Part shown: piece by piece, positions 1 through 51,307 of the stretch
Layout of the letters: every line of letters starts with the position of its first letter
Numbering within the stretch: position 1 is the first letter of the stretch
Assembly (NCBI GenBank): GCA_964489845.1
Contig: CAZAZV010000003.1
Coordinates: 1 to 51,307 of the forward strand
Length of the DNA stretch: 51,307 nt
Reading direction: 5' to 3'
Origin: an uncultured Candidatus Saccharibacteria bacterium
GTDB taxonomy: Bacteria > Patescibacteriota > Minisyncoccia > UBA6257 > GWB1-50-10
Notes under the pieces: generated by a model
Told to the model about the DNA's origin: nothing
Database searches by the model: none
What the model saw: the letters and a program-made list of their open reading frames with translations, nothing else
Made by a program: the position numbers and the translations under genes

Positions 1-1
1 G

Positions 2-72
2 CTGCCGGACAGGGACTCGAACCCCGATACCATGCTCCAGAGGCATGTGTCCTACCATTAGACGATCCGGCA
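2..72 (-). tRNA. tRNA-Gln (anticodon CTG)
   Basis: The reverse complement hand-folds as a cloverleaf. Acceptor TGCCGGA/TCCGGCA, D arm GTCT-AATGGTA-GGAC, anticodon arm CATGC-CTCTGGA-GCATG, T arm CGGGG-TTCGAGT-CCCTG. No CCA is encoded. Confidence 0.8.
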
Positions 73-153
73 ATTGCGTTGCTGTGCCTATCTTACCGCA
101 CTCTCCCGTAAAATTCCAAGCGACATTGATAGAAAAACGGACACGTACGGCAA

Positions 154-162
154 TGGTATAAT
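154..162 (+). promoter_or_regulatory. Putative extended -10 promoter element (TGgTATAAT)
   Basis: TGGTATAAT lies about 48 nt upstream of the ATG at 210. The nearest TTGATA (126-131) is 25 nt away, too far to serve as a -35. Confidence 0.35.
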
Positions 163-209
163 GAGCGTATGCTCACCCAAAGGGCGACAACGGTTATATA
201 CCCTACCAT

Positions 210-491
210 ATGCCTGTAAATGTCATAAAACGAGACGGTTCAAAAGAACCGTTCGACATCGAAAAAGTCCAAACCGTCGTACGAAAAGCCGCGGAGGAAG
301 TCGGGATTGCAGACGACCGCATCGAGGAAATTCTGATGGAAACATCCGAGGCGGCGACTGCAACCACCCAGAATACCAACGAGGTCGCGACGAGCACGAT
401 ACGCGACGAAGTGCTTGCGACGCTCGATGCGCTCGAACCTTCCGTTTCGGAAGCGTGGCGGAAGTACGACGCGGAGTACAAGACGGAATAG
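210..491 (+). CDS. Stand-alone ATP-cone domain protein (93 aa)
   Basis: The N-terminus MPVNVIKRDGSKEPFDIEKV is the typical ATP-cone opening (VxKRDGxxExFdxxKi). It is followed by a terminator hairpin. Confidence 0.8.
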   Translation: MPVNVIKRDGSKEPFDIEKVQTVVRKAAEEVGIADDRIEEILMETSEAATATTQNTNEVATSTIRDEVLATLDALEPSVSEAWRKYDAEYKTE

Positions 492-510
492 TCCTCGCGA
501 CAATGAATTT

Positions 511-541
511 AAAAACCCGGCTCGTGTGAGCCGGGTTTTTA
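511..541. terminator. Bidirectional rho-independent terminator
   Basis: aaaaACCCGGCTCgtgtGAGCCGGGTtttt: a 9-bp GC-rich stem flanked by an A-run and a T-run. It lies between the convergent ATP-cone gene and ftsX. Confidence 0.75.
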
Positions 542-1444
542 TACCTTCAGGTACCGGTGAATTGCGATGGTGCTCGAAACGATGCCGAGCGTGGCGCCCG
601 CGAGTACCTGGTATCCAAGGAAACGTCCGATGCTTCCCAGGAAATACTGCGACAAATCGAACGACGGCACGAAGAGCGCGAGCTGCGGCGAGACGGCTTT
701 CACGACCGGTATGAACAGCACTAAGCTTACTACTGCGGCGATCACGCCGTAGATAATGCCTTCGACGACGTACGGACCCCGGATGAATTGATTCGAGGCG
801 CCCACGACGCGCATAATCCCGATTTGCTCCTTATTCGAGAAAATCGCCAAACTGATGGTGTTGAACGTCACCATCACGGCGAGGAAGACGAGGAAAAGCG
901 TCAGCGCGAGCACTGCCGCGTTCATTCCGTTCAGGAGTTTCTCCAACCTGCTGATGACAAGCGCGTTCTGCGCGTAGGTTACTTTCTGCACGACGTCGGC
1001 GAGCGATGCCGAATCGAGGTACGATGCAATCGAGCTGTAGTCGCTCAAGTCCTTCGCCTTGATGTTGAGTGAAGCGAGGAGCGGGTTGGTGTCAAGCTGG
1101 TCGAGCGTCGCCGCAATCACCGTGTCGCTCGCGTGCGCCGTCTTGAATTCCTGGAGCGCCTCGTCGCGCGAGACATACTCGACCGACTTTACTTCGTTCA
1201 TCCCCTCAATCGTCTTCTTGATGTTCAAAATGTTGTCCTCGCCGACGTTGCTCTTGAAGTACACGCTGATGTCCACCTTGTCTTTCACTTCGGAAACCGC
1301 GTTCGCCGCGAGCGCGTTAAAGAGGATGATGCCCAAGAACACGAAGAGCGTGAGCGTCATCACGCCCACTGTCGTTGCCGAAAGCCACGCATTGCGCCGA
1401 AAACTCTGAAAGCCGTATTTAATGATACGCCAGAGGGTAATCAT
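539..1444 (-). CDS. ftsX: Cell-division ABC transporter permease FtsX
   Basis: 301 aa with an N-terminal TM segment, a large extracytoplasmic loop and three C-terminal TM segments. It overlaps the upstream ftsE stop by 4 nt. Confidence 0.9.
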   Translation of the reverse strand: MITLWRIIKYGFQSFRRNAWLSATTVGVMTLTLFVFLGIILFNALAANAVSEVKDKVDISVYFKSNVGEDNILNIKKTIEGMNEVKSVEYVSRDEALQEFKTAHASDTVIAATLDQLDTNPLLASLNIKAKDLSDYSSIASYLDSASLADVVQKVTYAQNALVISRLEKLLNGMNAAVLALTLFLVFLAVMVTFNTISLAIFSNKEQIGIMRVVGASNQFIRGPYVVEGIIYGVIAAVVSLVLFIPVVKAVSPQLALFVPSFDLSQYFLGSIGRFLGYQVLAGATLGIVSSTIAIHRYLKV

Positions 1445-2133
1445 GAAATATTGAATTCTCCGTGCGCCTCGTCGCTCACGATGGCGCCGTTCTCCAATGT
1501 TATCACCCGCTTCCCCAGCGAATCAATGATTTCCTTATCGTGCGTCGCGAGGAGCACCGTGCTGCCGAGCTCGTTGATTTTGTTGAGTAACCGTATCACC
1601 TCCCATTTATTGAGCGGATCGAGGTTTCCTGTCGGCTCGTCGGCGATGATGACGTCGGGGCGATTGATCATCGCCCGCGCAATCGCGACGCGTTGCTTCT
1701 CCCCTCCCGAAAGCTCCGCGGGGAATTTCGAGAGCTTGTCCTTCAAACCGACGATTTCAAGCACCTGCGGGACAAGCTCGTCTATTTCTGCCTGAGGATA
1801 TCCTTCGGCTTCCAAGACAAAGGCAACGTTTTCAAATGCCGTCTTCCGCTCCAAAAGACGGAAATCCTGGAAGACGACGCCGATGTGCCGCCTGAATTCC
1901 GGCAATTCTTTCGATTTCAGCTTGTCCACCTCGTATGAACCGAAAAAAACCTGCCCCTTGGTGGGTCTATCCTCCCCGATGAGAAGTTTGATGACCGTCG
2001 ACTTTCCCGCACCCGAGCGACCGACGACTGAGACGAACTCTTCCGGCTGTATCTTGAACGTTACCTTATCGAGCGCCGTCGTGGCGCTCCCGTTGTGCCG
2101 ATACTCCTTGCTGACGTTTTTGAACGTAATCAT
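1441..2133 (-). CDS. ftsE: Cell-division ATP-binding protein FtsE
   Basis: Walker A GRSGAGKST, ABC signature LSGGEKQR and Walker B IIADEPTGNLD; 230 aa. Confidence 0.95.
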   Translation of the reverse strand: MITFKNVSKEYRHNGSATTALDKVTFKIQPEEFVSVVGRSGAGKSTVIKLLIGEDRPTKGQVFFGSYEVDKLKSKELPEFRRHIGVVFQDFRLLERKTAFENVAFVLEAEGYPQAEIDELVPQVLEIVGLKDKLSKFPAELSGGEKQRVAIARAMINRPDVIIADEPTGNLDPLNKWEVIRLLNKINELGSTVLLATHDKEIIDSLGKRVITLENGAIVSDEAHGEFNIS

Positions 2134-2142
2134 ACAACCTCA

Positions 2143-2850
2143 CTATTTATTCTTACCTTTCTCAAAGAGCATATCAAGGTTCCCCTTCAGGACTTCCTCT
2201 GCCTTGTTGATTTTTATACCTAAACGGCGGTCCCGTATTTGTTCGTACGGATGGAGAACGTATGAGCGGATTTCGTGTCCCCACTCGGGTGTGACTTTGA
2301 CGCGCAGGTGCGAAATGTCCTCTTCTTGCCTGCGTTCGAGTTCCTTCGCCAATTTCGCTTTCAGGAGCTTCAGTGCCTGTTCCTTATTGCGCGCCTGAGA
2401 ACGCTCCCGCTCCGACGAGGCCGACACGCCGGTCGGTTTGTGAATGATGCGCACCGCGGTCTCCACTTTGTTGACGTTTTGCCCGCCCGGACCCGACGAG
2501 CGCTTGAATTCGTACTTCAAGTCGCTCTCCGGTATCCGGAGCTTGTCCGTCTCAATGTCCTCGAGCTCCGGCAAGGCCTCCACGAGCGCGAACGACGTGT
2601 GCCGGTTCTTCTTCGCGTCGAAGGGGGAAATGCGCACCAGACGATGCACACCCGATTCTTCCTTCAATATCTCGTACGCCTCCTTCCCCCGAATCTCGAT
2701 GGTGTCCTCGTCGATTGCGGCCGCTTTCCATCCCTTCCGCGCCGCGTATCCCGCATACATCCGAAGCAACATCAGCGCCCAGTCCTTTGCGTCATCTCCT
2801 CCCGCTCCAGGGAATGTGGAGATATACACGATGTCGGGGTTGTGCTTCAT
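2143..2850 (-). CDS. prfB: Peptide chain release factor 2, short form lacking N-terminal domain 1 (235 aa)
   Basis: Contains the RF2-type GAGGDDAKDWALMLLRMY motif, the SPF tripeptide (RISPFD) and GGQ (SGPGGQNVNK). Upstream the frame is open for only 14 more codons (stop at 2893-2895). Confidence 0.85.
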   Translation of the reverse strand: MKHNPDIVYISTFPGAGGDDAKDWALMLLRMYAGYAARKGWKAAAIDEDTIEIRGKEAYEILKEESGVHRLVRISPFDAKKNRHTSFALVEALPELEDIETDKLRIPESDLKYEFKRSSGPGGQNVNKVETAVRIIHKPTGVSASSERERSQARNKEQALKLLKAKLAKELERRQEEDISHLRVKVTPEWGHEIRSYVLHPYEQIRDRRLGIKINKAEEVLKGNLDMLFEKGKNK

Positions 2851-2927
2851 AAATAATTTGGTGGTCCCTCGATAAACTCGGGGCGCTCGAATTTATACCA
2901 AAATCAGGGATTTTGATACATTCGGTG

Positions 2928-3000
2928 AGCCACCTCCCGGGTTTGAACCGGGGACCTACGCTTTACGAAAGCGCCGCTCTACCAACTGAGCTAAGGTGGC
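2928..3000 (-). tRNA. tRNA-Thr (anticodon CGT)
   Basis: The reverse complement GCCACCTTAGCTCAGTTGGTAGAGCGGCGCTTTCGTAAAGCGTAGGTCCCCGGTTCAAACCCGGGAGGTGGCT folds as a canonical cloverleaf. The anticodon loop is TTCGTAA. Confidence 0.85.
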
Positions 3001-3006
3001 GGAATA

Positions 3007-3231
3007 TTACCGCTTCTCCACGACCCGGAGCGGAATTCCGCAATTGGGGCATCCGCCGGGTTGGTTCGAAGTATATCCGCAGTTCATGCACTCGTACGTC
3101 GGGTCGTCTTGGTGCTCTTCTTCTTGAGCTGCGGGGGGCATCGGCTGCCCTTCCGGGACCGGTGCTCCGGAAGGCGCCGGCACCTGAGGTACGGCCGATT
3201 TCTTACCGAATAGGTTTTTGAAAAAACTCAT
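3007..3231 (-). CDS. Small zinc-ribbon protein (74 aa)
   Basis: Internal ATG of the 137-aa track ORF: MSFFKNLFGKK... followed by a Pro-rich linker. The C-terminus carries CxxC-x11-CxxC (CMNCGYTSNQPGGCPNCG). The longer version overlaps the SPW ORF in another frame. Confidence 0.6.
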   Translation of the reverse strand: MSFFKNLFGKKSAVPQVPAPSGAPVPEGQPMPPAAQEEEHQDDPTYECMNCGYTSNQPGGCPNCGIPLRVVEKR

Positions 3232-3269
3232 GAATCTTTCGATGGCGACGACCTTTCCTCGCCTCTCTT

Positions 3270-3425
3270 CTATTGTGCCATATTCCAGAGCGCCATCACA
3301 ACTGCCACCGTTCCCACGACGATGCTGTTCCACGCGACGAGGTTGTAACTCGCGTATCCCAGAATCCACGGGGAGGCGATGAGCCACGCACCGGCGCCAA
3401 GCATCACCCAGTTGTTCCATTTCAT
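3270..3425 (-). CDS. SPW-repeat small membrane protein (51 aa), absent from the ORF track
   Basis: Hand translation gives MKWNNWVMLGAGAWLIASPWILGYASYNLVAWNSIVVGTVAVVMALWNMAQ*. It has two hydrophobic helices and the SPW motif (ASPWILGY). Confidence 0.6.
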   Translation of the reverse strand: MKWNNWVMLGAGAWLIASPWILGYASYNLVAWNSIVVGTVAVVMALWNMAQ

Positions 3426-3435
3426 ACGCATCGTG

Positions 3436-4167
3436 TTATGAGTTCAAGAGGGCATCAATGAGCACCCTCACCTCCGCATACGATTCCGCTCCCGCTATGA
3501 CGGTGGATTTGTTCCCTGCCACGACGACGGAAAACGGCGTCCCGACGCTGCCTCGCCCGTACTGCGCCTCCCATTGCACTAATTTCTCCACGTCGGCAAG
3601 GTCTCTGTTTACCCGCGCCTCCATGTCAGGATTTCCCATGCATGCGTTGAAATCGCCCGCTGGCACGCCCGCCTCTCCGGCGTACGTCGGGAGGAGCGAC
3701 AGGTTGAGCCCGTTATTCGACGGTGTCGTCGCGTACACCGTATCGATGAATTTCCAAAACGCGTCGTTGCCGCCGAGTTTCCCGACGCACTCGCTCGCGA
3801 CCGCTTCTTCCGGCGCCTGGCTGTGCAACTGCTGAATCGGGAACTGGCGATACACCCATGCCACTTTGTCGCCGTAATTTTGTACCACCTCCTGCAGCGT
3901 CGCATGGAATGCTTTGCAGAACGGGCACTCCAAGTCGGAGTACTCCACGATAACCACCTTCGGATTCGTGCTGCCGCGGACGTAATCGTCGGGACCGACG
4001 GGGCGGATGTTGTCCGCGACGTTTTCCCTGATGCCGTTTGCCCCTGCGACGTTCGCCTCGCCGTTTCCCGTGTGCCCATGGCCTATGGTAAAAAGCAGCG
4101 CGCCCGATATAAGTATCGCGGCGACGATGATACCGAGCGGCAGCAATCTCTGGTTCTGCACGCCCAT
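3436..4167 (-). CDS. DsbA-family thiol:disulfide oxidoreductase, membrane-anchored (243 aa)
   Basis: Starts at MGVQNQRLLPLGIIVAAILISG (TM anchor) and carries a CPFC active site in a thioredoxin fold. The rest of the 594-aa track ORF is antisense to the + strand transferase gene. Confidence 0.85.
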   Translation of the reverse strand: MGVQNQRLLPLGIIVAAILISGALLFTIGHGHTGNGEANVAGANGIRENVADNIRPVGPDDYVRGSTNPKVVIVEYSDLECPFCKAFHATLQEVVQNYGDKVAWVYRQFPIQQLHSQAPEEAVASECVGKLGGNDAFWKFIDTVYATTPSNNGLNLSLLPTYAGEAGVPAGDFNACMGNPDMEARVNRDLADVEKLVQWEAQYGRGSVGTPFSVVVAGNKSTVIAGAESYAEVRVLIDALLNS

Positions 4168-4218
4168 CACGATACCATAAACTTGCCTCTTAGTCCATTG
4201 GGGAGATACACTGAAGGG

Positions 4219-5529
4219 GTGAGAAAATTCGTCATATTTTTGGGGGACATCGTGCTCCTTTACGGAGCGCTTGCCTTGATGCTCCTCGTCCGATACGGTG
4301 TGTCGAATTACCGCGCCGAACTTTCCGTGCACCTGGAGCCCTTTTCCATCATCTTCGTCGTGTGGCTCCTCACGCTCTACCTTTTCAATCTCTACCACTA
4401 CAAGCGGCTCCGGTCGACGCTCCTCCTGCAGAACGTCGCGCTCGCCGGACTTGTCGCCGGTCTCTTTTCGATGGCGCTCTTTTACTTCTTCCCGACCTTC
4501 TTCGGCTTCACGCCGAAGGTCAACCTCATCCTCTTCTCGCTCATCTTCATCGTGCTTAAGTACGGGTGGCAGTATCTCGCCATCGCGAGCATTTTCCCGC
4601 AGGCGGCGGTGAAGCTGCTTATCATCGGCGATTCCCCCGCCGTCTCGCGCACGGTTGACTTCATCGGGCAACACCCCCATCTCGGTTACCGCGTCGTGTA
4701 CCGCATCGAGAACCCGTCGGGAATTTCCTTCGCCCGCGTCCGGGAACTCGTACAGGAATACGACATACGCCTCATCGTCGCGCGTGACACGCTCATCGAT
4801 TCCGAACAGCTTACCGCATCGCTCTATCGCCTCCTGCCAGAGGGCGTGAATATCATGCCTTTCTCCGCCTTTTACGAAGAGGTATTCGAATCCGTCTGCC
4901 TCCCCGAGCTCACGGAGGCGTGGTTCATCGCGAATGTCGTCATTCACCGGCCGTTCTACGACCGCATCAAGCGATTTATAGACGTTGTCTTCGCCTGCCT
5001 CTCTTCCGTACTGCTCTCGCCGTTCTCCATCCTCGCGGCGCTTTCCATCCGTCTCACCTCCCCCGGCCCCATTATTTTCAAGCAGGAGCGGGTCGGCAAA
5101 GACGGAAAGTTCACGCTCTACAAGTTCCGCACCATGCGCGAGGGAGCGCAAGGACCGCTCGTCACGGAAGAAAAAGACCGCCGCATCACCGCCGTCGGCA
5201 AGGTTCTCCGTGCCACGCACCTCGATGAACTTCCGCAGCTCTGGAACATGCTTCGCGGGGATATTTCACTCATCGGTCCCCGTCCCGAAGCGCGGGAACT
5301 CGCGGAACGATACCGGGAACTTCCCTATTACGACATACGCCACATCGTGAAGCCCGGCCTCACCGGCTGGGCGCAGGTCAACTTCAAACCGAGCACCACA
5401 CTCGAGGAGGCGCAGGAAAAGTTAGGGTATGATATCTACTACATCAAGAATCGCTCTCTTTTCCTCGACTTCATGATCACCATCCGGACCATACGCTATC
5501 TTTTTACCAATGACCGCGGCACGCCTTAA
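4219..5529 (+). CDS. Polyprenyl-phosphate glycosyl-1-phosphate transferase (WbaP/EPS sugar transferase family)
   Basis: N-terminal TM segments plus the C-terminal bacterial sugar-transferase motifs KRFIDVVFA...SPGPIIFKQERVGKDGKFTLYKFRTM...DELPQLWNMLRGDISLIGPRP. The GTG start at 4219 is proposed (GGAG about 14 nt upstream) and is uncertain. Confidence 0.85.
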   Translation: MRKFVIFLGDIVLLYGALALMLLVRYGVSNYRAELSVHLEPFSIIFVVWLLTLYLFNLYHYKRLRSTLLLQNVALAGLVAGLFSMALFYFFPTFFGFTPKVNLILFSLIFIVLKYGWQYLAIASIFPQAAVKLLIIGDSPAVSRTVDFIGQHPHLGYRVVYRIENPSGISFARVRELVQEYDIRLIVARDTLIDSEQLTASLYRLLPEGVNIMPFSAFYEEVFESVCLPELTEAWFIANVVIHRPFYDRIKRFIDVVFACLSSVLLSPFSILAALSIRLTSPGPIIFKQERVGKDGKFTLYKFRTMREGAQGPLVTEEKDRRITAVGKVLRATHLDELPQLWNMLRGDISLIGPRPEARELAERYRELPYYDIRHIVKPGLTGWAQVNFKPSTTLEEAQEKLGYDIYYIKNRSLFLDFMITIRTIRYLFTNDRGTP

Positions 5530-6997
5530 AGAACTCTTCCTCAAAAACACGAGTACCCGGCAGACCTTCGTGAAAAATACCTTCTGGCTCTCTATGGGAG
5601 AAGTCGGAAGCCGTATCCTGCGCGCAATCGTTGTCATTTACGCGGCGCGCGTCCTCGGCGCCGCCGGCTACGGCGCATTCTCGTATCTCGTCGGCCTCGC
5701 CGGCTTTTTCACCATTTTCGCGGATATCGGTGTCCGCCAGATTATGATACGGAGCGTGAGCCAGCACCCCGACAAAGCCGACGCGTACTTCGCCACGGCG
5801 TTCTGGCTGAAGGTCGCGCTCCTCGTCGTCACCTCGCTCATCGTCATCTTCGTCGCGCCGCAGTTCTCGAAGATTCCGGAAGCGGCGGCGCTCCTCCCGC
5901 TCGTCGCCCTCCTCACCATCTTCGACAATGTGCGCGAGTTCTCCGCGGGCTATTTCAGAGGCAGAGAGCGTATGCAATTCGAGACGCTCCTCACGTTCTC
6001 GACCAACATCGCCATCATGCTCTTCGGCTTCATCATTCTCTTCGCCGCGCCGACCGTCACTGCCTTCACGCTTACCTACGTCCTCGCGGCGGGAGTCGGC
6101 ACCGTCCTGGGCATCGTGCTCCTGCGGCGCGAATTCGCGAAGGTCATCGCCGCTTTCAATCCCGCACTCATCATGCCCATCCTGCGCGCCGCATGGCCCG
6201 TCGCGCTCCTCGGCAGCTTGGGCGCGTTTATGTTGAACACTGACGTCGTGGTGCTCAACTTTTACCGCACCGCGGCGGAAATCGGTTACTACGCGGCGGA
6301 CCAAAAAATCGTCCAGCTTTTGTATATCATCCCCACCATCATCGCGGCTGGCGCGTTCCCCGTTTTTTCGCGGTTCGTGCAGGAAGAGCGCCCGCGTATC
6401 CGCGCGCTCTTCGAGAAAGTGGTGCGTATCACGTTCCTCCTCGCGCTCCCCATCGTGGTCGGCGGCCTCGTACTCGCTCCGAGCATTATCCGATTCCTCT
6501 ACGGTTCTTCGTACCTCCCCGCCACCTCGGCGTTTCGACTTCTTCTCCTCACGCCACTCATCCTCTTCCCTGGCGTTATTATGAGCAACTTCCTCCTCGC
6601 CCGTAACGAACAGAAGCGCATCGCCCCGTTCGTCATCGGCACATCGGTCGGAAACATTCTCTTCGACATGCTCCTCATTCCTCCCTACGGCATCGCCGGG
6701 TCTGCGGTCGCGACGCTCCTCGCGCAGCTCATCTACAACGGCGGCGTTTACCTTACTATGCGGCGGCTTATGCCGTTCTCGCTCACCGCGCGTCTGTCGA
6801 TTCCCGTTTCCTCGGTGGTTTTTATGGGCATTTCCGCCATTGCGCTCCAGTTTTTCGACGTCAACGTCGTCGCAAACGTTATTATCTCTCTCGCTATCTA
6901 CATCGGTCTTCTGTACCTCCTCGGCGAGGACTTGGTGGATGAATTCAAGAAGGTCTTTACTCGGCGATCCACCGAGCATACCACAGAGAAAGCGTGA
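5510..6997 (+). CDS. MOP-superfamily oligosaccharide flippase (Wzx-like), 495 aa
   Basis: About 12-14 hydrophobic segments and an N-terminus typical of polysaccharide biosynthesis proteins (FVKNTFWLSMGEVGSRILR). It overlaps the previous gene by 20 nt. Confidence 0.85.
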   Translation: MTAARLKELFLKNTSTRQTFVKNTFWLSMGEVGSRILRAIVVIYAARVLGAAGYGAFSYLVGLAGFFTIFADIGVRQIMIRSVSQHPDKADAYFATAFWLKVALLVVTSLIVIFVAPQFSKIPEAAALLPLVALLTIFDNVREFSAGYFRGRERMQFETLLTFSTNIAIMLFGFIILFAAPTVTAFTLTYVLAAGVGTVLGIVLLRREFAKVIAAFNPALIMPILRAAWPVALLGSLGAFMLNTDVVVLNFYRTAAEIGYYAADQKIVQLLYIIPTIIAAGAFPVFSRFVQEERPRIRALFEKVVRITFLLALPIVVGGLVLAPSIIRFLYGSSYLPATSAFRLLLLTPLILFPGVIMSNFLLARNEQKRIAPFVIGTSVGNILFDMLLIPPYGIAGSAVATLLAQLIYNGGVYLTMRRLMPFSLTARLSIPVSSVVFMGISAIALQFFDVNVVANVIISLAIYIGLLYLLGEDLVDEFKKVFTRRSTEHTTEKA

Positions 6998-8876
6998 TGA
7001 GATTCCAGATGCGGAACGAGTGGTCTGCCTTCCCCGCGCGGTGAGCTTTGAATAATTCCTCCACGTAATCGCCGTTTATCACGTGCTCCGCCTTGAACGG
7101 CGATTCGTCGAGCACGCGGCGGAGCGGCGCAAGCATTTCGTCGTGCCGGAGCCACTCGGAAAGCGGCGCGCCGAATCCCTGCTTCGGGCGATGCATGATG
7201 TTGTCGGGAACGATTCCCCGGAGCGCTTGTTTCAGCACGTGCTTCGTCTCGCCTTCTCCGAGTTTCACCGACTGCGGCATCGCAAGCGCGAGTTCGACGA
7301 GTCGCGTGTCGAGGAACGGCACGCGCGTCTCGACTGAGTGCGCCATCGCCATCCGGTCAACTCGCTGCAAAAGAAATTCCGGGAGGCGGAGCTTGAGGTC
7401 GACGTACGTCATATACGTGAGAAAATCAGCCCCTTCCGTATCTTCACGGACTTCTTTATAGAGAGATTTCACGATTTCGTACTCGTGCCCTACCGCAAGA
7501 GCATCCCTATATTCACTGGTCAGCAACGCTTCCTTCTGCGTCGGCGTGAACGCGATAGCGTGTCCCCAATACGGTTCCTCGCCCGAGGCGAGGCGGCGTG
7601 CATACTCCGCCGCGAAATCGTTTCCCGAGGCGCGGAGCAATGCGTACGGTACGCGCCGCATGGTCTGCGGTATATGTTCCGCGAAACGCCACAGTCGCTC
7701 GTGCAGACGGAGCGCCTTCACCGTTGCGTCGTAACCGGTAAAGAGCTCATCCGAGCCCTCTCCCACCTGTGCGACAATCACGCCGCTTTCGCGGATGAGT
7801 TTTGAAAGATAATACACAAGGAACGTAATCGGGTCGCCGTTCGGGTCGTCGAAATGTTTCGCATACTCCGGGAGGAATCCGGTGAGGTCTCCGTATTCGA
7901 CGTATCGCTCGTGCTGCTTGGCGCCAAGCATCTCTCCCACTTGTCGTGCGTACTTCAGCTCGTCATACTTCTCGCCATATCCTTTTGCCGCGATGGAAAA
8001 TGTTTCCACCGGTTCGCCGAGCGCCTTGCTCATCAGAAACGCGTTCGCCGACGAGTCGATGCCACCGGACAGGAAACATCCGAAGGGAACGTCGGATACC
8101 ATCTGTTTTTCTATCGAGTCGGTCAATATGCTCCGTACCTCCTCCGCGTATTCATTCTCGCTCGTGCGTGCAGATGGTCTTCGCGCAGCCGAGAGCGGAT
8201 TCCAATACGATTCGACGAGCGGTTCTTTGCCTTCGCGAACGAAGAGCGTGCTCGCGGCGGGAAGTTTGTACACGTCCTCAAAGAGCGTGTACGGCGCGGG
8301 GAGCGAGGCGAAGGTGAGATAGTACGAAACATGCTTTTTTGCGAAGCGCTTCCGAAACGCCGGATGCGCGAGGAGCGCCTTGATTTCCGAGCCGAAGTAC
8401 AGCGTGCCGTCTTGCACCGCGTAGTAGAAGGGCTTCACGCCCACGTGGTCCCGCGCGGCGAAGAAGGTTTTCCGCTTGTCGTCCCAGAGCGCGAAGGCGA
8501 ACATGCCATTGAACCGTTTCACGCAGTCCGCGCCGTATTCTTCATAGGCATGGACGATGATCTCCGTGTCCCCGTGAGAAACGAATTTATGCCCCTTCTT
8601 CTCGAGTTCTGCGCGCAGTTCTTTGAAGTTGTAAATTTCGCCGTTGTAAATGACTTGCACCGAGCCGTCCTCGTTTGCGAGGGGCTGTGCCGCCGCGTCT
8701 GAGAGGTCGATGATTTTGAGACGGCGATGTCCCAAGCCGACTTTGCCGTCGGGAGACACGTAGAGCCCTGCCCCGTCGGGGCCGCGGTGCGCGAGCGTAT
8801 CGCGCATCTTCACGACCGCGCGCTCATCCACCCGTTTTTCGTTCTTGAAATGGTATATTCCCGCTATGCCGCACAT
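6957..8876 (-). CDS. asnB: Asparagine synthase (glutamine-hydrolysing) family amidotransferase
   Basis: MCGIAGI N-terminal nucleophile and the SGGIDSS PP-loop; 639 aa. The 3' end overlaps the convergent flippase gene by 41 nt. Confidence 0.9.
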   Translation of the reverse strand: MCGIAGIYHFKNEKRVDERAVVKMRDTLAHRGPDGAGLYVSPDGKVGLGHRRLKIIDLSDAAAQPLANEDGSVQVIYNGEIYNFKELRAELEKKGHKFVSHGDTEIIVHAYEEYGADCVKRFNGMFAFALWDDKRKTFFAARDHVGVKPFYYAVQDGTLYFGSEIKALLAHPAFRKRFAKKHVSYYLTFASLPAPYTLFEDVYKLPAASTLFVREGKEPLVESYWNPLSAARRPSARTSENEYAEEVRSILTDSIEKQMVSDVPFGCFLSGGIDSSANAFLMSKALGEPVETFSIAAKGYGEKYDELKYARQVGEMLGAKQHERYVEYGDLTGFLPEYAKHFDDPNGDPITFLVYYLSKLIRESGVIVAQVGEGSDELFTGYDATVKALRLHERLWRFAEHIPQTMRRVPYALLRASGNDFAAEYARRLASGEEPYWGHAIAFTPTQKEALLTSEYRDALAVGHEYEIVKSLYKEVREDTEGADFLTYMTYVDLKLRLPEFLLQRVDRMAMAHSVETRVPFLDTRLVELALAMPQSVKLGEGETKHVLKQALRGIVPDNIMHRPKQGFGAPLSEWLRHDEMLAPLRRVLDESPFKAEHVINGDYVEELFKAHRAGKADHSFRIWNLITLSLWYARWIAE

Positions 8877-8902
8877 ACGTTCATTGTATCCGCAACGGCT
8901 TT

Positions 8903-8946
8903 GAAAACAAAAGAGTCCCGCTCTGCCGACTGGCGGAGACGGGACC
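8903..8946 (-). terminator. Rho-independent terminator
   Basis: On the minus strand, an imperfect GC-rich stem GTCCCGTCTCCGCC..GGCAGAGCGGGAC is followed by TCTTTTGTTTTC. It lies downstream of the 8962 gene. Confidence 0.6.
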
Positions 8947-8961
8947 CGTGAAGAGAGGAAT

Positions 8962-9333
8962 TTATCCTTTCCGGTGGTGGTAGACGATCGCCCCGGAAGG
9001 ATTGACGGTGAAGAGGAGATTGTAACCGCCGAGCGGGCGTTTCACCTTCACCGCGACCGGCTTCCCCAAAACTCCCGCGAGTTCACCGAAGGGGACCGGC
9101 CCGAACGGCGCCTGCCTCGCTTCGTAGAAGAACGAGTCGAGCGCTCCCGGCTCGATGCCGACGATGGGCAGGAGCCGCTTGACGGGGAGCGGCCAGTCGA
9201 TGCCGGCGATCCCGATCGAGGCGATGTTTTCGGTCAAAAGATGTTTCGTCTCGAAATCCACCGCGCCGGCTTTCTCGAACGCTCTCCTTACGACCGTTTC
9301 CGGAATCCTCTCCGGCGAAATGTATTTCCCCAT
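8962..9333 (-). CDS. Hypothetical protein (123 aa)
   Basis: Start chosen at MGKYISPE, preceded by a GGGGGA RBS. I recognised no family. Confidence 0.55.
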   Translation of the reverse strand: MGKYISPERIPETVVRRAFEKAGAVDFETKHLLTENIASIGIAGIDWPLPVKRLLPIVGIEPGALDSFFYEARQAPFGPVPFGELAGVLGKPVAVKVKRPLGGYNLLFTVNPSGAIVYHHRKG

Positions 9334-9387
9334 ATTTCCCCCTACCAAAGAGCTATTCTTTCTCTCGAGCAACGCTCGAGTGTTTAT

Positions 9388-9416
9388 GTTGTAGCGTATA
9401 TTTCTGTTCCTGTCAA
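9388..9416 (-). promoter_or_regulatory. Putative sigma70-type promoter
   Basis: On the minus strand: TTGACA, a 17-nt spacer, then TACAAC. A perfect 7-bp inverted repeat CTCGAGC-aac-GCTCGAG (9364-9380) follows in the leader. Confidence 0.4.
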
Positions 9417-9478
9417 TTGGCGGCGGTGGCTCCGCTCCCGTACTTGGCGGATTTGTCTTTCCGCTTTACACTTGAAAT

Positions 9479-11119
9479 ATGCGTATTTTAACCGGCGAGA
9501 CGTGGAGGGAGGGATTCCTGGATTATCACAAAACCCGCACGGAATACCGAGTCCGGGTTCTCGCGTGGAAGAATTTGGAAAAGCTCGAAAATGTCTATCA
9601 CACGCGGGCGAAGAGCATCCGTTTGCTTCTCAACTACTTCCCCGTCGTGGGTCCCGAGGGCATACGGACGAAAGTGTGGTCGCGCTTGCGCGAAGAGAAC
9701 CGCAACAAGAAATTCGTCTCGTGCGGCATCGGCACGGTCGTGGATGCGGCCGAGGGTGGTTCGTTCAAAAAAGATGATGTCGTCGGTTTCGTCGCACCGC
9801 TCCATCCGGCTGTCGTCGAGCGCATCACGTTGCCGGAGGAACTTGTTTTCAAACTCGATACCGCTCCGCAGCTTCCTGCCGATACACTCGCATATATTCC
9901 TCTTCGGAGCATATCGGATAAATGGTGGAAGGGAATTCGCGGATGGAGTATCTACTCCGGTACGGCAATATCGCCCGAGACACGCCGTGAACTGGAGACG
10001 GGACTTTTGCAAGCATTGAAAGCCACCGACTGGGAAGGCGGTGATGCGCTACCGCTCGTTGGTATGAAGCCAGTATCAGAGATAATTTCGACGTACGGGA
10101 GGTATGGAAGTTCAACTTCCATACCAACTTTAGGTCCGCACAAGAAACGCGGCGTTGTTTTCGGTTTCGGGAACTACGCGAAAATCAATGTCATCCCCTA
10201 CTGCCGCCCTTTCATCGACATCACGACGATTCACGAAATCGACCCGACGCAGGTCTACCCCGAGCGGCGCATCAAGCGCTGGGACTCGATGCCGTTCCCC
10301 CGTCCCGACGAGCGGTACGACGTCTACTTCGTCGCGAGTTACAATCACACGCATGTGCCGATTACGCTCCACGCGCTGCGGCAGGGTGCGTATGCCCTTG
10401 TCGAGAAACCGGTCGTGAACGATGACGACGAACTTGCCGAGCTCGAGGCGGCGTTGCAGCAAGCGGGACGGAAAGTGTTCATTGGTTTCCACAAGCGCTA
10501 CGGCACGTTCAACAAGCTCGCGCTCAAGGACCTCGGCGTCGCGCATGGAGAACCGATTTCGTACCATTCCATTGTCTACGAACTCGAGCAGCCCGAATTT
10601 TTCTGGTACAACTGGCCGGTCTCGCGGAGCACGTTTTTCGCGAACGGGTGCCATCAGGTTGACCACTTCCTGCACCTCAACAATTTCAGCAAACCGAAGG
10701 ATTTCGATATCAAGCTTCTGCAGGACCGCGCGGTCCTTGTGTGGATAGAACTCGAGAACGGCGCGACATTCACCACCGTTTTCAGCGAGAAGGGTTCGCT
10801 GCGCGTCGGGCCGCGCGACCACGTGGAGCTGAAAGTCCCCGGGCGCGACGTGCGCATCGTGGACAATATCAGGTATATGTCGGAGGACAACTCACGCATC
10901 ATCCGGAAACTGCGCGTTTACAAAACGCACAGCTACAAGACGATGTACCAGGAAATCGGGAGGAAGATCGCGAACAATGAAGATGGCGACTCGCTCGAAT
11001 CGATTCTCGTCTCGACGAAACTGATGCTCGACCTCGAGAAGAAACTTACCGAGCTCAAGGGCTGGCGCAACCGGTACGAGGACGGGAAAAAGAACTTCTG
11101 GAATTATTTCAGTAAATAG
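9479..11119 (+). CDS. Gfo/Idh/MocA-like oxidoreductase with an uncharacterised N-terminal extension of about 225 aa
   Basis: The C-terminal half shows a Rossmann-like VVFGFGNYAK, the EKP motif (YALVEKPV) and GFHKRY. I did not recognise the N-terminal part. Confidence 0.6.
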   Translation: MRILTGETWREGFLDYHKTRTEYRVRVLAWKNLEKLENVYHTRAKSIRLLLNYFPVVGPEGIRTKVWSRLREENRNKKFVSCGIGTVVDAAEGGSFKKDDVVGFVAPLHPAVVERITLPEELVFKLDTAPQLPADTLAYIPLRSISDKWWKGIRGWSIYSGTAISPETRRELETGLLQALKATDWEGGDALPLVGMKPVSEIISTYGRYGSSTSIPTLGPHKKRGVVFGFGNYAKINVIPYCRPFIDITTIHEIDPTQVYPERRIKRWDSMPFPRPDERYDVYFVASYNHTHVPITLHALRQGAYALVEKPVVNDDDELAELEAALQQAGRKVFIGFHKRYGTFNKLALKDLGVAHGEPISYHSIVYELEQPEFFWYNWPVSRSTFFANGCHQVDHFLHLNNFSKPKDFDIKLLQDRAVLVWIELENGATFTTVFSEKGSLRVGPRDHVELKVPGRDVRIVDNIRYMSEDNSRIIRKLRVYKTHSYKTMYQEIGRKIANNEDGDSLESILVSTKLMLDLEKKLTELKGWRNRYEDGKKNFWNYFSK

Positions 11120-12252
11120 CCGCGGAGTGCCGCGACGATTTTCTCCGCCGCATGGCCGTCGCCGAATGCGGTGTGTTTCCGCGCCATATTCCGGTATGTC
11201 CCCTCGTTCCCGAGAAGCTCTTCAACTTCGCGTACGATGGTCTCTGCGTTCGTGCCGACAAGCTTGATGTTCCCCGCCTCCACCCCCTCCGGGCGTTCGG
11301 TCACGTCCCGGAGCACAAGGCAGGGCGTGCCGAAAAACGAGATTTCCTCCTGTATGCCGCCCGAATCGGTAAGCACGAGATGCGCGTCTCTCATGAGCCC
11401 TACAAATTCCTCGTACGGCACGGGCGGAATAAGATGGATGTTCCGCTTGCCGTTCAATTTCTCGAACACAACCTCGCGCACGTTCGGATTGTGATGCACC
11501 GGATACACGAAGTGGATGTCCGGGTGTCTCTCCGCCAGTTCCAAAATCGCATCGCAGATGCGCGAGAGTCCTCCCTCGAAACTTTCTCTCCGGTGCGCTG
11601 TCACGAGGATGAATTTGTCCCCGAACTCCCGTGATGGTTTCCTCGTTTCTTCCTGCCCTTCGAGCATGAGCCGAAGCGTATCAAGTGCGGTGTTTCCTAC
11701 TACAACAATTCTGTCCTCCGTTATGCCCTCGCGGAGCAGATTTTCTTTCGCGCGCGCAGTCGGTGCGAAATGATAATCCGCGATGCGGCCGATGAGTTGC
11801 CGATTCATTTCTTCCGGGAAAGGGGCGTATTTGTCGTATGTCCGAAGCCCCGCCTCGACGTGCCCCACGGGGATGCGCCGATTATATGCCATAAATGCGG
11901 CAAGGAACGCCGCGGACGTATCGCCTTGCACAAGGAGCACCGCCGGCTTCTCGCTCCCCAAAAGCCGGTAAAATTTCAATAAGCCGATTCCCGATTTCAA
12001 TATTCCCGCTCCTTTCAAAAACGGATTCTTCGAAAACGCGCCCCGGTCGCTCAACTCGACGCCGAGCACCTTGTCCGGCTTCACACCGAAGAACGACAAA
12101 ATTTGCGGCACTTCTTTGTGCTGGCGCAGGACCACGACGAAAGGCTCGAGCGATGCGTCGTTCCGCAACGCCATAATGAGCGGCGCCATCTTCGTCGCCT
12201 CCGGCCTCGTCCCGAACACAAGCATTATTTTTTTCTTCCCGTCGGGATTCAT
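11104..12252 (-). CDS. wecB: UDP-N-acetylglucosamine 2-epimerase (non-hydrolysing)
   Basis: Contains IMLVFGTRPEATKMAPL, VQGDTSAAF and HVEAGLRT. Start taken at MNPDGKKK, an ATGA overlap with the upstream GT4 gene. Confidence 0.9.
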   Translation of the reverse strand: MNPDGKKKIMLVFGTRPEATKMAPLIMALRNDASLEPFVVVLRQHKEVPQILSFFGVKPDKVLGVELSDRGAFSKNPFLKGAGILKSGIGLLKFYRLLGSEKPAVLLVQGDTSAAFLAAFMAYNRRIPVGHVEAGLRTYDKYAPFPEEMNRQLIGRIADYHFAPTARAKENLLREGITEDRIVVVGNTALDTLRLMLEGQEETRKPSREFGDKFILVTAHRRESFEGGLSRICDAILELAERHPDIHFVYPVHHNPNVREVVFEKLNGKRNIHLIPPVPYEEFVGLMRDAHLVLTDSGGIQEEISFFGTPCLVLRDVTERPEGVEAGNIKLVGTNAETIVREVEELLGNEGTYRNMARKHTAFGDGHAAEKIVAALRGYLLK

Positions 12253-13469
12253 GTTTTCTTTTTGATGATTTCCTCGAATTTTCCTATAGCAACGTCTTTC
12301 GAGAAGTGCTCCGTGGCATACCGCGCAGCGTTCGCACCGTACGCTCCCCACTCGTTGCGCGAGCGGTACAGGTTCTCAAGTGCTTGCGTCACTGCTTTTT
12401 CGTTATTAGATAGCGCCGTCACGCCGCACCGCGCTGCTTCCACCATTTTCCCCGCCGCGCTTTTCTCGTGGACAAATGCCGCGATCGGCATCCCCGCCGC
12501 CATATAGCCCGTGAGCTTCGCGGGGACGGCCGGCGTTGTATTGTCCGACGTGAGCGTCAGGACACACGCGTCGCAGTCCTTCACGAGTGCCGGATACTCT
12601 TCGCTCGATACAAACGGTTCAAACGATACATTGTCCAATTTATACGTTTTTGTCAAATCCTGCAAGTGCTCTTTTGCCGTCCCTTCTCCGACAAAAAGAA
12701 AATGCAATTCCCGATATTTTCGCAGCTCCCGCGCCGCTTCTACGAGCATTTCCAAGCCCTGCGACGGCCCCAGGACGCCCGCGAAGAGGAAGATGAGCTT
12801 GTCTTCAAGTCCGTACTTTTTCCGGTACGTTCCGGTGCGCTGCGCCGCCATAAAGGGGGTGAGGTCGAGCCAGTGTTCCACGACTTTGGTTTTGCCTTGT
12901 GGGACGTTCCGCTCGTCTTCAAGAAATGTCTTGTGCTCTTCCGACGGCACGACGAGCACATCCGCGCTCCGGTATGCTCTGCGTTCCATCCACTCGAAAT
13001 ATTTCGTGAGGAGCGGATTGCGGAGCGCGCCCAAGTCAACCGCGTTTTGCGGGAAGATGTCATGGACGTTCAGGATATTCAGCGCTCCATACGCCCGCTT
13101 GATTTTCTTCCCCACCGCATAGAGCGGAAGCGGCGGCGTGTGGGTAATCACGATGTCGATCGGTTCCTGGATATACTTCGCGATGCCGTAGAGGAAAATA
13201 TGCGGCAGTGCGAGCTGGGCGATGCCGCGGATGATAAAATTCACCTTATGGTGCGGCAGAACGTTCATTCGTATTACCCGAACGCCGTTTTCTTCGTTCG
13301 TCCTCGGCGGCATCGCCGTTCCTGCTGCCAGATTGTATTTCGGGTACGACGTGATGACCCATACTTTGTGGCCGAGTCCCGCAAGGCCTTCCGCCAAATC
13401 CTTCATAAGCTGCGCCGCGGAGCGCACCTCCGGCGGATACGAATCGGTAATGACGAGGATGCGCTTCAT
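12249..13469 (-). CDS. Glycosyltransferase family 4
   Basis: 406 aa with MKRILVITDSYPPEVRSAAQ and a GT-B C-terminal domain. Confidence 0.88.
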   Translation of the reverse strand: MKRILVITDSYPPEVRSAAQLMKDLAEGLAGLGHKVWVITSYPKYNLAAGTAMPPRTNEENGVRVIRMNVLPHHKVNFIIRGIAQLALPHIFLYGIAKYIQEPIDIVITHTPPLPLYAVGKKIKRAYGALNILNVHDIFPQNAVDLGALRNPLLTKYFEWMERRAYRSADVLVVPSEEHKTFLEDERNVPQGKTKVVEHWLDLTPFMAAQRTGTYRKKYGLEDKLIFLFAGVLGPSQGLEMLVEAARELRKYRELHFLFVGEGTAKEHLQDLTKTYKLDNVSFEPFVSSEEYPALVKDCDACVLTLTSDNTTPAVPAKLTGYMAAGMPIAAFVHEKSAAGKMVEAARCGVTALSNNEKAVTQALENLYRSRNEWGAYGANAARYATEHFSKDVAIGKFEEIIKKKT

Positions 13470-13771
13470 AAGAGCTTCGTTGGTAAAAACTCCTTAATAT
13501 CATCTGGTCTTAGGAGCATTGTGTTGTCCGATTCTTTCGTAAGTCCGAAAGACTGATTATCTGAACCCCCAACATAGATTATTTTCTTATTGAAAGAGTG
13601 GACCTCTTCAACGGCGGGCAGGAGGTCTGTGTCAGAACTTAGGAGGTATCCCGTGTCATACTCATTCTCCCTTGCCAGCCGTATCATTTCTACAGCAATT
13701 CTCACATCCACGCCTTTTTCGTGATACGTACTGATGAAAACGAACGCTCTTTTACTGTTATGCTCTATCAT
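13466..13771 (-). CDS. NYN/LabA-like domain fragment (C-terminal half only, 101 aa)
   Basis: Contains EKGVDVRIAVEMIRLA and YLLSSDTDLLPAVEEV, but the N-terminal Asp-containing strand of NYN domains is absent. The gene is AT-rich and its stop forms an ATGA overlap with the GT4 start. Confidence 0.55.
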   Translation of the reverse strand: MIEHNSKRAFVFISTYHEKGVDVRIAVEMIRLARENEYDTGYLLSSDTDLLPAVEEVHSFNKKIIYVGGSDNQSFGLTKESDNTMLLRPDDIKEFLPTKLL

Positions 13772-13879
13772 GAACTAAAACTGCCGTCCCGGGCAGAGCC
13801 CGAGAAGGCAGTGGGATTAATGCTCCCATTATACCGTACACTGTCAATGGTTTCAACATGCCTGTGGATAACCATTTTA

Positions 13880-14683
13880 TTACCGATTCTTGCGGTTTTT
13901 TCTTCTTTCGTACAACTCCGCGTCAATGAGAAAGCGGTACCAGAATCCTTGCAGGAAATGGAATATCAATCCCGCTTTCCCGTCGAGAAACCCGAGGCGG
14001 ACGAAATAGCGATATTTCCAGTACAAGACGGCACGGCAAAAGGGCGGGAGATGTTTGTAAAAGCCGCGTTTCAGCGTGCGCGAACCACGTTCGCGAAGCA
14101 GCGCTCCCGCTTCCCGCCTGGCGTACTTCGTATGCTTTTTCACCCATGCTTCAAGTCCGTTACGGTTCTCGTCAACGAAGTCGTGCTTGAGTTCAAGTGC
14201 TTTCCCCCCTTTGAGCTCAAGATGCTCGTCCATCTCGCGCGGCTCGTACTCCGCCATGCCGGTTTTGAACAGACGAAGTAAGCGTGTCGGATAGTAGCCG
14301 CCATGCCGTATCCACTTTCCCATAAATACCATCCGCCGCTTCATAACGTATCCGTTTACGTCTTCCGGCGTTCGCTCGAGTTTTTCCTCAAGTTCTTCCC
14401 AGAGTTCCGGCGTTACCCACTCGTCCGCATCGAGGCGCAAAATCCACGGTTGCGAAACCTTCGCATGCTCGAGCGCCCAATTGAAACTCTCCGCCTGATT
14501 TACGAATGGACGTACGAGCACCTCCGCCCCGAACTGTTTCGCGATTTCAACCGTCTTGTCCGCGCTTCCGGAATCAACAACGACGATTTCCGACACGTGG
14601 GGCGCGGCATTTTCAAGGCAGTACGGCAAGTTTTTCTCCTCGTCCTGCGTGAGAATGATAAGTGTGATGGGAAGTTTCCTCAT
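13880..14683 (-). CDS. Glycosyltransferase family 2
   Basis: ITLIILTQDEEKNL, VVVDSGSADKT and a DADE motif (LRLDADEW); 267 aa. Confidence 0.9.
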   Translation of the reverse strand: MRKLPITLIILTQDEEKNLPYCLENAAPHVSEIVVVDSGSADKTVEIAKQFGAEVLVRPFVNQAESFNWALEHAKVSQPWILRLDADEWVTPELWEELEEKLERTPEDVNGYVMKRRMVFMGKWIRHGGYYPTRLLRLFKTGMAEYEPREMDEHLELKGGKALELKHDFVDENRNGLEAWVKKHTKYARREAGALLRERGSRTLKRGFYKHLPPFCRAVLYWKYRYFVRLGFLDGKAGLIFHFLQGFWYRFLIDAELYERRKNRKNR

Positions 14684-15846
14684 ACCAGCTCACTATATGC
14701 CTTGCTCCACTCTCCCGCAATGCGTTCCATGACAAACCGTTCTTCGACAAGTCGCCGTCCGTTTGTGCCGTAGTACGCGCGGCGTGCATCGTCTTGCAGC
14801 AACGCAACAAGCGCTGCGGAGAATTTCTCAATATTCTTTTCCACCACCAACCCCGCTTCCGCTTCTTTCACGTACGGTGCGACGCCGACCTCGGGCGTAA
14901 TCACGACCGGGAGGTGCATATAGAGCGATTCGACGACCGCCATGCCGAAATTCTCGGAATACGACGGGAGCGCGAACACGTCCGCATCGCGGAGCGCCGA
15001 GAGCTTATCGCCGCCTGTGAGAAGTCCGGTGAATATGACATGTTTCTCCATGTTCCAGTTTCTCATGAATTTCTCGACTTCTTTCCGATAGCCATCGTTG
15101 TCACTTCCGGCTATGACAAGTTTTGCCTCCGGCACGCGCCTCACTACTTCCGCGAGCGCGGGGATGAGCGTATCGAAGCCCTTCTTCCAGTCGATGCGCC
15201 CCAGGGCAAGCACCAGTTTCGTGTCCTTCCCGATGTTCCATTTCTCGCGGAACGAACCGCCCCATATTCCCTTGTCGTACTCACCCGTTTCTATCCCGTT
15301 TGGGATGATAAGCGCTTTCCGCAGCGGGAAACCAAGTTGCTTATATTCCGCTTCTTCCATGGGAACGGTGAAGTGTACGGCCGCGGCGTTTTTCAAGACG
15401 CGCCGCTCGATGAGCGCGATATACGCTCGCTTCAGGAGCGTGTGCCGCTTCATGGTTCCCACCATCAAGTTCCCCCGCGGCGAAATGACATACGGGATGT
15501 GGCGTTTGCGCGCGAAACGGCTTCCAAGCGCGGAGGCGGCGAGGAACGTCGAGGTGATGTGGACGAGATCGAAATCCCCCGTGTGCTCCTTGAGCGCCCG
15601 GTACATTTCCCATGAACACTGCCAGGGTTTGAACATCGTTTTGAAGTAGCGCACCTTCACGCCGTCGACAAGCACTTCCTCGTTCCGCAGCGTCTCCTCT
15701 GGTATATCCAGGTCGGTCGTGTAAACCGTCACGTCGACTCCCTGCTTCACGAGCCACTTGTTCAGGTTATGCACGCTCACAATCGGCCCCCCGCGCGCGA
15801 ACGCGGGGTAGTAGGTGGGAATAACGTGGAGCACTTTCATATTCAT
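14680..15846 (-). CDS. Glycosyltransferase family 4
   Basis: 388 aa with KVLHVIPTYYPAFARGGP and a C-terminal PSYSENFGMAVVESL (EX7E-like) motif. Confidence 0.9.
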   Translation of the reverse strand: MNMKVLHVIPTYYPAFARGGPIVSVHNLNKWLVKQGVDVTVYTTDLDIPEETLRNEEVLVDGVKVRYFKTMFKPWQCSWEMYRALKEHTGDFDLVHITSTFLAASALGSRFARKRHIPYVISPRGNLMVGTMKRHTLLKRAYIALIERRVLKNAAAVHFTVPMEEAEYKQLGFPLRKALIIPNGIETGEYDKGIWGGSFREKWNIGKDTKLVLALGRIDWKKGFDTLIPALAEVVRRVPEAKLVIAGSDNDGYRKEVEKFMRNWNMEKHVIFTGLLTGGDKLSALRDADVFALPSYSENFGMAVVESLYMHLPVVITPEVGVAPYVKEAEAGLVVEKNIEKFSAALVALLQDDARRAYYGTNGRRLVEERFVMERIAGEWSKAYSELV

Positions 15847-15847
15847 A

Positions 15848-17428
15848 TCAATTCTTGATAAATTTCGCTCTTACTTTCCTCACAAAATTGTTCACCGTAT
15901 TCCGCTCCGTTTCATTGAACCATGGGTAGTAGAGATAGAACCCTCCCACGGCGGTGACTGTCAAGCTCACTGCTATAACCTTGAGCCACGCATGATTAAA
16001 CAAGCTACTGACAAACCATCCTCCCATAAGTTGCAATGCGACCATCGGCAGAACACCGAGCATTGAGAATACAAACTTTCTCTTACCATCTTTCACGATC
16101 TGAAGGGCCTGATGCGGGATGTACCACACATCAATGGCCACTTCCCCAATGAGGAACCCCAACAGCACGCCAATGAGACCGAGTGGTTTGACGAGTATAA
16201 TCGCCAGTACAAGCCCGATACCGGTAGAGAGAATTCTCGAGAGGGCGAGTTTATTGTATTTGTTCGTCGCTTCTTGAAAATTCGCGTTGAAAAGCCAAAA
16301 TGCAAGAACGGGAACGAAAACGAGGAATAGGAGCCATAACCGTTCATCAAAAACGATTCTTCCGCCTGTCCATAATTGCATCAGGTCTTTCCCAATGAAA
16401 AGTAAAGCAGCCGATAAACTGATTGAGATATAGAGGACAACTTTCGAGAAAAGGTGGTGTATCAGCTGCAGTTTCTCATATTCCTCTCGCGCCTCACCGG
16501 CGGTGAGTTCTGGACTAATTGCGTTGTTTACGATACCAGTCAGCTTTTGGATAAGATTTGCCAGCGTTCGGTGCACACTGAATGTTACCACTGCAACAGA
16601 GCCGAGCGTGGCGCTTACCACGAGGATGCTTCCTTGCAGATATATCATATTAGCAAGCGGTATCATAAGGTATATGAGTCCCGGCACCACGAACGTTCTC
16701 CCCAATTTCCAATCAATCCGCGATGCCGAAAGGTCAATCTCCCGATGCTGTCTCAGGGCCGCAACCGTTAGTACGCCGGTAAACAAAAGGAGCAGGAAGA
16801 GATACACCGACGCCACGCTGACGAATCCCCCTTTCATCACCAGGACCAAGACAACGAATCCCACGAGTAGTAGTTCCCGTATATTCATCAGGAATTGTGT
16901 TTTGGGAAACTTGCCGGTCGTCGTATAGATGGCGATGGGGAAATTTGAAAGCGTACCGAGGATAATATATGTTCCCAGTATCAGCACAGAGAATTTCACC
17001 GACAGAGCACTCACTGTTGCGATGTGAAACCACTGCGAAAAGGGGGCTATGCACGCGAATATTATGAGGCAGACGAATAGTATCGCCGTAATAGCGGAGA
17101 ATATTCCAAAACCGCTCTTAAGTATTCTTGCATACTCTTTCGTATCTCCGTGCGAATATGCCTGAATCAGCTTGTTCGTCACATACCTTCCCATACCGAG
17201 GTCGGAAATGGAGAAATAACCAACAACGGAAAAAAGTGTGAGCCATTCGCCGTACATCGCCTTCCCCCATGCCCACAAAAAAAGCGGCACGAAAATTATC
17301 TGTTCCAGTGCGCCGATACCATATCCTACGAACGTCCAGAAGCTTCCCAGGGCGGTCCGCTTCGCAGCGCCGCCCACTGGGTATATGCTATTGGCTTCCG
17401 GTTCCTCCGAGAATCCGTTCATATGCAT
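15848..17428 (-). CDS. Second MOP-type polysaccharide flippase/biosynthesis membrane protein (526 aa)
   Basis: About 14 hydrophobic segments and low GC. The 5' end overlaps the upstream GT gene by 35-41 nt, so the start is uncertain. Confidence 0.8.
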   Translation of the reverse strand: MHMNGFSEEPEANSIYPVGGAAKRTALGSFWTFVGYGIGALEQIIFVPLFLWAWGKAMYGEWLTLFSVVGYFSISDLGMGRYVTNKLIQAYSHGDTKEYARILKSGFGIFSAITAILFVCLIIFACIAPFSQWFHIATVSALSVKFSVLILGTYIILGTLSNFPIAIYTTTGKFPKTQFLMNIRELLLVGFVVLVLVMKGGFVSVASVYLFLLLLFTGVLTVAALRQHREIDLSASRIDWKLGRTFVVPGLIYLMIPLANMIYLQGSILVVSATLGSVAVVTFSVHRTLANLIQKLTGIVNNAISPELTAGEAREEYEKLQLIHHLFSKVVLYISISLSAALLFIGKDLMQLWTGGRIVFDERLWLLFLVFVPVLAFWLFNANFQEATNKYNKLALSRILSTGIGLVLAIILVKPLGLIGVLLGFLIGEVAIDVWYIPHQALQIVKDGKRKFVFSMLGVLPMVALQLMGGWFVSSLFNHAWLKVIAVSLTVTAVGGFYLYYPWFNETERNTVNNFVRKVRAKFIKN

Positions 17429-18545
17429 GTATCACTTTATTCCCGTAATCGTCCCACGTAAATCCCGATGATACTCGCTCCTTCGCCGATTCGCCCATTT
17501 GCCTCAGCGTGTCGGGGTGTTCGTATAAATATGTCAATTTCTCTTTCAGTACATCAACTGCGCGAATCGGTATGACGAACCCGTCAATACCATCTCGCAC
17601 GATATCCCCCCCACCGGTATTTTCCGTGCAGATAACGGGCAAGCCGCATGCCATCGCCTGCGGTTGGACGAGGGCCAGGCCCTCCTCTACGGACATAATA
17701 ACGAATACGCTTCCCTGCGAGTAGTATTTGTACAATTCGCTCTGCGGCACATGCCCGACATACTTATAATGACCTTCGTATTGCTTAAAAAACGGCTTCA
17801 TTTCGTCTGTCATACCCCCAAGGAGCATGAGTTCCGAATTCGGCAAATTAAGTTCCGTAAATGCACGCAGGAGATAATGAACACCTTTCCTGATGCTCAT
17901 TCCTCCCGCGAACACGACTCTGAAAACGTCGTCTTCCTTCCCGACTTGGTGAAACGAAGACAAATCAACGCCGTAGGGGACTTGTATGATTTTCTCTTCG
18001 GGTACGTCTCGCTCAAGAAACGTCTGTTTCACGTACGAGGAGGGAATCGATATGTAATCGACTTCTTCGTATTCCTCGAGTTCCTTTTCGATAATTCTTC
18101 GGTCGGTTGGCTCGAATGGTATGCTAAATTTTTTATATTCCTCGTCCAAAATCTCGCTCTGGTACTCGATGTGCGAACTGCCGTGTTCCACGACGGTAAC
18201 AGCACCTTGCTGTTTCGCTTTCCGCAATGTGTGAAGAAAAACAGACGAGCCACCAATGACGATGTCTGCTGGTTTTAATTTTCTGCTTGCTCTCCTATCA
18301 AAAAGCTCGTGAATCGCATATTGGGGGTTATGCATATCACGCAGCCATTTCGGGAATTTCTGCCAGGCACGATACAGAATCTCCTTTGAGATAACAGAGT
18401 TTATTTTATCCTTCGGCATGTTGTATTTCACTACCTCAAATTTAGGATATGAGGTGATAAGCTGAGCAAGGTAATCTCGCTTCAACAATTCTTGAGCCAG
18501 GTTGAAAAGATGAAATCTGCCCGGCACCGAGATGGCGACTTTCAT
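17388..18545 (-). CDS. Glycosyltransferase (GT4-like)
   Basis: Start taken at MKVAISVPGRF. The C-terminal part reads EEGLALVQPQAMACGLPVICT. Confidence 0.8.
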   Translation of the reverse strand: MKVAISVPGRFHLFNLAQELLKRDYLAQLITSYPKFEVVKYNMPKDKINSVISKEILYRAWQKFPKWLRDMHNPQYAIHELFDRRASRKLKPADIVIGGSSVFLHTLRKAKQQGAVTVVEHGSSHIEYQSEILDEEYKKFSIPFEPTDRRIIEKELEEYEEVDYISIPSSYVKQTFLERDVPEEKIIQVPYGVDLSSFHQVGKEDDVFRVVFAGGMSIRKGVHYLLRAFTELNLPNSELMLLGGMTDEMKPFFKQYEGHYKYVGHVPQSELYKYYSQGSVFVIMSVEEGLALVQPQAMACGLPVICTENTGGGDIVRDGIDGFVIPIRAVDVLKEKLTYLYEHPDTLRQMGESAKERVSSGFTWDDYGNKVIHAYERILGGTGSQ

Positions 18546-19960
18546 GGATTCTTGGATGATTTCTTCATGATACCTATTAAGGTCCCCGCGCATTTTTCTA
18601 TGGCGAACGGAAGTGGAGCTAAAAAGCCTTTCATGTTGTGCGGGAAAATTTTGTATTCTGCGATTCTCAGTTCCTCAAATTCGCTTTTCATCAAAGCTGA
18701 CGTGTAATCGATTTCGGGAAGCCCTTGGGTCTTCTCTGGAATATTTATTGGCACTATCGAGATCGCGTATCCTCCGTCTCTCGTGACATCAAGCATCTTC
18801 TCCAGAAACTTAATCCTATCGTCCCTATTCTGATAATGCTCAACCGCTCCGACATGGAAGACTAGATCATATTGAGTCCTTTCACCGAAACTCAAGAAAT
18901 CTCCCATAAAAAGTTTCGCTGTTTTTTTAAGGAACCTTTCCGCCCTTGCGAGAACGTCGGGCGAAATGTCAATGCCAGCCGTCTCCCATCCTTCCGCCTG
19001 AAACATATCAAGATGCTTTCCTCCTCCAACGCCAATCTCGAAAACACTTCCCCTTGCGTCCGGTATTTTCCTGAAAATTCTGCGCCAGACTCTTGAAAAG
19101 CCCTTCGCGTTCCTGTCGTGAACATAGACCCCTTCTCTCTTCAAATCTTCTAGCCAAAAAGCGGATTCTTTCCTTCGTTTCACTCCTACAACCGCGATGG
19201 AGAGATGGGGAAAATTAAAAATCCTGGTGATGAGCGGGTCAAGGATAACTAAAATTCTCAAGGGGAAAACGATAAGCCAGGCGGCTTTGTAATTTATCCT
19301 ACGTTGCAGCCGCCGGTAGGATGCAATAAGTAGCTGGGAAATCAGGCCGGAAACATGTTCTTTCTTAGTCACCACAAACCCCGCTTCCCCCAATAGAAGC
19401 CCCATCTCCTCGTGAGTATAGCCCCATCTGACGTGACCGCCGTCTTCATACGTTGAGAGCGACACGGCATCGTCTCCCAATAGATGCTTCGCGTAGTTTT
19501 TGTACGGCGCCGTGAGCAACACTCTCCCGCCGGATTTCAAGAGAAGAGAAAAATCTTTCAAAAGTTTCTCGTCTCCCAAAATATGCTCGATGGTCTCGAA
19601 ACAGATAATTTGGTCGAAAAGACCAAGCTGCTCCGTCATGTTATCCAGTTGCCGCAGATCTCCCGTTATGAAACGAACGTTCTTGATTCCTAAAAGCGCC
19701 GCGCGTTCCGTGGCAATTTTATTCTTCCCCTCGTCGAAAGAGACGCCGATTGCTTCATTGCCCCTTTTCGCCGCGTAGAGCGCGAATGCGCCCGAGCCGC
19801 AACCGGCATCGAGCGTACGGAGTGGTCCCCTTTTCAGATTCCTTCTCAGCCACAGCCATCGGTCGAAAACAGCGGCGTCTCCGTGTAAAACGGTTGCCGG
19901 ATAACCGACTAGTTTTACTAATATATTCCTATTCATCACCTTAGCGGTTTTTTCTTTCAA
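18542..19960 (-). CDS. Tandem double class-I SAM-dependent methyltransferase (472 aa)
   Basis: Two motif-I copies, LDAGCGSGAFALY and VFEIGVGGGKHL, are separated by a hydrophobic stretch AAWLIVFPLRILVILDPLI. An alternative start MNRNIL lies at 19936. Confidence 0.8.
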   Translation of the reverse strand: MKEKTAKVMNRNILVKLVGYPATVLHGDAAVFDRWLWLRRNLKRGPLRTLDAGCGSGAFALYAAKRGNEAIGVSFDEGKNKIATERAALLGIKNVRFITGDLRQLDNMTEQLGLFDQIICFETIEHILGDEKLLKDFSLLLKSGGRVLLTAPYKNYAKHLLGDDAVSLSTYEDGGHVRWGYTHEEMGLLLGEAGFVVTKKEHVSGLISQLLIASYRRLQRRINYKAAWLIVFPLRILVILDPLITRIFNFPHLSIAVVGVKRRKESAFWLEDLKREGVYVHDRNAKGFSRVWRRIFRKIPDARGSVFEIGVGGGKHLDMFQAEGWETAGIDISPDVLARAERFLKKTAKLFMGDFLSFGERTQYDLVFHVGAVEHYQNRDDRIKFLEKMLDVTRDGGYAISIVPINIPEKTQGLPEIDYTSALMKSEFEELRIAEYKIFPHNMKGFLAPLPFAIEKCAGTLIGIMKKSSKNP

Positions 19961-20747
19961 AAATCAGATTGAGGGTTTTATCGTATCCAACAGCTCCCCT
20001 CCCGCTCAGTGAGAATCCGCAGCTCTCGAGCGTTTCGGTCACCTCCCGAGTAGTCGATTCGCCGACCTCGATTGCAACCGACTTGAGGCGGGGATTTGAA
20101 ATGGTTTCCCGGGCTCCTTGGATCACCGAGCTCTCAAATCCATCGACATCAATTTTGAGATACGTAGGAAAGATATTTTGCACTTTTACGAATTCGTCGA
20201 GACGTATCATCGCAACGTAATTCGGGATACCGAAACCTTTCGGCATGCCTTCGATGGCATAGTAGTTTGAATTTAGAGGGAATTTGTGGAATCCTGACGT
20301 TTCGGCAAGCGCAACGAAATAAACGTCTACATTCTTGATTCCATTCAGCGCGACGTTATTCACGTGGACAAATGTCGACATAAGGTCGACATCGAACGAG
20401 AGGATGTTCTTAGGGCCAGAGGTTTTAAGCGCCGCATACAGCGATTCCGTCCCGAAACCGCCTCCGACATCGAAGAAAACGTCGTCCGGCTTCATGCCGT
20501 CCATCCATTGTAGCATTTCGGGTTCCCGCACCTCCCATCTTTTGACAGTGTCATAGATCCCCACTTCGCCCAAGGGTATCAATGCTCTGATTTTCACGCC
20601 TTTCACGGTTACCTTTGCTATGGGGGAAATTCTTGAAAAGAGCATACATACCCAGCGGCTGGGAAATTTCAAAAGAAGGAATCCCGCACAATTATTCAAA
20701 GATTCGAACAGCGGCTTTATGACGTTTGATTCTAAGAAATGTCTCAT
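19941..20747 (-). CDS. FkbM-family methyltransferase
   Basis: FFDVGGGFGTESLY and LKIDVDGFESSVIQG. Confidence 0.85.
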   Translation of the reverse strand: MRHFLESNVIKPLFESLNNCAGFLLLKFPSRWVCMLFSRISPIAKVTVKGVKIRALIPLGEVGIYDTVKRWEVREPEMLQWMDGMKPDDVFFDVGGGFGTESLYAALKTSGPKNILSFDVDLMSTFVHVNNVALNGIKNVDVYFVALAETSGFHKFPLNSNYYAIEGMPKGFGIPNYVAMIRLDEFVKVQNIFPTYLKIDVDGFESSVIQGARETISNPRLKSVAIEVGESTTREVTETLESCGFSLSGRGAVGYDKTLNLIFERKNR

Positions 20748-21679
20748 TAATGATGCTCTAAATCATTGGCTATACGATTCGCCACACCTTCTACCGTGAG
20801 ATTGTTCAATCCCAAGAGATAGTCCCGAGAACCGGAGACGTGTAGGAATTTGTCCTCTGTACCCATCCGAACGACACGGTATGGTAATCCTCTGTCGGTA
20901 ATTATCTCGGATATTGCCGAGCTAAGCCCACCAATTTTCGTATGTTCCTCCAGGACATAGATTATCCGTCGTTCTTTAAACAAACCAAGTATTGCTTTTA
21001 CATCAAGCGGCTTTACGGTGGGTAGAGAGACGAGAGAGGGCGCTACACCCTTTGACCGCAATTTCTCCGCAACTTCTTTAGCAAAAAAGAGCATACTTCC
21101 GGTTGAAATGATCATGGGTCCTTTGCCTCTCTCGACAAAAATCGGTTCTCCAATCGTTACCTCGGGTTTCTGAGAATGGATAAAAACATCAGGACCGCTC
21201 CTCGTGCGCCCGATTCTAATATACGCGGGTCCTTGGAAAGAGATTGATAGTCTTGTCACCGCCTCCGCCTCGTAGAGATCGCCCGGGCACAAGATTGTCA
21301 TATTAGGGAGGGCTCGCATTGCAGCGACATCCTCAAGCGCAAAATGACTGACGCCATATTGGTTTAAGGTAAATCCCGAAGAAGTGCCGACGATTTTCAC
21401 ATCAAGGTTATTTGAAGCGATATCCAGACGAATTTGTTCAAGACATCGAAGTGTGACGAAGGATGCTTGTGCATAGAGAAAAACGGTATAGTCGTTCAGG
21501 GCGAGTCCCGCGGAAATACCTGCGGCGTTTGCCTCCGAGACACCAGTGTTTATAAATCGGGTGGGAAATTTATCTCGTAACGCTTCGAATGTATTGAAAC
21601 CCATATCAGCGGTCACGAGCATAATACGGTCGTTCTCCTCCATCATCGCCATTAAGGTCTTTACGAATGCGCCTCTCAT
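20747..21679 (-). CDS. Transketolase, C-terminal (pyrimidine-binding) subunit
   Basis: 310 aa with FINTGVSEANAAGISAGLA; its start overlaps the stop of the upstream N-terminal subunit gene by 4 nt. Confidence 0.9.
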   Translation of the reverse strand: MRGAFVKTLMAMMEENDRIMLVTADMGFNTFEALRDKFPTRFINTGVSEANAAGISAGLALNDYTVFLYAQASFVTLRCLEQIRLDIASNNLDVKIVGTSSGFTLNQYGVSHFALEDVAAMRALPNMTILCPGDLYEAEAVTRLSISFQGPAYIRIGRTRSGPDVFIHSQKPEVTIGEPIFVERGKGPMIISTGSMLFFAKEVAEKLRSKGVAPSLVSLPTVKPLDVKAILGLFKERRIIYVLEEHTKIGGLSSAISEIITDRGLPYRVVRMGTEDKFLHVSGSRDYLLGLNNLTVEGVANRIANDLEHH

Positions 21680-22515
21680 ATTTTTTCGGATAATTCTTCA
21701 AGCGCCTGTTTGAATTCCTGTTCGTCGGGATGCTTATAATGCCATTCATTCCTGTTCTCGATGAAAGAAACACCTTTCCCCTTCACGGTATGCGCTATAA
21801 TCACCGTTGGTTTATCCTGCACTAAAGGAATCTTAGAAAACGCTTTCTCCAGAGAAGTAAAATCGTTACCCTGCGTCTCGATGACCGCCCAGTTGAAAGC
21901 TTTGAATTTATCCGAGAGCGGTTCCGGGTCTAAGATGTCTTTCACTCTTCCGAACGATTGCCAACCGTTGTAATCAACCACTACTACGAGATTATCCAAT
22001 TTGCGATGACCAGAGAAGAAAATTGCTTCCCATGTCGAGCCCTCATCCAATTCTCCGTCGCTTACTACGACAAATACTTTAAAAGAGGCATTTCTTTGTT
22101 TGCCGGCCAGTGCCATTCCCGTACCAACCGGCAAGCCGTGCCCCATAGAGCCGGTCGTCGCTTCTATGCCGGGGACACCGCTCAATGTCGTGATACCGAT
22201 AAATCTGCTGCCGTCGGTACAATACGAATCAAGTTCCTGCATCGAGAAAAATCCTTTGTCCGCAAGTACGGAATACAATGCCGCCGCGGCCCATCCCTTA
22301 CTTAAGACAAGGCGGTCTCGCTCCGGGTCGTGAGGTTGTTTCGAATTTACTCTGAGAACCGAATCGTAAAGATAGAGGAGAATATCCAATACCGAGTATG
22401 ATGACGCGATATGAGATGCTTTTGCGGCATAAATCATGCGGAGAACCTGTCTTCGCAATTCTCTGGCTTTCTTTTCTAAACTAAGAAGCTTCTCCTGTCG
22501 CATAATATCAGGCAT
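21676..22515 (-). CDS. Transketolase, N-terminal (ThDP-binding) subunit
   Basis: ASHIASSYSVLDIL and VVVSDGELDEGSTWEA (the GDG-like ThDP motif). Start taken at MPDIMRQE; the longer track ORF runs into the upstream gene. Confidence 0.85.
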   Translation of the reverse strand: MPDIMRQEKLLSLEKKARELRRQVLRMIYAAKASHIASSYSVLDILLYLYDSVLRVNSKQPHDPERDRLVLSKGWAAAALYSVLADKGFFSMQELDSYCTDGSRFIGITTLSGVPGIEATTGSMGHGLPVGTGMALAGKQRNASFKVFVVVSDGELDEGSTWEAIFFSGHRKLDNLVVVVDYNGWQSFGRVKDILDPEPLSDKFKAFNWAVIETQGNDFTSLEKAFSKIPLVQDKPTVIIAHTVKGKGVSFIENRNEWHYKHPDEQEFKQALEELSEKI

Positions 22516-23449
22516 ATTCGTGCAGTTTTGTCCATTGTATAAGCAGTGATAACCCTTGAGAAAGAGTGTGTGTAGGTATCCAATCGAGTAATAATTTCGC
22601 TTTTGAGATATCCGCAACCCACTTCGTCGGTTCGTGTTGTCGCGGAGGAATATTCCCGTAACGTGCTTGTATTTCCACCCCGGAGATATGCTCTACTATA
22701 CGCACACATTCGGCAATTGAATGTTCTTCGCCAGAAGCGATATTGAGAATACCTCCCTTAATATTCTTAATTTTCTCTATTGCCATGAGATACGCCTCGA
22801 TTACATCTTCGATGAATACGAAATCCCTGATAATCGTGGGCGAGGGGGCTTCGAACCGACCTTCTCGCAACGCAGCATGAATTAAAGTAGGCATGAGTCG
22901 ATGGTTCCCTTCGAAATATCCGTATGGAGAGAAAAGGCGCATGGTAACTATTGGAAGACCCTGTTCACGAGCAAGTGATTGCGCGTACATCGTCGCAGTT
23001 GCTTTCGTCACACCGTATAGATTATTCGGTTCCAGTATGTCTGTCTCTTTCATCGGTGTGTCTTTCTCGCCGTATTCCGAGCTGCTGCCGGTATTAATGA
23101 AGCAATTGAAACCCGTTTCAGCGCAGGCGTTCAATAGATTGACAGTCCCTCGTACATTCGTGTCAATGGTCTTTTCCACGTCCCGCTCACGACCTCGATA
23201 CGCACCGTATGTGGCGAAATGAAGAATCGTATCGGGTCTTATGCTTTTGATAAGTTCGGATGTGGAACGGGAGTCGGTTAGGTCCGTTTCGTGGAAAGAC
23301 GCTTTTTGCAGGACGTCTTTTATTCGCCAAATGTTCGATTCTTCCCTTGTGGTAATGTGAACTTCATGGTCGAGTTCCACGAATTTCCTTACAAAATTAC
23401 TCCCTATGAAACCCGTTCCTCCTGTAATGAGAACTTTCATTGCCGTCAC
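22508..23449 (-). CDS. NAD-dependent sugar epimerase/reductase (extended SDR)
   Basis: VLITGGTGFIGSN and the catalytic YGVTK. Confidence 0.85.
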   Translation of the reverse strand: MTAMKVLITGGTGFIGSNFVRKFVELDHEVHITTREESNIWRIKDVLQKASFHETDLTDSRSTSELIKSIRPDTILHFATYGAYRGRERDVEKTIDTNVRGTVNLLNACAETGFNCFINTGSSSEYGEKDTPMKETDILEPNNLYGVTKATATMYAQSLAREQGLPIVTMRLFSPYGYFEGNHRLMPTLIHAALREGRFEAPSPTIIRDFVFIEDVIEAYLMAIEKIKNIKGGILNIASGEEHSIAECVRIVEHISGVEIQARYGNIPPRQHEPTKWVADISKAKLLLDWIPTHTLSQGLSLLIQWTKLHEYA

Positions 23450-24675
23450 CCATTTTCCTTTACGTACACCTCCATATTCTCGAAAACATACTGGAGCATA
23501 CTATCGGTCATCCCGTGATGGAGCCCGAGCAGAAATGAATTCTTCAGTATCATATCGGCGTTTTTCAGGTCTCCTATTCTCCGGTATGCGACATCTCGAT
23601 ATGCGGGGTGCTTCAGGATATTCCCGGAGAACAGCGGGCGCGTTTGAATCTTGCGGTGTTCCAGATAGCGGACCAATTCGTTTCTCTTGAGCGGCGAAGT
23701 TTCCTTGATGGTGACGGGGAATGCGAGCCAGTTCGTCGTGCTCCCCTGAAGCGGCTCGGGGAGTATGAAATGCTCCGCAAATGAGCCAAGAAACCCGTAC
23801 AAGGCGTTGAAATTATTGCGTCGCTTCTCCAGGAAACCACTCAGGCGCTCCAGCTGCTTGAGGCCGAAGGCGGCTTGCATCTCCGTCGGTTTGAAGTTGT
23901 AGCCGCGCTCCACGAAGACGAACGCGCTGTCGTACGCTTCTCCGTCGATCTCAAATGTCGAAAGGCGGGCATCTATGCCGTTTTCTCTGGCGGGTATGCC
24001 GCGCCCCCAATCTCTAAAGAGCCGCGCGTGCTCCCGCACTGCTTTGTCGTCCGTCATCAGCATACCACCTGCACCGCCTGCCGTAATGACGTGGGAGGCA
24101 TAGAAACTCGTCGTCGTGATATCGCTCCACGTGCCCGAGGGTTGCCCATCTATTGTTCCGCCGATGGTGTCACAGCTGTCTTCGATGAAAACAAGGTGAT
24201 GTTTGTCGCAGAACGCCCTTATGTCGCGCGTTGGGACGAAATTCCCGATGAGGTGAGGTGCCATAACCGCAACGGTTTTCGGAGAATACGCCGCTTCAAG
24301 CTGGTCCGCGTCGATGGTGTAGCGACTCATCACTACGTCGACGAAGACGGGAGTGAGGCCGGCTTGTACAATCGGCGCAACCGTCGTGTTGAAATTGCAT
24401 GCGGGCGTAATAACTTCGCTTCCCTTCGGGAAACGCATCGCCTCCAGCGCGATGAGGTTCGCTGACGAACCGGAGTTGACGAAGAGCCCGGTTTCTTTGC
24501 CGAATATGCCGGCGATTTTCCGTTCGAACTCCGCGGTTATTTCACCGACCGTCAACCAGCCCTTGCGAAGCACGGCGTCGACCGCTTGTATCTCCGCTTC
24601 GTCGAAGGCGTCCGTCGTATTCGGCGCATACCATACCCAATCCTCTCCCGGTTTGAATTCGGTGCGTTTTTCCAT
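23446..24675 (-). CDS. DegT/DnrJ/EryC1-family enzyme with His replacing the Schiff-base Lys: candidate NDP-4-keto-6-deoxyhexose 3-dehydrase (ColD/E1-like)
   Basis: VNSGSSANL and FIEDSCDTIGG are present. SFYASHVITAGGAGG aligns to the aminotransferase SFxxxKxxxxGEGG with H at the K position. The protein has only 3 Cys. Confidence 0.75.
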   Translation of the reverse strand: MEKRTEFKPGEDWVWYAPNTTDAFDEAEIQAVDAVLRKGWLTVGEITAEFERKIAGIFGKETGLFVNSGSSANLIALEAMRFPKGSEVITPACNFNTTVAPIVQAGLTPVFVDVVMSRYTIDADQLEAAYSPKTVAVMAPHLIGNFVPTRDIRAFCDKHHLVFIEDSCDTIGGTIDGQPSGTWSDITTTSFYASHVITAGGAGGMLMTDDKAVREHARLFRDWGRGIPARENGIDARLSTFEIDGEAYDSAFVFVERGYNFKPTEMQAAFGLKQLERLSGFLEKRRNNFNALYGFLGSFAEHFILPEPLQGSTTNWLAFPVTIKETSPLKRNELVRYLEHRKIQTRPLFSGNILKHPAYRDVAYRRIGDLKNADMILKNSFLLGLHHGMTDSMLQYVFENMEVYVKENG

Positions 24676-24676
24676 A

Positions 24677-25738
24677 TTAGTGCATTTCTATTTTACCTTC
24701 TTCTGTTTCTATCGGAACACAGCGCATCCATATTTTATCTTTCCACCAATCTTCGTTATTGATGTACCAATCAATTGTTTTCTTTAATCCGTCCTCGAAA
24801 CTTATCTGCGGCTCCCATCCCACTACGCGCTTTATTTTGGACGTATCGGCGGTGTGTCGGAATACCTGTCCCGGTCGGTCGCCAACATTCAGCGCGTAAG
24901 AGGTGTGTTTCACTTTATCCCCCTTGGTGTTCATTATTCTCAGAATGGTATCGGCGATCTCGTTTACCGACCGATGAGTTCCCGACCCCACATTGAAAAC
25001 TTCTCCCACTACCTGCCCGTTCGGGGCTGATAGTATCATATCGAGCGCGCGCACGAGGTCGTCCACATAGGTGAAGTCCCGGCTACTCTCGCCGCTTCCG
25101 TGAACGGTCAGTGGTTCACCCAGGATACAACTGGTTATGAAACGGGGTATTAATTTCTCCAGATGCTGTTTGGGTCCGAACATATTGAACGGCCTCACGA
25201 TGACCGCCGGTATCTTGTACGTCGTGATGTAGGAATATACCAGCCGGTCAGCCCCCACCTTCGCCGCCGCATAGGGGCTTTGAGGATTCAACGGATGATA
25301 CTCGTCCATTTTAGGATTTACCGCAGTGCCATATACCTCACTCGTAGATATATGAATGAATTTCTCTATCCTGTGCCTGTTGTTCAAGACCGCGTTTGCC
25401 ACCCGCTGCGTGCCAATAACGTCTGTTTCGAAAAAGATGGCATCGTCGAAAATAGAACGAGTGACGTGCGTCTCCGCTGCAAAATGAAGCACGATATCCG
25501 CTTGAGCGACGAGATGTTCCACCAACTTTGCGTTTTTCACATCGCCGTACCAGAAAACGAACCGCTTATCATTGCGCATCTCTGCGGGGATGTTCCGAAT
25601 ATCGGCGGCGTACGTCAGGACATCCAGAACGATGAATCGGCAGTCAAGATACTTCTTAAACAAAAACGCAAGCGCGTTGCTGCCGATAAAACCCACTCCA
25701 CCCGTAATCAGTATCGTTTTGGCGTATGGTTGAGGCAT
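24677..25738 (-). CDS. rfbB: NDP-glucose 4,6-dehydratase (RfbB-like)
   Basis: ILITGGVGFIGSN, LTYAADIRN, HFAAETHVTRSI and ISTSEVYG. Confidence 0.85.
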   Translation of the reverse strand: MPQPYAKTILITGGVGFIGSNALAFLFKKYLDCRFIVLDVLTYAADIRNIPAEMRNDKRFVFWYGDVKNAKLVEHLVAQADIVLHFAAETHVTRSIFDDAIFFETDVIGTQRVANAVLNNRHRIEKFIHISTSEVYGTAVNPKMDEYHPLNPQSPYAAAKVGADRLVYSYITTYKIPAVIVRPFNMFGPKQHLEKLIPRFITSCILGEPLTVHGSGESSRDFTYVDDLVRALDMILSAPNGQVVGEVFNVGSGTHRSVNEIADTILRIMNTKGDKVKHTSYALNVGDRPGQVFRHTADTSKIKRVVGWEPQISFEDGLKKTIDWYINNEDWWKDKIWMRCVPIETEEGKIEMH

Positions 25739-27001
25739 AGTTTATATCAGCTTACTTCATGGCTTCAAAAATTTCAATTATGGCACGAACCCTGTCAGTG
25801 AAGAGATTCCCGCCATGGATGACCCGCTCGCGACCCCGCTCTGCGATTTTCTTCCGCTCGGATTCGTGCTGCAGATAAAAATCCACTTTGCGTTTCATCT
25901 CTTCGTATGATTCGAAGAATTCCGCCTCTTCGCCTTCCTTGAAATACTCCCCGATTTTGCTTGTACGGTAATGCAGCATAAACGCGCCGGATGCGGGGAT
26001 TTCAAAGCTGCGGCAGGCAGTCACCTCGTCGTTGTGCTCCCGCACGAATGCCAGTGCGATTTTGCTCGATATGAGCACCCTCGACATCTCATGGCACATT
26101 ACCGCTTTAAATTGTATGCATCCTTTTTTGTACAAGCAGGAATCTTTCGGGTATTTCCCCCAATTGTTGCCGTAAATCTTGATATTGTATCCGTCCCTGC
26201 AAAGCCGCTCAAGGTATTCCGACCGTCCTTCCTTCGCGTACGTACCGATGAAAACGATGTCGGCTCCGAGGTTTTTATCGGGCTTCAAATCCTCAATCGA
26301 GCCGTGACACTCTCTATCCGCCGCACACGGTAAGAACACCGATTTCACCGCACCCATCTTCAGTAGTTCACCGGCATTCACCCAGTTAAATGACAGATGG
26401 CAATCGTACAACGGAATGGACGCATAGAAAAAGTCGCTGCACGTTTTGGGGAAAAGTACGTAATCGGGGTACCATGAAAACACTTTGGCGATTTTCCTGA
26501 GCGTCTTGACCGTCGCCGGTTTTATAAACGTCGGTTTGAAGAGGAGTATCAAGTCCGGCTGAAACGCTTCGGCTTCTTTCACGAGTCCTCTATTCAGCTT
26601 CCCGGTAAAGAAATAGTGAGGTGTTTTCAGAAATTTGATGATGATGCGGTTGAAGAAATGAAATTTGAAATAATCGTTGAAGGCGACGGTTTTTACCGCT
26701 GTGCCCGTTTCTTTAAACGCTTTCACGGAAAGATCAAACGACCCTCCCTGACCCGCATCACCGCCAATGAGTACTTTCAAGTCATCATTTCGCGGCCCCA
26801 CTAGAACATCCCCGTCACTCATGATTCTCGGAGCGTATCCCCTGGAAGTGAGAAACGCCGCCACCCGCCCGCGTAATGCATCGCTGTGTATGGAGACGAA
26901 AAGCAGCGGCTTGCAGGTTTCGAGCAGATGTTCCGAGCCCCGCAAGATGTTGAACTCTTCTCCCTCGGCGTCGATTTTTATGACGCGTGGAGGAGCGATT
27001 T

Positions 27002-27294
27002 TCTTTTCTTTTAGCAAGTCGTCTAGGCTTGAAACCCGCACGGCGAGGTCCCCAGCGCCCCCGCTTATCGCGCCTGTCGCGCCGGAACCCCTGAAGTGAG
27101 TCGTTCCGCTCCGCACTGATACTGCGGACTCGACGACTTCCGTATTCCTGCAATCGTTCAGGACAAGATGCTTTTTCAGGAATTCGATATTTTCCGGCAA
27201 CGGCTCGAATGCGTACACTTTCCCTTCGTTGCCGACCAGTCTCGACGCGAGCAATGTGTATATCCCGACATTCGCACCGATGTCGTAAACAACG
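27002..27294. repeat. Tandem duplication, copy 1 (293 bp)
   Basis: Identical base for base to 27295-27587, by full manual comparison. Confidence 0.95.
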
Positions 27295-27587
27295 TCTTTT
27301 CTTTTAGCAAGTCGTCTAGGCTTGAAACCCGCACGGCGAGGTCCCCAGCGCCCCCGCTTATCGCGCCTGTCGCGCCGGAACCCCTGAAGTGAGTCGTTCC
27401 GCTCCGCACTGATACTGCGGACTCGACGACTTCCGTATTCCTGCAATCGTTCAGGACAAGATGCTTTTTCAGGAATTCGATATTTTCCGGCAACGGCTCG
27501 AATGCGTACACTTTCCCTTCGTTGCCGACCAGTCTCGACGCGAGCAATGTGTATATCCCGACATTCGCACCGATGTCGTAAACAACG
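27295..27587. repeat. Tandem duplication, copy 2 (293 bp)
   Basis: Identical to 27002-27294. The match extends 2 nt further (tc microhomology) and then diverges (27297 t versus 27590 a). Confidence 0.95.
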
Positions 27588-27794
27588 TCACCGTTTTTGA
27601 CTCTCTCGGCGAACCATTTTTGCTCTTCCGCTTCGTATGTACCGAGCCAGTACCCGTTCACCCCGCTGCCTTTTATCCACTTCGCGCCCCGCAACGGGCC
27701 ACGCCGTATTTTTATCACCGTCCCCGCCGGGATAAGTTTCAACGGCAAGCGGATGAGCTTCCCGAGAAACGCTTCGCTCGATGTGCGGGGTGGA

Positions 27795-28958
27795 TTAAAC
27801 ATGATGCCGTAATGCCCTCAGGAGACCTTCGATGTCTTTTTCATAACTGTACCCTTGGATTATCTTGGATGATTCTTCGCCGAATCTCCGGCGCATGGTT
27901 TCATCCTCTATGAGTTTCTTCAATTTTTGTGACAGTTCCTCAATGTCGCCCACGGGAAATCTGAAGCCGTTCACGCCATCGTGCACCAGGTCAAACCCCG
28001 AGCCGGGCAGGTCTGAAATCACTACGGGGAGTCCGAAATTCATTGCCTCATTCACGACCAGACCCCACGTTTCCCCCGCACCAGACGGGAGTACGAAGAT
28101 GTCCGCGAGCGTGTAGTATGCAGGCAGTTCGGTTTGATTTTTAAATCCGACGAAATGAACGTTCTCTAGCTTGTGCTGCTGCACATACGCTTCCAGAGCA
28201 AGGCGCAGCTCGCCGTCACCGGTGAATATCACATGAACGGCCGGCGCATGACAACTTGCCTCAAGCAGCGCGAATGCTTTCAGTGTGTCAAGTGGGCGCT
28301 TCTTGGGAATAAGTTTGCCGACGGAGAGCACCACGATGTCATTCGGACCGATACTATTTTTCTCCCGCAACTCATCGCGCTTCGGTTTCAACTCATGCGC
28401 CGTTTCTTGAAACCGCATGTTGTCCACCGCATACGGCGCAAAGAAAAGTTTTGTGTCCGGGACTCCGTAGTACTGGTAGAATTTCTTGTTCTCCTCGCCG
28501 ATGTAGAGGAATCTGTCAATGAGCTTGAAAAGCACGCCGCCCAGCAGCACCTTCTTTACAAATCTTCGTTTTGGTTCTTTCATCAGTTCTTGGTTCAGGG
28601 GACTTTCACCGAGCAAGAGTGTTTTCATCCCTAATAGTTTCGAAAGGAAAATTGCTCCCCAGTTTGTAAAAGAATTCCATCCGTATACAAGTAGGAAATT
28701 CGGCTTATCTTCTACCAGCCACTTCAACAAGTTGGTTACGCCTTTCAGGAAATGATAACGGTAGCCGTCGAGAAGCGGTACGTCCCATTTAATTTCTCTA
28801 TTGAATTCCTTATCGAAAAACCCCTCACCGCGGATACTCACATCGCTTTGAAAGTAAACCCTCAACTCCAGTTCCTCTCGTGCTGAAATCTTCCGGAAGA
28901 GCGGCGCCTGGTACTGGATGGGATGCGAGGTCAGTATGGCAAGCTTGATTTTACTCAT
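27795..28958 (-). CDS. Glycosyltransferase family 4
   Basis: Start at MSKIKLAILTSHP, an ATGA overlap with the upstream methyltransferase gene. The C-terminal part reads GETWGLVVNEAMNFGLPVVISD. Confidence 0.85.
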   Translation of the reverse strand: MSKIKLAILTSHPIQYQAPLFRKISAREELELRVYFQSDVSIRGEGFFDKEFNREIKWDVPLLDGYRYHFLKGVTNLLKWLVEDKPNFLLVYGWNSFTNWGAIFLSKLLGMKTLLLGESPLNQELMKEPKRRFVKKVLLGGVLFKLIDRFLYIGEENKKFYQYYGVPDTKLFFAPYAVDNMRFQETAHELKPKRDELREKNSIGPNDIVVLSVGKLIPKKRPLDTLKAFALLEASCHAPAVHVIFTGDGELRLALEAYVQQHKLENVHFVGFKNQTELPAYYTLADIFVLPSGAGETWGLVVNEAMNFGLPVVISDLPGSGFDLVHDGVNGFRFPVGDIEELSQKLKKLIEDETMRRRFGEESSKIIQGYSYEKDIEGLLRALRHHV

Positions 28959-29677
28959 TGTTTCGCTTCGACAATCAGATTCTGGGTGAAAATATCGCCC
29001 GGGGTACCCGTCTCGATACGTAAGAAGAGCTTCGAGCACTGTTCGATGCACCACCAGAGGACGTACCTGATAAACGATTTCGCCCCATGAACAACGGGGC
29101 GCTGTGGATATACGTTTATTTCCCGAAACCCCGCGACTTTCAACAACTGCTTTATGCTTTGAGCGGTGAAGGCCGTTTCATGAGTGAAGTCACCGTGCCG
29201 CAGCCGCCCCCAGAAAAGATTCCCCGCGTTGACCGTCTGCGCAACGAATGCGCCATGTTCCCCAAGTGATTCACGTACTATCTCAACGAGTTCCAGCAAC
29301 TCGTCTTTGGGGAAATGCTCGAGAAGGTCTCGCGCGAACACGAGGTCGAATTTTCCTCTCTCCCTGCCTAGAAACTCCCTCACGTCGGCAACTCTTACGT
29401 TCCGTATGCCCAGTTTCCCCGCTCGCTCCATCTGTTCCTTACTCACGTCTATGCCCTCTGCGTTCTCGTACCCTCGTTCTTGGAGCCAGTACACGAACCC
29501 CCCGTCGCCGCATCCCGCATCCAGGATTCTGGCACGCTTCTCGCGGGGCAGAAACCTCCCGTAATAACTCTCCCACGTTACGAAATGCCCCCGTATATCT
29601 GCGAGAGATGGCCTGTGATACAAATCACCCGTGTGCGTGCTTATATATCGCTCGTAAAACTTATCTCGGTAACTCAT
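28955..29677 (-). CDS. Class-I SAM-dependent methyltransferase
   Basis: ILDAGCGDGGFVYWL followed by DLVFARDLLEH. Confidence 0.85.
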   Translation of the reverse strand: MSYRDKFYERYISTHTGDLYHRPSLADIRGHFVTWESYYGRFLPREKRARILDAGCGDGGFVYWLQERGYENAEGIDVSKEQMERAGKLGIRNVRVADVREFLGRERGKFDLVFARDLLEHFPKDELLELVEIVRESLGEHGAFVAQTVNAGNLFWGRLRHGDFTHETAFTAQSIKQLLKVAGFREINVYPQRPVVHGAKSFIRYVLWWCIEQCSKLFLRIETGTPGDIFTQNLIVEAKQ

Positions 29678-30704
29678 TGTGGTCCCGGGAACCCACGTCA
29701 GCCTCCACCATCATCCTGACCAATTCATCAAATTTGGTTTTCGGTTCCCACGCGAGTTCTCTCTTTGCTTTCGAAAAGTCAGCTAAAAGGTTTTCTACAT
29801 CCAGCGGCCTGAAATATGCCTTGTTTACCGAAACCAATTCTTTTCCCGTTTCCCCGTCGAAGCCCCTTTCTTCGACCCCCCTGCCGCGCCACTCGATGTT
29901 AATATCTACACTGCCAAAAGCTGCTTCCACGAAATCTCGCACGCGATAATTCTTGCCCGAACCGATCACGTAGTCATTTGGTTTCCCCCGTTGAAGCATG
30001 AGCCACATAGCTTCTACGTAGTCACCTGCGAATCCCCAATCCCTTCGACTATCGAGATTCCCCAACTCCAATTTCTCGGCTTTACCTTCCTTGATTCTCG
30101 CCACCGTTGACGTGATCTTGCGGGTAACAAACTCAAAGCCGCGCCGGGGCGACTCATGATTGAAAAGTATTCCCGAGCATGAGAATATGCCGTATGCCTC
30201 CCGATAAAATTTGGTCAGGTGAAAAGATGCCAGCTTGGATATCGCATAGGGGGATACTGGATGAAAAGGCGTGCGTTCATTCTGTGGAGACTCTTCCACA
30301 CTTCCAAACATCTCGCTGGTACCTGCGAAATAGAATTTACAGTCGGATCTCAGGTTCTTGATAGAATCCAACAAGTAATGAGTCCCGTTTATGTTGGTCT
30401 CGAGGGTTCCAAAATCATCCTTAAACGAAAGGGCTACCTGGCTCTGGGAAGCAAGGTGGTATATTTCATCTGGCTGAACAGTGTGAATCATCCTCCATAC
30501 GGTGGGGAGATCCCTCACGTCTCCGTAATGGACGGTTATCTTATCCAGGATGTGGTTTATTCTCGAAAATCTCTGACGTTGGTCCTCAAAGGCTGCTCTC
30601 CGGACAAGTCCATGAACCTCGTAGCCCTTTTTCAGAAGAAGCTCCGCCAGATATGAACCGTCCTGCCCCGTTAAACCCGTTATAATAGCTCTTTTTGTGT
30701 CCAT
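29661..30704 (-). CDS. gmd: GDP-mannose 4,6-dehydratase
   Basis: AIITGLTGQDGSYLAELLLKKGYEVHG, SPYAISK and GILFNHESPRRG. Confidence 0.92.
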   Translation of the reverse strand: MDTKRAIITGLTGQDGSYLAELLLKKGYEVHGLVRRAAFEDQRQRFSRINHILDKITVHYGDVRDLPTVWRMIHTVQPDEIYHLASQSQVALSFKDDFGTLETNINGTHYLLDSIKNLRSDCKFYFAGTSEMFGSVEESPQNERTPFHPVSPYAISKLASFHLTKFYREAYGIFSCSGILFNHESPRRGFEFVTRKITSTVARIKEGKAEKLELGNLDSRRDWGFAGDYVEAMWLMLQRGKPNDYVIGSGKNYRVRDFVEAAFGSVDINIEWRGRGVEERGFDGETGKELVSVNKAYFRPLDVENLLADFSKAKRELAWEPKTKFDELVRMMVEADVGSRDHNELPR

Positions 30705-31756
30705 AGGTTGCTGAGAAGAATTTTAATCCTGTTGCTGAAACTATCAAGCCCAAATTCACTCATGATTCGAGTCCTCAAGTAATGCTTGTCGAGGAGTCGT
30801 CCCGGTGCTTCTCCCTCTAAAACACGAAGAAGTGTTTCCTCTATTTCGCGACGATTATCGGGGTCAATTAAGAACCCCGTCTCTCCATTTAACACGGCGT
30901 CCCGAGATCCATCTTTGTTGCCTGCGATGACTGGTGTCCCGCAAGCCAATGCTTCAAGGAACACTATACCAAATCCCTCTCCCTTGCTCGGCATGATGAA
31001 CACACGAGCGAGATTATAATATCGTGCGAGGTCCTCATCACTTACTCGACCAGTGAGCACCACGCTATCCTGTAGATTCAATCTCTTTACCAAACTCTCA
31101 ACTCTTTCTCTGTCGTTGCCTTCTCCAACCAGCACGTATTTTACGCGCGGGTGTTTTCTCTTTATGTCGGGGAGGATTTCTATAACTTTGTCGTATCCTT
31201 TATACGCTTCGCTTGAGTTGAGCCGCGCCACAGTAAGGATAATTTCATCTGAAACTTTCAATCCTAGTTTCTTTATCGCCTGCTCATTGCTTCCCTCCTG
31301 TATATCGAACTCATCACCGTTGACTGTGGGGGGGAGCATTGTGATTCTTTTCGGAGAAATTCCCGCCCCGCTCACCATTTTGTCGAATGTGAACTTTGAT
31401 ATCGTGACGACCTGAATTGCTTCCCTAAGATACTCAATCTTCGCTCTTTCGTTCTTTAGATTCCACACCTCTATTCCATATGTGAATGCCACATACTGTA
31501 TCCCCACGATTCGATGGAGATAATAGGAAATGGGCAGGAAATTGACGTGACTACAAAACGTAGCCGACGGTTTTGCAAAAACCGCTCCAGCGATGGCTTC
31601 AAGGATGAAAACTATCTTATGGAAAAGAGTCGGACCACGCAGTTCAACAAGATAAACTTCAACTCCGAGCTTCTTCAGAGCATGTATAACGTCTCGATTG
31701 TATCGCTGAATACCGCCGACCCAAGAGAGTTGAGTGGAGAGGAAAAGAATTTTCAT
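30680..31756 (-). CDS. Glycosyltransferase family 4
   Basis: 358 aa with PSKGEGFGIVFLEALACGTPVIA. Confidence 0.88.
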   Translation of the reverse strand: MKILFLSTQLSWVGGIQRYNRDVIHALKKLGVEVYLVELRGPTLFHKIVFILEAIAGAVFAKPSATFCSHVNFLPISYYLHRIVGIQYVAFTYGIEVWNLKNERAKIEYLREAIQVVTISKFTFDKMVSGAGISPKRITMLPPTVNGDEFDIQEGSNEQAIKKLGLKVSDEIILTVARLNSSEAYKGYDKVIEILPDIKRKHPRVKYVLVGEGNDRERVESLVKRLNLQDSVVLTGRVSDEDLARYYNLARVFIMPSKGEGFGIVFLEALACGTPVIAGNKDGSRDAVLNGETGFLIDPDNRREIEETLLRVLEGEAPGRLLDKHYLRTRIMSEFGLDSFSNRIKILLSNLWTQKELL

Positions 31757-32640
31757 AATGCTTGACTTCGGTTCGTGGCGATGAAGTCTCGAATATGCTC
31801 CTGCAGGTCGCGTTTCGGAGTCCAGCCCAGTGCCCGCACTTTGCTTGTGTCTATATCCGAATCCATCCTATTCCCCGCCCGTGCCGGGAGCATCGTTACA
31901 GGGGCGCCGAACATTTGAGCCACTTCCAGTATCGAATGCTTGCCCTCCGAGCCGATGCCGAACCCATCTCCCACACCATCGTCGCCGACCAAGAGCAAGC
32001 CGGTGATGATGTCGTCAATGTGCGTGAAATTTCTCTTTTGCGTCCCCGGTGACACGACGGTCAGCGGTTTACCCTCACGATACAATTCTTTGAAAATGCC
32101 GATAACTGTCGCGTACGGTCCAGTTGTAATCTCGCCCGGCCCGTACACGTTATAGAAATACGCGATGGCGTGCGGGACACCAAACCACGAGCCGTAATTA
32201 TTTACCAGCTCCGAATTACTCGCCTTCGTCCAGGCGTACGGGCTCTGATTTCTGCCCAAACCCCCATCCCCGAATTTCGTACTCGAGCCGGCGTACACGA
32301 TTCGCGTGTTGCGCTTGCGGCAAAATTCCAAAACGGCGAATGTGCCCGCCTTATTCAAGTCCCAGACGAGCGGAACATCATCAAAGCTTTTTTCCACCCG
32401 CGAATATTCGCCAAGGTGGAAAACGATATCGGGTATTTCCGGAATCAGTCGCTCTATGTCTTTGGTGTGCCCCTCGCGATAGTCGGCTCCGGGAACATGA
32501 TTGTCTTTGGAGCCGGTGAAGTAATTGTCGAGTGAAATGACTCGGTCCCCACGGGCAACAAGTGCCCTCACTAGGTGTGAGCCGATGAAGCCGGCGCCCC
32601 CCGTTACTAAGACTGTCTTTGTTGTTCCCTTCTTATCCAT
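31753..32640 (-). CDS. NAD-dependent sugar-nucleotide decarboxylase/epimerase (UDP-glucuronate decarboxylase-like SDR)
   Basis: VLVTGGAGFIGSH, LDNYFTGSKDN and YAWTK. Confidence 0.8.
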   Translation of the reverse strand: MDKKGTTKTVLVTGGAGFIGSHLVRALVARGDRVISLDNYFTGSKDNHVPGADYREGHTKDIERLIPEIPDIVFHLGEYSRVEKSFDDVPLVWDLNKAGTFAVLEFCRKRNTRIVYAGSSTKFGDGGLGRNQSPYAWTKASNSELVNNYGSWFGVPHAIAYFYNVYGPGEITTGPYATVIGIFKELYREGKPLTVVSPGTQKRNFTHIDDIITGLLLVGDDGVGDGFGIGSEGKHSILEVAQMFGAPVTMLPARAGNRMDSDIDTSKVRALGWTPKRDLQEHIRDFIATNRSQAL

Positions 32641-33442
32641 GCGTCTCGCGCAGTTTTTCGTTCAATTCGTCTGCTTTCTTGTGCAGCTGCAAATCGACAC
32701 CGATGGAGTCGGCAAATTGTATGAATGCTTTCATGTCTTTCGGGAAACAGGCGCTGTTTTGAAGGCCGATACCGCCGTACCCGCGGTAGTCGTCGCACAA
32801 AACGTCGAGATGGCTTCCGCCGATGCGCGCATCGCGGCTCACCGCTTCACGGACGTTATCGTAATTCACGCCGAGCTTCTCGCACACGTCGTACATCTGA
32901 TTCGCGAAAATCACCCGCGTTGCAAGATACGTGTTGCCGAAAAATTTCACCATTTCCGCTTCCGTCGCATGGAGCACTTTCTCGTACGGGGCGCGAGGCA
33001 GAAGTTCGAAAAGTTCCTCCGCGCATTTCCGGTGTGCTTCGTCGACAATCCCCATAATCTGCCGTTCGGGATTCAGGAAATCGTTCACCGCCGTCTTCGC
33101 TCGCAAGAATTCCGGGCTGAAGAGAATAATTTTTTTCGGATGCCTCTTCTGAAATCGCTCCGTGGAACCGGGCGTGATCGTCGACTTTATGACCACCACT
33201 TTCCCGTCATCGATGTTTTCCAGGGTCTCCACAACCGCCGAGTCGTCGTAGCGGTTTTCCTCAAAATGAAACGGCGTCGGGACGGCGACGAAAATAATAT
33301 TCGCTTGGTTTACTTCTTCCGGGGAACCGAGTTCTTTGTATTTGTCGTAGACAAAAAGCCGGAAGCGCTCCGGATGGTTCTCGAACCACTCGCGGAGCGC
33401 GCCGCCGACGTATCCCACGCCGATAATGCCTATCTTAACCAT
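32633..33442 (-). CDS. UDP-glucose/GDP-mannose dehydrogenase-family protein, short form without the C-terminal nucleotide-sugar domain (269 aa)
   Basis: IGIIGVGYVGGA, EFLRAKTAV and the catalytic-Cys motif SACFPKD. The protein ends about 30 aa after that Cys. Confidence 0.75.
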   Translation of the reverse strand: MVKIGIIGVGYVGGALREWFENHPERFRLFVYDKYKELGSPEEVNQANIIFVAVPTPFHFEENRYDDSAVVETLENIDDGKVVVIKSTITPGSTERFQKRHPKKIILFSPEFLRAKTAVNDFLNPERQIMGIVDEAHRKCAEELFELLPRAPYEKVLHATEAEMVKFFGNTYLATRVIFANQMYDVCEKLGVNYDNVREAVSRDARIGGSHLDVLCDDYRGYGGIGLQNSACFPKDMKAFIQFADSIGVDLQLHKKADELNEKLRETHG

Positions 33443-33454
33443 CGTTCCCCTACT

Positions 33455-34042
33455 CTACTTACTTTTTGCGATTGCATCAAGTATGCCTCGCACGCGCGTA
33501 TCATTCGGCCAGAGCACGATAATCCGTTTGCCGATTGCCTCAAGTTTTGCCGTATCCCTCGCCGTCCCGTACAAGTCAAATAATCCATAGAGCGCTTGCG
33601 GCAAGTTCGGACCGATAGCGAGCGCTTTCAGGTAGTAGCTCTCCGCTTTGTCGAAATAATCTTGTTTCTGAAACGCCCGCCACATCATGTCATATGTATT
33701 CGCGATTTGCACGAGCTGCACCACATCACTTTGGTCTATATTGCCCTCCGCAAAGCTCGCAAGCTTCTGCTGCACCGCTTCCGGTGCCTTGCCTGACGCC
33801 ACCGCGCCCTGGACGAGTTCCACAAAAAACTTCACTACCTCTTCTTGCCCGATCGGCGAGCGGTAGTTAAAGACCTTGTTAAACGCGCTTTCTATGCCAT
33901 CGACGGTTGTGAGCGACGGTAAGCTTTCCTGTGTCGCAATATAAAACTGTGCTCTCGTATACGGCAAATACGCTCCGAAATAGATGGAAAGGAGTGCGAG
34001 CGTGATGCCGATACCAATGGTTATATTCTTTATCATAATCAT
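33455..34042 (-). CDS. Membrane-anchored helical (TPR-like) protein
   Basis: An N-terminal TM segment followed by a C-terminal YYLKALAIGPNLPQALYGLFDLY repeat-like helix pair. It overlaps the Wzy_C gene by 4 nt. Confidence 0.5.
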   Translation of the reverse strand: MIMIKNITIGIGITLALLSIYFGAYLPYTRAQFYIATQESLPSLTTVDGIESAFNKVFNYRSPIGQEEVVKFFVELVQGAVASGKAPEAVQQKLASFAEGNIDQSDVVQLVQIANTYDMMWRAFQKQDYFDKAESYYLKALAIGPNLPQALYGLFDLYGTARDTAKLEAIGKRIIVLWPNDTRVRGILDAIAKSK

Positions 34043-35349
34043 GTGGCCTTCAATCGAGGGTTAAGCGCGTACTCGCTCCAGGCAAGGAATGCCCACAGGG
34101 GGAGGTAGATAGACAAAACGTTAAAGAGGACGAGTCCCTGCACCACGTACGCCACGAGTGTCCCGAGAGCGAGTGCCCGCAGAGGCGTATGGCGCTCCCC
34201 TTCTCCCAGTGTGCGTTTTCCCCAAATCCGCCACAGGGCGAATGCAAGCGTTCCGAGGAACGCAAGTGTCCCGACTACTCCGGTCTCCGCGAGGTTATCG
34301 AAGACGATGCTGTGCGCCTCATCGAACCACGCACCGTAGTCGCCTGTCTGCACGTTGTAAAATGCGGGGTCATTGATGTGCTGGAAAAGATAGAGGTAGT
34401 TTCCGGGGCCCCAGCCGAAAATGGGGCGCTCTAGGAATCCTTTCCAGGCGATACGCCACGCGGCAAGACGGGTCCCGAATGTCTGTGCGGAAAGCGAGAT
34501 CTCGAAGATGCGTTTCGCGGGTGAGTGTTGGACGATTGCTGTGTTCTTAAGCGCGAAAAGTGCGCCGCCCAGAACGATGAGTGCGGCGAGTATCCCAAGT
34601 GCCGGCTTGCGCCATTTCTTACTCTGTACCGCCATATAAATGATCGCTCCGATAACACCGACAAACACACCAATATACGCTCCGCGCGTCCCCGTGAGGA
34701 TGAGAAATAGTCCAAAAAGAGCGACAAGGATGGCAAGTAAGAGCTTCTTCCGTATCGCGAGCACGGCGAAAAATGTGGCAAAAATCAGATATGCGGCGAC
34801 ATATGCCGAATTCCCCAGTGAGCCGCTAAACCGCTGACTCCAGCCTCCCGACCCGATAAGGCGCCCGATATTCAGGTTTGCGCCGACACCATAGAGAATC
34901 ATGAGCACCGCAGCCGCCACGAACGTGCCTGCGAGCAGTTTCCACTCTTTATCGCTCCGGAAGAGCGTCAGGAGAAGTACAAAAAATACATAGAGATGCA
35001 GAAGCTGCAACCCACCCTCGCCGCGCTCGAAGTTTGACCAGAACGAAAAATGCGGGTTGATGCCAACAAAGCCCGCAATCAGAAACGCAACCGTGAATGT
35101 CGTTAAGCCAATGAAAAGCGGCGACTTCACGATTTGCCTTAGGCGGTTCAGATATTCGCCCGCTCGTTTGTCGAACGCAAGGCCGAGGAGGAAAAAAACG
35201 AGGGCGAGCGCGCTCGCGGTTCTGAACCATGCATATTTTCCTACAATGAAGGGGAAAAGCGTCGACGTCGTGACAATAACAAGCGCGAAGGGAATTGTAT
35301 AAAGAAAAAGGCGGGATACTTTGAAGTAATCCATGCGCTCATTATGCAC
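34039..35349 (-). CDS. O-antigen ligase / Wzy_C-family membrane protein (ligase, polymerase or O-oligosaccharyltransferase)
   Basis: About 11 TM segments; LTGTRGAYIG, a periplasmic loop with RLAAWRIAW...GWGPGNY, and AHSIVFDNLAETGVVG. The 35349 start is GTG; an alternative ATG lies at 35334. Confidence 0.8.
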   Translation of the reverse strand: MHNERMDYFKVSRLFLYTIPFALVIVTTSTLFPFIVGKYAWFRTASALALVFFLLGLAFDKRAGEYLNRLRQIVKSPLFIGLTTFTVAFLIAGFVGINPHFSFWSNFERGEGGLQLLHLYVFFVLLLTLFRSDKEWKLLAGTFVAAAVLMILYGVGANLNIGRLIGSGGWSQRFSGSLGNSAYVAAYLIFATFFAVLAIRKKLLLAILVALFGLFLILTGTRGAYIGVFVGVIGAIIYMAVQSKKWRKPALGILAALIVLGGALFALKNTAIVQHSPAKRIFEISLSAQTFGTRLAAWRIAWKGFLERPIFGWGPGNYLYLFQHINDPAFYNVQTGDYGAWFDEAHSIVFDNLAETGVVGTLAFLGTLAFALWRIWGKRTLGEGERHTPLRALALGTLVAYVVQGLVLFNVLSIYLPLWAFLAWSEYALNPRLKAT

Positions 35350-35378
35350 CGACGTCGCTCAGTTTTCCAGTACCTCCC

Positions 35379-35409
35379 TTTGTCCGACGCCCGCTGGGCG
35401 TCGGACAAA
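35379..35409. other. Perfect 14-bp inverted repeat (hairpin) in the intergenic region
   Basis: TTTGTCCGACGCCC-gct-GGGCGTCGGACAAA. On the minus strand it is immediately followed by GGGAGG. Confidence 0.6.
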
Positions 35410-35424
35410 ATCACTTGCATTCTC

Positions 35425-35456
35425 AACCAAAAGAGCCCCGAAGGGCTCTCTTGGTT
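35425..35456 (-). terminator. Rho-independent terminator of the surface-protein gene
   Basis: On the minus strand GAGCCC-ttcg-GGGCTC is followed by TTTTGGTTG; it lies 32 nt after the stop at 35488. Confidence 0.65.
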
Positions 35457-35487
35457 CGATTTACGCTATCGAGAAACTCGCGTCAGA

Positions 35488-38400
35488 TTACAACGCACTG
35501 TTGATCGCAGTCGATGGCGTACCGTCGATCGGCAAGTTCTGAATGGTGTCGAGTGTCGTACCATTTCCGTTGCCGTCATAGCCCAAGCTGCTCTCATCAA
35601 CCTGATATTTCAGGTCTCCTAGTGAGCCGACACCGAATGCCGCCGTGTCACCGCTCTTCATTACTTGAGAGTTCTCAATCGCGATGTAGCGGAATGAACC
35701 ACCATCAACTGTGCGGTTCGCAGCCGTCGAGGTCGAGATGTTAAGGGTCACATACCCGCCTGACGTTGCTTGTACTCCATTGTCGATTTCAACACTGAAC
35801 CCTGAAGTTTGGTTCTGGCTGGCTGTCGTGTAGATCCCGAAGGTACTCGTCGTGTTTCCACTCTGAGTGAACTTGAAGCTTGTCGAGGTACCCAAGCGAA
35901 CTGACGCCGGACCGGGGTTGTAGATCTTGTAGACCGCCAACTGTGTTCCGGACGGGCAGCCGTTACCCGCAGAACCGCACGAGGCGGCAGCAGTCGGCGA
36001 AACCGCCGTAATCTGCACGTCCTGCGGCACTACGTATGTGTAACCGGACGCTGCTGGCGTACCGATGACCGTTGTCGTGGTAGCCGACGATGCACCCGTC
36101 GAGGACACGCTCGAAGTCGCTGCAATGTCGAACGAGAAGCTGTCACCCAAGACCGCGTTGCCTGCCGCTCCAACCGTCGCCTTGATGTACACACTCATTC
36201 CAGTCGTCGGAACGATGCTCTGGAATATGTTGTCGTTGGCGGTGAACTTCACAGTACAAACACCTGATGCACAGGAATTGAACTGCGGCTGCGTCGTTAC
36301 GAGCGAACCGCCCGCAGACGGGTCACCGTTGTAGAGCTGGAAGTTGGTCAGCGTAGTCGTTGCAAGCGTCCCATTAGCTGTCGAGCTCGCTGTGAGCTTC
36401 AACACTGTGATCTTCGCTCCTTCATACTGTGGCAGTATCTTGAAGGCGAATACGACGCTCGGCGTTGAACCGATCGTCACTATTTGGTTCACTGACGGCG
36501 ATGCGCCTGCACCGGAGAGCACTGACAAGGTCAGGTTGCCTGCGGCGACAAGTGTTTGCGCCTGTCCTGAACCCGCGTACGTCGGGGTTACCGTGTTACC
36601 GGTTACCGCACCGGATGCTGTGATGCCGCTCGAGGCGATGTTGAATTTGTTCGTCGAGCCCGTCGCCGCACCGGAGAGCACATCACTTGTCAGGATGAGG
36701 GTTACCGGTATCGAAGGGGTGACGACTATCGCCTGTGTCGGCGTGAATGTCACCGTGTCGTTCGTGCCCGGCGTGCCGCCAAGTGTGAGCGAGCTCTGCG
36801 AGTCGTTCGTGACGATGTATTCACTTGACTGCGGAATACCATCGCCATCCGCGTCGTTGTAGAGCTTGTAGTTGCCCAAGTCGGTGTTCACTGTCGAAGA
36901 ACCGTTGTGGGTGACCACGATCTTGGTGACTCTCGTGTTCTCACCTCCTGAACCAGCGTTCAAGGAGAAGCTCGCGAGCACATACCCGTTCGTGCCCGCA
37001 ACAACCGAGTTCGCCGCCGGTGTGGCCAGCGTGGTCACTGTGAGCGACGCCGCCGATACCGTCAGGTTGTAGCCGTTCTGCGCTGTGACACCCGGGTCAA
37101 CGAGGTCGCCGGTCACAAGCCGTTTCGCCTGGATGAGGTCAAACGACTTCACCTGGTAGGCGCTCGAGCTCGTAGCCGTCGATGGGATATCAGTCGACAC
37201 GCTAATCGTGTTGTCCTGACCCGCTGTCAAAATCGGGTAGCTCGAGAGTGTTACCGTCGTAGCGGCTGACGTGAAGGTCGAAGCCGCTGCGCTGTACACG
37301 ATACCACCGTTCACCCTGACATACACCGTACCGGTCAAGTTTGCGCTGCCGGTGCTCGATGCAATCTGGAAGCTCACCTGGCGAAGCTCATAGTTCTCAC
37401 CCGTCGGGTGGGCGATGAAGTCCGCAAGGTCCACACCCGTCGCGCCCGGGGCTACCGAGCCGCTCGGCGATGTGGCGCTTCTCGAGAAGGTCATCGTACC
37501 GCTGCCAATCGTCTGGATGTTGAATCCGTTGCCGATCGGGAAGCTCGAGTCATTCGTGCCCGCACCCGGAAGGAGCGAGACGCCGGTCGACACGCCGCGA
37601 AGGTCGATGTCGTAGTTGTTGTACACGACGAGATTAATCGTCTTCGTCGTGCCACCTACGATTTTCGCGAGCACGATCAGGTCTTTCGTCTGGCCCTTGC
37701 CGATGAGGTAGGGGTTGCTCGACAGGTTAAACGTGACGTACTGACCGCTCGGCTGGGCAACGGCAAGCACCGTGCCGTCCGTCGCTTCCAAGGTTACGTC
37801 CTTGTAGTCCGTGTCGTCCGCATTTCCGTAGTTGTAGAGCGTCAAGCCGTACAGCTTCGTGTCCTCATTGCTCGAGGTTTCCTGGATGCGGAAGCGCGTG
37901 ATTTCCTGCAAGTGCGCCGGGTCAACGTTCAGAGACGAAGAGCCGGTCGTTGTCAGGACATCCAATGTCGTTGAGGCAATCGAGCTGCCGCCGTTTACGA
38001 CGTTCATCGCCGTACCCGCAATCGGGAACGAGGCGCTCACGTTCGAAGCGGTGGAACTCACTGATTGCAAGGCGAGCGAGACGGTCCCGTTGTAGTTGCC
38101 ACTCAACAGGTTGACGCGGAATGTCAACTCAACCGACGTTCCCGCTTTGACGACCAAAGGAGTGGCGAACGGGATAACAATCGTGTTGTCGGCGTTGATT
38201 GAGGTGATGACGTTCCCATACCGATTCCCCTGCGCGTCGACGACATCAACACCGTTGATGTTGGTGTTCGCGACGAAGCCGCTCTTCGCGAGCGTGAGAG
38301 AATTGATTGAAACATCCTTCGAGCCCGCCGCAAAGATAACTTTCAAGACGGGGTTGAACGACGTTCCGCTACCGAGGACTTTCGCTCCCGGGTTGTCGGA

Positions 38401-38940
38401 CGCCACCTGCACCACGAGGTCTGTTCCCGAAGGAACTGATACAACTGGGCCGGTGGTCGTGCCGGTGGTCGTGCTGGTGGTCGTAGTTCCGCCTGTGGTA
38501 ACCGCAATCGCGCTGTACTTAGCCCGCGAAGACGGACCGAAGTAGCCGCCGTAGCTCCCGTAGCTGATGCCGTTCGCATCCTGCCACTTCTTCACTGCTG
38601 CCTGCGTGAGCGAGCCGTAGTACGTGCTCTCATTGCCCGGAGAGCCCGCGCCGCTCGACGCAATGGTGTAGCCCGCGCCGTTCAGGTACTGCTGCAGACA
38701 CTTCACGTCCGAACCGGACATTCCCGGATACAGATTTCTCGTGAAAGTGCACGCCGTGGTTCCCGTTGTGCTCGTGGTGGTAGAGGTCGAGCTCGATAAG
38801 AGCTGAACCAGAAGCGCCAAGAGCTGGTCCCGCGACATGCTCTGCAAGTCAGTGACCGATACTGCGTGCCCTACACCGCTCATGCCGATCATTGTCACGA
38901 GTGACAATGCGACAATGCTGATTTTCTGTAAGGTACTCAT
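35488..38940 (-). CDS. Large secreted cell-surface (S-layer-like) protein with a peptidoglycan-binding domain, 1150 aa
   Basis: A signal peptide (MSTLQKISIVALSLVTMIGMSGVGHA) is followed by a PG_binding_1-like segment (GSDVKCLQQYLN...YGSLTQAAVKKWQ). Then come poly-Thr linkers and repeated beta-rich T/S/G/V modules. Confidence 0.85.
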   Translation of the reverse strand: MSTLQKISIVALSLVTMIGMSGVGHAVSVTDLQSMSRDQLLALLVQLLSSSTSTTTSTTGTTACTFTRNLYPGMSGSDVKCLQQYLNGAGYTIASSGAGSPGNESTYYGSLTQAAVKKWQDANGISYGSYGGYFGPSSRAKYSAIAVTTGGTTTTSTTTGTTTGPVVSVPSGTDLVVQVASDNPGAKVLGSGTSFNPVLKVIFAAGSKDVSINSLTLAKSGFVANTNINGVDVVDAQGNRYGNVITSINADNTIVIPFATPLVVKAGTSVELTFRVNLLSGNYNGTVSLALQSVSSTASNVSASFPIAGTAMNVVNGGSSIASTTLDVLTTTGSSSLNVDPAHLQEITRFRIQETSSNEDTKLYGLTLYNYGNADDTDYKDVTLEATDGTVLAVAQPSGQYVTFNLSSNPYLIGKGQTKDLIVLAKIVGGTTKTINLVVYNNYDIDLRGVSTGVSLLPGAGTNDSSFPIGNGFNIQTIGSGTMTFSRSATSPSGSVAPGATGVDLADFIAHPTGENYELRQVSFQIASSTGSANLTGTVYVRVNGGIVYSAAASTFTSAATTVTLSSYPILTAGQDNTISVSTDIPSTATSSSAYQVKSFDLIQAKRLVTGDLVDPGVTAQNGYNLTVSAASLTVTTLATPAANSVVAGTNGYVLASFSLNAGSGGENTRVTKIVVTHNGSSTVNTDLGNYKLYNDADGDGIPQSSEYIVTNDSQSSLTLGGTPGTNDTVTFTPTQAIVVTPSIPVTLILTSDVLSGAATGSTNKFNIASSGITASGAVTGNTVTPTYAGSGQAQTLVAAGNLTLSVLSGAGASPSVNQIVTIGSTPSVVFAFKILPQYEGAKITVLKLTASSTANGTLATTTLTNFQLYNGDPSAGGSLVTTQPQFNSCASGVCTVKFTANDNIFQSIVPTTGMSVYIKATVGAAGNAVLGDSFSFDIAATSSVSSTGASSATTTTVIGTPAASGYTYVVPQDVQITAVSPTAAASCGSAGNGCPSGTQLAVYKIYNPGPASVRLGTSTSFKFTQSGNTTSTFGIYTTASQNQTSGFSVEIDNGVQATSGGYVTLNISTSTAANRTVDGGSFRYIAIENSQVMKSGDTAAFGVGSLGDLKYQVDESSLGYDGNGNGTTLDTIQNLPIDGTPSTAINSAL

Positions 38941-39113
38941 TTACTGTTAATTTTGTTTATCGACTTGTTTTTGTTTTGTTTCGACCAAGAAACAAATTTC
39001 TGCTTTTCAGTACGACCTTTTGCCAAACTGTTTATTTCCGGTTCTTCCCTGCTTCCTGCCGGGGGTGAGGCCCCGCACTGGACACGGAAGGTTCTGTATC
39101 AAATCAATGTAAT

Positions 39114-39140
39114 AAAAAACTCGCCGTTCTTGGGGCGAGG
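39114..39140 (-). terminator. Rho-independent terminator
   Basis: On the minus strand CTCGCC-ccaagaac-GGCGAG is followed by TTTTTT. Confidence 0.7.
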
Positions 39141-39235
39141 TGCGCGCAAAGCAAAGAAGCGGTAGATGGATTTCCCACAGCTTCCATTACCGGTTGCTTA
39201 TGCGTCGAGCTTAGCCTCACCCTAAGCCGTTCTTA
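39114..39235 (-). ncRNA. Candidate small structured RNA or structured 3' UTR (about 120 nt), family unknown
   Basis: An upstream TTGACA (39263-39268), 16 nt, then TAGTAT. The transcript would contain hairpins GCTTAG-ggtgagg-CTAAGC and GGTAATGGA..TCCAT(C)TACC plus the terminator. No plausible ORF is present. Confidence 0.3.
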
Positions 39236-39310
39236 CTTCTATACTACCTCCCTCATCCCACATGTCAATGAGGCAGGTTCATTAGGTATAACGACGCCGT
39301 TACCTCGCTG

Positions 39311-40066
39311 TTACATAAACGCGAGGGCGAGGAGCACCAGGAGCCCGAAGGCAAAAACGCTCATTTCCCGCAGGAGGAACGGGGTAACAGCGCGCCCGTC
39401 GCGCTCCCCCCGGAAACGGGAAATATCCCGCATAACGCTCAATATGAGCGCGGTGAGCGCCCCTCCCAAGACCGGTGAGAAGGGCAGCATATGTGCGAAG
39501 AAGAGCCCGGAAAGCCCCAAAAATACGAAAAGGAGCGTGTCGAGGAGGCGCTCCACCGCATCGTTGTTCTCCTCCCGCATCTCCCCTGCGAGAGCGACGA
39601 GGAAAAGCGTCGCCACCGCCGCCCAGACACCCAAAAACACGCTCTCCGCGAGCGTGAGGAGCGCTGAAGCGCCAAGAAAGAGGATAAGGGGATATCGTAA
39701 CGGCTGGAAGAACCGGCTTTTCCCCTCCCGTTCCTGCGCTGCGTCATGACGCGGCTGCGTCGAGTCGTGCAGAACCCAGAATACCGCGACGAATGCGAGT
39801 CCGAGCGGGAGCGCCGCGAGTACCCCTCCGTGCGTGAAGAGCACCGCCCCCGACACTGCCGTCGTCACAAATGAGATTCTCACGCGCTTCCGTTCCCTCC
39901 CCATGAGGAAGTAGAACAACGCGGAACACAGAAGGACGGCGATGAGCCATCCCTCCTCCGGGTAAAATGACAAAGAAACGAACGCTCCGGCGAGTACGAC
40001 GCTTCTATACAGTGAGCTCCACTCGCTTTGAGCGGCTATTAAATGAGACGCTAACGTTTTCGCCAT
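39311..40066 (-). CDS. Polytopic membrane protein, unknown function
   Basis: About 6 hydrophobic segments. The ATG at 40066 overlaps the clpB 3' end by 62 nt; a TTG at 39973 would avoid the overlap, so the start is uncertain. Confidence 0.5.
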
Positions 40067-42638
40067 CGGTGATTTGCCCCTTCACCAGCTTATCAGCCAG
40101 CGCATCTACAATCAATTTCTGAATGAGCCGGCGAAGCGGCCGGGCGCCGTAGTCGGGGTCGAACCCGTTTTCGGCAAGGTATGTCTTCACCTCCGGCTTC
40201 ACCTTGAGTGTGATGTTTTTCTCCTTGAGCCGCGCCTTCACCTCCTCGAGCTGCAAGTCGACAATTCTCTTGATGGAGGCGGGTTTCAGCGCATCGAAGA
40301 TGATGGTTTCGTCCAATCGGTTCAAAAATTCCGGTTTGAAGGTGTCACGGAGGGATTCCATGACCTGCTCCCGATATGCTCCTTCTTCTGTAGTCGTCTC
40401 CCCCGCTTCGTCTCCCGTCTTGAAGCCCAATACCGCCGCGTGGCGGAAGAATTCGCTCCCGACGTTCGAGGTCATAATGATGATGCAGTTCCTGAAGTTG
40501 ACGGTTTTCCCCTTGCCGTCGGTGAGTCGCCCGTCGTCCAAAATTTGCAGGAGAATGTTGAACACTTCCGGATTCGCTTTCTCGATTTCGTCGAAGAGGA
40601 TGAGCGAATACGGCCGGTGCCGCACCGCTTCAGTCAACTGTCCCCCCTCCTCATACCCGACGTACCCCGGCGGCGAACCGATGAGCCGCGCCGTCGTGTG
40701 CTTCTCCATATACTCGGACATATCGAGGCGGATGAGCGCTCTCTCGTCATTGAACATGAACGCCGCGAGCGCGCGGGCGAGTTCCGTCTTCCCAACGCCG
40801 GTCGGGCCCAGGAACATAAAGCTCCCGACGGGACGCCCCTCGTCCGCGAGGCCGACCCGCGAGCGGCGAAGTGCGCGCGCCACGGCACCGAGCGCTTCCT
40901 CCTGTCCCACGACGCGTTCTCCCAATACCTCTTCGATGCGCGACAACTTCGTAAGCTCCGTCTCGAGCATTTTACTCACCGGTATGCCCGTCCAGCGGGA
41001 AACCACCGCGGCAATGTCCTCGTCCGAAACGTATTCTTTGATGAACGTTTCTTTCTCTTTCGCCTTCTTCGTATATTCGCGCTCCAGGTTTTTCAATTTC
41101 TTCTCCGCCTCGGGCAGCGCCCCGTAACGAATCTCCGCAACCTTGTCCAATTCCCCTTCGCGCTCCGCCACTTCCGCACCCCACCGTAAGTCCTCGACCG
41201 CTTTGCGCGCGTTGTGCAGCGCTTCGACCGCGTTTTTCTCGTTGTGCCACTCGCCGGACAGCTTGTCGTTTTTCTCCTTGAGCGCCGTAAGCTCTTTCTC
41301 GATTTCCTTCAGGCGCTTCGCTTTCGAACTGTCTTTCTGGAGTGCTTGTTTCTCCACCTCAAGCCGCGTGATGTCCCGCCGGACCTCGTCGAGCTGCTGC
41401 GGGATGCTGTCGGATTCCAAGCGGCGCGCCGCCGCCGCTTCGTCGATGAGGTCAACCGCTTTGTCGGGCAAAAACCGGTCGGTGATGTATCGCGCCGACA
41501 GATTCACCGCCGCGACGAGTGCTTCGTCGGAAATCTTGAGACCATGGTGCGTCTCGTACTTCTCCCGCAACCCCCGCAGAATCGCGATGCTGTCTTCGAG
41601 CGACGGTTCCTCAACCACGATCGGCTGGAACCGGCGTTCGAGCGCCGCATCCTTCTCGATGTACCGCTGGTATTCCTTCAAGGTCGTCGCTCCCGCGCAA
41701 CGCAATTCGCCGCGCGCGAGGGCCGGTTTCAGGAGATTCGACGCGTCCACGGCACCCTCCGTCGCGCCCGCGCCGACCATCATATGCACCTCGTCGATGA
41801 AGAGGATGATATTGCCCGATGCTTCCCGAATTTCCTTGAGGAGTGCCTTGATGCGGTCTTCGAACTCGCCACGGAACTTTGTCCCGGCGATAATCGAGCC
41901 CAAATCGAGCGAAATCACCCGCTTGCCCTTCAGCGATTCCGGTACCTCGCCATTCACGATGCGCTGCGCGAGCCCTTCGATAATCGCCGTCTTTCCCACG
42001 CCCGGTTCGCCGATGAGGACGGGGTTGTTCTTTGTGCGGCGGGAGAGTATCTGCATGAGGCGCCGTAGCTCGTTCTCGCGCCCGATAACCGGGTCGAGCT
42101 TGCCTTCGCGCGCCTGCTTTGTGATATCAACGGTGTACTTCTCGAGTACCTGAAACTTCGTTTCCGGAAACTCGTCGGTCACCCGCGTACTCCCGCGGAG
42201 ATGCTTGAACGCGCGAACGAGTTCGTCGCGCCGCGCACCCTGCCGTTTCAGAAAATCGCCGCAGGCGGACGGGTAATCGACTATGGCGAGCAGAATGTGC
42301 TCGCATGAGACAAACTCGTCCTTGCTCTTCAAGGCGAGCTCGACAGCGTGGTTCAAAATTCTCATCACCTCCTGCGAGAGGTAGAGTTGGCTCACCTGGT
42401 CTCCGCTCGGAAATACCTTCGGCAATTCTTCGAGCCTGTGTTTCAATTCGTCTTCCAAGCTCACCGCGTCCACGCCGGCCTCGATGAGCATGGGGCGGAC
42501 GAGCGTTTCCTCGTCTTCCAGGAGAGAAAGCGCGAGATGGAACGCGGACAATTCTCCGTGATTGTATTCGGCGACGAGCCCCTGCGCGCGCTCGAGCGCT
42601 TCCTGTGCTTTGACGGTAAATCGATGAAAATTGGGCAT
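40005..42638 (-). CDS. clpB: ATP-dependent chaperone ClpB
   Basis: 877 aa with a Clp N domain, two AAA+ modules (GEPGVGKTA and GPTGVGKTE) and a long coiled-coil middle domain. Confidence 0.95.
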
Positions 42639-42723
42639 GCTTGGGTTAGAGATTAGTTATCGGAAAGTGGAAAGTAGTTATAGAAGCTTGTTTTAGCAGA
42701 CTCGTCTAACGACTGCTACTATC

Positions 42724-43986
42724 CTACAGGTTTTTCGGCATCGCTTCAAGTGTCGCCTGAAGCGTGATTTCCTTGCCGTTCCGGAATACGTCGAGCGTGA
42801 CGGTGTCCCCCACGTTGTGTTCGCCGATAAGCTCCGAAAGCGGCGTATCGATGGTCACCTGCTTCCCGTCCACTTTCAGGATGATATCTTCCGCCTGGAG
42901 TCCCGCCTGCTCCGCCGGAGAATTCGGCACGACTGCCGGCCCATCCTGGTTCCCCCGCACCAAGGCGCCGTACGACGCGGGCAAGTTCTGCGCTTTCGCG
43001 ATGTCCGCATCTATGGAGAGATACCGCACGCCGAGGTACGGCGCCTGGATTTCTCCGGTCTTTTCAACTGACTGAATGTCGCGCTTCACGACGTTAATCG
43101 GTATCGCGAAGCCGATGCTCTGCGCGTCCTGCGCCATTGCCGTATTCATCCCGACGACTTCGCCGCGGAGATTCAAGAGCGGCCCGCCGGAATTCCCCGC
43201 GTTGATTGCCGCATCCGTCTGTATCACGTCGTTGATGTTTTCCGTGAAGTTCCCTTCCCCGCCCGCGGTGATATTCCGCGAGAGGCCGGAGATGACGCCC
43301 ACGGACACGCTGTTCTGAAATTCCCCCAATGCGTTCCCGATGGCAATCGCCGTCTGTCCCAGCTTCAGCGTATCGGAATCGCCAAGCGTCACCGTCGGCA
43401 ATCCGCCGTCGGGCGGCGTGATTTTGATGAGCGCGACGTCCTGCGAGGGGTCGCGCGAGACCACCTTCGCATCATATTTCTTCCCGTCTTCCGTGAAAAC
43501 GGTGTAGTCGGCGCTCGGGTCGAGCACCACGTGCTTATTCGTCACAATCAAACCGTCGGGCGAGACGATGAAGCCGCTCCCGCCGCCCACCTCCTGTTTC
43601 TGCGTCTTGCCAGAATCGGGGCAGGGCGCGTAAAATTGCATATCGTTGCTTCCGAAGAACTGCTGGAACTCCGGCGGCAGGTTTCCGAACGGATTGTACG
43701 GGCAACTTTCCACGATCGGCACGTCTTTCGTAATCACAATCGAGACGACGGCGGGCGTCGTCTTCTCGACGGCGGAGACGACGGCGTTTTCGTAATTAAC
43801 GGTCGGCTGGTAGAGCGACGTTTGCGGTGCCGTACTCGGCGTCGAGGTCGCTTCCGGTACAAGGCCGCTCAAAAGATTCCTGAAACTGTCGAGGAGGCTC
43901 GCTCGCGACTGGGGAACGAGCAAAATCAAACCGAGCAGTACCACGGCGGCGCCGATGGTGATGATGGTCTTCTTTTTCTGTTGCAT
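42724..43986 (-). CDS. htrA: HtrA/DegP-family serine protease with a PDZ domain
   Basis: An N-terminal TM segment, GNSGGPLLN around the catalytic Ser, and a C-terminal PDZ domain (GLQAEDIILKVDG). Confidence 0.9.
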   Translation of the reverse strand: MQQKKKTIITIGAAVVLLGLILLVPQSRASLLDSFRNLLSGLVPEATSTPSTAPQTSLYQPTVNYENAVVSAVEKTTPAVVSIVITKDVPIVESCPYNPFGNLPPEFQQFFGSNDMQFYAPCPDSGKTQKQEVGGGSGFIVSPDGLIVTNKHVVLDPSADYTVFTEDGKKYDAKVVSRDPSQDVALIKITPPDGGLPTVTLGDSDTLKLGQTAIAIGNALGEFQNSVSVGVISGLSRNITAGGEGNFTENINDVIQTDAAINAGNSGGPLLNLRGEVVGMNTAMAQDAQSIGFAIPINVVKRDIQSVEKTGEIQAPYLGVRYLSIDADIAKAQNLPASYGALVRGNQDGPAVVPNSPAEQAGLQAEDIILKVDGKQVTIDTPLSELIGEHNVGDTVTLDVFRNGKEITLQATLEAMPKNL

Positions 43987-43993
43987 AGCTTTA

Positions 43994-45142
43994 TTATAGT
44001 ATCTTTTTCAACCGTTCGAGCGCTTCATCGAGTTCTTCCTTCGTTGTCCACCTCCCGAAACTGAAACGCAGCGTGCTTTTCGCGCGGTCCGCGCCGTACC
44101 CGAGTGCGCGCACGACGTGAGACGGCTCGATGGCCCGCGCGGCGCACGCCGCACCCGTCGACACCGCAACGCCCGCCATATCGAGCTTGATGAGCAGCTC
44201 TTCCCCGTCGCGCCCTGGGAAATACACGCTCACGATGTGCGGAACTCGTTCCGAATGCTTCGCCTCGGGTATGCCGTTGAGCTCCGCATCCCCCGCGGCC
44301 GCTTCGACTCTCTGTATAAAATACTCCGCAAGGCGCTCCATTCTTTCACGTTCCGTTTTCCTCGTCCCGCTCGCGAGCTCGACTGCCGCGGAGAATCCGA
44401 CTATGGCGGGCGTATTCGCGGTCGCCTTCTCGAGCTCCGGCTCGAGCCGCTCGCCTCTCGTATAGAGTGCGCCGATACCCTTCGGTCCGCAAAGTTTGTG
44501 CGCGCAGAGCGTCATGGCATCCACACCGAGTTCGTCCACGTTGCATGAGAGATACTGCGGTCCGTGTGAGGCATCTGTGTGAAAGAGCGGATACGCGTTT
44601 TGGGATTTCCTGAACTCTTTTATTATTTTCGCAATTTCCGCGAGCGGCTCTACGGTGCCGATTTCGTTGTTTACGTACATCACGGAGACGAAAACCGTCC
44701 GCTCATCGAGCAGGTTTCTGAATCCTTCGAGGTCGACGATGCCCCTTTTGTCTACCGGCAGCATTCTTGTCTCAATTCCCCGCTCCTCAAGCTTCTTCGC
44801 CGTATGTATGACCGAACTGTGCTCAATGGAGGAAACGATGATGTTTGGTTTCCCGGAAAACGTCACGACATCGAGCGCGCGTTCCACGGTTTGCTCCATG
44901 GCGAGTTTGTTCGACGCGCTCGCGCTCGGAGTAAAGATGATTTCTCCCCGCTTCGCACCGATGGCGCGCGCGATCGTTTCCTTCGCATCGTCAATCGCCT
45001 TGAGCGCCTCCTGTCCGAACGAGTGAATCGCGTTCGCATTGCCGTATTTCTCTGAAAAATATGGCTGCATAGCGCGAAGCACGCGCTCATCGACCGGCGT
45101 TGTCGCCGCGTAATCGAGGTATATTTTCTTTTCGTTTTCCAT
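43994..45142 (-). CDS. Cysteine desulfurase (class V aminotransferase, NifS/IscS-like)
   Basis: IYLDYAATTP and a C-terminal STGAACA active-site Cys loop. Start taken at MENEKK; the longer ORF reaches 45178. Confidence 0.88.
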   Translation of the reverse strand: MENEKKIYLDYAATTPVDERVLRAMQPYFSEKYGNANAIHSFGQEALKAIDDAKETIARAIGAKRGEIIFTPSASASNKLAMEQTVERALDVVTFSGKPNIIVSSIEHSSVIHTAKKLEERGIETRMLPVDKRGIVDLEGFRNLLDERTVFVSVMYVNNEIGTVEPLAEIAKIIKEFRKSQNAYPLFHTDASHGPQYLSCNVDELGVDAMTLCAHKLCGPKGIGALYTRGERLEPELEKATANTPAIVGFSAAVELASGTRKTERERMERLAEYFIQRVEAAAGDAELNGIPEAKHSERVPHIVSVYFPGRDGEELLIKLDMAGVAVSTGAACAARAIEPSHVVRALGYGADRAKSTLRFSFGRWTTKEELDEALERLKKIL

Positions 45143-45180
45143 ATGTTCAGTATATGAGCGAAGCCCGCTTTCACTCAAGC

Positions 45181-45206
45181 GAAAGCGCCCCCGCGGGGGC
45201 GCTTTC
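45181..45206. other. GC-rich perfect hairpin; possible terminator of the 45231 gene, without a clear U-tract
   Basis: GAAAGCGCCCC-cgcg-GGGGCGCTTTC. Confidence 0.45.
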
Positions 45207-45230
45207 CGGTGTCTTCGCGTGCGTTTGATG

Positions 45231-45503
45231 CTATAAGTTGTTCAAGTCCTGATTGACCTGATTCAGCTCGTTATTGACGCCGCCCGGATTAATCCCCTGC
45301 AACTGCTGCCGTATGTCGCCCGTCGTGTCGGCACCGAGTCCCGGTACCGTCGTCGACGTTCCCGCCGCAGGCGCCGTCGATGTCGCTGCGGCTCCCGTCG
45401 GTTCCGTCGGTGACACATGGCTGCTGCCGAGCCGCCACACCCACACGCCCACCACGATAATCGCGAGTATGACGATGATAATCCACCAATATTTCTGGTT
45501 CAT
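45231..45503 (-). CDS. Small membrane-anchored protein (90 aa), unknown function
   Basis: An N-terminal TM segment (WWIIIVILAIIVVGVWVW) followed by an Ala/Thr/Gly-rich tail. Confidence 0.5.
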   Translation of the reverse strand: MNQKYWWIIIVILAIIVVGVWVWRLGSSHVSPTEPTGAAATSTAPAAGTSTTVPGLGADTTGDIRQQLQGINPGGVNNELNQVNQDLNNL

Positions 45504-45506
45504 AGG

Positions 45507-46640
45507 TTATTGATTATTCGTGTCCGATGACGAAGTGGTTTCTCCGTCTGATGACGATGCGTTCGCTTCATCGACCCGCGGTATCTGCGCCAGTTGCACC
45601 GCGATGTTCTGAACCGCGCCGAAATCGCTCTTCACCCCGTTTTCCAGCTTCAGCAAGTTCGTCTTTATGGTATCCCGCATGCTCTTCAGCGCGTTCTGAA
45701 CGCCCTGAATGGTCGCATTGCCCGGAATCGACGGTTCCGCCACGGCACCATAGGCGGCAAGCACGTCGTTCCTCGTGCTCGTGATTGAGTTTCGCGCCGC
45801 CGTGATGGCGTTGTAGATGCCGCTTGCCTGGTCTTTCGTGATAACACCGGCCATCACCGCTTTGTCGGTTCTTGTTGAGATATTCGTGAGCACCACGCCG
45901 AGCTTATCAAGCACGCTTATGAAGTGGTCGAGCATCCGCTTCTGCACGGCGTAGAGATTGTCGACGATATTTGCCGCGAGCTGTTGCTTCGTCTTGTCTT
46001 GAATATCCTGCAAGCTCGTTTTTGCCGTTGCCGCATTCTGCGCTACCGCGTCCTCGTACTCTGATTGCTTCGCCGCCACCGCCTCCTGCACGCTCACCAC
46101 CCGCTGCGCTTCCAAGTTATGCCGTTCCCGTATGAGGCTTGTGACAGGGATTGTGCTCGATGCCCCGCTCACGATGACCCCCGTCGTCGATGCGAACTGA
46201 ACTTTCAGTTTCGCCTCCTCATCGCTCAATTCCTGCTCCTTTTCCTGCAGCGCCTCGGCGCTCATGTGCGGTACCGCCATCGGATTCGGAGCAATGAGCA
46301 TCTGACCGGGTCCCGTCGTGCTGTCCGCGGGAGGCGTCCAGTTATTGTAGAAATCTATGATTTTCGAGACGTCGTTCACTGAACTTGTTCCTTCTGTTTC
46401 GGAATCCGTTGCTTCCACCTCGGGACTTTCCGGCATCTCGGGCTGTTCGTTCTCCGAGCTCGTCACCTCCGTGTCCGAATTTTGATTTTCCGTATCGTCG
46501 CCTCCCCCGATGAGCTGCTTCCCGAACTGGATCGCTTTCTGCTGAAGGTCCCCGAACGGCGTATCGTCGGCTTTCGCGGCATGAACCGCCGTCACGACGC
46601 TCAATGCACCGACAAGCACCACTCCCATAAGTTTCTTCAT
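45507..46640 (-). CDS. Secreted helical protein, unknown function (377 aa)
   Basis: Start at MKKLMGVVLVGALSVVTAVHA (signal peptide). An acidic low-complexity segment precedes an Ala/Gln-rich helical region. Confidence 0.6.
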   Translation of the reverse strand: MKKLMGVVLVGALSVVTAVHAAKADDTPFGDLQQKAIQFGKQLIGGGDDTENQNSDTEVTSSENEQPEMPESPEVEATDSETEGTSSVNDVSKIIDFYNNWTPPADSTTGPGQMLIAPNPMAVPHMSAEALQEKEQELSDEEAKLKVQFASTTGVIVSGASSTIPVTSLIRERHNLEAQRVVSVQEAVAAKQSEYEDAVAQNAATAKTSLQDIQDKTKQQLAANIVDNLYAVQKRMLDHFISVLDKLGVVLTNISTRTDKAVMAGVITKDQASGIYNAITAARNSITSTRNDVLAAYGAVAEPSIPGNATIQGVQNALKSMRDTIKTNLLKLENGVKSDFGAVQNIAVQLAQIPRVDEANASSSDGETTSSSDTNNQ

Positions 46641-46748
46641 ATGTATGTTAGGTAGGTTATTTGGTTTTACTGCGCCCTTTAACCATCCCAGTATACCACA
46701 CGAGCGTCCCCAATGAGAAGCCCCGTTTTTCACGGGGCTGTTACGAAA

Positions 46749-47057
46749 TCAGGGGAAAAATTGAGCAATGATGCCGTAGAGAACCGCCACGATGGGTGTT
46801 ATGGGAAATATTCCTACGGCTACGAACGACATGAATCCGAGCGCGAGTCCCGTGATGTACTGCAGAGGATTGAGCGATTCGGAAAAATCGAACCACATCG
46901 CTGCCGTCCTCTTGACGCCGCTGCCGATGAGCATGCACGCGAACCCCGCAACGCCGATGAGTACGCCCCCGAGGAGCAGCCACGGCACCGATCGGTCGAT
47001 GTCTATCTTGATTGTCCCCATCAACTCTTCCACTGCCCTATTCCTCCTTCTTCTCAA
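46749..47057 (-). CDS. Small membrane protein, unknown function
   Basis: Three hydrophobic segments. An internal GTG at 47033 has GGAGG 9 nt upstream, and an ATG lies at 47021, so the start is uncertain. Confidence 0.5.
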   Translation of the reverse strand: MRRRRNRAVEELMGTIKIDIDRSVPWLLLGGVLIGVAGFACMLIGSGVKRTAAMWFDFSESLNPLQYITGLALGFMSFVAVGIFPITPIVAVLYGIIAQFFP

Positions 47058-47103
47058 TTTCTATCCGCACTCGGAAAGATGACTGCGCCCCATTGTAGCA
47101 CGA

Positions 47104-47180
47104 TGGGGTGGGCGATGGGAATTGAACCCACAACGACCAGCTCCACAAGCTGGTGCTCTGCCAGTTGAGCTACGCCCACC
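47104..47180 (-). tRNA. tRNA-His (anticodon GTG) with encoded G-1 and CCA
   Basis: The reverse complement is G-GTGGGCG-TA-GCTC..GAGC-A-CCAGC-TTGTGGA-GCTGG-TCGTT-GTGGG-TTCAATT-CCCAT-CGCCCAC-C-CCA. Confidence 0.85.
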
Positions 47181-47248
47181 ATACTGCTGGTATCTGACGC
47201 CGATAGATTTAACTATCGGGTTGCATAGTATAAATGTCAATCATTCAG

Positions 47249-47319
47249 TCGGGCCGCCGGGAATTGAACCCGGGCTGCGAGCTCCCAAAGCCCGTGTACT
47301 ACCGTTATACGACGGCCCG
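47249..47319 (-). tRNA. tRNA-Pro (anticodon TGG)
   Basis: The reverse complement is CGGGCCG-TC-GTAT..GTAC-A-CGGGC-TTTGGGA-GCTCG-CAGC-CCGGG-TTCAATT-CCCGG-CGGCCCG-A. Confidence 0.8.
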
Positions 47320-47439
47320 TCTTCATTGCAATCTTACGTCTCAACCCATATGATTTCAATTGTAGGTGCCCCGTGCGCATCCGCTTCGGTGGCATCACTC
47401 GGCGGAAATATAAACTTCGTTTATGTTTCCGCCTCGCTC

Positions 47440-47511
47440 GCCCCCGTAGTTCAATGGACAGAACAGCTCCCTTCTAAGGAGCGGATGCGGGTCCGATTCC
47501 TGCCGGGGGTA
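47440..47511 (+). tRNA. tRNA-Arg (anticodon TCT)
   Basis: GCCCCCG-TA-GTTC..GAAC-A-GCTCC-CTTCTAA-GGAGC-GGAT-GCGGG-TCCGATT-CCTGC-CGGGGGT-A. Confidence 0.8.
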
Positions 47512-47515
47512 CAAA

Positions 47516-47839
47516 CTATTCCTTCATCCGCGCCGCGTAGGCGAACTCGTCGAAATAGCGGAGCAGGTTTTTGAGCGTGTCCTTATACTCACGCGTACCG
47601 AAGACGGTGTCGCAAAAAACTTCCCGCGCGCGGGCGATTTCTCTTTGGCGTCCCCGCCAGCGCGAGTCGGAGAGCGTCAAGTCGAAAAGTTCCAGCGCGC
47701 GCTCCGCGGCGCTCCGGAACCGTTCCTCGTCTTTACCTTCCGCATTCGCCGCCCGGTTTATCTCGCTCCCGATATTACCGAGCTGCTCCATAAGGGACAG
47801 GTCTCGCCATCCGCCGTTTGCAAGTTCTTCGTGCCGCAT
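47516..47839 (-). CDS. Helical hypothetical protein (107 aa)
   Basis: Its start lies 1 nt after the stop of the upstream 115-aa gene. I recognised no family. Confidence 0.55.
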   Translation of the reverse strand: MRHEELANGGWRDLSLMEQLGNIGSEINRAANAEGKDEERFRSAAERALELFDLTLSDSRWRGRQREIARAREVFCDTVFGTREYKDTLKNLLRYFDEFAYAARMKE

Positions 47840-47840
47840 C

Positions 47841-48188
47841 TTATCGTTTCACCAGTCTATCGACGACGCCGCGTATGTGCTCCCGTGTCTCCTTGCTTTC
47901 GATATCGCGGGAACGATTGCCGCAGTGCGGCTTGATATTTATCATCGAGTCGAATTCGAGCCAGTCGTCGCCGGACTTATCGGGGTAGATATTGATGCCC
48001 CATGTATCCTCCCGTGTCGAACCCTGCTCGGAGAGCGCGACTTCTTCGTCTGCGTGCAGTTCGCCGCCGATAGCCATAATCCCTTTCTCCACGTCGACAA
48101 CCGCTTTTACCAGGATGCCGAACTGGCGTGCGGCGATGTCCCGCAATACCTCCCTGTCTATCGGTTCTTTCACTATCCGTATCGCCAT
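47841..48188 (-). CDS. Hypothetical protein (115 aa), possibly DUF5674-like
   Basis: MAIRIVKEPIDREVL...GINIYPDK. The family assignment is from memory only. Confidence 0.5.
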   Translation of the reverse strand: MAIRIVKEPIDREVLRDIAARQFGILVKAVVDVEKGIMAIGGELHADEEVALSEQGSTREDTWGINIYPDKSGDDWLEFDSMINIKPHCGNRSRDIESKETREHIRGVVDRLVKR

Positions 48189-48223
48189 ACGTTCATTATG
48201 TTACTACATTCTCGTCTCTTGAT

Positions 48224-48252
48224 AAAAAGGCCGACTCATTTCGGGAGTCGGC
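48224..48252 (-). terminator. Rho-independent terminator
   Basis: On the minus strand GCCGACTC-ccgaaat-GAGTCGGC is followed by CTTTTTATC; it lies 18 nt after the restored ATP-grasp stop at 48270. Confidence 0.7.
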
Positions 48253-48269
48253 TTACGTACGCATACTTG

Positions 48270-49258
48270 TCATTTGAGTATCGCCCGAAGGACTTTCTCG
48301 TACAGTTTCTCGACGATGCGCATTTGCCGCTCGCCGAGCCGGGCATAGTTATCGAGACCGGCTGAAGCATTGACTTCAAGTACGACATACGAGCGCGGCG
48401 GCGTCTCAAGTGTACCCTGGACCATCACATCAATTCCGCAGTCAAGTTCATATCGTGCGCGAGCTCTGCGGCAAGCTTCCGCCAGGAGGGATGGGTGAGG
48501 GATGTTATGTCCACGGCATCCCCGCCGGTCGAGAGATTTGCGTTCGGAAGCAGTTCGACCCGCTCTCCCTTCTTCGGAACCGAATCCATCGAACGCTTGA
48601 GCCGCCTGAGGGTGTTCTTGATACGCATATCATCCGCGTTCAAGATTGTGTCACGTCCCCATTTCACGAACTCTTGCTGTTTCTCTCGGAGTAGTTCTCT
48701 CATGGAAGAACGTCCATCCCCCGTGACCGCGAGCGGCGATCGCCGGTATACCGAGATGACCTCGCCGTCCAGCACGACAATCCGATAGTCGTCTCCCGGT
48801 ACGATGCGCTGGACGAGAAAGACATTCTCTCTTCCCCTGAACGCGCTCACCGCCTGGAGCAGTTCTTTCTTGTTCCAGACTTTCGCGACGCCGCTTCCCT
48901 GGCTCTTGCTGTTCGGTTTCACGATGACAGGAAACCCGAGTTGCTTGGCATACTGGTATGCCGCTTCGAGATTTCGCCCGCTGCCTATCACCTCGCACCA
49001 CCGCGGCGTGAAGAATTCCTGTCCTTCTGGCACGGGATATCCCATGCGGCGCATAAAATAGGTGGCGTAGGCTTTGTCTTGCGCAATCGCCGCGGCGCCG
49101 AGTGTATTGAGGTCGAAACTGGCGTTTCGGAAATATCTTTTCTCACCGCGCGGTGTTATAACTTGAGCGGCGTACCCGTACTGCGGCTCAACCGTGATTT
49201 TGACGCCGAGTTCCTTCGCCACTTTTTCTATAATCGGCGTGACGAACGCTTTCTTCAT
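48270..49258 (-). pseudogene. Cyanophycin-synthetase-like ATP-grasp ligase, interrupted by a frame change near 48440-48450
   Basis: The track ORF ends ...NLSTGGDAVDITSLTHPSWRKLAAELAHDMNLTAELM* at 48425. The -1 frame continues DCGIDVMVQGTLETPPRSYVVLEVNASAGLDNYARLGERQMRIVEKLYEKVLRAILK* to 48270, which is the expected ATP-grasp C-terminus. A GAAGGAGGA RBS precedes the start at 49258. Confidence 0.75.
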
Positions 49259-49317
49259 ATTTGTCCTCCTTCACTCTATAGTTTGCTTCTCGAACTATAT
49301 GACGGTTTCGACTTCTG

Positions 49318-50004
49318 TCAACGGCCGTATACGGATTTGTAGATATCGCTCTCCGGCCGCACCGAAAGAACTCCATGGTCATACGCGCGATTATTGAAAC
49401 GCATCCCGGTTTCCCGCAGGAGCGCCAGCGGTTTCCTTTCGTTGCCTTCTCCCATGGCGAGCACGGCAGCCGCGGCGAGCGCGTCGGCAATATTCGCCCG
49501 TTCCATCTTGAATTTCCTGCCGAAGATATCTTTCCGCCCGACGTAGCTTTCGAGCCCTTCGAAACCCGCCCACGCGAGCGCGATACCGAGAGATCCTTTG
49601 CGGAGCGGAACGGTCCGTGTGTCACTTATGATAACGCCGCACTTTGAGAGGCCGAACACCGCCTTTATGTCTTTCAACAACTCGCGCGCGGCGCGGCGCG
49701 GCTCTTCAGGCAAGAGGATCACCTTTCCCGCGGCATTCGATTCGTCGACGCCGGCATTGGCGCACCACTCGCCGCTTCGGAGTGTCAGGTAACACCACGC
49801 TCCTTTTATAAACCTACTGCTTTCTTTCTTTATGGCGGTTTCTTTATTTTCCAATGGGACGACTCTGCCCTGCGACAGCGCTACCACTTTCGATGTGACG
49901 ACGAGGATGTCTCCATTTCCCAAATTCGGGATATGTTCCAGGATAAAGGGGAGGAGCTTCTCGCGCTTTTTGAATACGTGTGTCGTAATCGCTTCTACAA
50001 TCAT
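49318..50004 (-). CDS. CofE-like (F420-0:gamma-glutamyl ligase family) protein
   Basis: GDILVVTSKVVALSQGR, ANAGVDESNA, VIISDTRTVPLRKGSLGIALAWAG and MGEGNERKP. Confidence 0.78.
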   Translation of the reverse strand: MIVEAITTHVFKKREKLLPFILEHIPNLGNGDILVVTSKVVALSQGRVVPLENKETAIKKESSRFIKGAWCYLTLRSGEWCANAGVDESNAAGKVILLPEEPRRAARELLKDIKAVFGLSKCGVIISDTRTVPLRKGSLGIALAWAGFEGLESYVGRKDIFGRKFKMERANIADALAAAAVLAMGEGNERKPLALLRETGMRFNNRAYDHGVLSVRPESDIYKSVYGR

Positions 50005-50022
50005 GCTTTCATTATATCAGCG

Positions 50023-50056
50023 AAAAACAAAAAGCCGACTCAAGGAGAATCGGCTT
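50023..50056 (-). terminator. Rho-independent terminator overlapping the 3' end of the NlpC/P60 gene
   Basis: On the minus strand AGCCGA-ttctccttgag-TCGGCT is followed by TTTTGTTTTT. Confidence 0.65.
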
Positions 50057-50684
50057 TGGCGACGCTTGAGACGATAAGCCACCATACATCATCCGACGTT
50101 TCTATGGGATCTCTAAAACTCGTTGCCGGTGTGATGAGCGTTACGAGGTCGCTCCCGCAGGGGATAACCCTCCCCGCGCCACGCAACTCGCCCGTCCCTA
50201 GGAATTCGTCGAGGGGACTCTCAATAACGCTCTTTTGTTTTACGGAAGCGTGCAGCACGGTGTCTCGATCGGTTCCAATTCCCACATGGCTGACTCTTGT
50301 TGACGGATCTTGGTGGTAGTAATTGTAGCTGCTGTTCCCGGACGTGAAGAGCAGATCGCCGGCAGCAAGGTCAATGACGGGAATTGCCTTGACGACTCTT
50401 TTCTGCTGCATAGCCCGGCGCGGCAACCAGATACCCAGTATGCCGTAGCACCATTTGACGAAACTTGAGCAATCGAAAGCTTCCGGCGCTTCCATCATCC
50501 GGCATCCGACCCGATAGGAAGTCTTTCTCCTCGCGTGCCACGCGGCGATATCCACCACGTCCAACCGCACGATTCTGAATCCCCATTGCTCCAGAATCGA
50601 GCATGCTCTTTCTCTAGGAACGAGTCTGGCGAGAGCGTTCAGGTCGACGGCGCAGCGCGAGCCGACCGCCCGGTATTCTTCCAT
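50040..50684 (-). CDS. NlpC/P60-family (C40) cysteine peptidase
   Basis: FDCSSFVKWCY (catalytic Cys) and SHVGIG (His); a GAAAGGAG RBS lies upstream. Confidence 0.8.
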   Translation of the reverse strand: MEEYRAVGSRCAVDLNALARLVPRERACSILEQWGFRIVRLDVVDIAAWHARRKTSYRVGCRMMEAPEAFDCSSFVKWCYGILGIWLPRRAMQQKRVVKAIPVIDLAAGDLLFTSGNSSYNYYHQDPSTRVSHVGIGTDRDTVLHASVKQKSVIESPLDEFLGTGELRGAGRVIPCGSDLVTLITPATSFRDPIETSDDVWWLIVSSVAKADSP

Positions 50685-50718
50685 GCTTTACTCCTTTCTC
50701 GTATAGGATCTGTTCTTT

Positions 50719-50747
50719 GTTATACCCGCCCGGGCGCGGGAAATCAA
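50719..50747 (-). promoter_or_regulatory. Putative sigma70-type promoter for the NlpC/P60 gene
   Basis: On the minus strand: TTGATT, a 17-nt GC-rich palindromic spacer (tcccgcgcccgggcggg), then TATAAC, about 35 nt upstream of the ATG. Confidence 0.45.
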
Positions 50748-51208
50748 ATTAAACTTAAACGTTACGCATTTCGCCGCCTGCGGCAGCGAGGAAATCCCCC
50801 CGCGAGAATTCTGAATTGCGGCGGCTTGTACTGAGCGAAGTCGAAGTGAGCCGCTCCGCTGACAATTTCAAGTTTTTCTTTGGTGGCAAATTCCTGAAGC
50901 TCCACCAGTGTAGATGACGTATCTCATGTGGTTAAAAATTTTCTTTTCCCGATGCGAAACCGCGAATTCTCGTTTGCCCCGAAATTGCAGTATGAAATGG
51001 CCGCCGCGCCGCTTGCGGCGCACTCTGCCAACTTGCCATTTTCCAACTTGTGCCGCGGGAGGGAATTTCCCTACTCACTCTCCGCCAGCCGGCGGATCGC
51101 TCCGTCCTCGAAACCCTCGGTTTCGAGGACTTCCGACACGGGGAGACGCTCCCGCGTCTCCCCGACCCCCGCCCATGGTTCAATTCCCGTACCTTCATAT
51201 CAGCACAA
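50748..51208. other. Hairpin-dense non-coding block, RNA family not identified
   Basis: Only Arg/Ser/Gly-rich ORFs cross it. It holds several perfect stems: CGGGGAGACGC..GCGTCTCCCCG, CCTCGAAACC-ctc-GGTTTCGAGG and CGCCGC-tt-GCGGCG nested inside AAATGGC..GCCATTT. Confidence 0.5.
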
Positions 51209-51239
51209 GAAAACCATCTCCCCTAGGAGATGGTTTTTT
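51209..51239. terminator. Bidirectional rho-independent terminator
   Basis: AAAACCATCTCC-ccta-GGAGATGGTTTT has a T-run downstream on the + strand and TTTTCTT on the - strand. Confidence 0.65.
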
Positions 51240-51307
51240 ATGTCTTTATTTTACCAAGCTCGCACCTATTTTCAAAATCGCTGACAATGTGCCACGCGCT
51301 GAGCGCG

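Follow-up and report, generated by a model that had tools for sequence, protein, structure and literature searches.

A gene cassette in an uncultured Candidatus Saccharibacteria bacterium appears to encode a yersiniose-like pathway in which a transketolase (TK)-superfamily carboligase would stand in the place of YerE, the product being a C4-branched NDP-3,6-dideoxyhexose for a surface glycan of these Patescibacteria (CPR). We hold this reading, drawn from protein families, active-site residues and gene order, with somewhat better than even confidence. The cassette lies in a stretch of 51,307 nucleotides (GCA_964489845.1 CAZAZV010000003.1:1-51307), to which we will refer as the window.

Organization and Distribution of the Cassette

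The cassette consists of six tightly packed, intact ORFs on the minus strand, with the coordinates first noted for them: an RmlB-like NDP-glucose 4,6-dehydratase (353 aa, 24677..25738; GDP_Man_Dehyd/Epimerase fold, TIGR01181), a putative Fe-S-free, PMP-type NDP-4-keto-6-deoxyhexose 3-dehydrase of the DegT family (409 aa, 23446..24675; E1-like, with His195), an extended SDR of the Epimerase family (313 aa, 22508..23449), the N-terminal (PP-domain) subunit of a TK (TKN, 21676..22515, starting with the ATG at 22515; PF00456), its Pyr/C-terminal subunit (TKC, 20747..21679; PF02779 and PF02780) and an FkbM-family methyltransferase (19941..20747; TIGR01444, 51 bits, above the cut-off of 37.7). One nucleotide separates the dehydratase gene from the E1-like gene, which is joined to the SDR gene by a GTGA overlap or a 5-nt spacer; the SDR and TKN genes overlap by 8 nt, TKC starts on the TKN stop (ATGA), and the FkbM gene starts on the TKC stop (TAATG). 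The domains and the overlapping junctions thus agree with the SDR, split TK and coupled FkbM gene described in the first-pass annotation. The next operon member after FkbM is a two-domain class-I SAM methyltransferase (18542..19960, minus strand; Pfam Methyltransf_25/11/23 in two stretches); a GT4 glycosyltransferase (17388..18593, minus strand; Glycos_transf_1) is a candidate transferase for the modified sugar.

The order dehydratase, E1-like dehydrase, SDR, TKN, TKC (then FkbM, methyltransferase, GT4) is repeated in loci L014-L017, and since the same gene order recurs in independent genomes, the arrangement is not due to chance. L017 and Rugamonas (L026) also have an FkbM-domain gene 3' of the TK pair, as does L016 after one intervening gene; the window and Rugamonas FkbM proteins have only the family in common (27% identity). 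A homologue of the class-I SAM methyltransferase (56%) occupies the equivalent position in L017 and L110, and the GT4 has homologues (60-68% identity) 3' of the cassette in L015 and in L017, and within genome G004 as well. Broadly, at least 120 close relatives of the cassette are present in metagenomes, and more distant ones in cultured strains of Rugamonas, Duganella, Neorhizobium and Zwartia; relatives of the TK span Proteobacteria, Bacteroidota and Acidobacteriota. In CPR genomes, window-type TKs adjoin His-type 3-dehydrases, and a related TK type is found in cultured Rugamonas and Duganella, carriers including R. aquatica FT29W and Duganella sp. 1411, where the genes run rfbF-rfbG-rfbH-SDR-TK-FkbM; in Rugamonas aquatica (L026) this reads rfbF-rfbG-rfbH-SDR-TKN-TKC-FkbM, with the Cys loop present in rfbH.

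The RfbB-like 4,6-dehydratase initially seen beside the DegT gene is confirmed, its best NCBIfam model being dTDP-glucose 4,6-dehydratase (TIGR01181, 321.5 bits, below the cut-off of 365); the CDP-type dehydratase model gives only 73 bits, and among solved structures, the dTDP-glucose 4,6-dehydratases of the PDB are its best relatives (E 7e-73). Gmd is likewise where it had been placed, at 29661-30704 (TIGR01472, 430.7 bits, cut-off 415), about 5 kb from the cassette. In five related CPR loci, as in G004, an RmlB-like homologue (68-75% identity) immediately precedes the E1-like gene, the dehydratase relative in L018 being more distant (only 36%, approximately 0.8 kb upstream), whereas Gmd has no conserved association with the cassette among the related loci compared. 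The constant partner of the E1-like dehydrase is the RmlB-like dehydratase and not Gmd; NDP-4-keto-6-deoxyglucose is therefore a more likely substrate of the dehydrase than GDP-4-keto-6-deoxymannose. The genome has a single sugar-1-phosphate nucleotidylyltransferase, and no RmlA, ManC or RfbF (none above cut-off for the latter) was found in it, which speaks against the pathway proposed here.

The SDR is generic and GalE-like, its best models being GalE-like enzymes or reductases, every one below cut-off. Its gene lies immediately upstream of TKN in most loci with non-canonical TKs. By analogy with YerF, we propose that it reduces the new side-chain carbonyl with NAD(P)H; alternatively, it might have epimerase or 4-ketoreductase activity, exerted before the TK or in its stead. 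The TK and the SDR might also tailor a different nucleotide sugar, such as NDP-4-keto-6-deoxyglucose before deoxygenation, a keto sugar that the SDR itself produces or the product of Gmd, with another branch position or a chain extension as the outcome. The SDR-TKN-TKC triad does occur in loci (Neorhizobium, Zwartia, Bordetella-like, Acidobacteriota; L113, L117 and L120) where the 10 kb around it hold no DegT gene of the His type, Gmd is near in the window, and the keto acceptor of the miharamycin pathway has been proposed to be made by an oxidoreductase (PMC12247030). We nevertheless consider a different acceptor rather unlikely: the TK genes of the window and of its nearest relatives come directly after the dehydratase-dehydrase pair in one operon, the Rugamonas triad directly follows a full rfbF-G-H set, and Gmd is no conserved companion of the cassette.

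A Putative Fe-S-Free 3-Dehydrase

The replacement of the Schiff-base Lys by His, on which the first-pass annotation had based its assignment of the DegT-family protein, withstands alignment: within the motif SFYASHVITAGGAGG (residues 190-204), His195 falls on His220 of E1 (PDB 3BCX) and on the catalytic His of ColD, and on a Lys in 3BB8, which is the H220K mutant of E1. The protein has exactly three Cys, as had been counted, and the four-Cys [2Fe-2S] loop of E1, 'RDCYCAPGCDNTCKK', is replaced by 'RGIPARENGIDARL', so that the proposed lack of an Fe-S site also stands. The absence of an E3 reductase, originally noted for the neighborhood, extends to the whole genome (578 kb, 97.7% complete), in which no Fer2 domain (PF00111) was matched and which hence has no E3-type partner.

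The ColD-likeness suggested at the outset holds for the expected chemistry and fails for the sequence, by which the protein is nearer E1/RfbH (301 bits, E 1.5e-88 with 3BCX) than ColD (187 bits, E 1e-53). Among solved and curated proteins, the closest is E1/RfbH/DdhC, the CDP-6-deoxy-L-threo-D-glycero-4-hexulose 3-dehydrase, but it comes with the [2Fe-2S] Cys loop, E3 and rfbF/rfbG, which are missing from the window protein or its genome; the RfbH model NF011936 gives 402.7 bits, below its curated equivalog cut-off of 423, vs. 755 bits for the Rugamonas RfbH. ColD, the GDP-4-keto-6-deoxymannose 3-dehydratase, shares the His-for-Lys replacement and the lack of an Fe-S cluster, and turnover without a reductase, PMP being regenerated from glutamate, would be expected here by analogy; however, ColD takes the product of Gmd and acts in concert with ColC, whereas the partner here is RmlB-like. 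A turnover of ColD type, which requires no reductase (PMC8987622), is the likely chemistry because both the E1 Cys loop and any Fer2/E3 protein are absent. Across the best 120 cluster representatives, the His never varies and the Cys loop is cleanly lost, which indicates that E1-like dehydrases devoid of the Fe-S cluster form a stable functional class; the true E1s that adjoin related TKs retain the loop. The dehydrase is also independent of the TK, since G004, L013 and L018 have the dehydratase-dehydrase pair and no window-type TK.

Its nearness to E1/SpnQ-type enzymes, which normally depend on Fe-S electron transfer, leads to another reading, as SpnQ deprived of its reductase transaminates (PMC8987622): the His195 protein might be a 4-aminotransferase, or be inactive for want of an electron donor, giving a 4-amino or a plain 6-deoxy sugar. 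This is improbable given the clean and invariant pattern among the representatives, the precedent of ColD for reductase-free 3-deoxygenation on the same fold, the zero transaminase activity of E1 and ColD under SpnQ-like conditions (PMC8987622), and the genuine Lys-type aminotransferase paralogues also present in related loci.

The Split Transketolase

TKN matches the split TK 6YAK (E 5e-64) and TKC matches 6YAJ (E 1e-46); TKC scores about equally on DXS and TK models. The pair is built of Transketolase_N, Transket_pyr and Transketolase_C domains and lacks the TPP_enzyme_N/M/C architecture; in the genome there is no YerE-type ThDP enzyme and no TPP_enzyme_C protein, and the sole PF02775 match is the TKN gene itself, sub-threshold. 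All members are named "transketolase" in databases.

Residues were mapped by alignment with E. coli TktA and follow its numbering. In TKs, H26, H261 and H473 work in ligation and cleavage, and R358 and R520 are the phosphate-binding arginines. The locus TK retains H26, D155, N185, H261, R358, E411, H473 and R520, and thus the ThDP/Mg-binding and cofactor-activating residues (D155, N185, E411) together with the catalytic ones (H26, H261, H473); as R358 and R520 are kept, a phosphorylated ligand could be bound, or equally the diphosphate of an NDP-sugar. The recognition positions H66, H100, S385, H461 and D469, on the other hand, read W/I/N/S/Y, through the substitutions H66W and H100I in TKN and S385N, H461S and D469Y in TKC. 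Within the best 120 TKN homologues, W66 is universal (120/120) and His100 never occurs (0/120); the DXS alignment is ambiguous at position 100. A scan for the W66 motif gave 16 loci, all lacking H461 and D469, 11 of them having a DegT gene of the His type at most 10 kb away. H461 contacts the substrate phosphate, and for non-phosphorylated, non-hydroxylated aldehydes H461S improves TK activity and D469Y reaches approximately 8-fold the wild-type specific activity (PMC3657141); furthermore, the H102L/H474S variant of TKgst takes pyruvate (PMC7696235).

A second split TK, encoded on contig C1, is canonical (signature HHHSNH / RSEHDHR) and keeps all five recognition residues, so central metabolism has no need of the locus pair, which is distinct from the housekeeping enzyme. 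A quick ML tree of 22 non-canonical and 50 other pairs (44 of these fully canonical) separated the two sets with an SH-aLRT of 96, and the window pair clustered with the non-canonical pairs located beside sugar-nucleotide genes, away from the canonical TKs.

The synteny conserved across phyla and the remodeled substrate pocket support a role in which the TK would add a C2 unit to the 3,6-dideoxy-4-keto sugar, C4 branching being favored over chain extension. That His100 and His66 are lost weakly hints at a donor lacking the C1 hydroxyl, e.g., pyruvate, which would leave an acetyl branch. With so heavily remodeled an active site, the chemistry is not readable from the TK family, and the similar scores of TKC on DXS and TK models also leave room for a TK-like ThDP enzyme in another role, making a non-sugar substituent or acting as a keto-acid lyase or decarboxylase that supplies a product for attachment to the glycan, its link with the dehydrase being shared regulation only. 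To this we assign little probability, considering the close adjacency to 3-dehydrases repeated across phyla, the retention of H26, H261 and H473, and a locus with no gene that would attach such a substituent. Finally, a second pentose-phosphate-type TK feeding sugar phosphates to glycan precursors, in keeping with the database names, R358, R520 and the ThDP machinery, is very improbable next to the canonical split TK elsewhere in the genome, the substitution of all five recognition residues and the position of the pair in the tree.

Proposed Pathway

The favored route to a C4-branched 3,6-dideoxyhexose would begin with the RmlB-like enzyme, which from its family membership should convert NDP-glucose (dTDP or UDP) into NDP-4-keto-6-deoxyglucose. 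The His195 DegT enzyme, with PMP, would then strip the 3-hydroxyl to give NDP-4-keto-3,6-dideoxyhexose; given that the enzyme has no [2Fe-2S] site and that the genome lacks E3 and Fer2 proteins, the enamine is probably hydrolyzed in the fashion of ColD, with glutamate restoring PMP. From the synteny and the changed pocket, we infer that the two-subunit TK, its ThDP machinery intact and the residues reading the sugar phosphate and the α-hydroxy aldehyde gone, places a ThDP-bound C2 unit on the C4 ketone, generating a tertiary alcohol. The SDR would reduce the side-chain carbonyl, as YerF does, the FkbM protein may O-methylate the product, and GT4 enzymes would presumably use the modified sugar.

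Comparison With Known Systems

Acyl-branched sugars have been brought under a unifying scheme in which NAD(P)H reduction comes after ThDP branching (PMC9306805). The yersiniose A pathway of Yersinia pseudotuberculosis (DdhA-D, with E1/E3; YerE; YerF) has the same logic as that proposed here, namely 4,6-dehydratase, PMP 3-dehydrase, ThDP-dependent C4 branching and NAD(P)H side-chain reduction (PMC9306805, PMC12247030), and the locus TK adjoins genes for putative NDP-4-keto-3,6-dideoxyhexose synthesis and a reductase, as YerE-like carboligases do. The differences are that the dehydrase here has neither an Fe-S cluster nor an E3, that the dehydratase is RmlB-like and not CDP-type, and that an FkbM methyltransferase is attached. 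Furthermore, the YerE-like carboligases (YerE, ErwE, MMAR_2332, MygE) are AHAS-like flavoenzymes of the decarboxylase superfamily, in contrast to a two-subunit TK-superfamily protein. The αKADH2 two-subunit ThDP enzymes of aldgarose, kibdelomycin (KbDH-α/β) and avilamycin are likewise heteromeric and transfer C2 from pyruvate to a deoxy-keto sugar (PMC12247030), but they belong to another ThDP superfamily (E1_dh, not Transketolase_N/Transket_pyr) and to actinomycete secondary metabolism.

Split-gene TKs have been proposed, not proven, to transfer a hydroxyacetyl unit in the miharamycin and amipurimycin pathways (PMC12247030, PMC9306805), and 13 further Streptomyces split-TK candidates were reported (Krug et al., 2024, as summarized in PMC12247030). 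These too are two-gene TKs in a sugar-tailoring cluster with a keto sugar as the proposed acceptor (PMC12247030); they come from actinomycete antibiotic clusters and concern nucleoside high-carbon sugars, whereas the pairs described here lie in CPR surface-glycan loci coupled to 3-dehydrases. The first-pass statement that no characterized pathway has exactly this combination is thus to be qualified: yersiniose YerE/YerF and the proposed split TKs are precedents for the logic (PMC12247030, PMC9306805), and the proposed use of a TK for YerE is what would be new.

Significance

Formation of tertiary alcohols on keto sugars through ThDP has been shown only for YerE-like and α-keto-acid-dehydrogenase-type enzymes, ketone acceptors have yet to be demonstrated in vitro for any TK, and the TK candidates for keto-sugar branching all come from Streptomyces (PMC12247030). 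More tentatively, at slightly under even confidence, remodeled split TKs without H461 and D469 may constitute a third independent class of sugar-branching enzymes, serving surface glycans from CPR to Proteobacteria; the window subtype (W66, no His100) would take a non-hydroxylated 2-oxo acid such as pyruvate as donor for acetyl transfer to a ketone, downstream of an Fe-S-free E1-like dehydrase with ColD-type hydrolysis. The natural H461S, D469Y and H100-to-aliphatic changes match those engineered for non-phosphorylated acceptors and non-hydroxylated donors. With so many close relatives in metagenomes and distant ones in cultured strains, the family is a large, natural and tractable one for probing TK-type ketone branching chemistry, and the cassette also delimits a group of E1-like 3-dehydrases lacking the Fe-S cluster. 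For the organism itself, a symbiont-type genome of 578 kb devotes approximately 20 kb to an elaborate surface glycan, probably methylated and C-branched.

Genomic Context of the Glycan Locus

The host genome (578,579 bp in 21 contigs, 97.7% complete) includes the window as the whole of contig C3, and the names carried by the nearest protein homologues are those of Jorgensen-, Brenner-, Wolfe- or Yanofskybacteria, or simply "Patescibacteria group", which places the host among the Parcubacteria-type CPR/Patescibacteria. A single glycan locus occupies ~14.7–35.3 kb of the window on the minus strand, coding for GT4 and GT2 glycosyltransferases, several methyltransferases, Gmd, further SDRs and a Wzy_C-family protein; ordinary housekeeping genes (ClpB, HtrA, RF2, FtsEX) flank it. 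The G+C content falls to 0.47–0.52 within the island (16000–32000), against 0.54–0.59 in the flanks and 0.56 in the genome, which suggests that the glycan locus was acquired by horizontal transfer; the sporadic distribution of the cassette described below is also consistent with this origin. A contaminating contig as the source of the locus was rejected, since the flanks match the G+C of the genome and only the 16–32 kb island lies lower.

The sole sugar-1-phosphate nucleotidylyltransferase in the genome is a GlmU/AglF-like enzyme on another contig (C8:16327–16647, locus L004), whose gene adjoins that of a bifunctional phosphoglucose/phosphomannose isomerase. RmlA, RfbF and ManC are all absent from the genome, despite the RmlB-like dehydratase and Gmd in the locus; the NDP-sugars either all come from one promiscuous enzyme or are taken from a host.

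Several other features of the window deserve mention. A 293-nt stretch is duplicated in perfect tandem (27002–27294 and 27295–27587, 100% identical) within a gene that in relatives is a single FkbM-glycosyltransferase fusion; as 293 is not divisible by three, the duplication splits it into two overlapping ORFs (27176–27802 and 25752–27446), and is either very recent and disruptive or an assembly artefact. An ORF of 269 aa (32633–33442) is probably truncated, because it contains the central domain of UDP-glucose/GDP-mannose dehydrogenases and only part of the N-terminal one. Beside the Wzy_C gene lies a 195-aa ORF without Pfam match (33455–34042), placed likewise in the related loci L013 and L016 and in genome G004 (35–38% identity). 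Two large ORFs, 15848–17428 (526 aa, inside the glycan locus) and 5504–6979 (491 aa, beside it), gave no Pfam or NCBIfam match.

The Deoxysugar Cassette and Its Predicted 3-Dehydrase

All elements of the deoxysugar block listed in the first-pass annotation are present, with their coordinates unchanged. The flanking 4,6-dehydratase (353 aa, 24677–25738, minus strand), described there as RfbB-like, is indeed RmlB-like: it scores 321.5 bits with TIGR01181, under the cut-off of that model, and only 73 bits with the CDP-type model, and its best solved relatives are dTDP-glucose 4,6-dehydratases. The DegT-family 3-dehydrase follows (409 aa, 23446–24675, minus strand), and downstream of it come an SDR, the two transketolase (TK) subunits, with the N subunit starting at the ATG at 22515, and the coupled FkbM methyltransferase, all joined by overlaps or spacers of ≤8 nt. 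Gmd, at 29661–30704, passes its curated cut-off.

The DegT-family protein aligns over its full length with Yersinia E1 (3BCX, E 1.5e-88), and more weakly with ColD (E 1e-53). Its motif "SFYASH" sits over "SFYPAH" of E1, so that His195 corresponds to E1 His220, which is exchanged for Lys in the mutant 3BB8; the proposed replacement of the catalytic Lys by His is thus borne out by alignment with both E1 and ColD. The protein has three Cys overall, as had been counted, and the cluster loop of E1, RDCYCAPGCDNTCKK, is replaced by RGIPARENGIDARL, in agreement with the predicted lack of an Fe-S site. Across the 120 closest cluster representatives (57–74% identity) His is kept in every one and the Cys loop appears in none, which argues that the group is a stable subfamily and not a damaged E1. 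True E1s of Rugamonas, Duganella, a Bacteroidota MAG and an acidobacterium retain "EDCCD" and the Cys loop, and Lys-type aminotransferase paralogues within those loci read "SFFANK" or "SFYPGK".

The earlier failure to find an E3 reductase gene nearby extends to the entire genome, where a profile search returned no Fer2-domain protein and hence no E3-type partner. Lacking cluster and E3, and scoring under the cut-off, the window dehydrase falls outside E1; it also falls outside ColD, from which it differs in sequence and partner. Fe-S electron transfer is required by E1 and SpnQ, whereas in ColD the enamine is hydrolysed and PMP is regenerated from glutamate (PMC8987622). Since neither Cys loop nor E3 is found here, the enzyme should follow ColD-type turnover, although it is nearer E1 by sequence; only the expected chemistry, which the first-pass annotation had favoured, is ColD-like. 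By the E1-type and the ColD-type route alike, the product is an NDP-4-keto-3,6-dideoxyhexose. As for the substrate, five related CPR loci and G004 all have an RmlB-like dehydratase gene (68–75% identity) directly upstream of the dehydrase gene, L018 having only a 36% relative ~0.8 kb upstream, and Gmd is not conserved with the dehydrase across related loci; NDP-4-keto-6-deoxyglucose is thus more likely than the Gmd product.

The Split Transketolase

Mapping of the catalytic residues via alignment with E. coli TktA, whose numbering is used here, showed that the locus pair retains H26, D155, N185, H261, R358, E411, H473 and R520, and carries the substitutions H66W, H100I, S385N, H461S and D469Y; with five substrate residues changed, it does not belong with the canonical TKs. 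The 120 closest N-subunit homologues (56–73% identity) all have W66, and none has His at position 100, where I occurs in 92, G in 14, S in 6, T in 5 and C in 2. In TK, H461 binds the substrate phosphate, and with non-phosphorylated, non-hydroxylated aldehydes H461S improves activity and D469Y reaches ~8-fold the wild-type specific activity (PMC3657141); for the Geobacillus double mutant H102L/H474S, both pyruvate and 2-oxobutyrate can serve as donor (PMC7696235). Kept and changed residues, read against these mutants, thus point to an intact ThDP engine and to a pocket that would no longer read a sugar phosphate; the retained R358 and R520 may now hold the nucleotide diphosphate instead. Loss of His100 weakly suggests a donor without the C1 hydroxyl; E. 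coli DXS, a relative whose natural substrate is pyruvate, aligns ambiguously at this position.

A second split TK of the genome, on contig C1 (18087–18911 and 46610–47524), shares 38% and 34% identity with the locus subunits and is canonical, with every mapped residue intact; the same is true of 44 among the 72 split pairs in the tree below. A housekeeping role for the locus TK is unlikely and was rejected, because this canonical pair already exists. The two C1 subunit genes lie ~28 kb apart and are not adjacent.

Related Loci and Distribution

The order dehydratase, dehydrase, SDR, TK N and C subunits recurs in four further CPR genomes (loci L014–L017); of these, L017 matches the window even beyond the C subunit, with FkbM, a class-I methyltransferase and the same GT4 coming next in both. 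When GTDB species representatives were scanned for N subunits with Trp at the His66 position (W66 type), 16 loci emerged. All of them lack H461 and D469, most have an SDR immediately upstream of the N subunit, and in 11 a DegT gene of the His type lies at most 10 kb away, its Cys loop present in some and absent in others. A quick ML tree, built from the concatenated TK subunits of 72 pairs with SH-aLRT support, sets 22 non-canonical pairs apart from the remaining 50, of which 44 are fully canonical, at a support of 96; the window pair falls within a CPR subclade that has full support. Among 400 genomes sampled evenly across the phylum, the C subunit had no close orthologue and only three matches, at 38–40% identity, and metagenome proteins include at least 120 relatives; the cassette is sporadic, and rare among species representatives.

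A related TK type, with H66 and H100 kept and H461G and D469L, is present in the cultured Rugamonas aquatica FT29W, in the order rfbF (472 bits), rfbG (500 bits), rfbH (755 bits), SDR, TK N and C subunits and FkbM. In this betaproteobacterium the locus (NZ_WHUG01000019.1, 5725–14249; L026) has a hexapeptide acetyltransferase gene after FkbM. Orthology of SDR and FkbM with those of the window is not supported at 23% and 27% identity, respectively, family and position being what they have in common. Related triads of SDR and both TK subunits occur in Duganella sp. 1411, Neorhizobium sp. JUb45 and Zwartia hollandica LF4-65, and these carriers, together with Rugamonas, are experimentally tractable strains.

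The dehydratase-dehydrase pair also occurs without the TK type of the window, in G004, L013 and L018. In L016 (Minisyncoccia MAG, JBEKVQ010000002.1; 17729–20218), an RmlC-like 3,5-epimerase gene is followed by a fused TK of 602 aa, a third non-canonical type (signature HQV.. / RPEGSHR), and in L013 a split pair related to it comes after the dehydratase and dehydrase genes. L016 also carries an orthologous W66-type split TK, so one locus may hold two different sugar-tailoring TKs.

Proposed Pathway and Relation to Known Systems

From family membership, the pathway would start with 4,6-dehydration, followed by PMP-dependent 3-deoxygenation with ColD-type turnover. Synteny and the pocket changes suggest that the TK pair then moves a ThDP-bound C2 unit onto the C4 ketone; by analogy with YerF, the SDR would reduce the new side-chain carbonyl, after which FkbM may O-methylate the sugar and the neighbouring GT4 transfer it. 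We lean slightly toward reading the cassette as a case of the "unifying scheme" for acyl-branched sugars (PMC9306805), in which a TK-superfamily enzyme would replace YerE; no YerE-type enzyme was found in the genome, and the locus TK, from a different superfamily, is not one. In the main rival reading the TK is likewise a carboligase that tailors a sugar, but its acceptor would be another keto sugar, or the SDR would act before it.

The part of split-gene TKs in miharamycin and amipurimycin biosynthesis is so far a proposal only, and 13 further candidates, all from Streptomyces, are uncharacterised (PMC12247030); our literature search found nothing on transketolases in O-antigen clusters. In contrast to those Streptomyces systems, the window family sits in loci for surface glycans, in CPR as well as Gram-negative bacteria, where it is coupled to 3-dehydrases. 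By analogy, under the preferred reading of a TK-superfamily replacement for YerE, the cassette would work like the yersiniose pathway.

Follow-up and report, generated by a model that had tools for sequence, protein, structure and literature searches.

The locus analysed here appeared to be best matched by the S-layer glycosylation (slg) clusters of Geobacillus stearothermophilus NRS 2004/3a (SgsE, WsaA, WsaB) and Paenibacillus alvei (SpaA, WsfB) (PMC2943079), with WsaB and WsfB compared by description. In these clusters the gene of a cell-wall-bound surface protein is transcribed alone, near the glycan cluster in Geobacillus, and the predicted O-oligosaccharyltransferase is a Wzy_C-domain protein. 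Its TPR module is either a separate small neighbour (WsaA, 168 aa) or fused to the enzyme (WsfB), and PglL has a C-terminal TPR motif. The genes are tightly packed and overlapping, and GC content is lowest at the cluster centre (PMC2943079 for all these features).

Wzy_C enzymes of the PglL, PilO (TfpO), PglS and TfpM type are also comparable. They share conserved Arg, Arg and His residues and act on low-complexity, Ser/Thr-rich acceptor segments. Their genes often adjoin that of the target protein (PMC3643930). The Arg-Arg-His arrangement is common to WaaL (R215, R288, H338) and PglL (R224, R298, H349) (PMC3643930), and the catalytic His is needed in WaaL-, PglL- and TfpM-type enzymes (PMC9829042). 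The pneumococcus has no outer membrane, and its lipoteichoic acid ligase TacL, a Wzy_C-domain enzyme, acts on a glycolipid acceptor (PMC5727136).

The window, that is, the whole 51,307-nt stretch of DNA analysed, belongs to a Parcubacteria/Paceibacteria (CPR) bacterium, whose closest relative is Candidatus Jorgensenbacteria GWA1_54_12. The features compared below are as follows.

5510..11119, both strands: distal end of the glycan locus (Pfam)
5510-6997, plus: Wzx-type flippase (Polysacc_synt, E = 1.9e-34)
6957-8876, minus: AsnB-like amidotransferase (Asn_synthase match)
9479-11119, plus: Gfo/Idh/MocA-like oxidoreductase (GFO_IDH_MocA match)
11104..32640, minus: glycan-locus core (Pfam, hydrophobic-segment scan, translations)
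15848-17428, minus: flippase-like membrane protein, 526 aa (hydrophobic-segment scan)
32633..33442, minus: opening gene of the sugar locus, for a short (269-aa) protein like UDP-glucose/GDP-mannose dehydrogenases (Pfam)
33455..34042, minus: TPR-like partner of 195 aa; a single TM-like hydrophobic segment, N-terminal (ORF, hydrophobicity scan)
34039..35349, minus: Wzy_C-family membrane enzyme with a WaaL fold (PF04932, AlphaFold2/Foldseek)
35379..35409, minus: perfect inverted repeat of 14 bp (loop of 3 nt), immediately before GGGAGG and the Wzy_C start
35425..35456, minus: intrinsic-terminator-like hairpin just past the surface-gene stop codon
35488..38940, minus: surface (probable S-layer) protein, 1150 aa (ORF, Pfam match)
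39311..40066, minus: multi-pass membrane protein, 251 aa, between clpB and the surface-protein gene

The Wzy_C enzyme and its TPR-like partner

The Wzy_C ORF (35349-34039) encodes 436 aa from a GTG, or 431 aa from the ATG at 35334, which is the length of database entry P0001. The family identity proposed in the earlier note was borne out by PF04932 (E = 4.9e-20; 72.3 bits against a gathering cut-off of 31.7), which also matched 58 of 58 homologues. The AlphaFold2 model (pLDDT 91, pTM 0.92) had WaaL (7tpg_B) as its sole significant Foldseek match (E = 3.2e-7, TM 0.59/0.62), with which it shares a 12-helix GT-C-type architecture. Against PDB sequences, the family profile matched WaaL best (E = 1e-12) and also an oligosaccharyltransferase, 9rmk (610 aa, E = 4e-9). 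The aligned 9rmk chain has an HSHN motif, which we take to be PglL-like. Residues R222, R294 and H346 were invariant among the 58 homologues and aligned with the catalytic R215, R288 and H338 of E. coli WaaL. Judging by the WaaL fold and this conserved triad, the protein is probably a glycan ligase or an O-oligosaccharyltransferase.

PglL is told apart from WaaL by the PglL_A motif (PF15864), for which neither the window protein nor its 58 homologues gave a hit at E <= 0.01. The Wzy_C_2 motif was likewise absent from the window protein and found in 0 of 58 homologues, and the family differs from the PglL type in both respects. The profile search aligned neither of two invariant N-terminal motifs, FPFIVGKY and SFWSNFERGEGG, with WaaL or the 9rmk chain, and these motifs may be peculiar to the family. 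The comparison with PglL, PilO, WaaL and Wzy suggested in the earlier note was answered in part: the WaaL fold and triad and the 9rmk match were found, PglL_A was not, and no likeness to the E. coli polymerases was detected.

The last point bears on whether the protein is a Wzy-type polymerase, which would build a capsule or wall polysaccharide from flipped repeat units and leave its attachment to another enzyme. The Pfam Wzy_C family includes polymerases, there are Wzx-type flippases in the locus and no other Wzy candidate was found in the window. About 20 related loci carry two tandem Wzy_C paralogues, as would be expected if one were a polymerase and the other a ligase. However, the triad of ligases and oligosaccharyltransferases is invariant, and no Wzz/PCP gene was found in the window. 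No likeness to E. coli Wzy (WbbH) or WzyE was detectable (hhalign E = 0.82 and 0.34), although the great diversity of Wzy proteins makes this a weak test. We regard a polymerase as decidedly unlikely.

The partner gene overlaps the Wzy_C gene by ATGA and is translationally coupled to it through this overlap. The overlap and the position described in the earlier note were confirmed, but the TPR assignment was only weakly supported: TPR_14 matched at E = 0.0024, below the Pfam cut-off, so that "TPR-like" is a safer label than "TPR". The partner in one related locus (L007) showed a weak TPR_19 match. The TM-like segment was found by a simple Kyte-Doolittle window scan. Among relatives, the partner occurred only standalone or fused to the C-terminus of the Wzy_C protein, so both arrangements of the slg TPR module are seen in this CPR family. 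Of 79 related loci, 74 have the partner gene no more than 1 kb downstream of the Wzy_C gene, and the window copy was 35% identical to the C-terminal part of Wzy_C fusion proteins of 645-695 aa. On this sequence evidence (overlap, adjacency and fusions), the putative partner is a genuine second subunit of the enzyme. It differs from the slg module in lying downstream rather than upstream and in having its own membrane anchor. WaaL is not known to have a TPR partner, nor TacL a TPR-like one.

The two subunits might also form a glycolipid (lipoglycan) ligase, moving a polyprenyl-linked glycan to a membrane glycolipid anchor and so making a lipid-anchored surface glycan independent of the surface protein. 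TacL is a precedent (PMC5727136), a Wzy_C-domain ligase acting outside the membrane and compared here by description. WaaL likewise uses lipid A-core, and it is this lipid-acceptor ligase that gave the closest structure and the best profile match. However, a dedicated extracytoplasmic TPR-like subunit parallels the protein-targeting WsaA/WsaB, WsfB and PglL, in which this module is split or fused (PMC2943079). Furthermore, no teichoic-acid-type or anchor-synthesis genes were seen among the window ORFs scanned, in which the window differs from the TacL system. On balance, a glycolipid ligase seems unlikely.

A classical WaaL acceptor should be absent, since lipid A/LPS is reportedly missing from the lineage (lpxC and kdsA are absent from Parcubacteria; PMC5220378). 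As the earlier note had said of LPS-core and lipid A genes, none was found: the lipid A, Kdo and LPS-core families (lpx, kds, waa) had no match among the 44 window ORFs scanned with Pfam, which were those of at least 150 aa picked by eye as probable genes, the others being mostly antisense or overlapping. In this the context differs from that of WaaL.

The surface protein and the glycan locus

The ORF of 1150 aa was found on the minus strand (38940-35488), as reported before. The protein comprises a putative signal peptide, a short helix, a T/S linker (aa 45-62), a PG_binding_1 domain (aa ~63-146; Pfam match at aa 75-125, E = 5.7e-9), a T/S/G linker (aa 147-166) and about eight beta-sandwich domains. 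The N-terminus was judged by eye to be signal-peptide-like (MSTLQKISIVALSLVTMIGMSGVGHA/VS). Both poly-Thr/Ser linkers quoted in the earlier note were present, with 13 of 18 and 13 of 20 residues being Ser or Thr, and both were predicted as disordered by AlphaFold2, whose model of the protein has pLDDT 82. The whole protein is 27% S+T and 4% K+R.

More than 300 homologues of about 1100-1170 aa were found, a conserved length class. Thr/Ser linkers were frequent among them but not universal; the linkers of some homologues lack Ser/Thr and consist of GGN repeats or Pro/Val-rich stretches. In one homologue an SLH domain, the wall anchor of the slg systems, replaces PG_binding_1. The description of the protein as wall-anchored holds only in part: the PG_binding_1 domain is present, but the attachment should be read as non-covalent peptidoglycan binding. 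Foldseek matched the model only to generic tandem Ig-like/MG-domain proteins and gave no S-layer-specific structural match. In the literature, Patescibacteria proteins of similar size are predicted S-layer proteins and PG-binding proteins are highly expressed; both were likened to the surface protein by description. Family features and this literature suggest that it is probably an S-layer protein.

The terminator and the perfect 14-bp hairpin previously noticed behind this gene were both found, and RNA folding of the intergenic region up to the Wzy_C gene gave z = -6.3. The first hairpin (35456-35425, AACCAAGAGAGCCC-TTCG-GGGCTCTTTTGGTT) has a GC-rich stem, a TTCG loop and a U-rich tail after it. 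One strong hairpin occupies the same position in each of three related loci (L006, L007, L008). A terminator-like hairpin here and in relatives implies that the surface gene is transcribed separately, as in the slg systems. The 14-bp inverted repeat is unique in the window, and neither strand has a U tract beside it. On the other side of the surface gene, the position of the 251-aa membrane protein is taken by a gene of about 250 aa in L001, L003, L006, L007 and L088 and by a shorter, 195-aa gene in L004. The protein is at most a possible member of the proposed glycosylation system.

The sugar, methyltransferase and flippase genes described in the earlier note as following the partner were recovered by Pfam between about 33.4 and 5.5 kb. 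They include seven glycosyltransferases, five methyltransferase domains, two flippase-type genes and sugar-nucleotide enzymes. The first gene product, of 269 aa, had no Pfam match to the C-terminal domain of the UDP-glucose/GDP-mannose dehydrogenase family, and was 52-65% identical to its counterparts in at least 13 related loci. In the core (11104..32640), the sugar enzymes are epimerases/dehydratases including a GDP-mannose 4,6-dehydratase, a DegT aminotransferase, a split transketolase and a UDP-GlcNAc 2-epimerase. FkbM-type and other methyltransferases are also encoded there, along with five GT4 and one GT2 glycosyltransferases and one FkbM-methyltransferase fused to a Glyco_trans_1_2 domain. 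GC content dips to 0.47-0.49 at 16-24 kb, within the glycan locus, which resembles the low-GC centre of slg clusters, and the ATGA overlap likewise recalls their packing.

The true Wzx of the window is the plus-strand gene at 5510-6997, whereas slg clusters use a Wzm/Wzt ABC transporter. The scans of the window turned up no Wzm/Wzt exporter; a pair of ABC genes at 539-2133 was rejected as a candidate because its ABC_tran and FtsX-family domains read as FtsE/FtsX. Another difference from slg clusters is that an initiating enzyme of the WsaP/WbaP type is absent: no initiating phosphoglycosyltransferase (Bac_transf or Glycos_transf_4) was matched in the window.

Gene order in related genomes

Among 54 loci, 43 had a homologue of the surface protein upstream of the Wzy_C gene, and two further loci had another S/T-rich PG-binding protein there. 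Starting from the surface protein, we found the Wzy_C gene downstream in 20 of 20 loci. The arrangement is not due to chance, as it recurs in dozens of related genomes. However, the conserved block also holds the housekeeping genes for HtrA, ClpB and often TruB, and part of the linkage is thus a matter of inherited gene order. In 9 of the 54 loci the enzyme and the glycan locus were unlinked from the surface protein; in genome JAYRXE01 they are about 300 kb from the surface gene. Wzy_C similarity tracked that of ClpB (r = 0.64), and the co-divergence of Wzy_C and the partner with the surface protein was not significant (partial r = 0.25-0.30). The co-occurrence of the enzyme pair with S/T-rich PG-binding proteins that the earlier note proposed to test was seen in both directions, but with exceptions and without co-divergence. 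For the glycolipid ligase, these results cut both ways. The tight linkage to the surface protein (20/20 and 43/54) argues against it, but where the block breaks the enzyme remains with the glycan locus, and enzyme and surface protein do not co-diverge.

The Wzy_C/partner pair was 40-55% identical across genomes, and the sugar-gene content downstream of it varied between related genomes. A conserved enzyme beside a variable sugar locus suits a donor-tolerant ligase or oligosaccharyltransferase better than a repeat-unit-specific polymerase. That the Wzy_C gene is kept across genomes with differing sugar loci, and lies at the locus edge with normal GC, also speaks against a polymerase, as polymerases are usually the most variable genes and lie in the low-GC centre of slg and cps loci (PMC2943079).

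It is also conceivable, though quite unlikely, that an O-oligosaccharyltransferase is aimed elsewhere among the secreted proteins, at type IV pilins or at many envelope proteins for example, with the surface protein as a syntenic bystander. PglL homologues adjoin pilin genes in 21 of 31 cases (PMC3643930), and two large ORFs behind the Wzy_C genes of one related locus (L078) looked PilB- and PilC-like by eye. In Ca. Yanofskyibacterium a Wzy_C+TPR fusion lies far from the highly expressed PG-binding protein, and the missing co-divergence would fit as well. However, no prepilin motif occurs anywhere in the window, which has no pilin neighbour of the PglL kind. As no other fetched locus had the PilB-/PilC-like ORFs, a putative adjacency to pilus genes is seen in 1 of about 84 loci, and the surface protein was by far the most consistent secreted neighbour.

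Proposed protein O-glycosylation

Protein O-glycosylation seems to us the best reading of the locus, and we hold it at just short of even confidence. The system proposed in the earlier note gained from the WaaL fold and triad, the reported lack of LPS in the lineage, the partner, the synteny, the conserved enzyme beside a variable locus, the disordered Thr/Ser-rich linkers, the separately transcribed surface gene and the slg-like layout. It lost by the absence of PglL_A and Wzy_C_2, the housekeeping genes in the conserved block, the breaks in linkage, the lack of co-divergence, the linkers that are not universal, the initiating phosphoglycosyltransferase not found in the window and the want of an S-layer-specific Foldseek match.

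What was observed is the gene order, the fold, the conserved catalytic residues, the fusion of the partner, the synteny and the variable sugar locus; which lipid carries the glycan, how the parts face the membrane, what accepts the glycan and whether the surface protein forms an S-layer are inferred. The 1150-aa gene, transcribed alone, would give the main peptidoglycan-bound surface protein, probably an S-layer protein. The operon past the terminator would open with a two-part enzyme, a WaaL-fold Wzy_C protein with a catalytic Arg-Arg-His and a membrane-anchored, outward-facing TPR-like subunit. From the adjacent variable locus of about 28 kb, a methylated, deoxy/amino-sugar-rich oligosaccharide would be made on a polyprenyl-diphosphate carrier and carried across the membrane by the Wzx flippase. 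On the outside of the membrane, the Wzy_C/TPR pair would transfer the glycan en bloc onto Ser/Thr in disordered low-complexity segments of secreted proteins, with the linkers of the neighbouring surface protein as the prime target. This would be the mode proposed for WsaA/WsaB or WsfB on the S-layer proteins of Geobacillus and Paenibacillus.

More broadly, and with some doubt, we suggest that protein O-glycosylation might be clade-wide and near-housekeeping in Paceibacteria (Parcubacteria). A CPR-specific two-subunit Wzy_C/TPR oligosaccharyltransferase would place strain-variable methylated deoxy/amino-sugar glycans on a peptidoglycan-bound S-layer, and possibly on other secreted proteins. If this is true, these bacteria, which have no outer membrane, would possess a protein-linked functional equivalent of the O-antigen, and the surface glycan would likely be one determinant of how these episymbionts attach to hosts and are recognised by phages.

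The surface-protein gene and its flanking DNA

The earlier note had placed a Ser/Thr-rich surface protein, a terminator and a perfect hairpin directly upstream of a Wzy_C-family gene. All of these were found in the sequence, including the 1150-aa open reading frame and both of the poly-Thr/Ser strings quoted from it. The region contains the following features.

38940–35488, minus strand: surface-protein gene
35456–35425, minus strand: terminator-type hairpin (loop TTCG, followed by a U-rich tail)
35409–35379: perfect 14-bp inverted repeat, between the terminator and the Wzy_C start
39311–40066, minus strand: gene for a 251-aa multi-pass membrane protein, sharing 62 nt with the 3′ end of clpB

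The sole Pfam match of the surface protein was PG_binding_1 (aa 75–125, E = 5.7e-9), and by eye its N-terminus resembles a signal peptide. Ser and Thr make up 27% of its residues and Lys and Arg 4%. In the AlphaFold2 model, the poly-Thr/Ser strings correspond to two disordered segments (aa 45–62, with 13 Ser/Thr among 18 residues, and aa 147–166, with 13 among 20), and the rest is modelled as about eight β-sandwich domains. Foldseek returned only generic tandem Ig-like or MG-domain proteins for it, and no S-layer-specific match.

The family of this protein has more than 300 members. Most of those at 39–59% identity to the window protein are 1,100–1,170 aa long, and a few entries are shorter and truncated. 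An N-terminal module is common to all variants: a signal peptide, a coiled-coil-like helix, PG_binding_1 (replaced by an SLH domain in one relative) and a low-complexity linker. The linkers of the homologues are of the (TTP)n, (GT)n or (PAT)n type, or consist of GGN repeats or Pro/Val-rich sequence without Ser/Thr. Hexagonal S-layer lattices have been predicted for Patescibacteria proteins of 1131–1274 aa, which the surface protein resembles in size (bioRxiv 2024.05.28.596244), and in cultured Paceibacteria proteins with PG-binding domains rank among the most highly expressed secreted proteins (Kuroda et al.). The surface protein is likely an S-layer protein.

The spacer between the surface gene and the Wzy_C gene is 139 nt long and holds both hairpins; the RNA fold of the region has a z-score of −6.3. 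In three related loci (L006, L007 and L008), a strong hairpin lies at the position equivalent to the terminator. These hairpins, together with the terminator in the window, argue that the surface gene is a transcription unit of its own. The 14-bp repeat occurs only once in the window, lacks a U tract on both strands and was not matched in Rfam or tRNA scans. It may stabilise a 5′ end or be a palindrome to which a protein binds.

Upstream of the surface gene lies a spacer of 370 nt (38941–39310), in which the sequence at 39268–39241 (TTGACA, 16 nt, TAGTAT) matches a sigma-70-like promoter well. A terminator-like hairpin (39139–39120) is located between this match and the gene, and no obvious Shine-Dalgarno sequence precedes the ATG. 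Genes of about 250 aa occupy the slot between the ClpB and surface-protein genes in related loci L001, L003, L006, L007 and L088, and a 195-aa version does so in L004.

The Wzy_C protein and its TPR-like partner

Two overlapping genes follow the hairpins.

35349–34039, minus strand: Wzy_C-family membrane protein
34042–33455, minus strand: 195-aa TPR-like partner, overlapping the Wzy_C gene by ATGA

The Pfam Wzy_C match (E = 4.9e-20, above the cut-off) bears out the family assignment of the first gene. Its database entry, P0001, has 431 aa, which matches an ATG start at 35334. An AlphaFold2 model built on 58 homologues (pLDDT 91, pTM 0.92) had a single significant match in the PDB, the O-antigen ligase WaaL (7tpg, E = 3e-7, TM about 0.6), with FtsW a distant second. 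A single-sequence search of the PDB gave no match and a family profile was needed; the profile matched two entries, WaaL (E = 1e-12) and a 610-aa 'oligosaccharyltransferase', 9rmk (E = 4e-9). The 9rmk alignment contains an HSHN motif, which we take to be PglL-like. Three residues invariant in the 58 homologues, R222, R294 and H346, align with R215, R288 and H338 of E. coli WaaL; the comparison with this single sequence (hhalign, E = 0.033) is weak and informative for residue alignment only. Exactly these WaaL-type residues have been listed as common to WaaL and PglL (PMC3643930), and the His is essential in WaaL-, PglL- and TfpM-type enzymes (PMC9829042).

No member of the family matched the PglL_A, Wzy_C_2 or Wzy-polymerase Pfam families. 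Similarly, E. coli Wzy (WbbH) and WzyE gave no meaningful alignment in hhalign comparisons of single sequences, a weak test. The NCBIfam matches were all sub-threshold (IctB and the exosortase-associated O-glycosylation ligase PEP_O_lig_1), so the protein falls outside every named NCBIfam family. Two further invariant motifs, FPFIVGKY and SFWSNFERGEGG, had no aligned counterpart in either WaaL or the 9rmk chain. The Wzy_C protein is thus a ligase/oligosaccharyltransferase-type member of the Wzy_C superfamily that forms its own CPR family. The profile and structure comparisons proposed in the earlier note gave a WaaL-like fold and profile, with neither PglL_A nor Wzy/WzyE likeness, but not the type of acceptor, as enzymes with lipid and protein acceptors are inseparable from sequence alone (PMC3643930).

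The WaaL-like fold would also suit a TacL/WaaL-like ligase acting on a glycolipid, a reading we consider rather unlikely. The earlier note had seen no LPS-core or lipid A genes in the window, and indeed lipid A, Kdo and LPS-core families had no Pfam match among the 44 window ORFs scanned (those of at least 150 aa picked by eye as probable genes). The genes lpxC and kdsA have been reported missing from Parcubacteria, whose envelope is described as unresolved (PMC5220378), and a classical WaaL acceptor is thus not expected here.

The partner had been introduced as a TPR-like protein overlapping the Wzy_C gene by 4 nt. The overlap is present. Pfam gives the TPR assignment weak support (TPR_14, E = 0.0024), and we keep to the safer name 'TPR-like'. 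A simple Kyte-Doolittle window scan gave one N-terminal hydrophobic, TM-like segment. In an exhaustive search, the partner family comprised 461 clusters at 50% identity, and its members were either stand-alone proteins of about 190–210 aa or the C-terminal part of Wzy_C fusions of 645–695 aa, with no other architecture. In the fusions, the final Wzy_C helix is followed by the membrane helix of the partner; provided that the topology is that of WaaL, the helical-repeat domain would be extracellular, beside the catalytic loop. WsfB of the Paenibacillus S-layer glycosylation (slg) cluster and the O-oligosaccharyltransferase PglL have a C-terminal TPR motif, and Geobacillus WsaB, which is without one, is encoded beside WsaA, a 168-aa TPR protein (PMC2943079). 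The CPR proteins show the same pattern of a TPR module that is either split, as in WsaA/WsaB, or fused, as in WsfB and PglL.

In about 20 related loci, a second Wzy_C protein, 770–850 aa long, is encoded immediately upstream of the Wzy_C gene described above (for example L078:167–2656, L055:5286–7841 and L040:7622–9994); this paralogue is absent from the window. In L055 and L078, the two scanned with Pfam, canonical TPR repeats are fused to it.

Linkage across genomes

The Wzy_C protein, the partner and the surface protein had close homologues in Patescibacteria/Parcubacteria only. Among the matches listed, the nearest genome was Candidatus Jorgensenbacteria GWA1_54_12 (identity 77% for ClpB, 57% for the surface protein and 55% for Wzy_C), and the window sequence was found in sequencing runs of mine drainage metagenomes, all of them DNA runs.

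The enzyme is present in at least 556 species genomes, and the best 80 of them, a sample biased to close relatives of the query, were used for the Wzy_C-centred survey. A surface-protein homologue lay upstream of the Wzy_C gene in 43 of the 54 loci that extended 8 kb or more in that direction, and in two further loci a different S/T-rich PG-binding protein did. In the reverse direction, Wzy_C was downstream in 20 of 20 surface-protein-centred metagenome loci with at least 6 kb, some of them near-duplicates, usually 130–230 nt from the surface gene. The co-occurrence that the earlier note proposed to check was seen from both sides. Of 79 related loci, 74 had the partner gene no more than 1 kb downstream of Wzy_C. 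On the downstream side, related sugar genes took up a mean of 3.15 kb out of 10 kb, vs 0.14 kb on the upstream side, and their content varied from genome to genome. The linkage has its caveats: the conserved block also holds HtrA, ClpB, the membrane protein of about 250 aa and often TruB; nine of the 54 loci place the enzyme and the sugar locus in different surroundings; and in genome JAYRXE01 the surface gene remains with HtrA and ClpB and the enzyme is about 300 kb away.

The enzyme could also be an oligosaccharyltransferase whose targets are other proteins. Pilin targets were rejected: no prepilin motif was present in the window, and the two ORFs by the Wzy_C genes of L078 that we read by eye as PilB- and PilC-like recurred in no other locus retrieved. 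We regard other protein targets as improbable.

The similarity of enzyme and partner stays flat, and the surface protein splits into sharply different classes. Among 39 loci, the divergence of the surface protein and that of the enzyme and partner showed no significant link after control for ClpB, which gives no support either way. In this set, the second Wzy_C paralogue occurred only where the surface protein was of the divergent type; in several further loci with the paralogue, a surface-protein homologue was either not detectable or only partial.

The glycan locus and the proposed transfer

A large glycan locus had been described next to the pair, and Pfam and a hydrophobic-segment scan confirmed sugar-nucleotide, glycosyltransferase, methyltransferase and flippase genes from 33.4 kb down to 5.5 kb. 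They encode GDP-mannose 4,6-dehydratase, other epimerases/dehydratases, UDP-GlcNAc 2-epimerase, a DegT aminotransferase, an AsnB-like amidotransferase, five methyltransferase domains and seven glycosyltransferases (five GT4, one FkbM-methyltransferase/Glyco_trans_1_2 fusion and one GT2). Further genes are:

32633–33442, minus strand: UDP-glucose/GDP-mannose dehydrogenase-like protein, 269 aa, with the Pfam N-terminal and central domains
20747–22617, minus strand: split transketolase, two genes (N-terminal and pyrimidine/C-terminal halves)
15848–17428: second flippase-like membrane protein
5510–6997, plus strand: Wzx flippase (Polysacc_synt, E = 1.9e-34)

The window yielded neither an initiating phosphoglycosyltransferase nor a Wzz. 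The 269-aa protein had no Pfam match to the C-terminal domain of its family. It is conserved at 52–65% identity in at least 13 related loci, often right after the partner, and is more conserved than the Wzy_C protein. The split transketolase has the DegT aminotransferase, 4,6-dehydratases and FkbM methyltransferases as neighbours, a context that hints at a branched-chain or other unusual sugar.

An ORF at 5504–6979 (minus strand) was rejected as a highly charged antisense shadow of the Wzx gene, and several other long antisense ORFs in the GC-rich window look just as spurious. The ORF at 3436–5220 (minus strand) is over-extended; its DsbA/thioredoxin-like protein probably starts near a hydrophobic, TM-like segment at about aa 359, which would make it a secreted thiol-disulfide oxidoreductase at the far edge of the glycan locus. 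Five tRNA genes (Gln, Thr, His, Pro and Arg) lie at 1–72, 2927–3000 and 47104–47512, and no Rfam family beyond tRNA was matched in the window.

The GC content is 0.47–0.49 at the centre of the locus (16000–24000) vs 0.55–0.58 in the flanks. A low-GC centre and content that varies between genomes have been described for slg, cps and O-antigen loci (PMC2943079), and the centre of the window locus is the same in this respect as their laterally exchanged, strain-specific parts. These observations bear on whether the enzyme is a Wzy polymerase, which would polymerise rather than transfer the glycan. The Arg-Arg-His triad, the conservation of the enzyme beside variable loci and its locus-edge position at normal GC better support a ligase-type enzyme, and we think a polymerase hardly probable.

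We propose that the surface gene would be transcribed alone and that the downstream operon would open with a two-part ligase/oligosaccharyltransferase. The variable locus might build a methylated deoxy/amino-sugar oligosaccharide on a polyprenyl carrier, Wzx would flip it across the membrane, and the Wzy_C/TPR pair would transfer it en bloc on the outside. The acceptor could well be Ser/Thr in secreted proteins, the neighbouring surface protein being the prime target, a reading we favour tentatively. Four points speak for it: a subunit of the TPR type, tight synteny, Thr/Ser linkers that are disordered, and a layout closely parallel to slg clusters. The idea in the earlier note of one O-glycosylation system for the surface protein keeps the synteny, linkers and slg parallel on its side, but significant co-divergence did not accompany them. 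As a solid, testable lead, the system is of a known kind: a candidate glycan transferase of the Wzy_C type that has a TPR module and is encoded next to a surface-layer gene and a variable glycan locus.

A glycosylated S-layer in CPR/Patescibacteria has so far been speculation (PMC5220378). Among open-access PMC papers and bioRxiv preprints, we found none linking an oligosaccharyltransferase to Patescibacteria and none describing a protein glycosylation system in the phylum. The cell envelope of these bacteria is largely unknown, and the locus offers a concrete, widely conserved gene set. If the acceptor is a lipid, CPR membranes would contain a lipoglycan, an informative outcome as well. If protein glycosylation is borne out, it would explain the presence of O-antigen-ligase genes and large variable sugar loci in LPS-free bacteria, provide a new compact two-part O-oligosaccharyltransferase for glycoengineering, and suggest that the surface glycan plays a part in interactions with hosts and phages.
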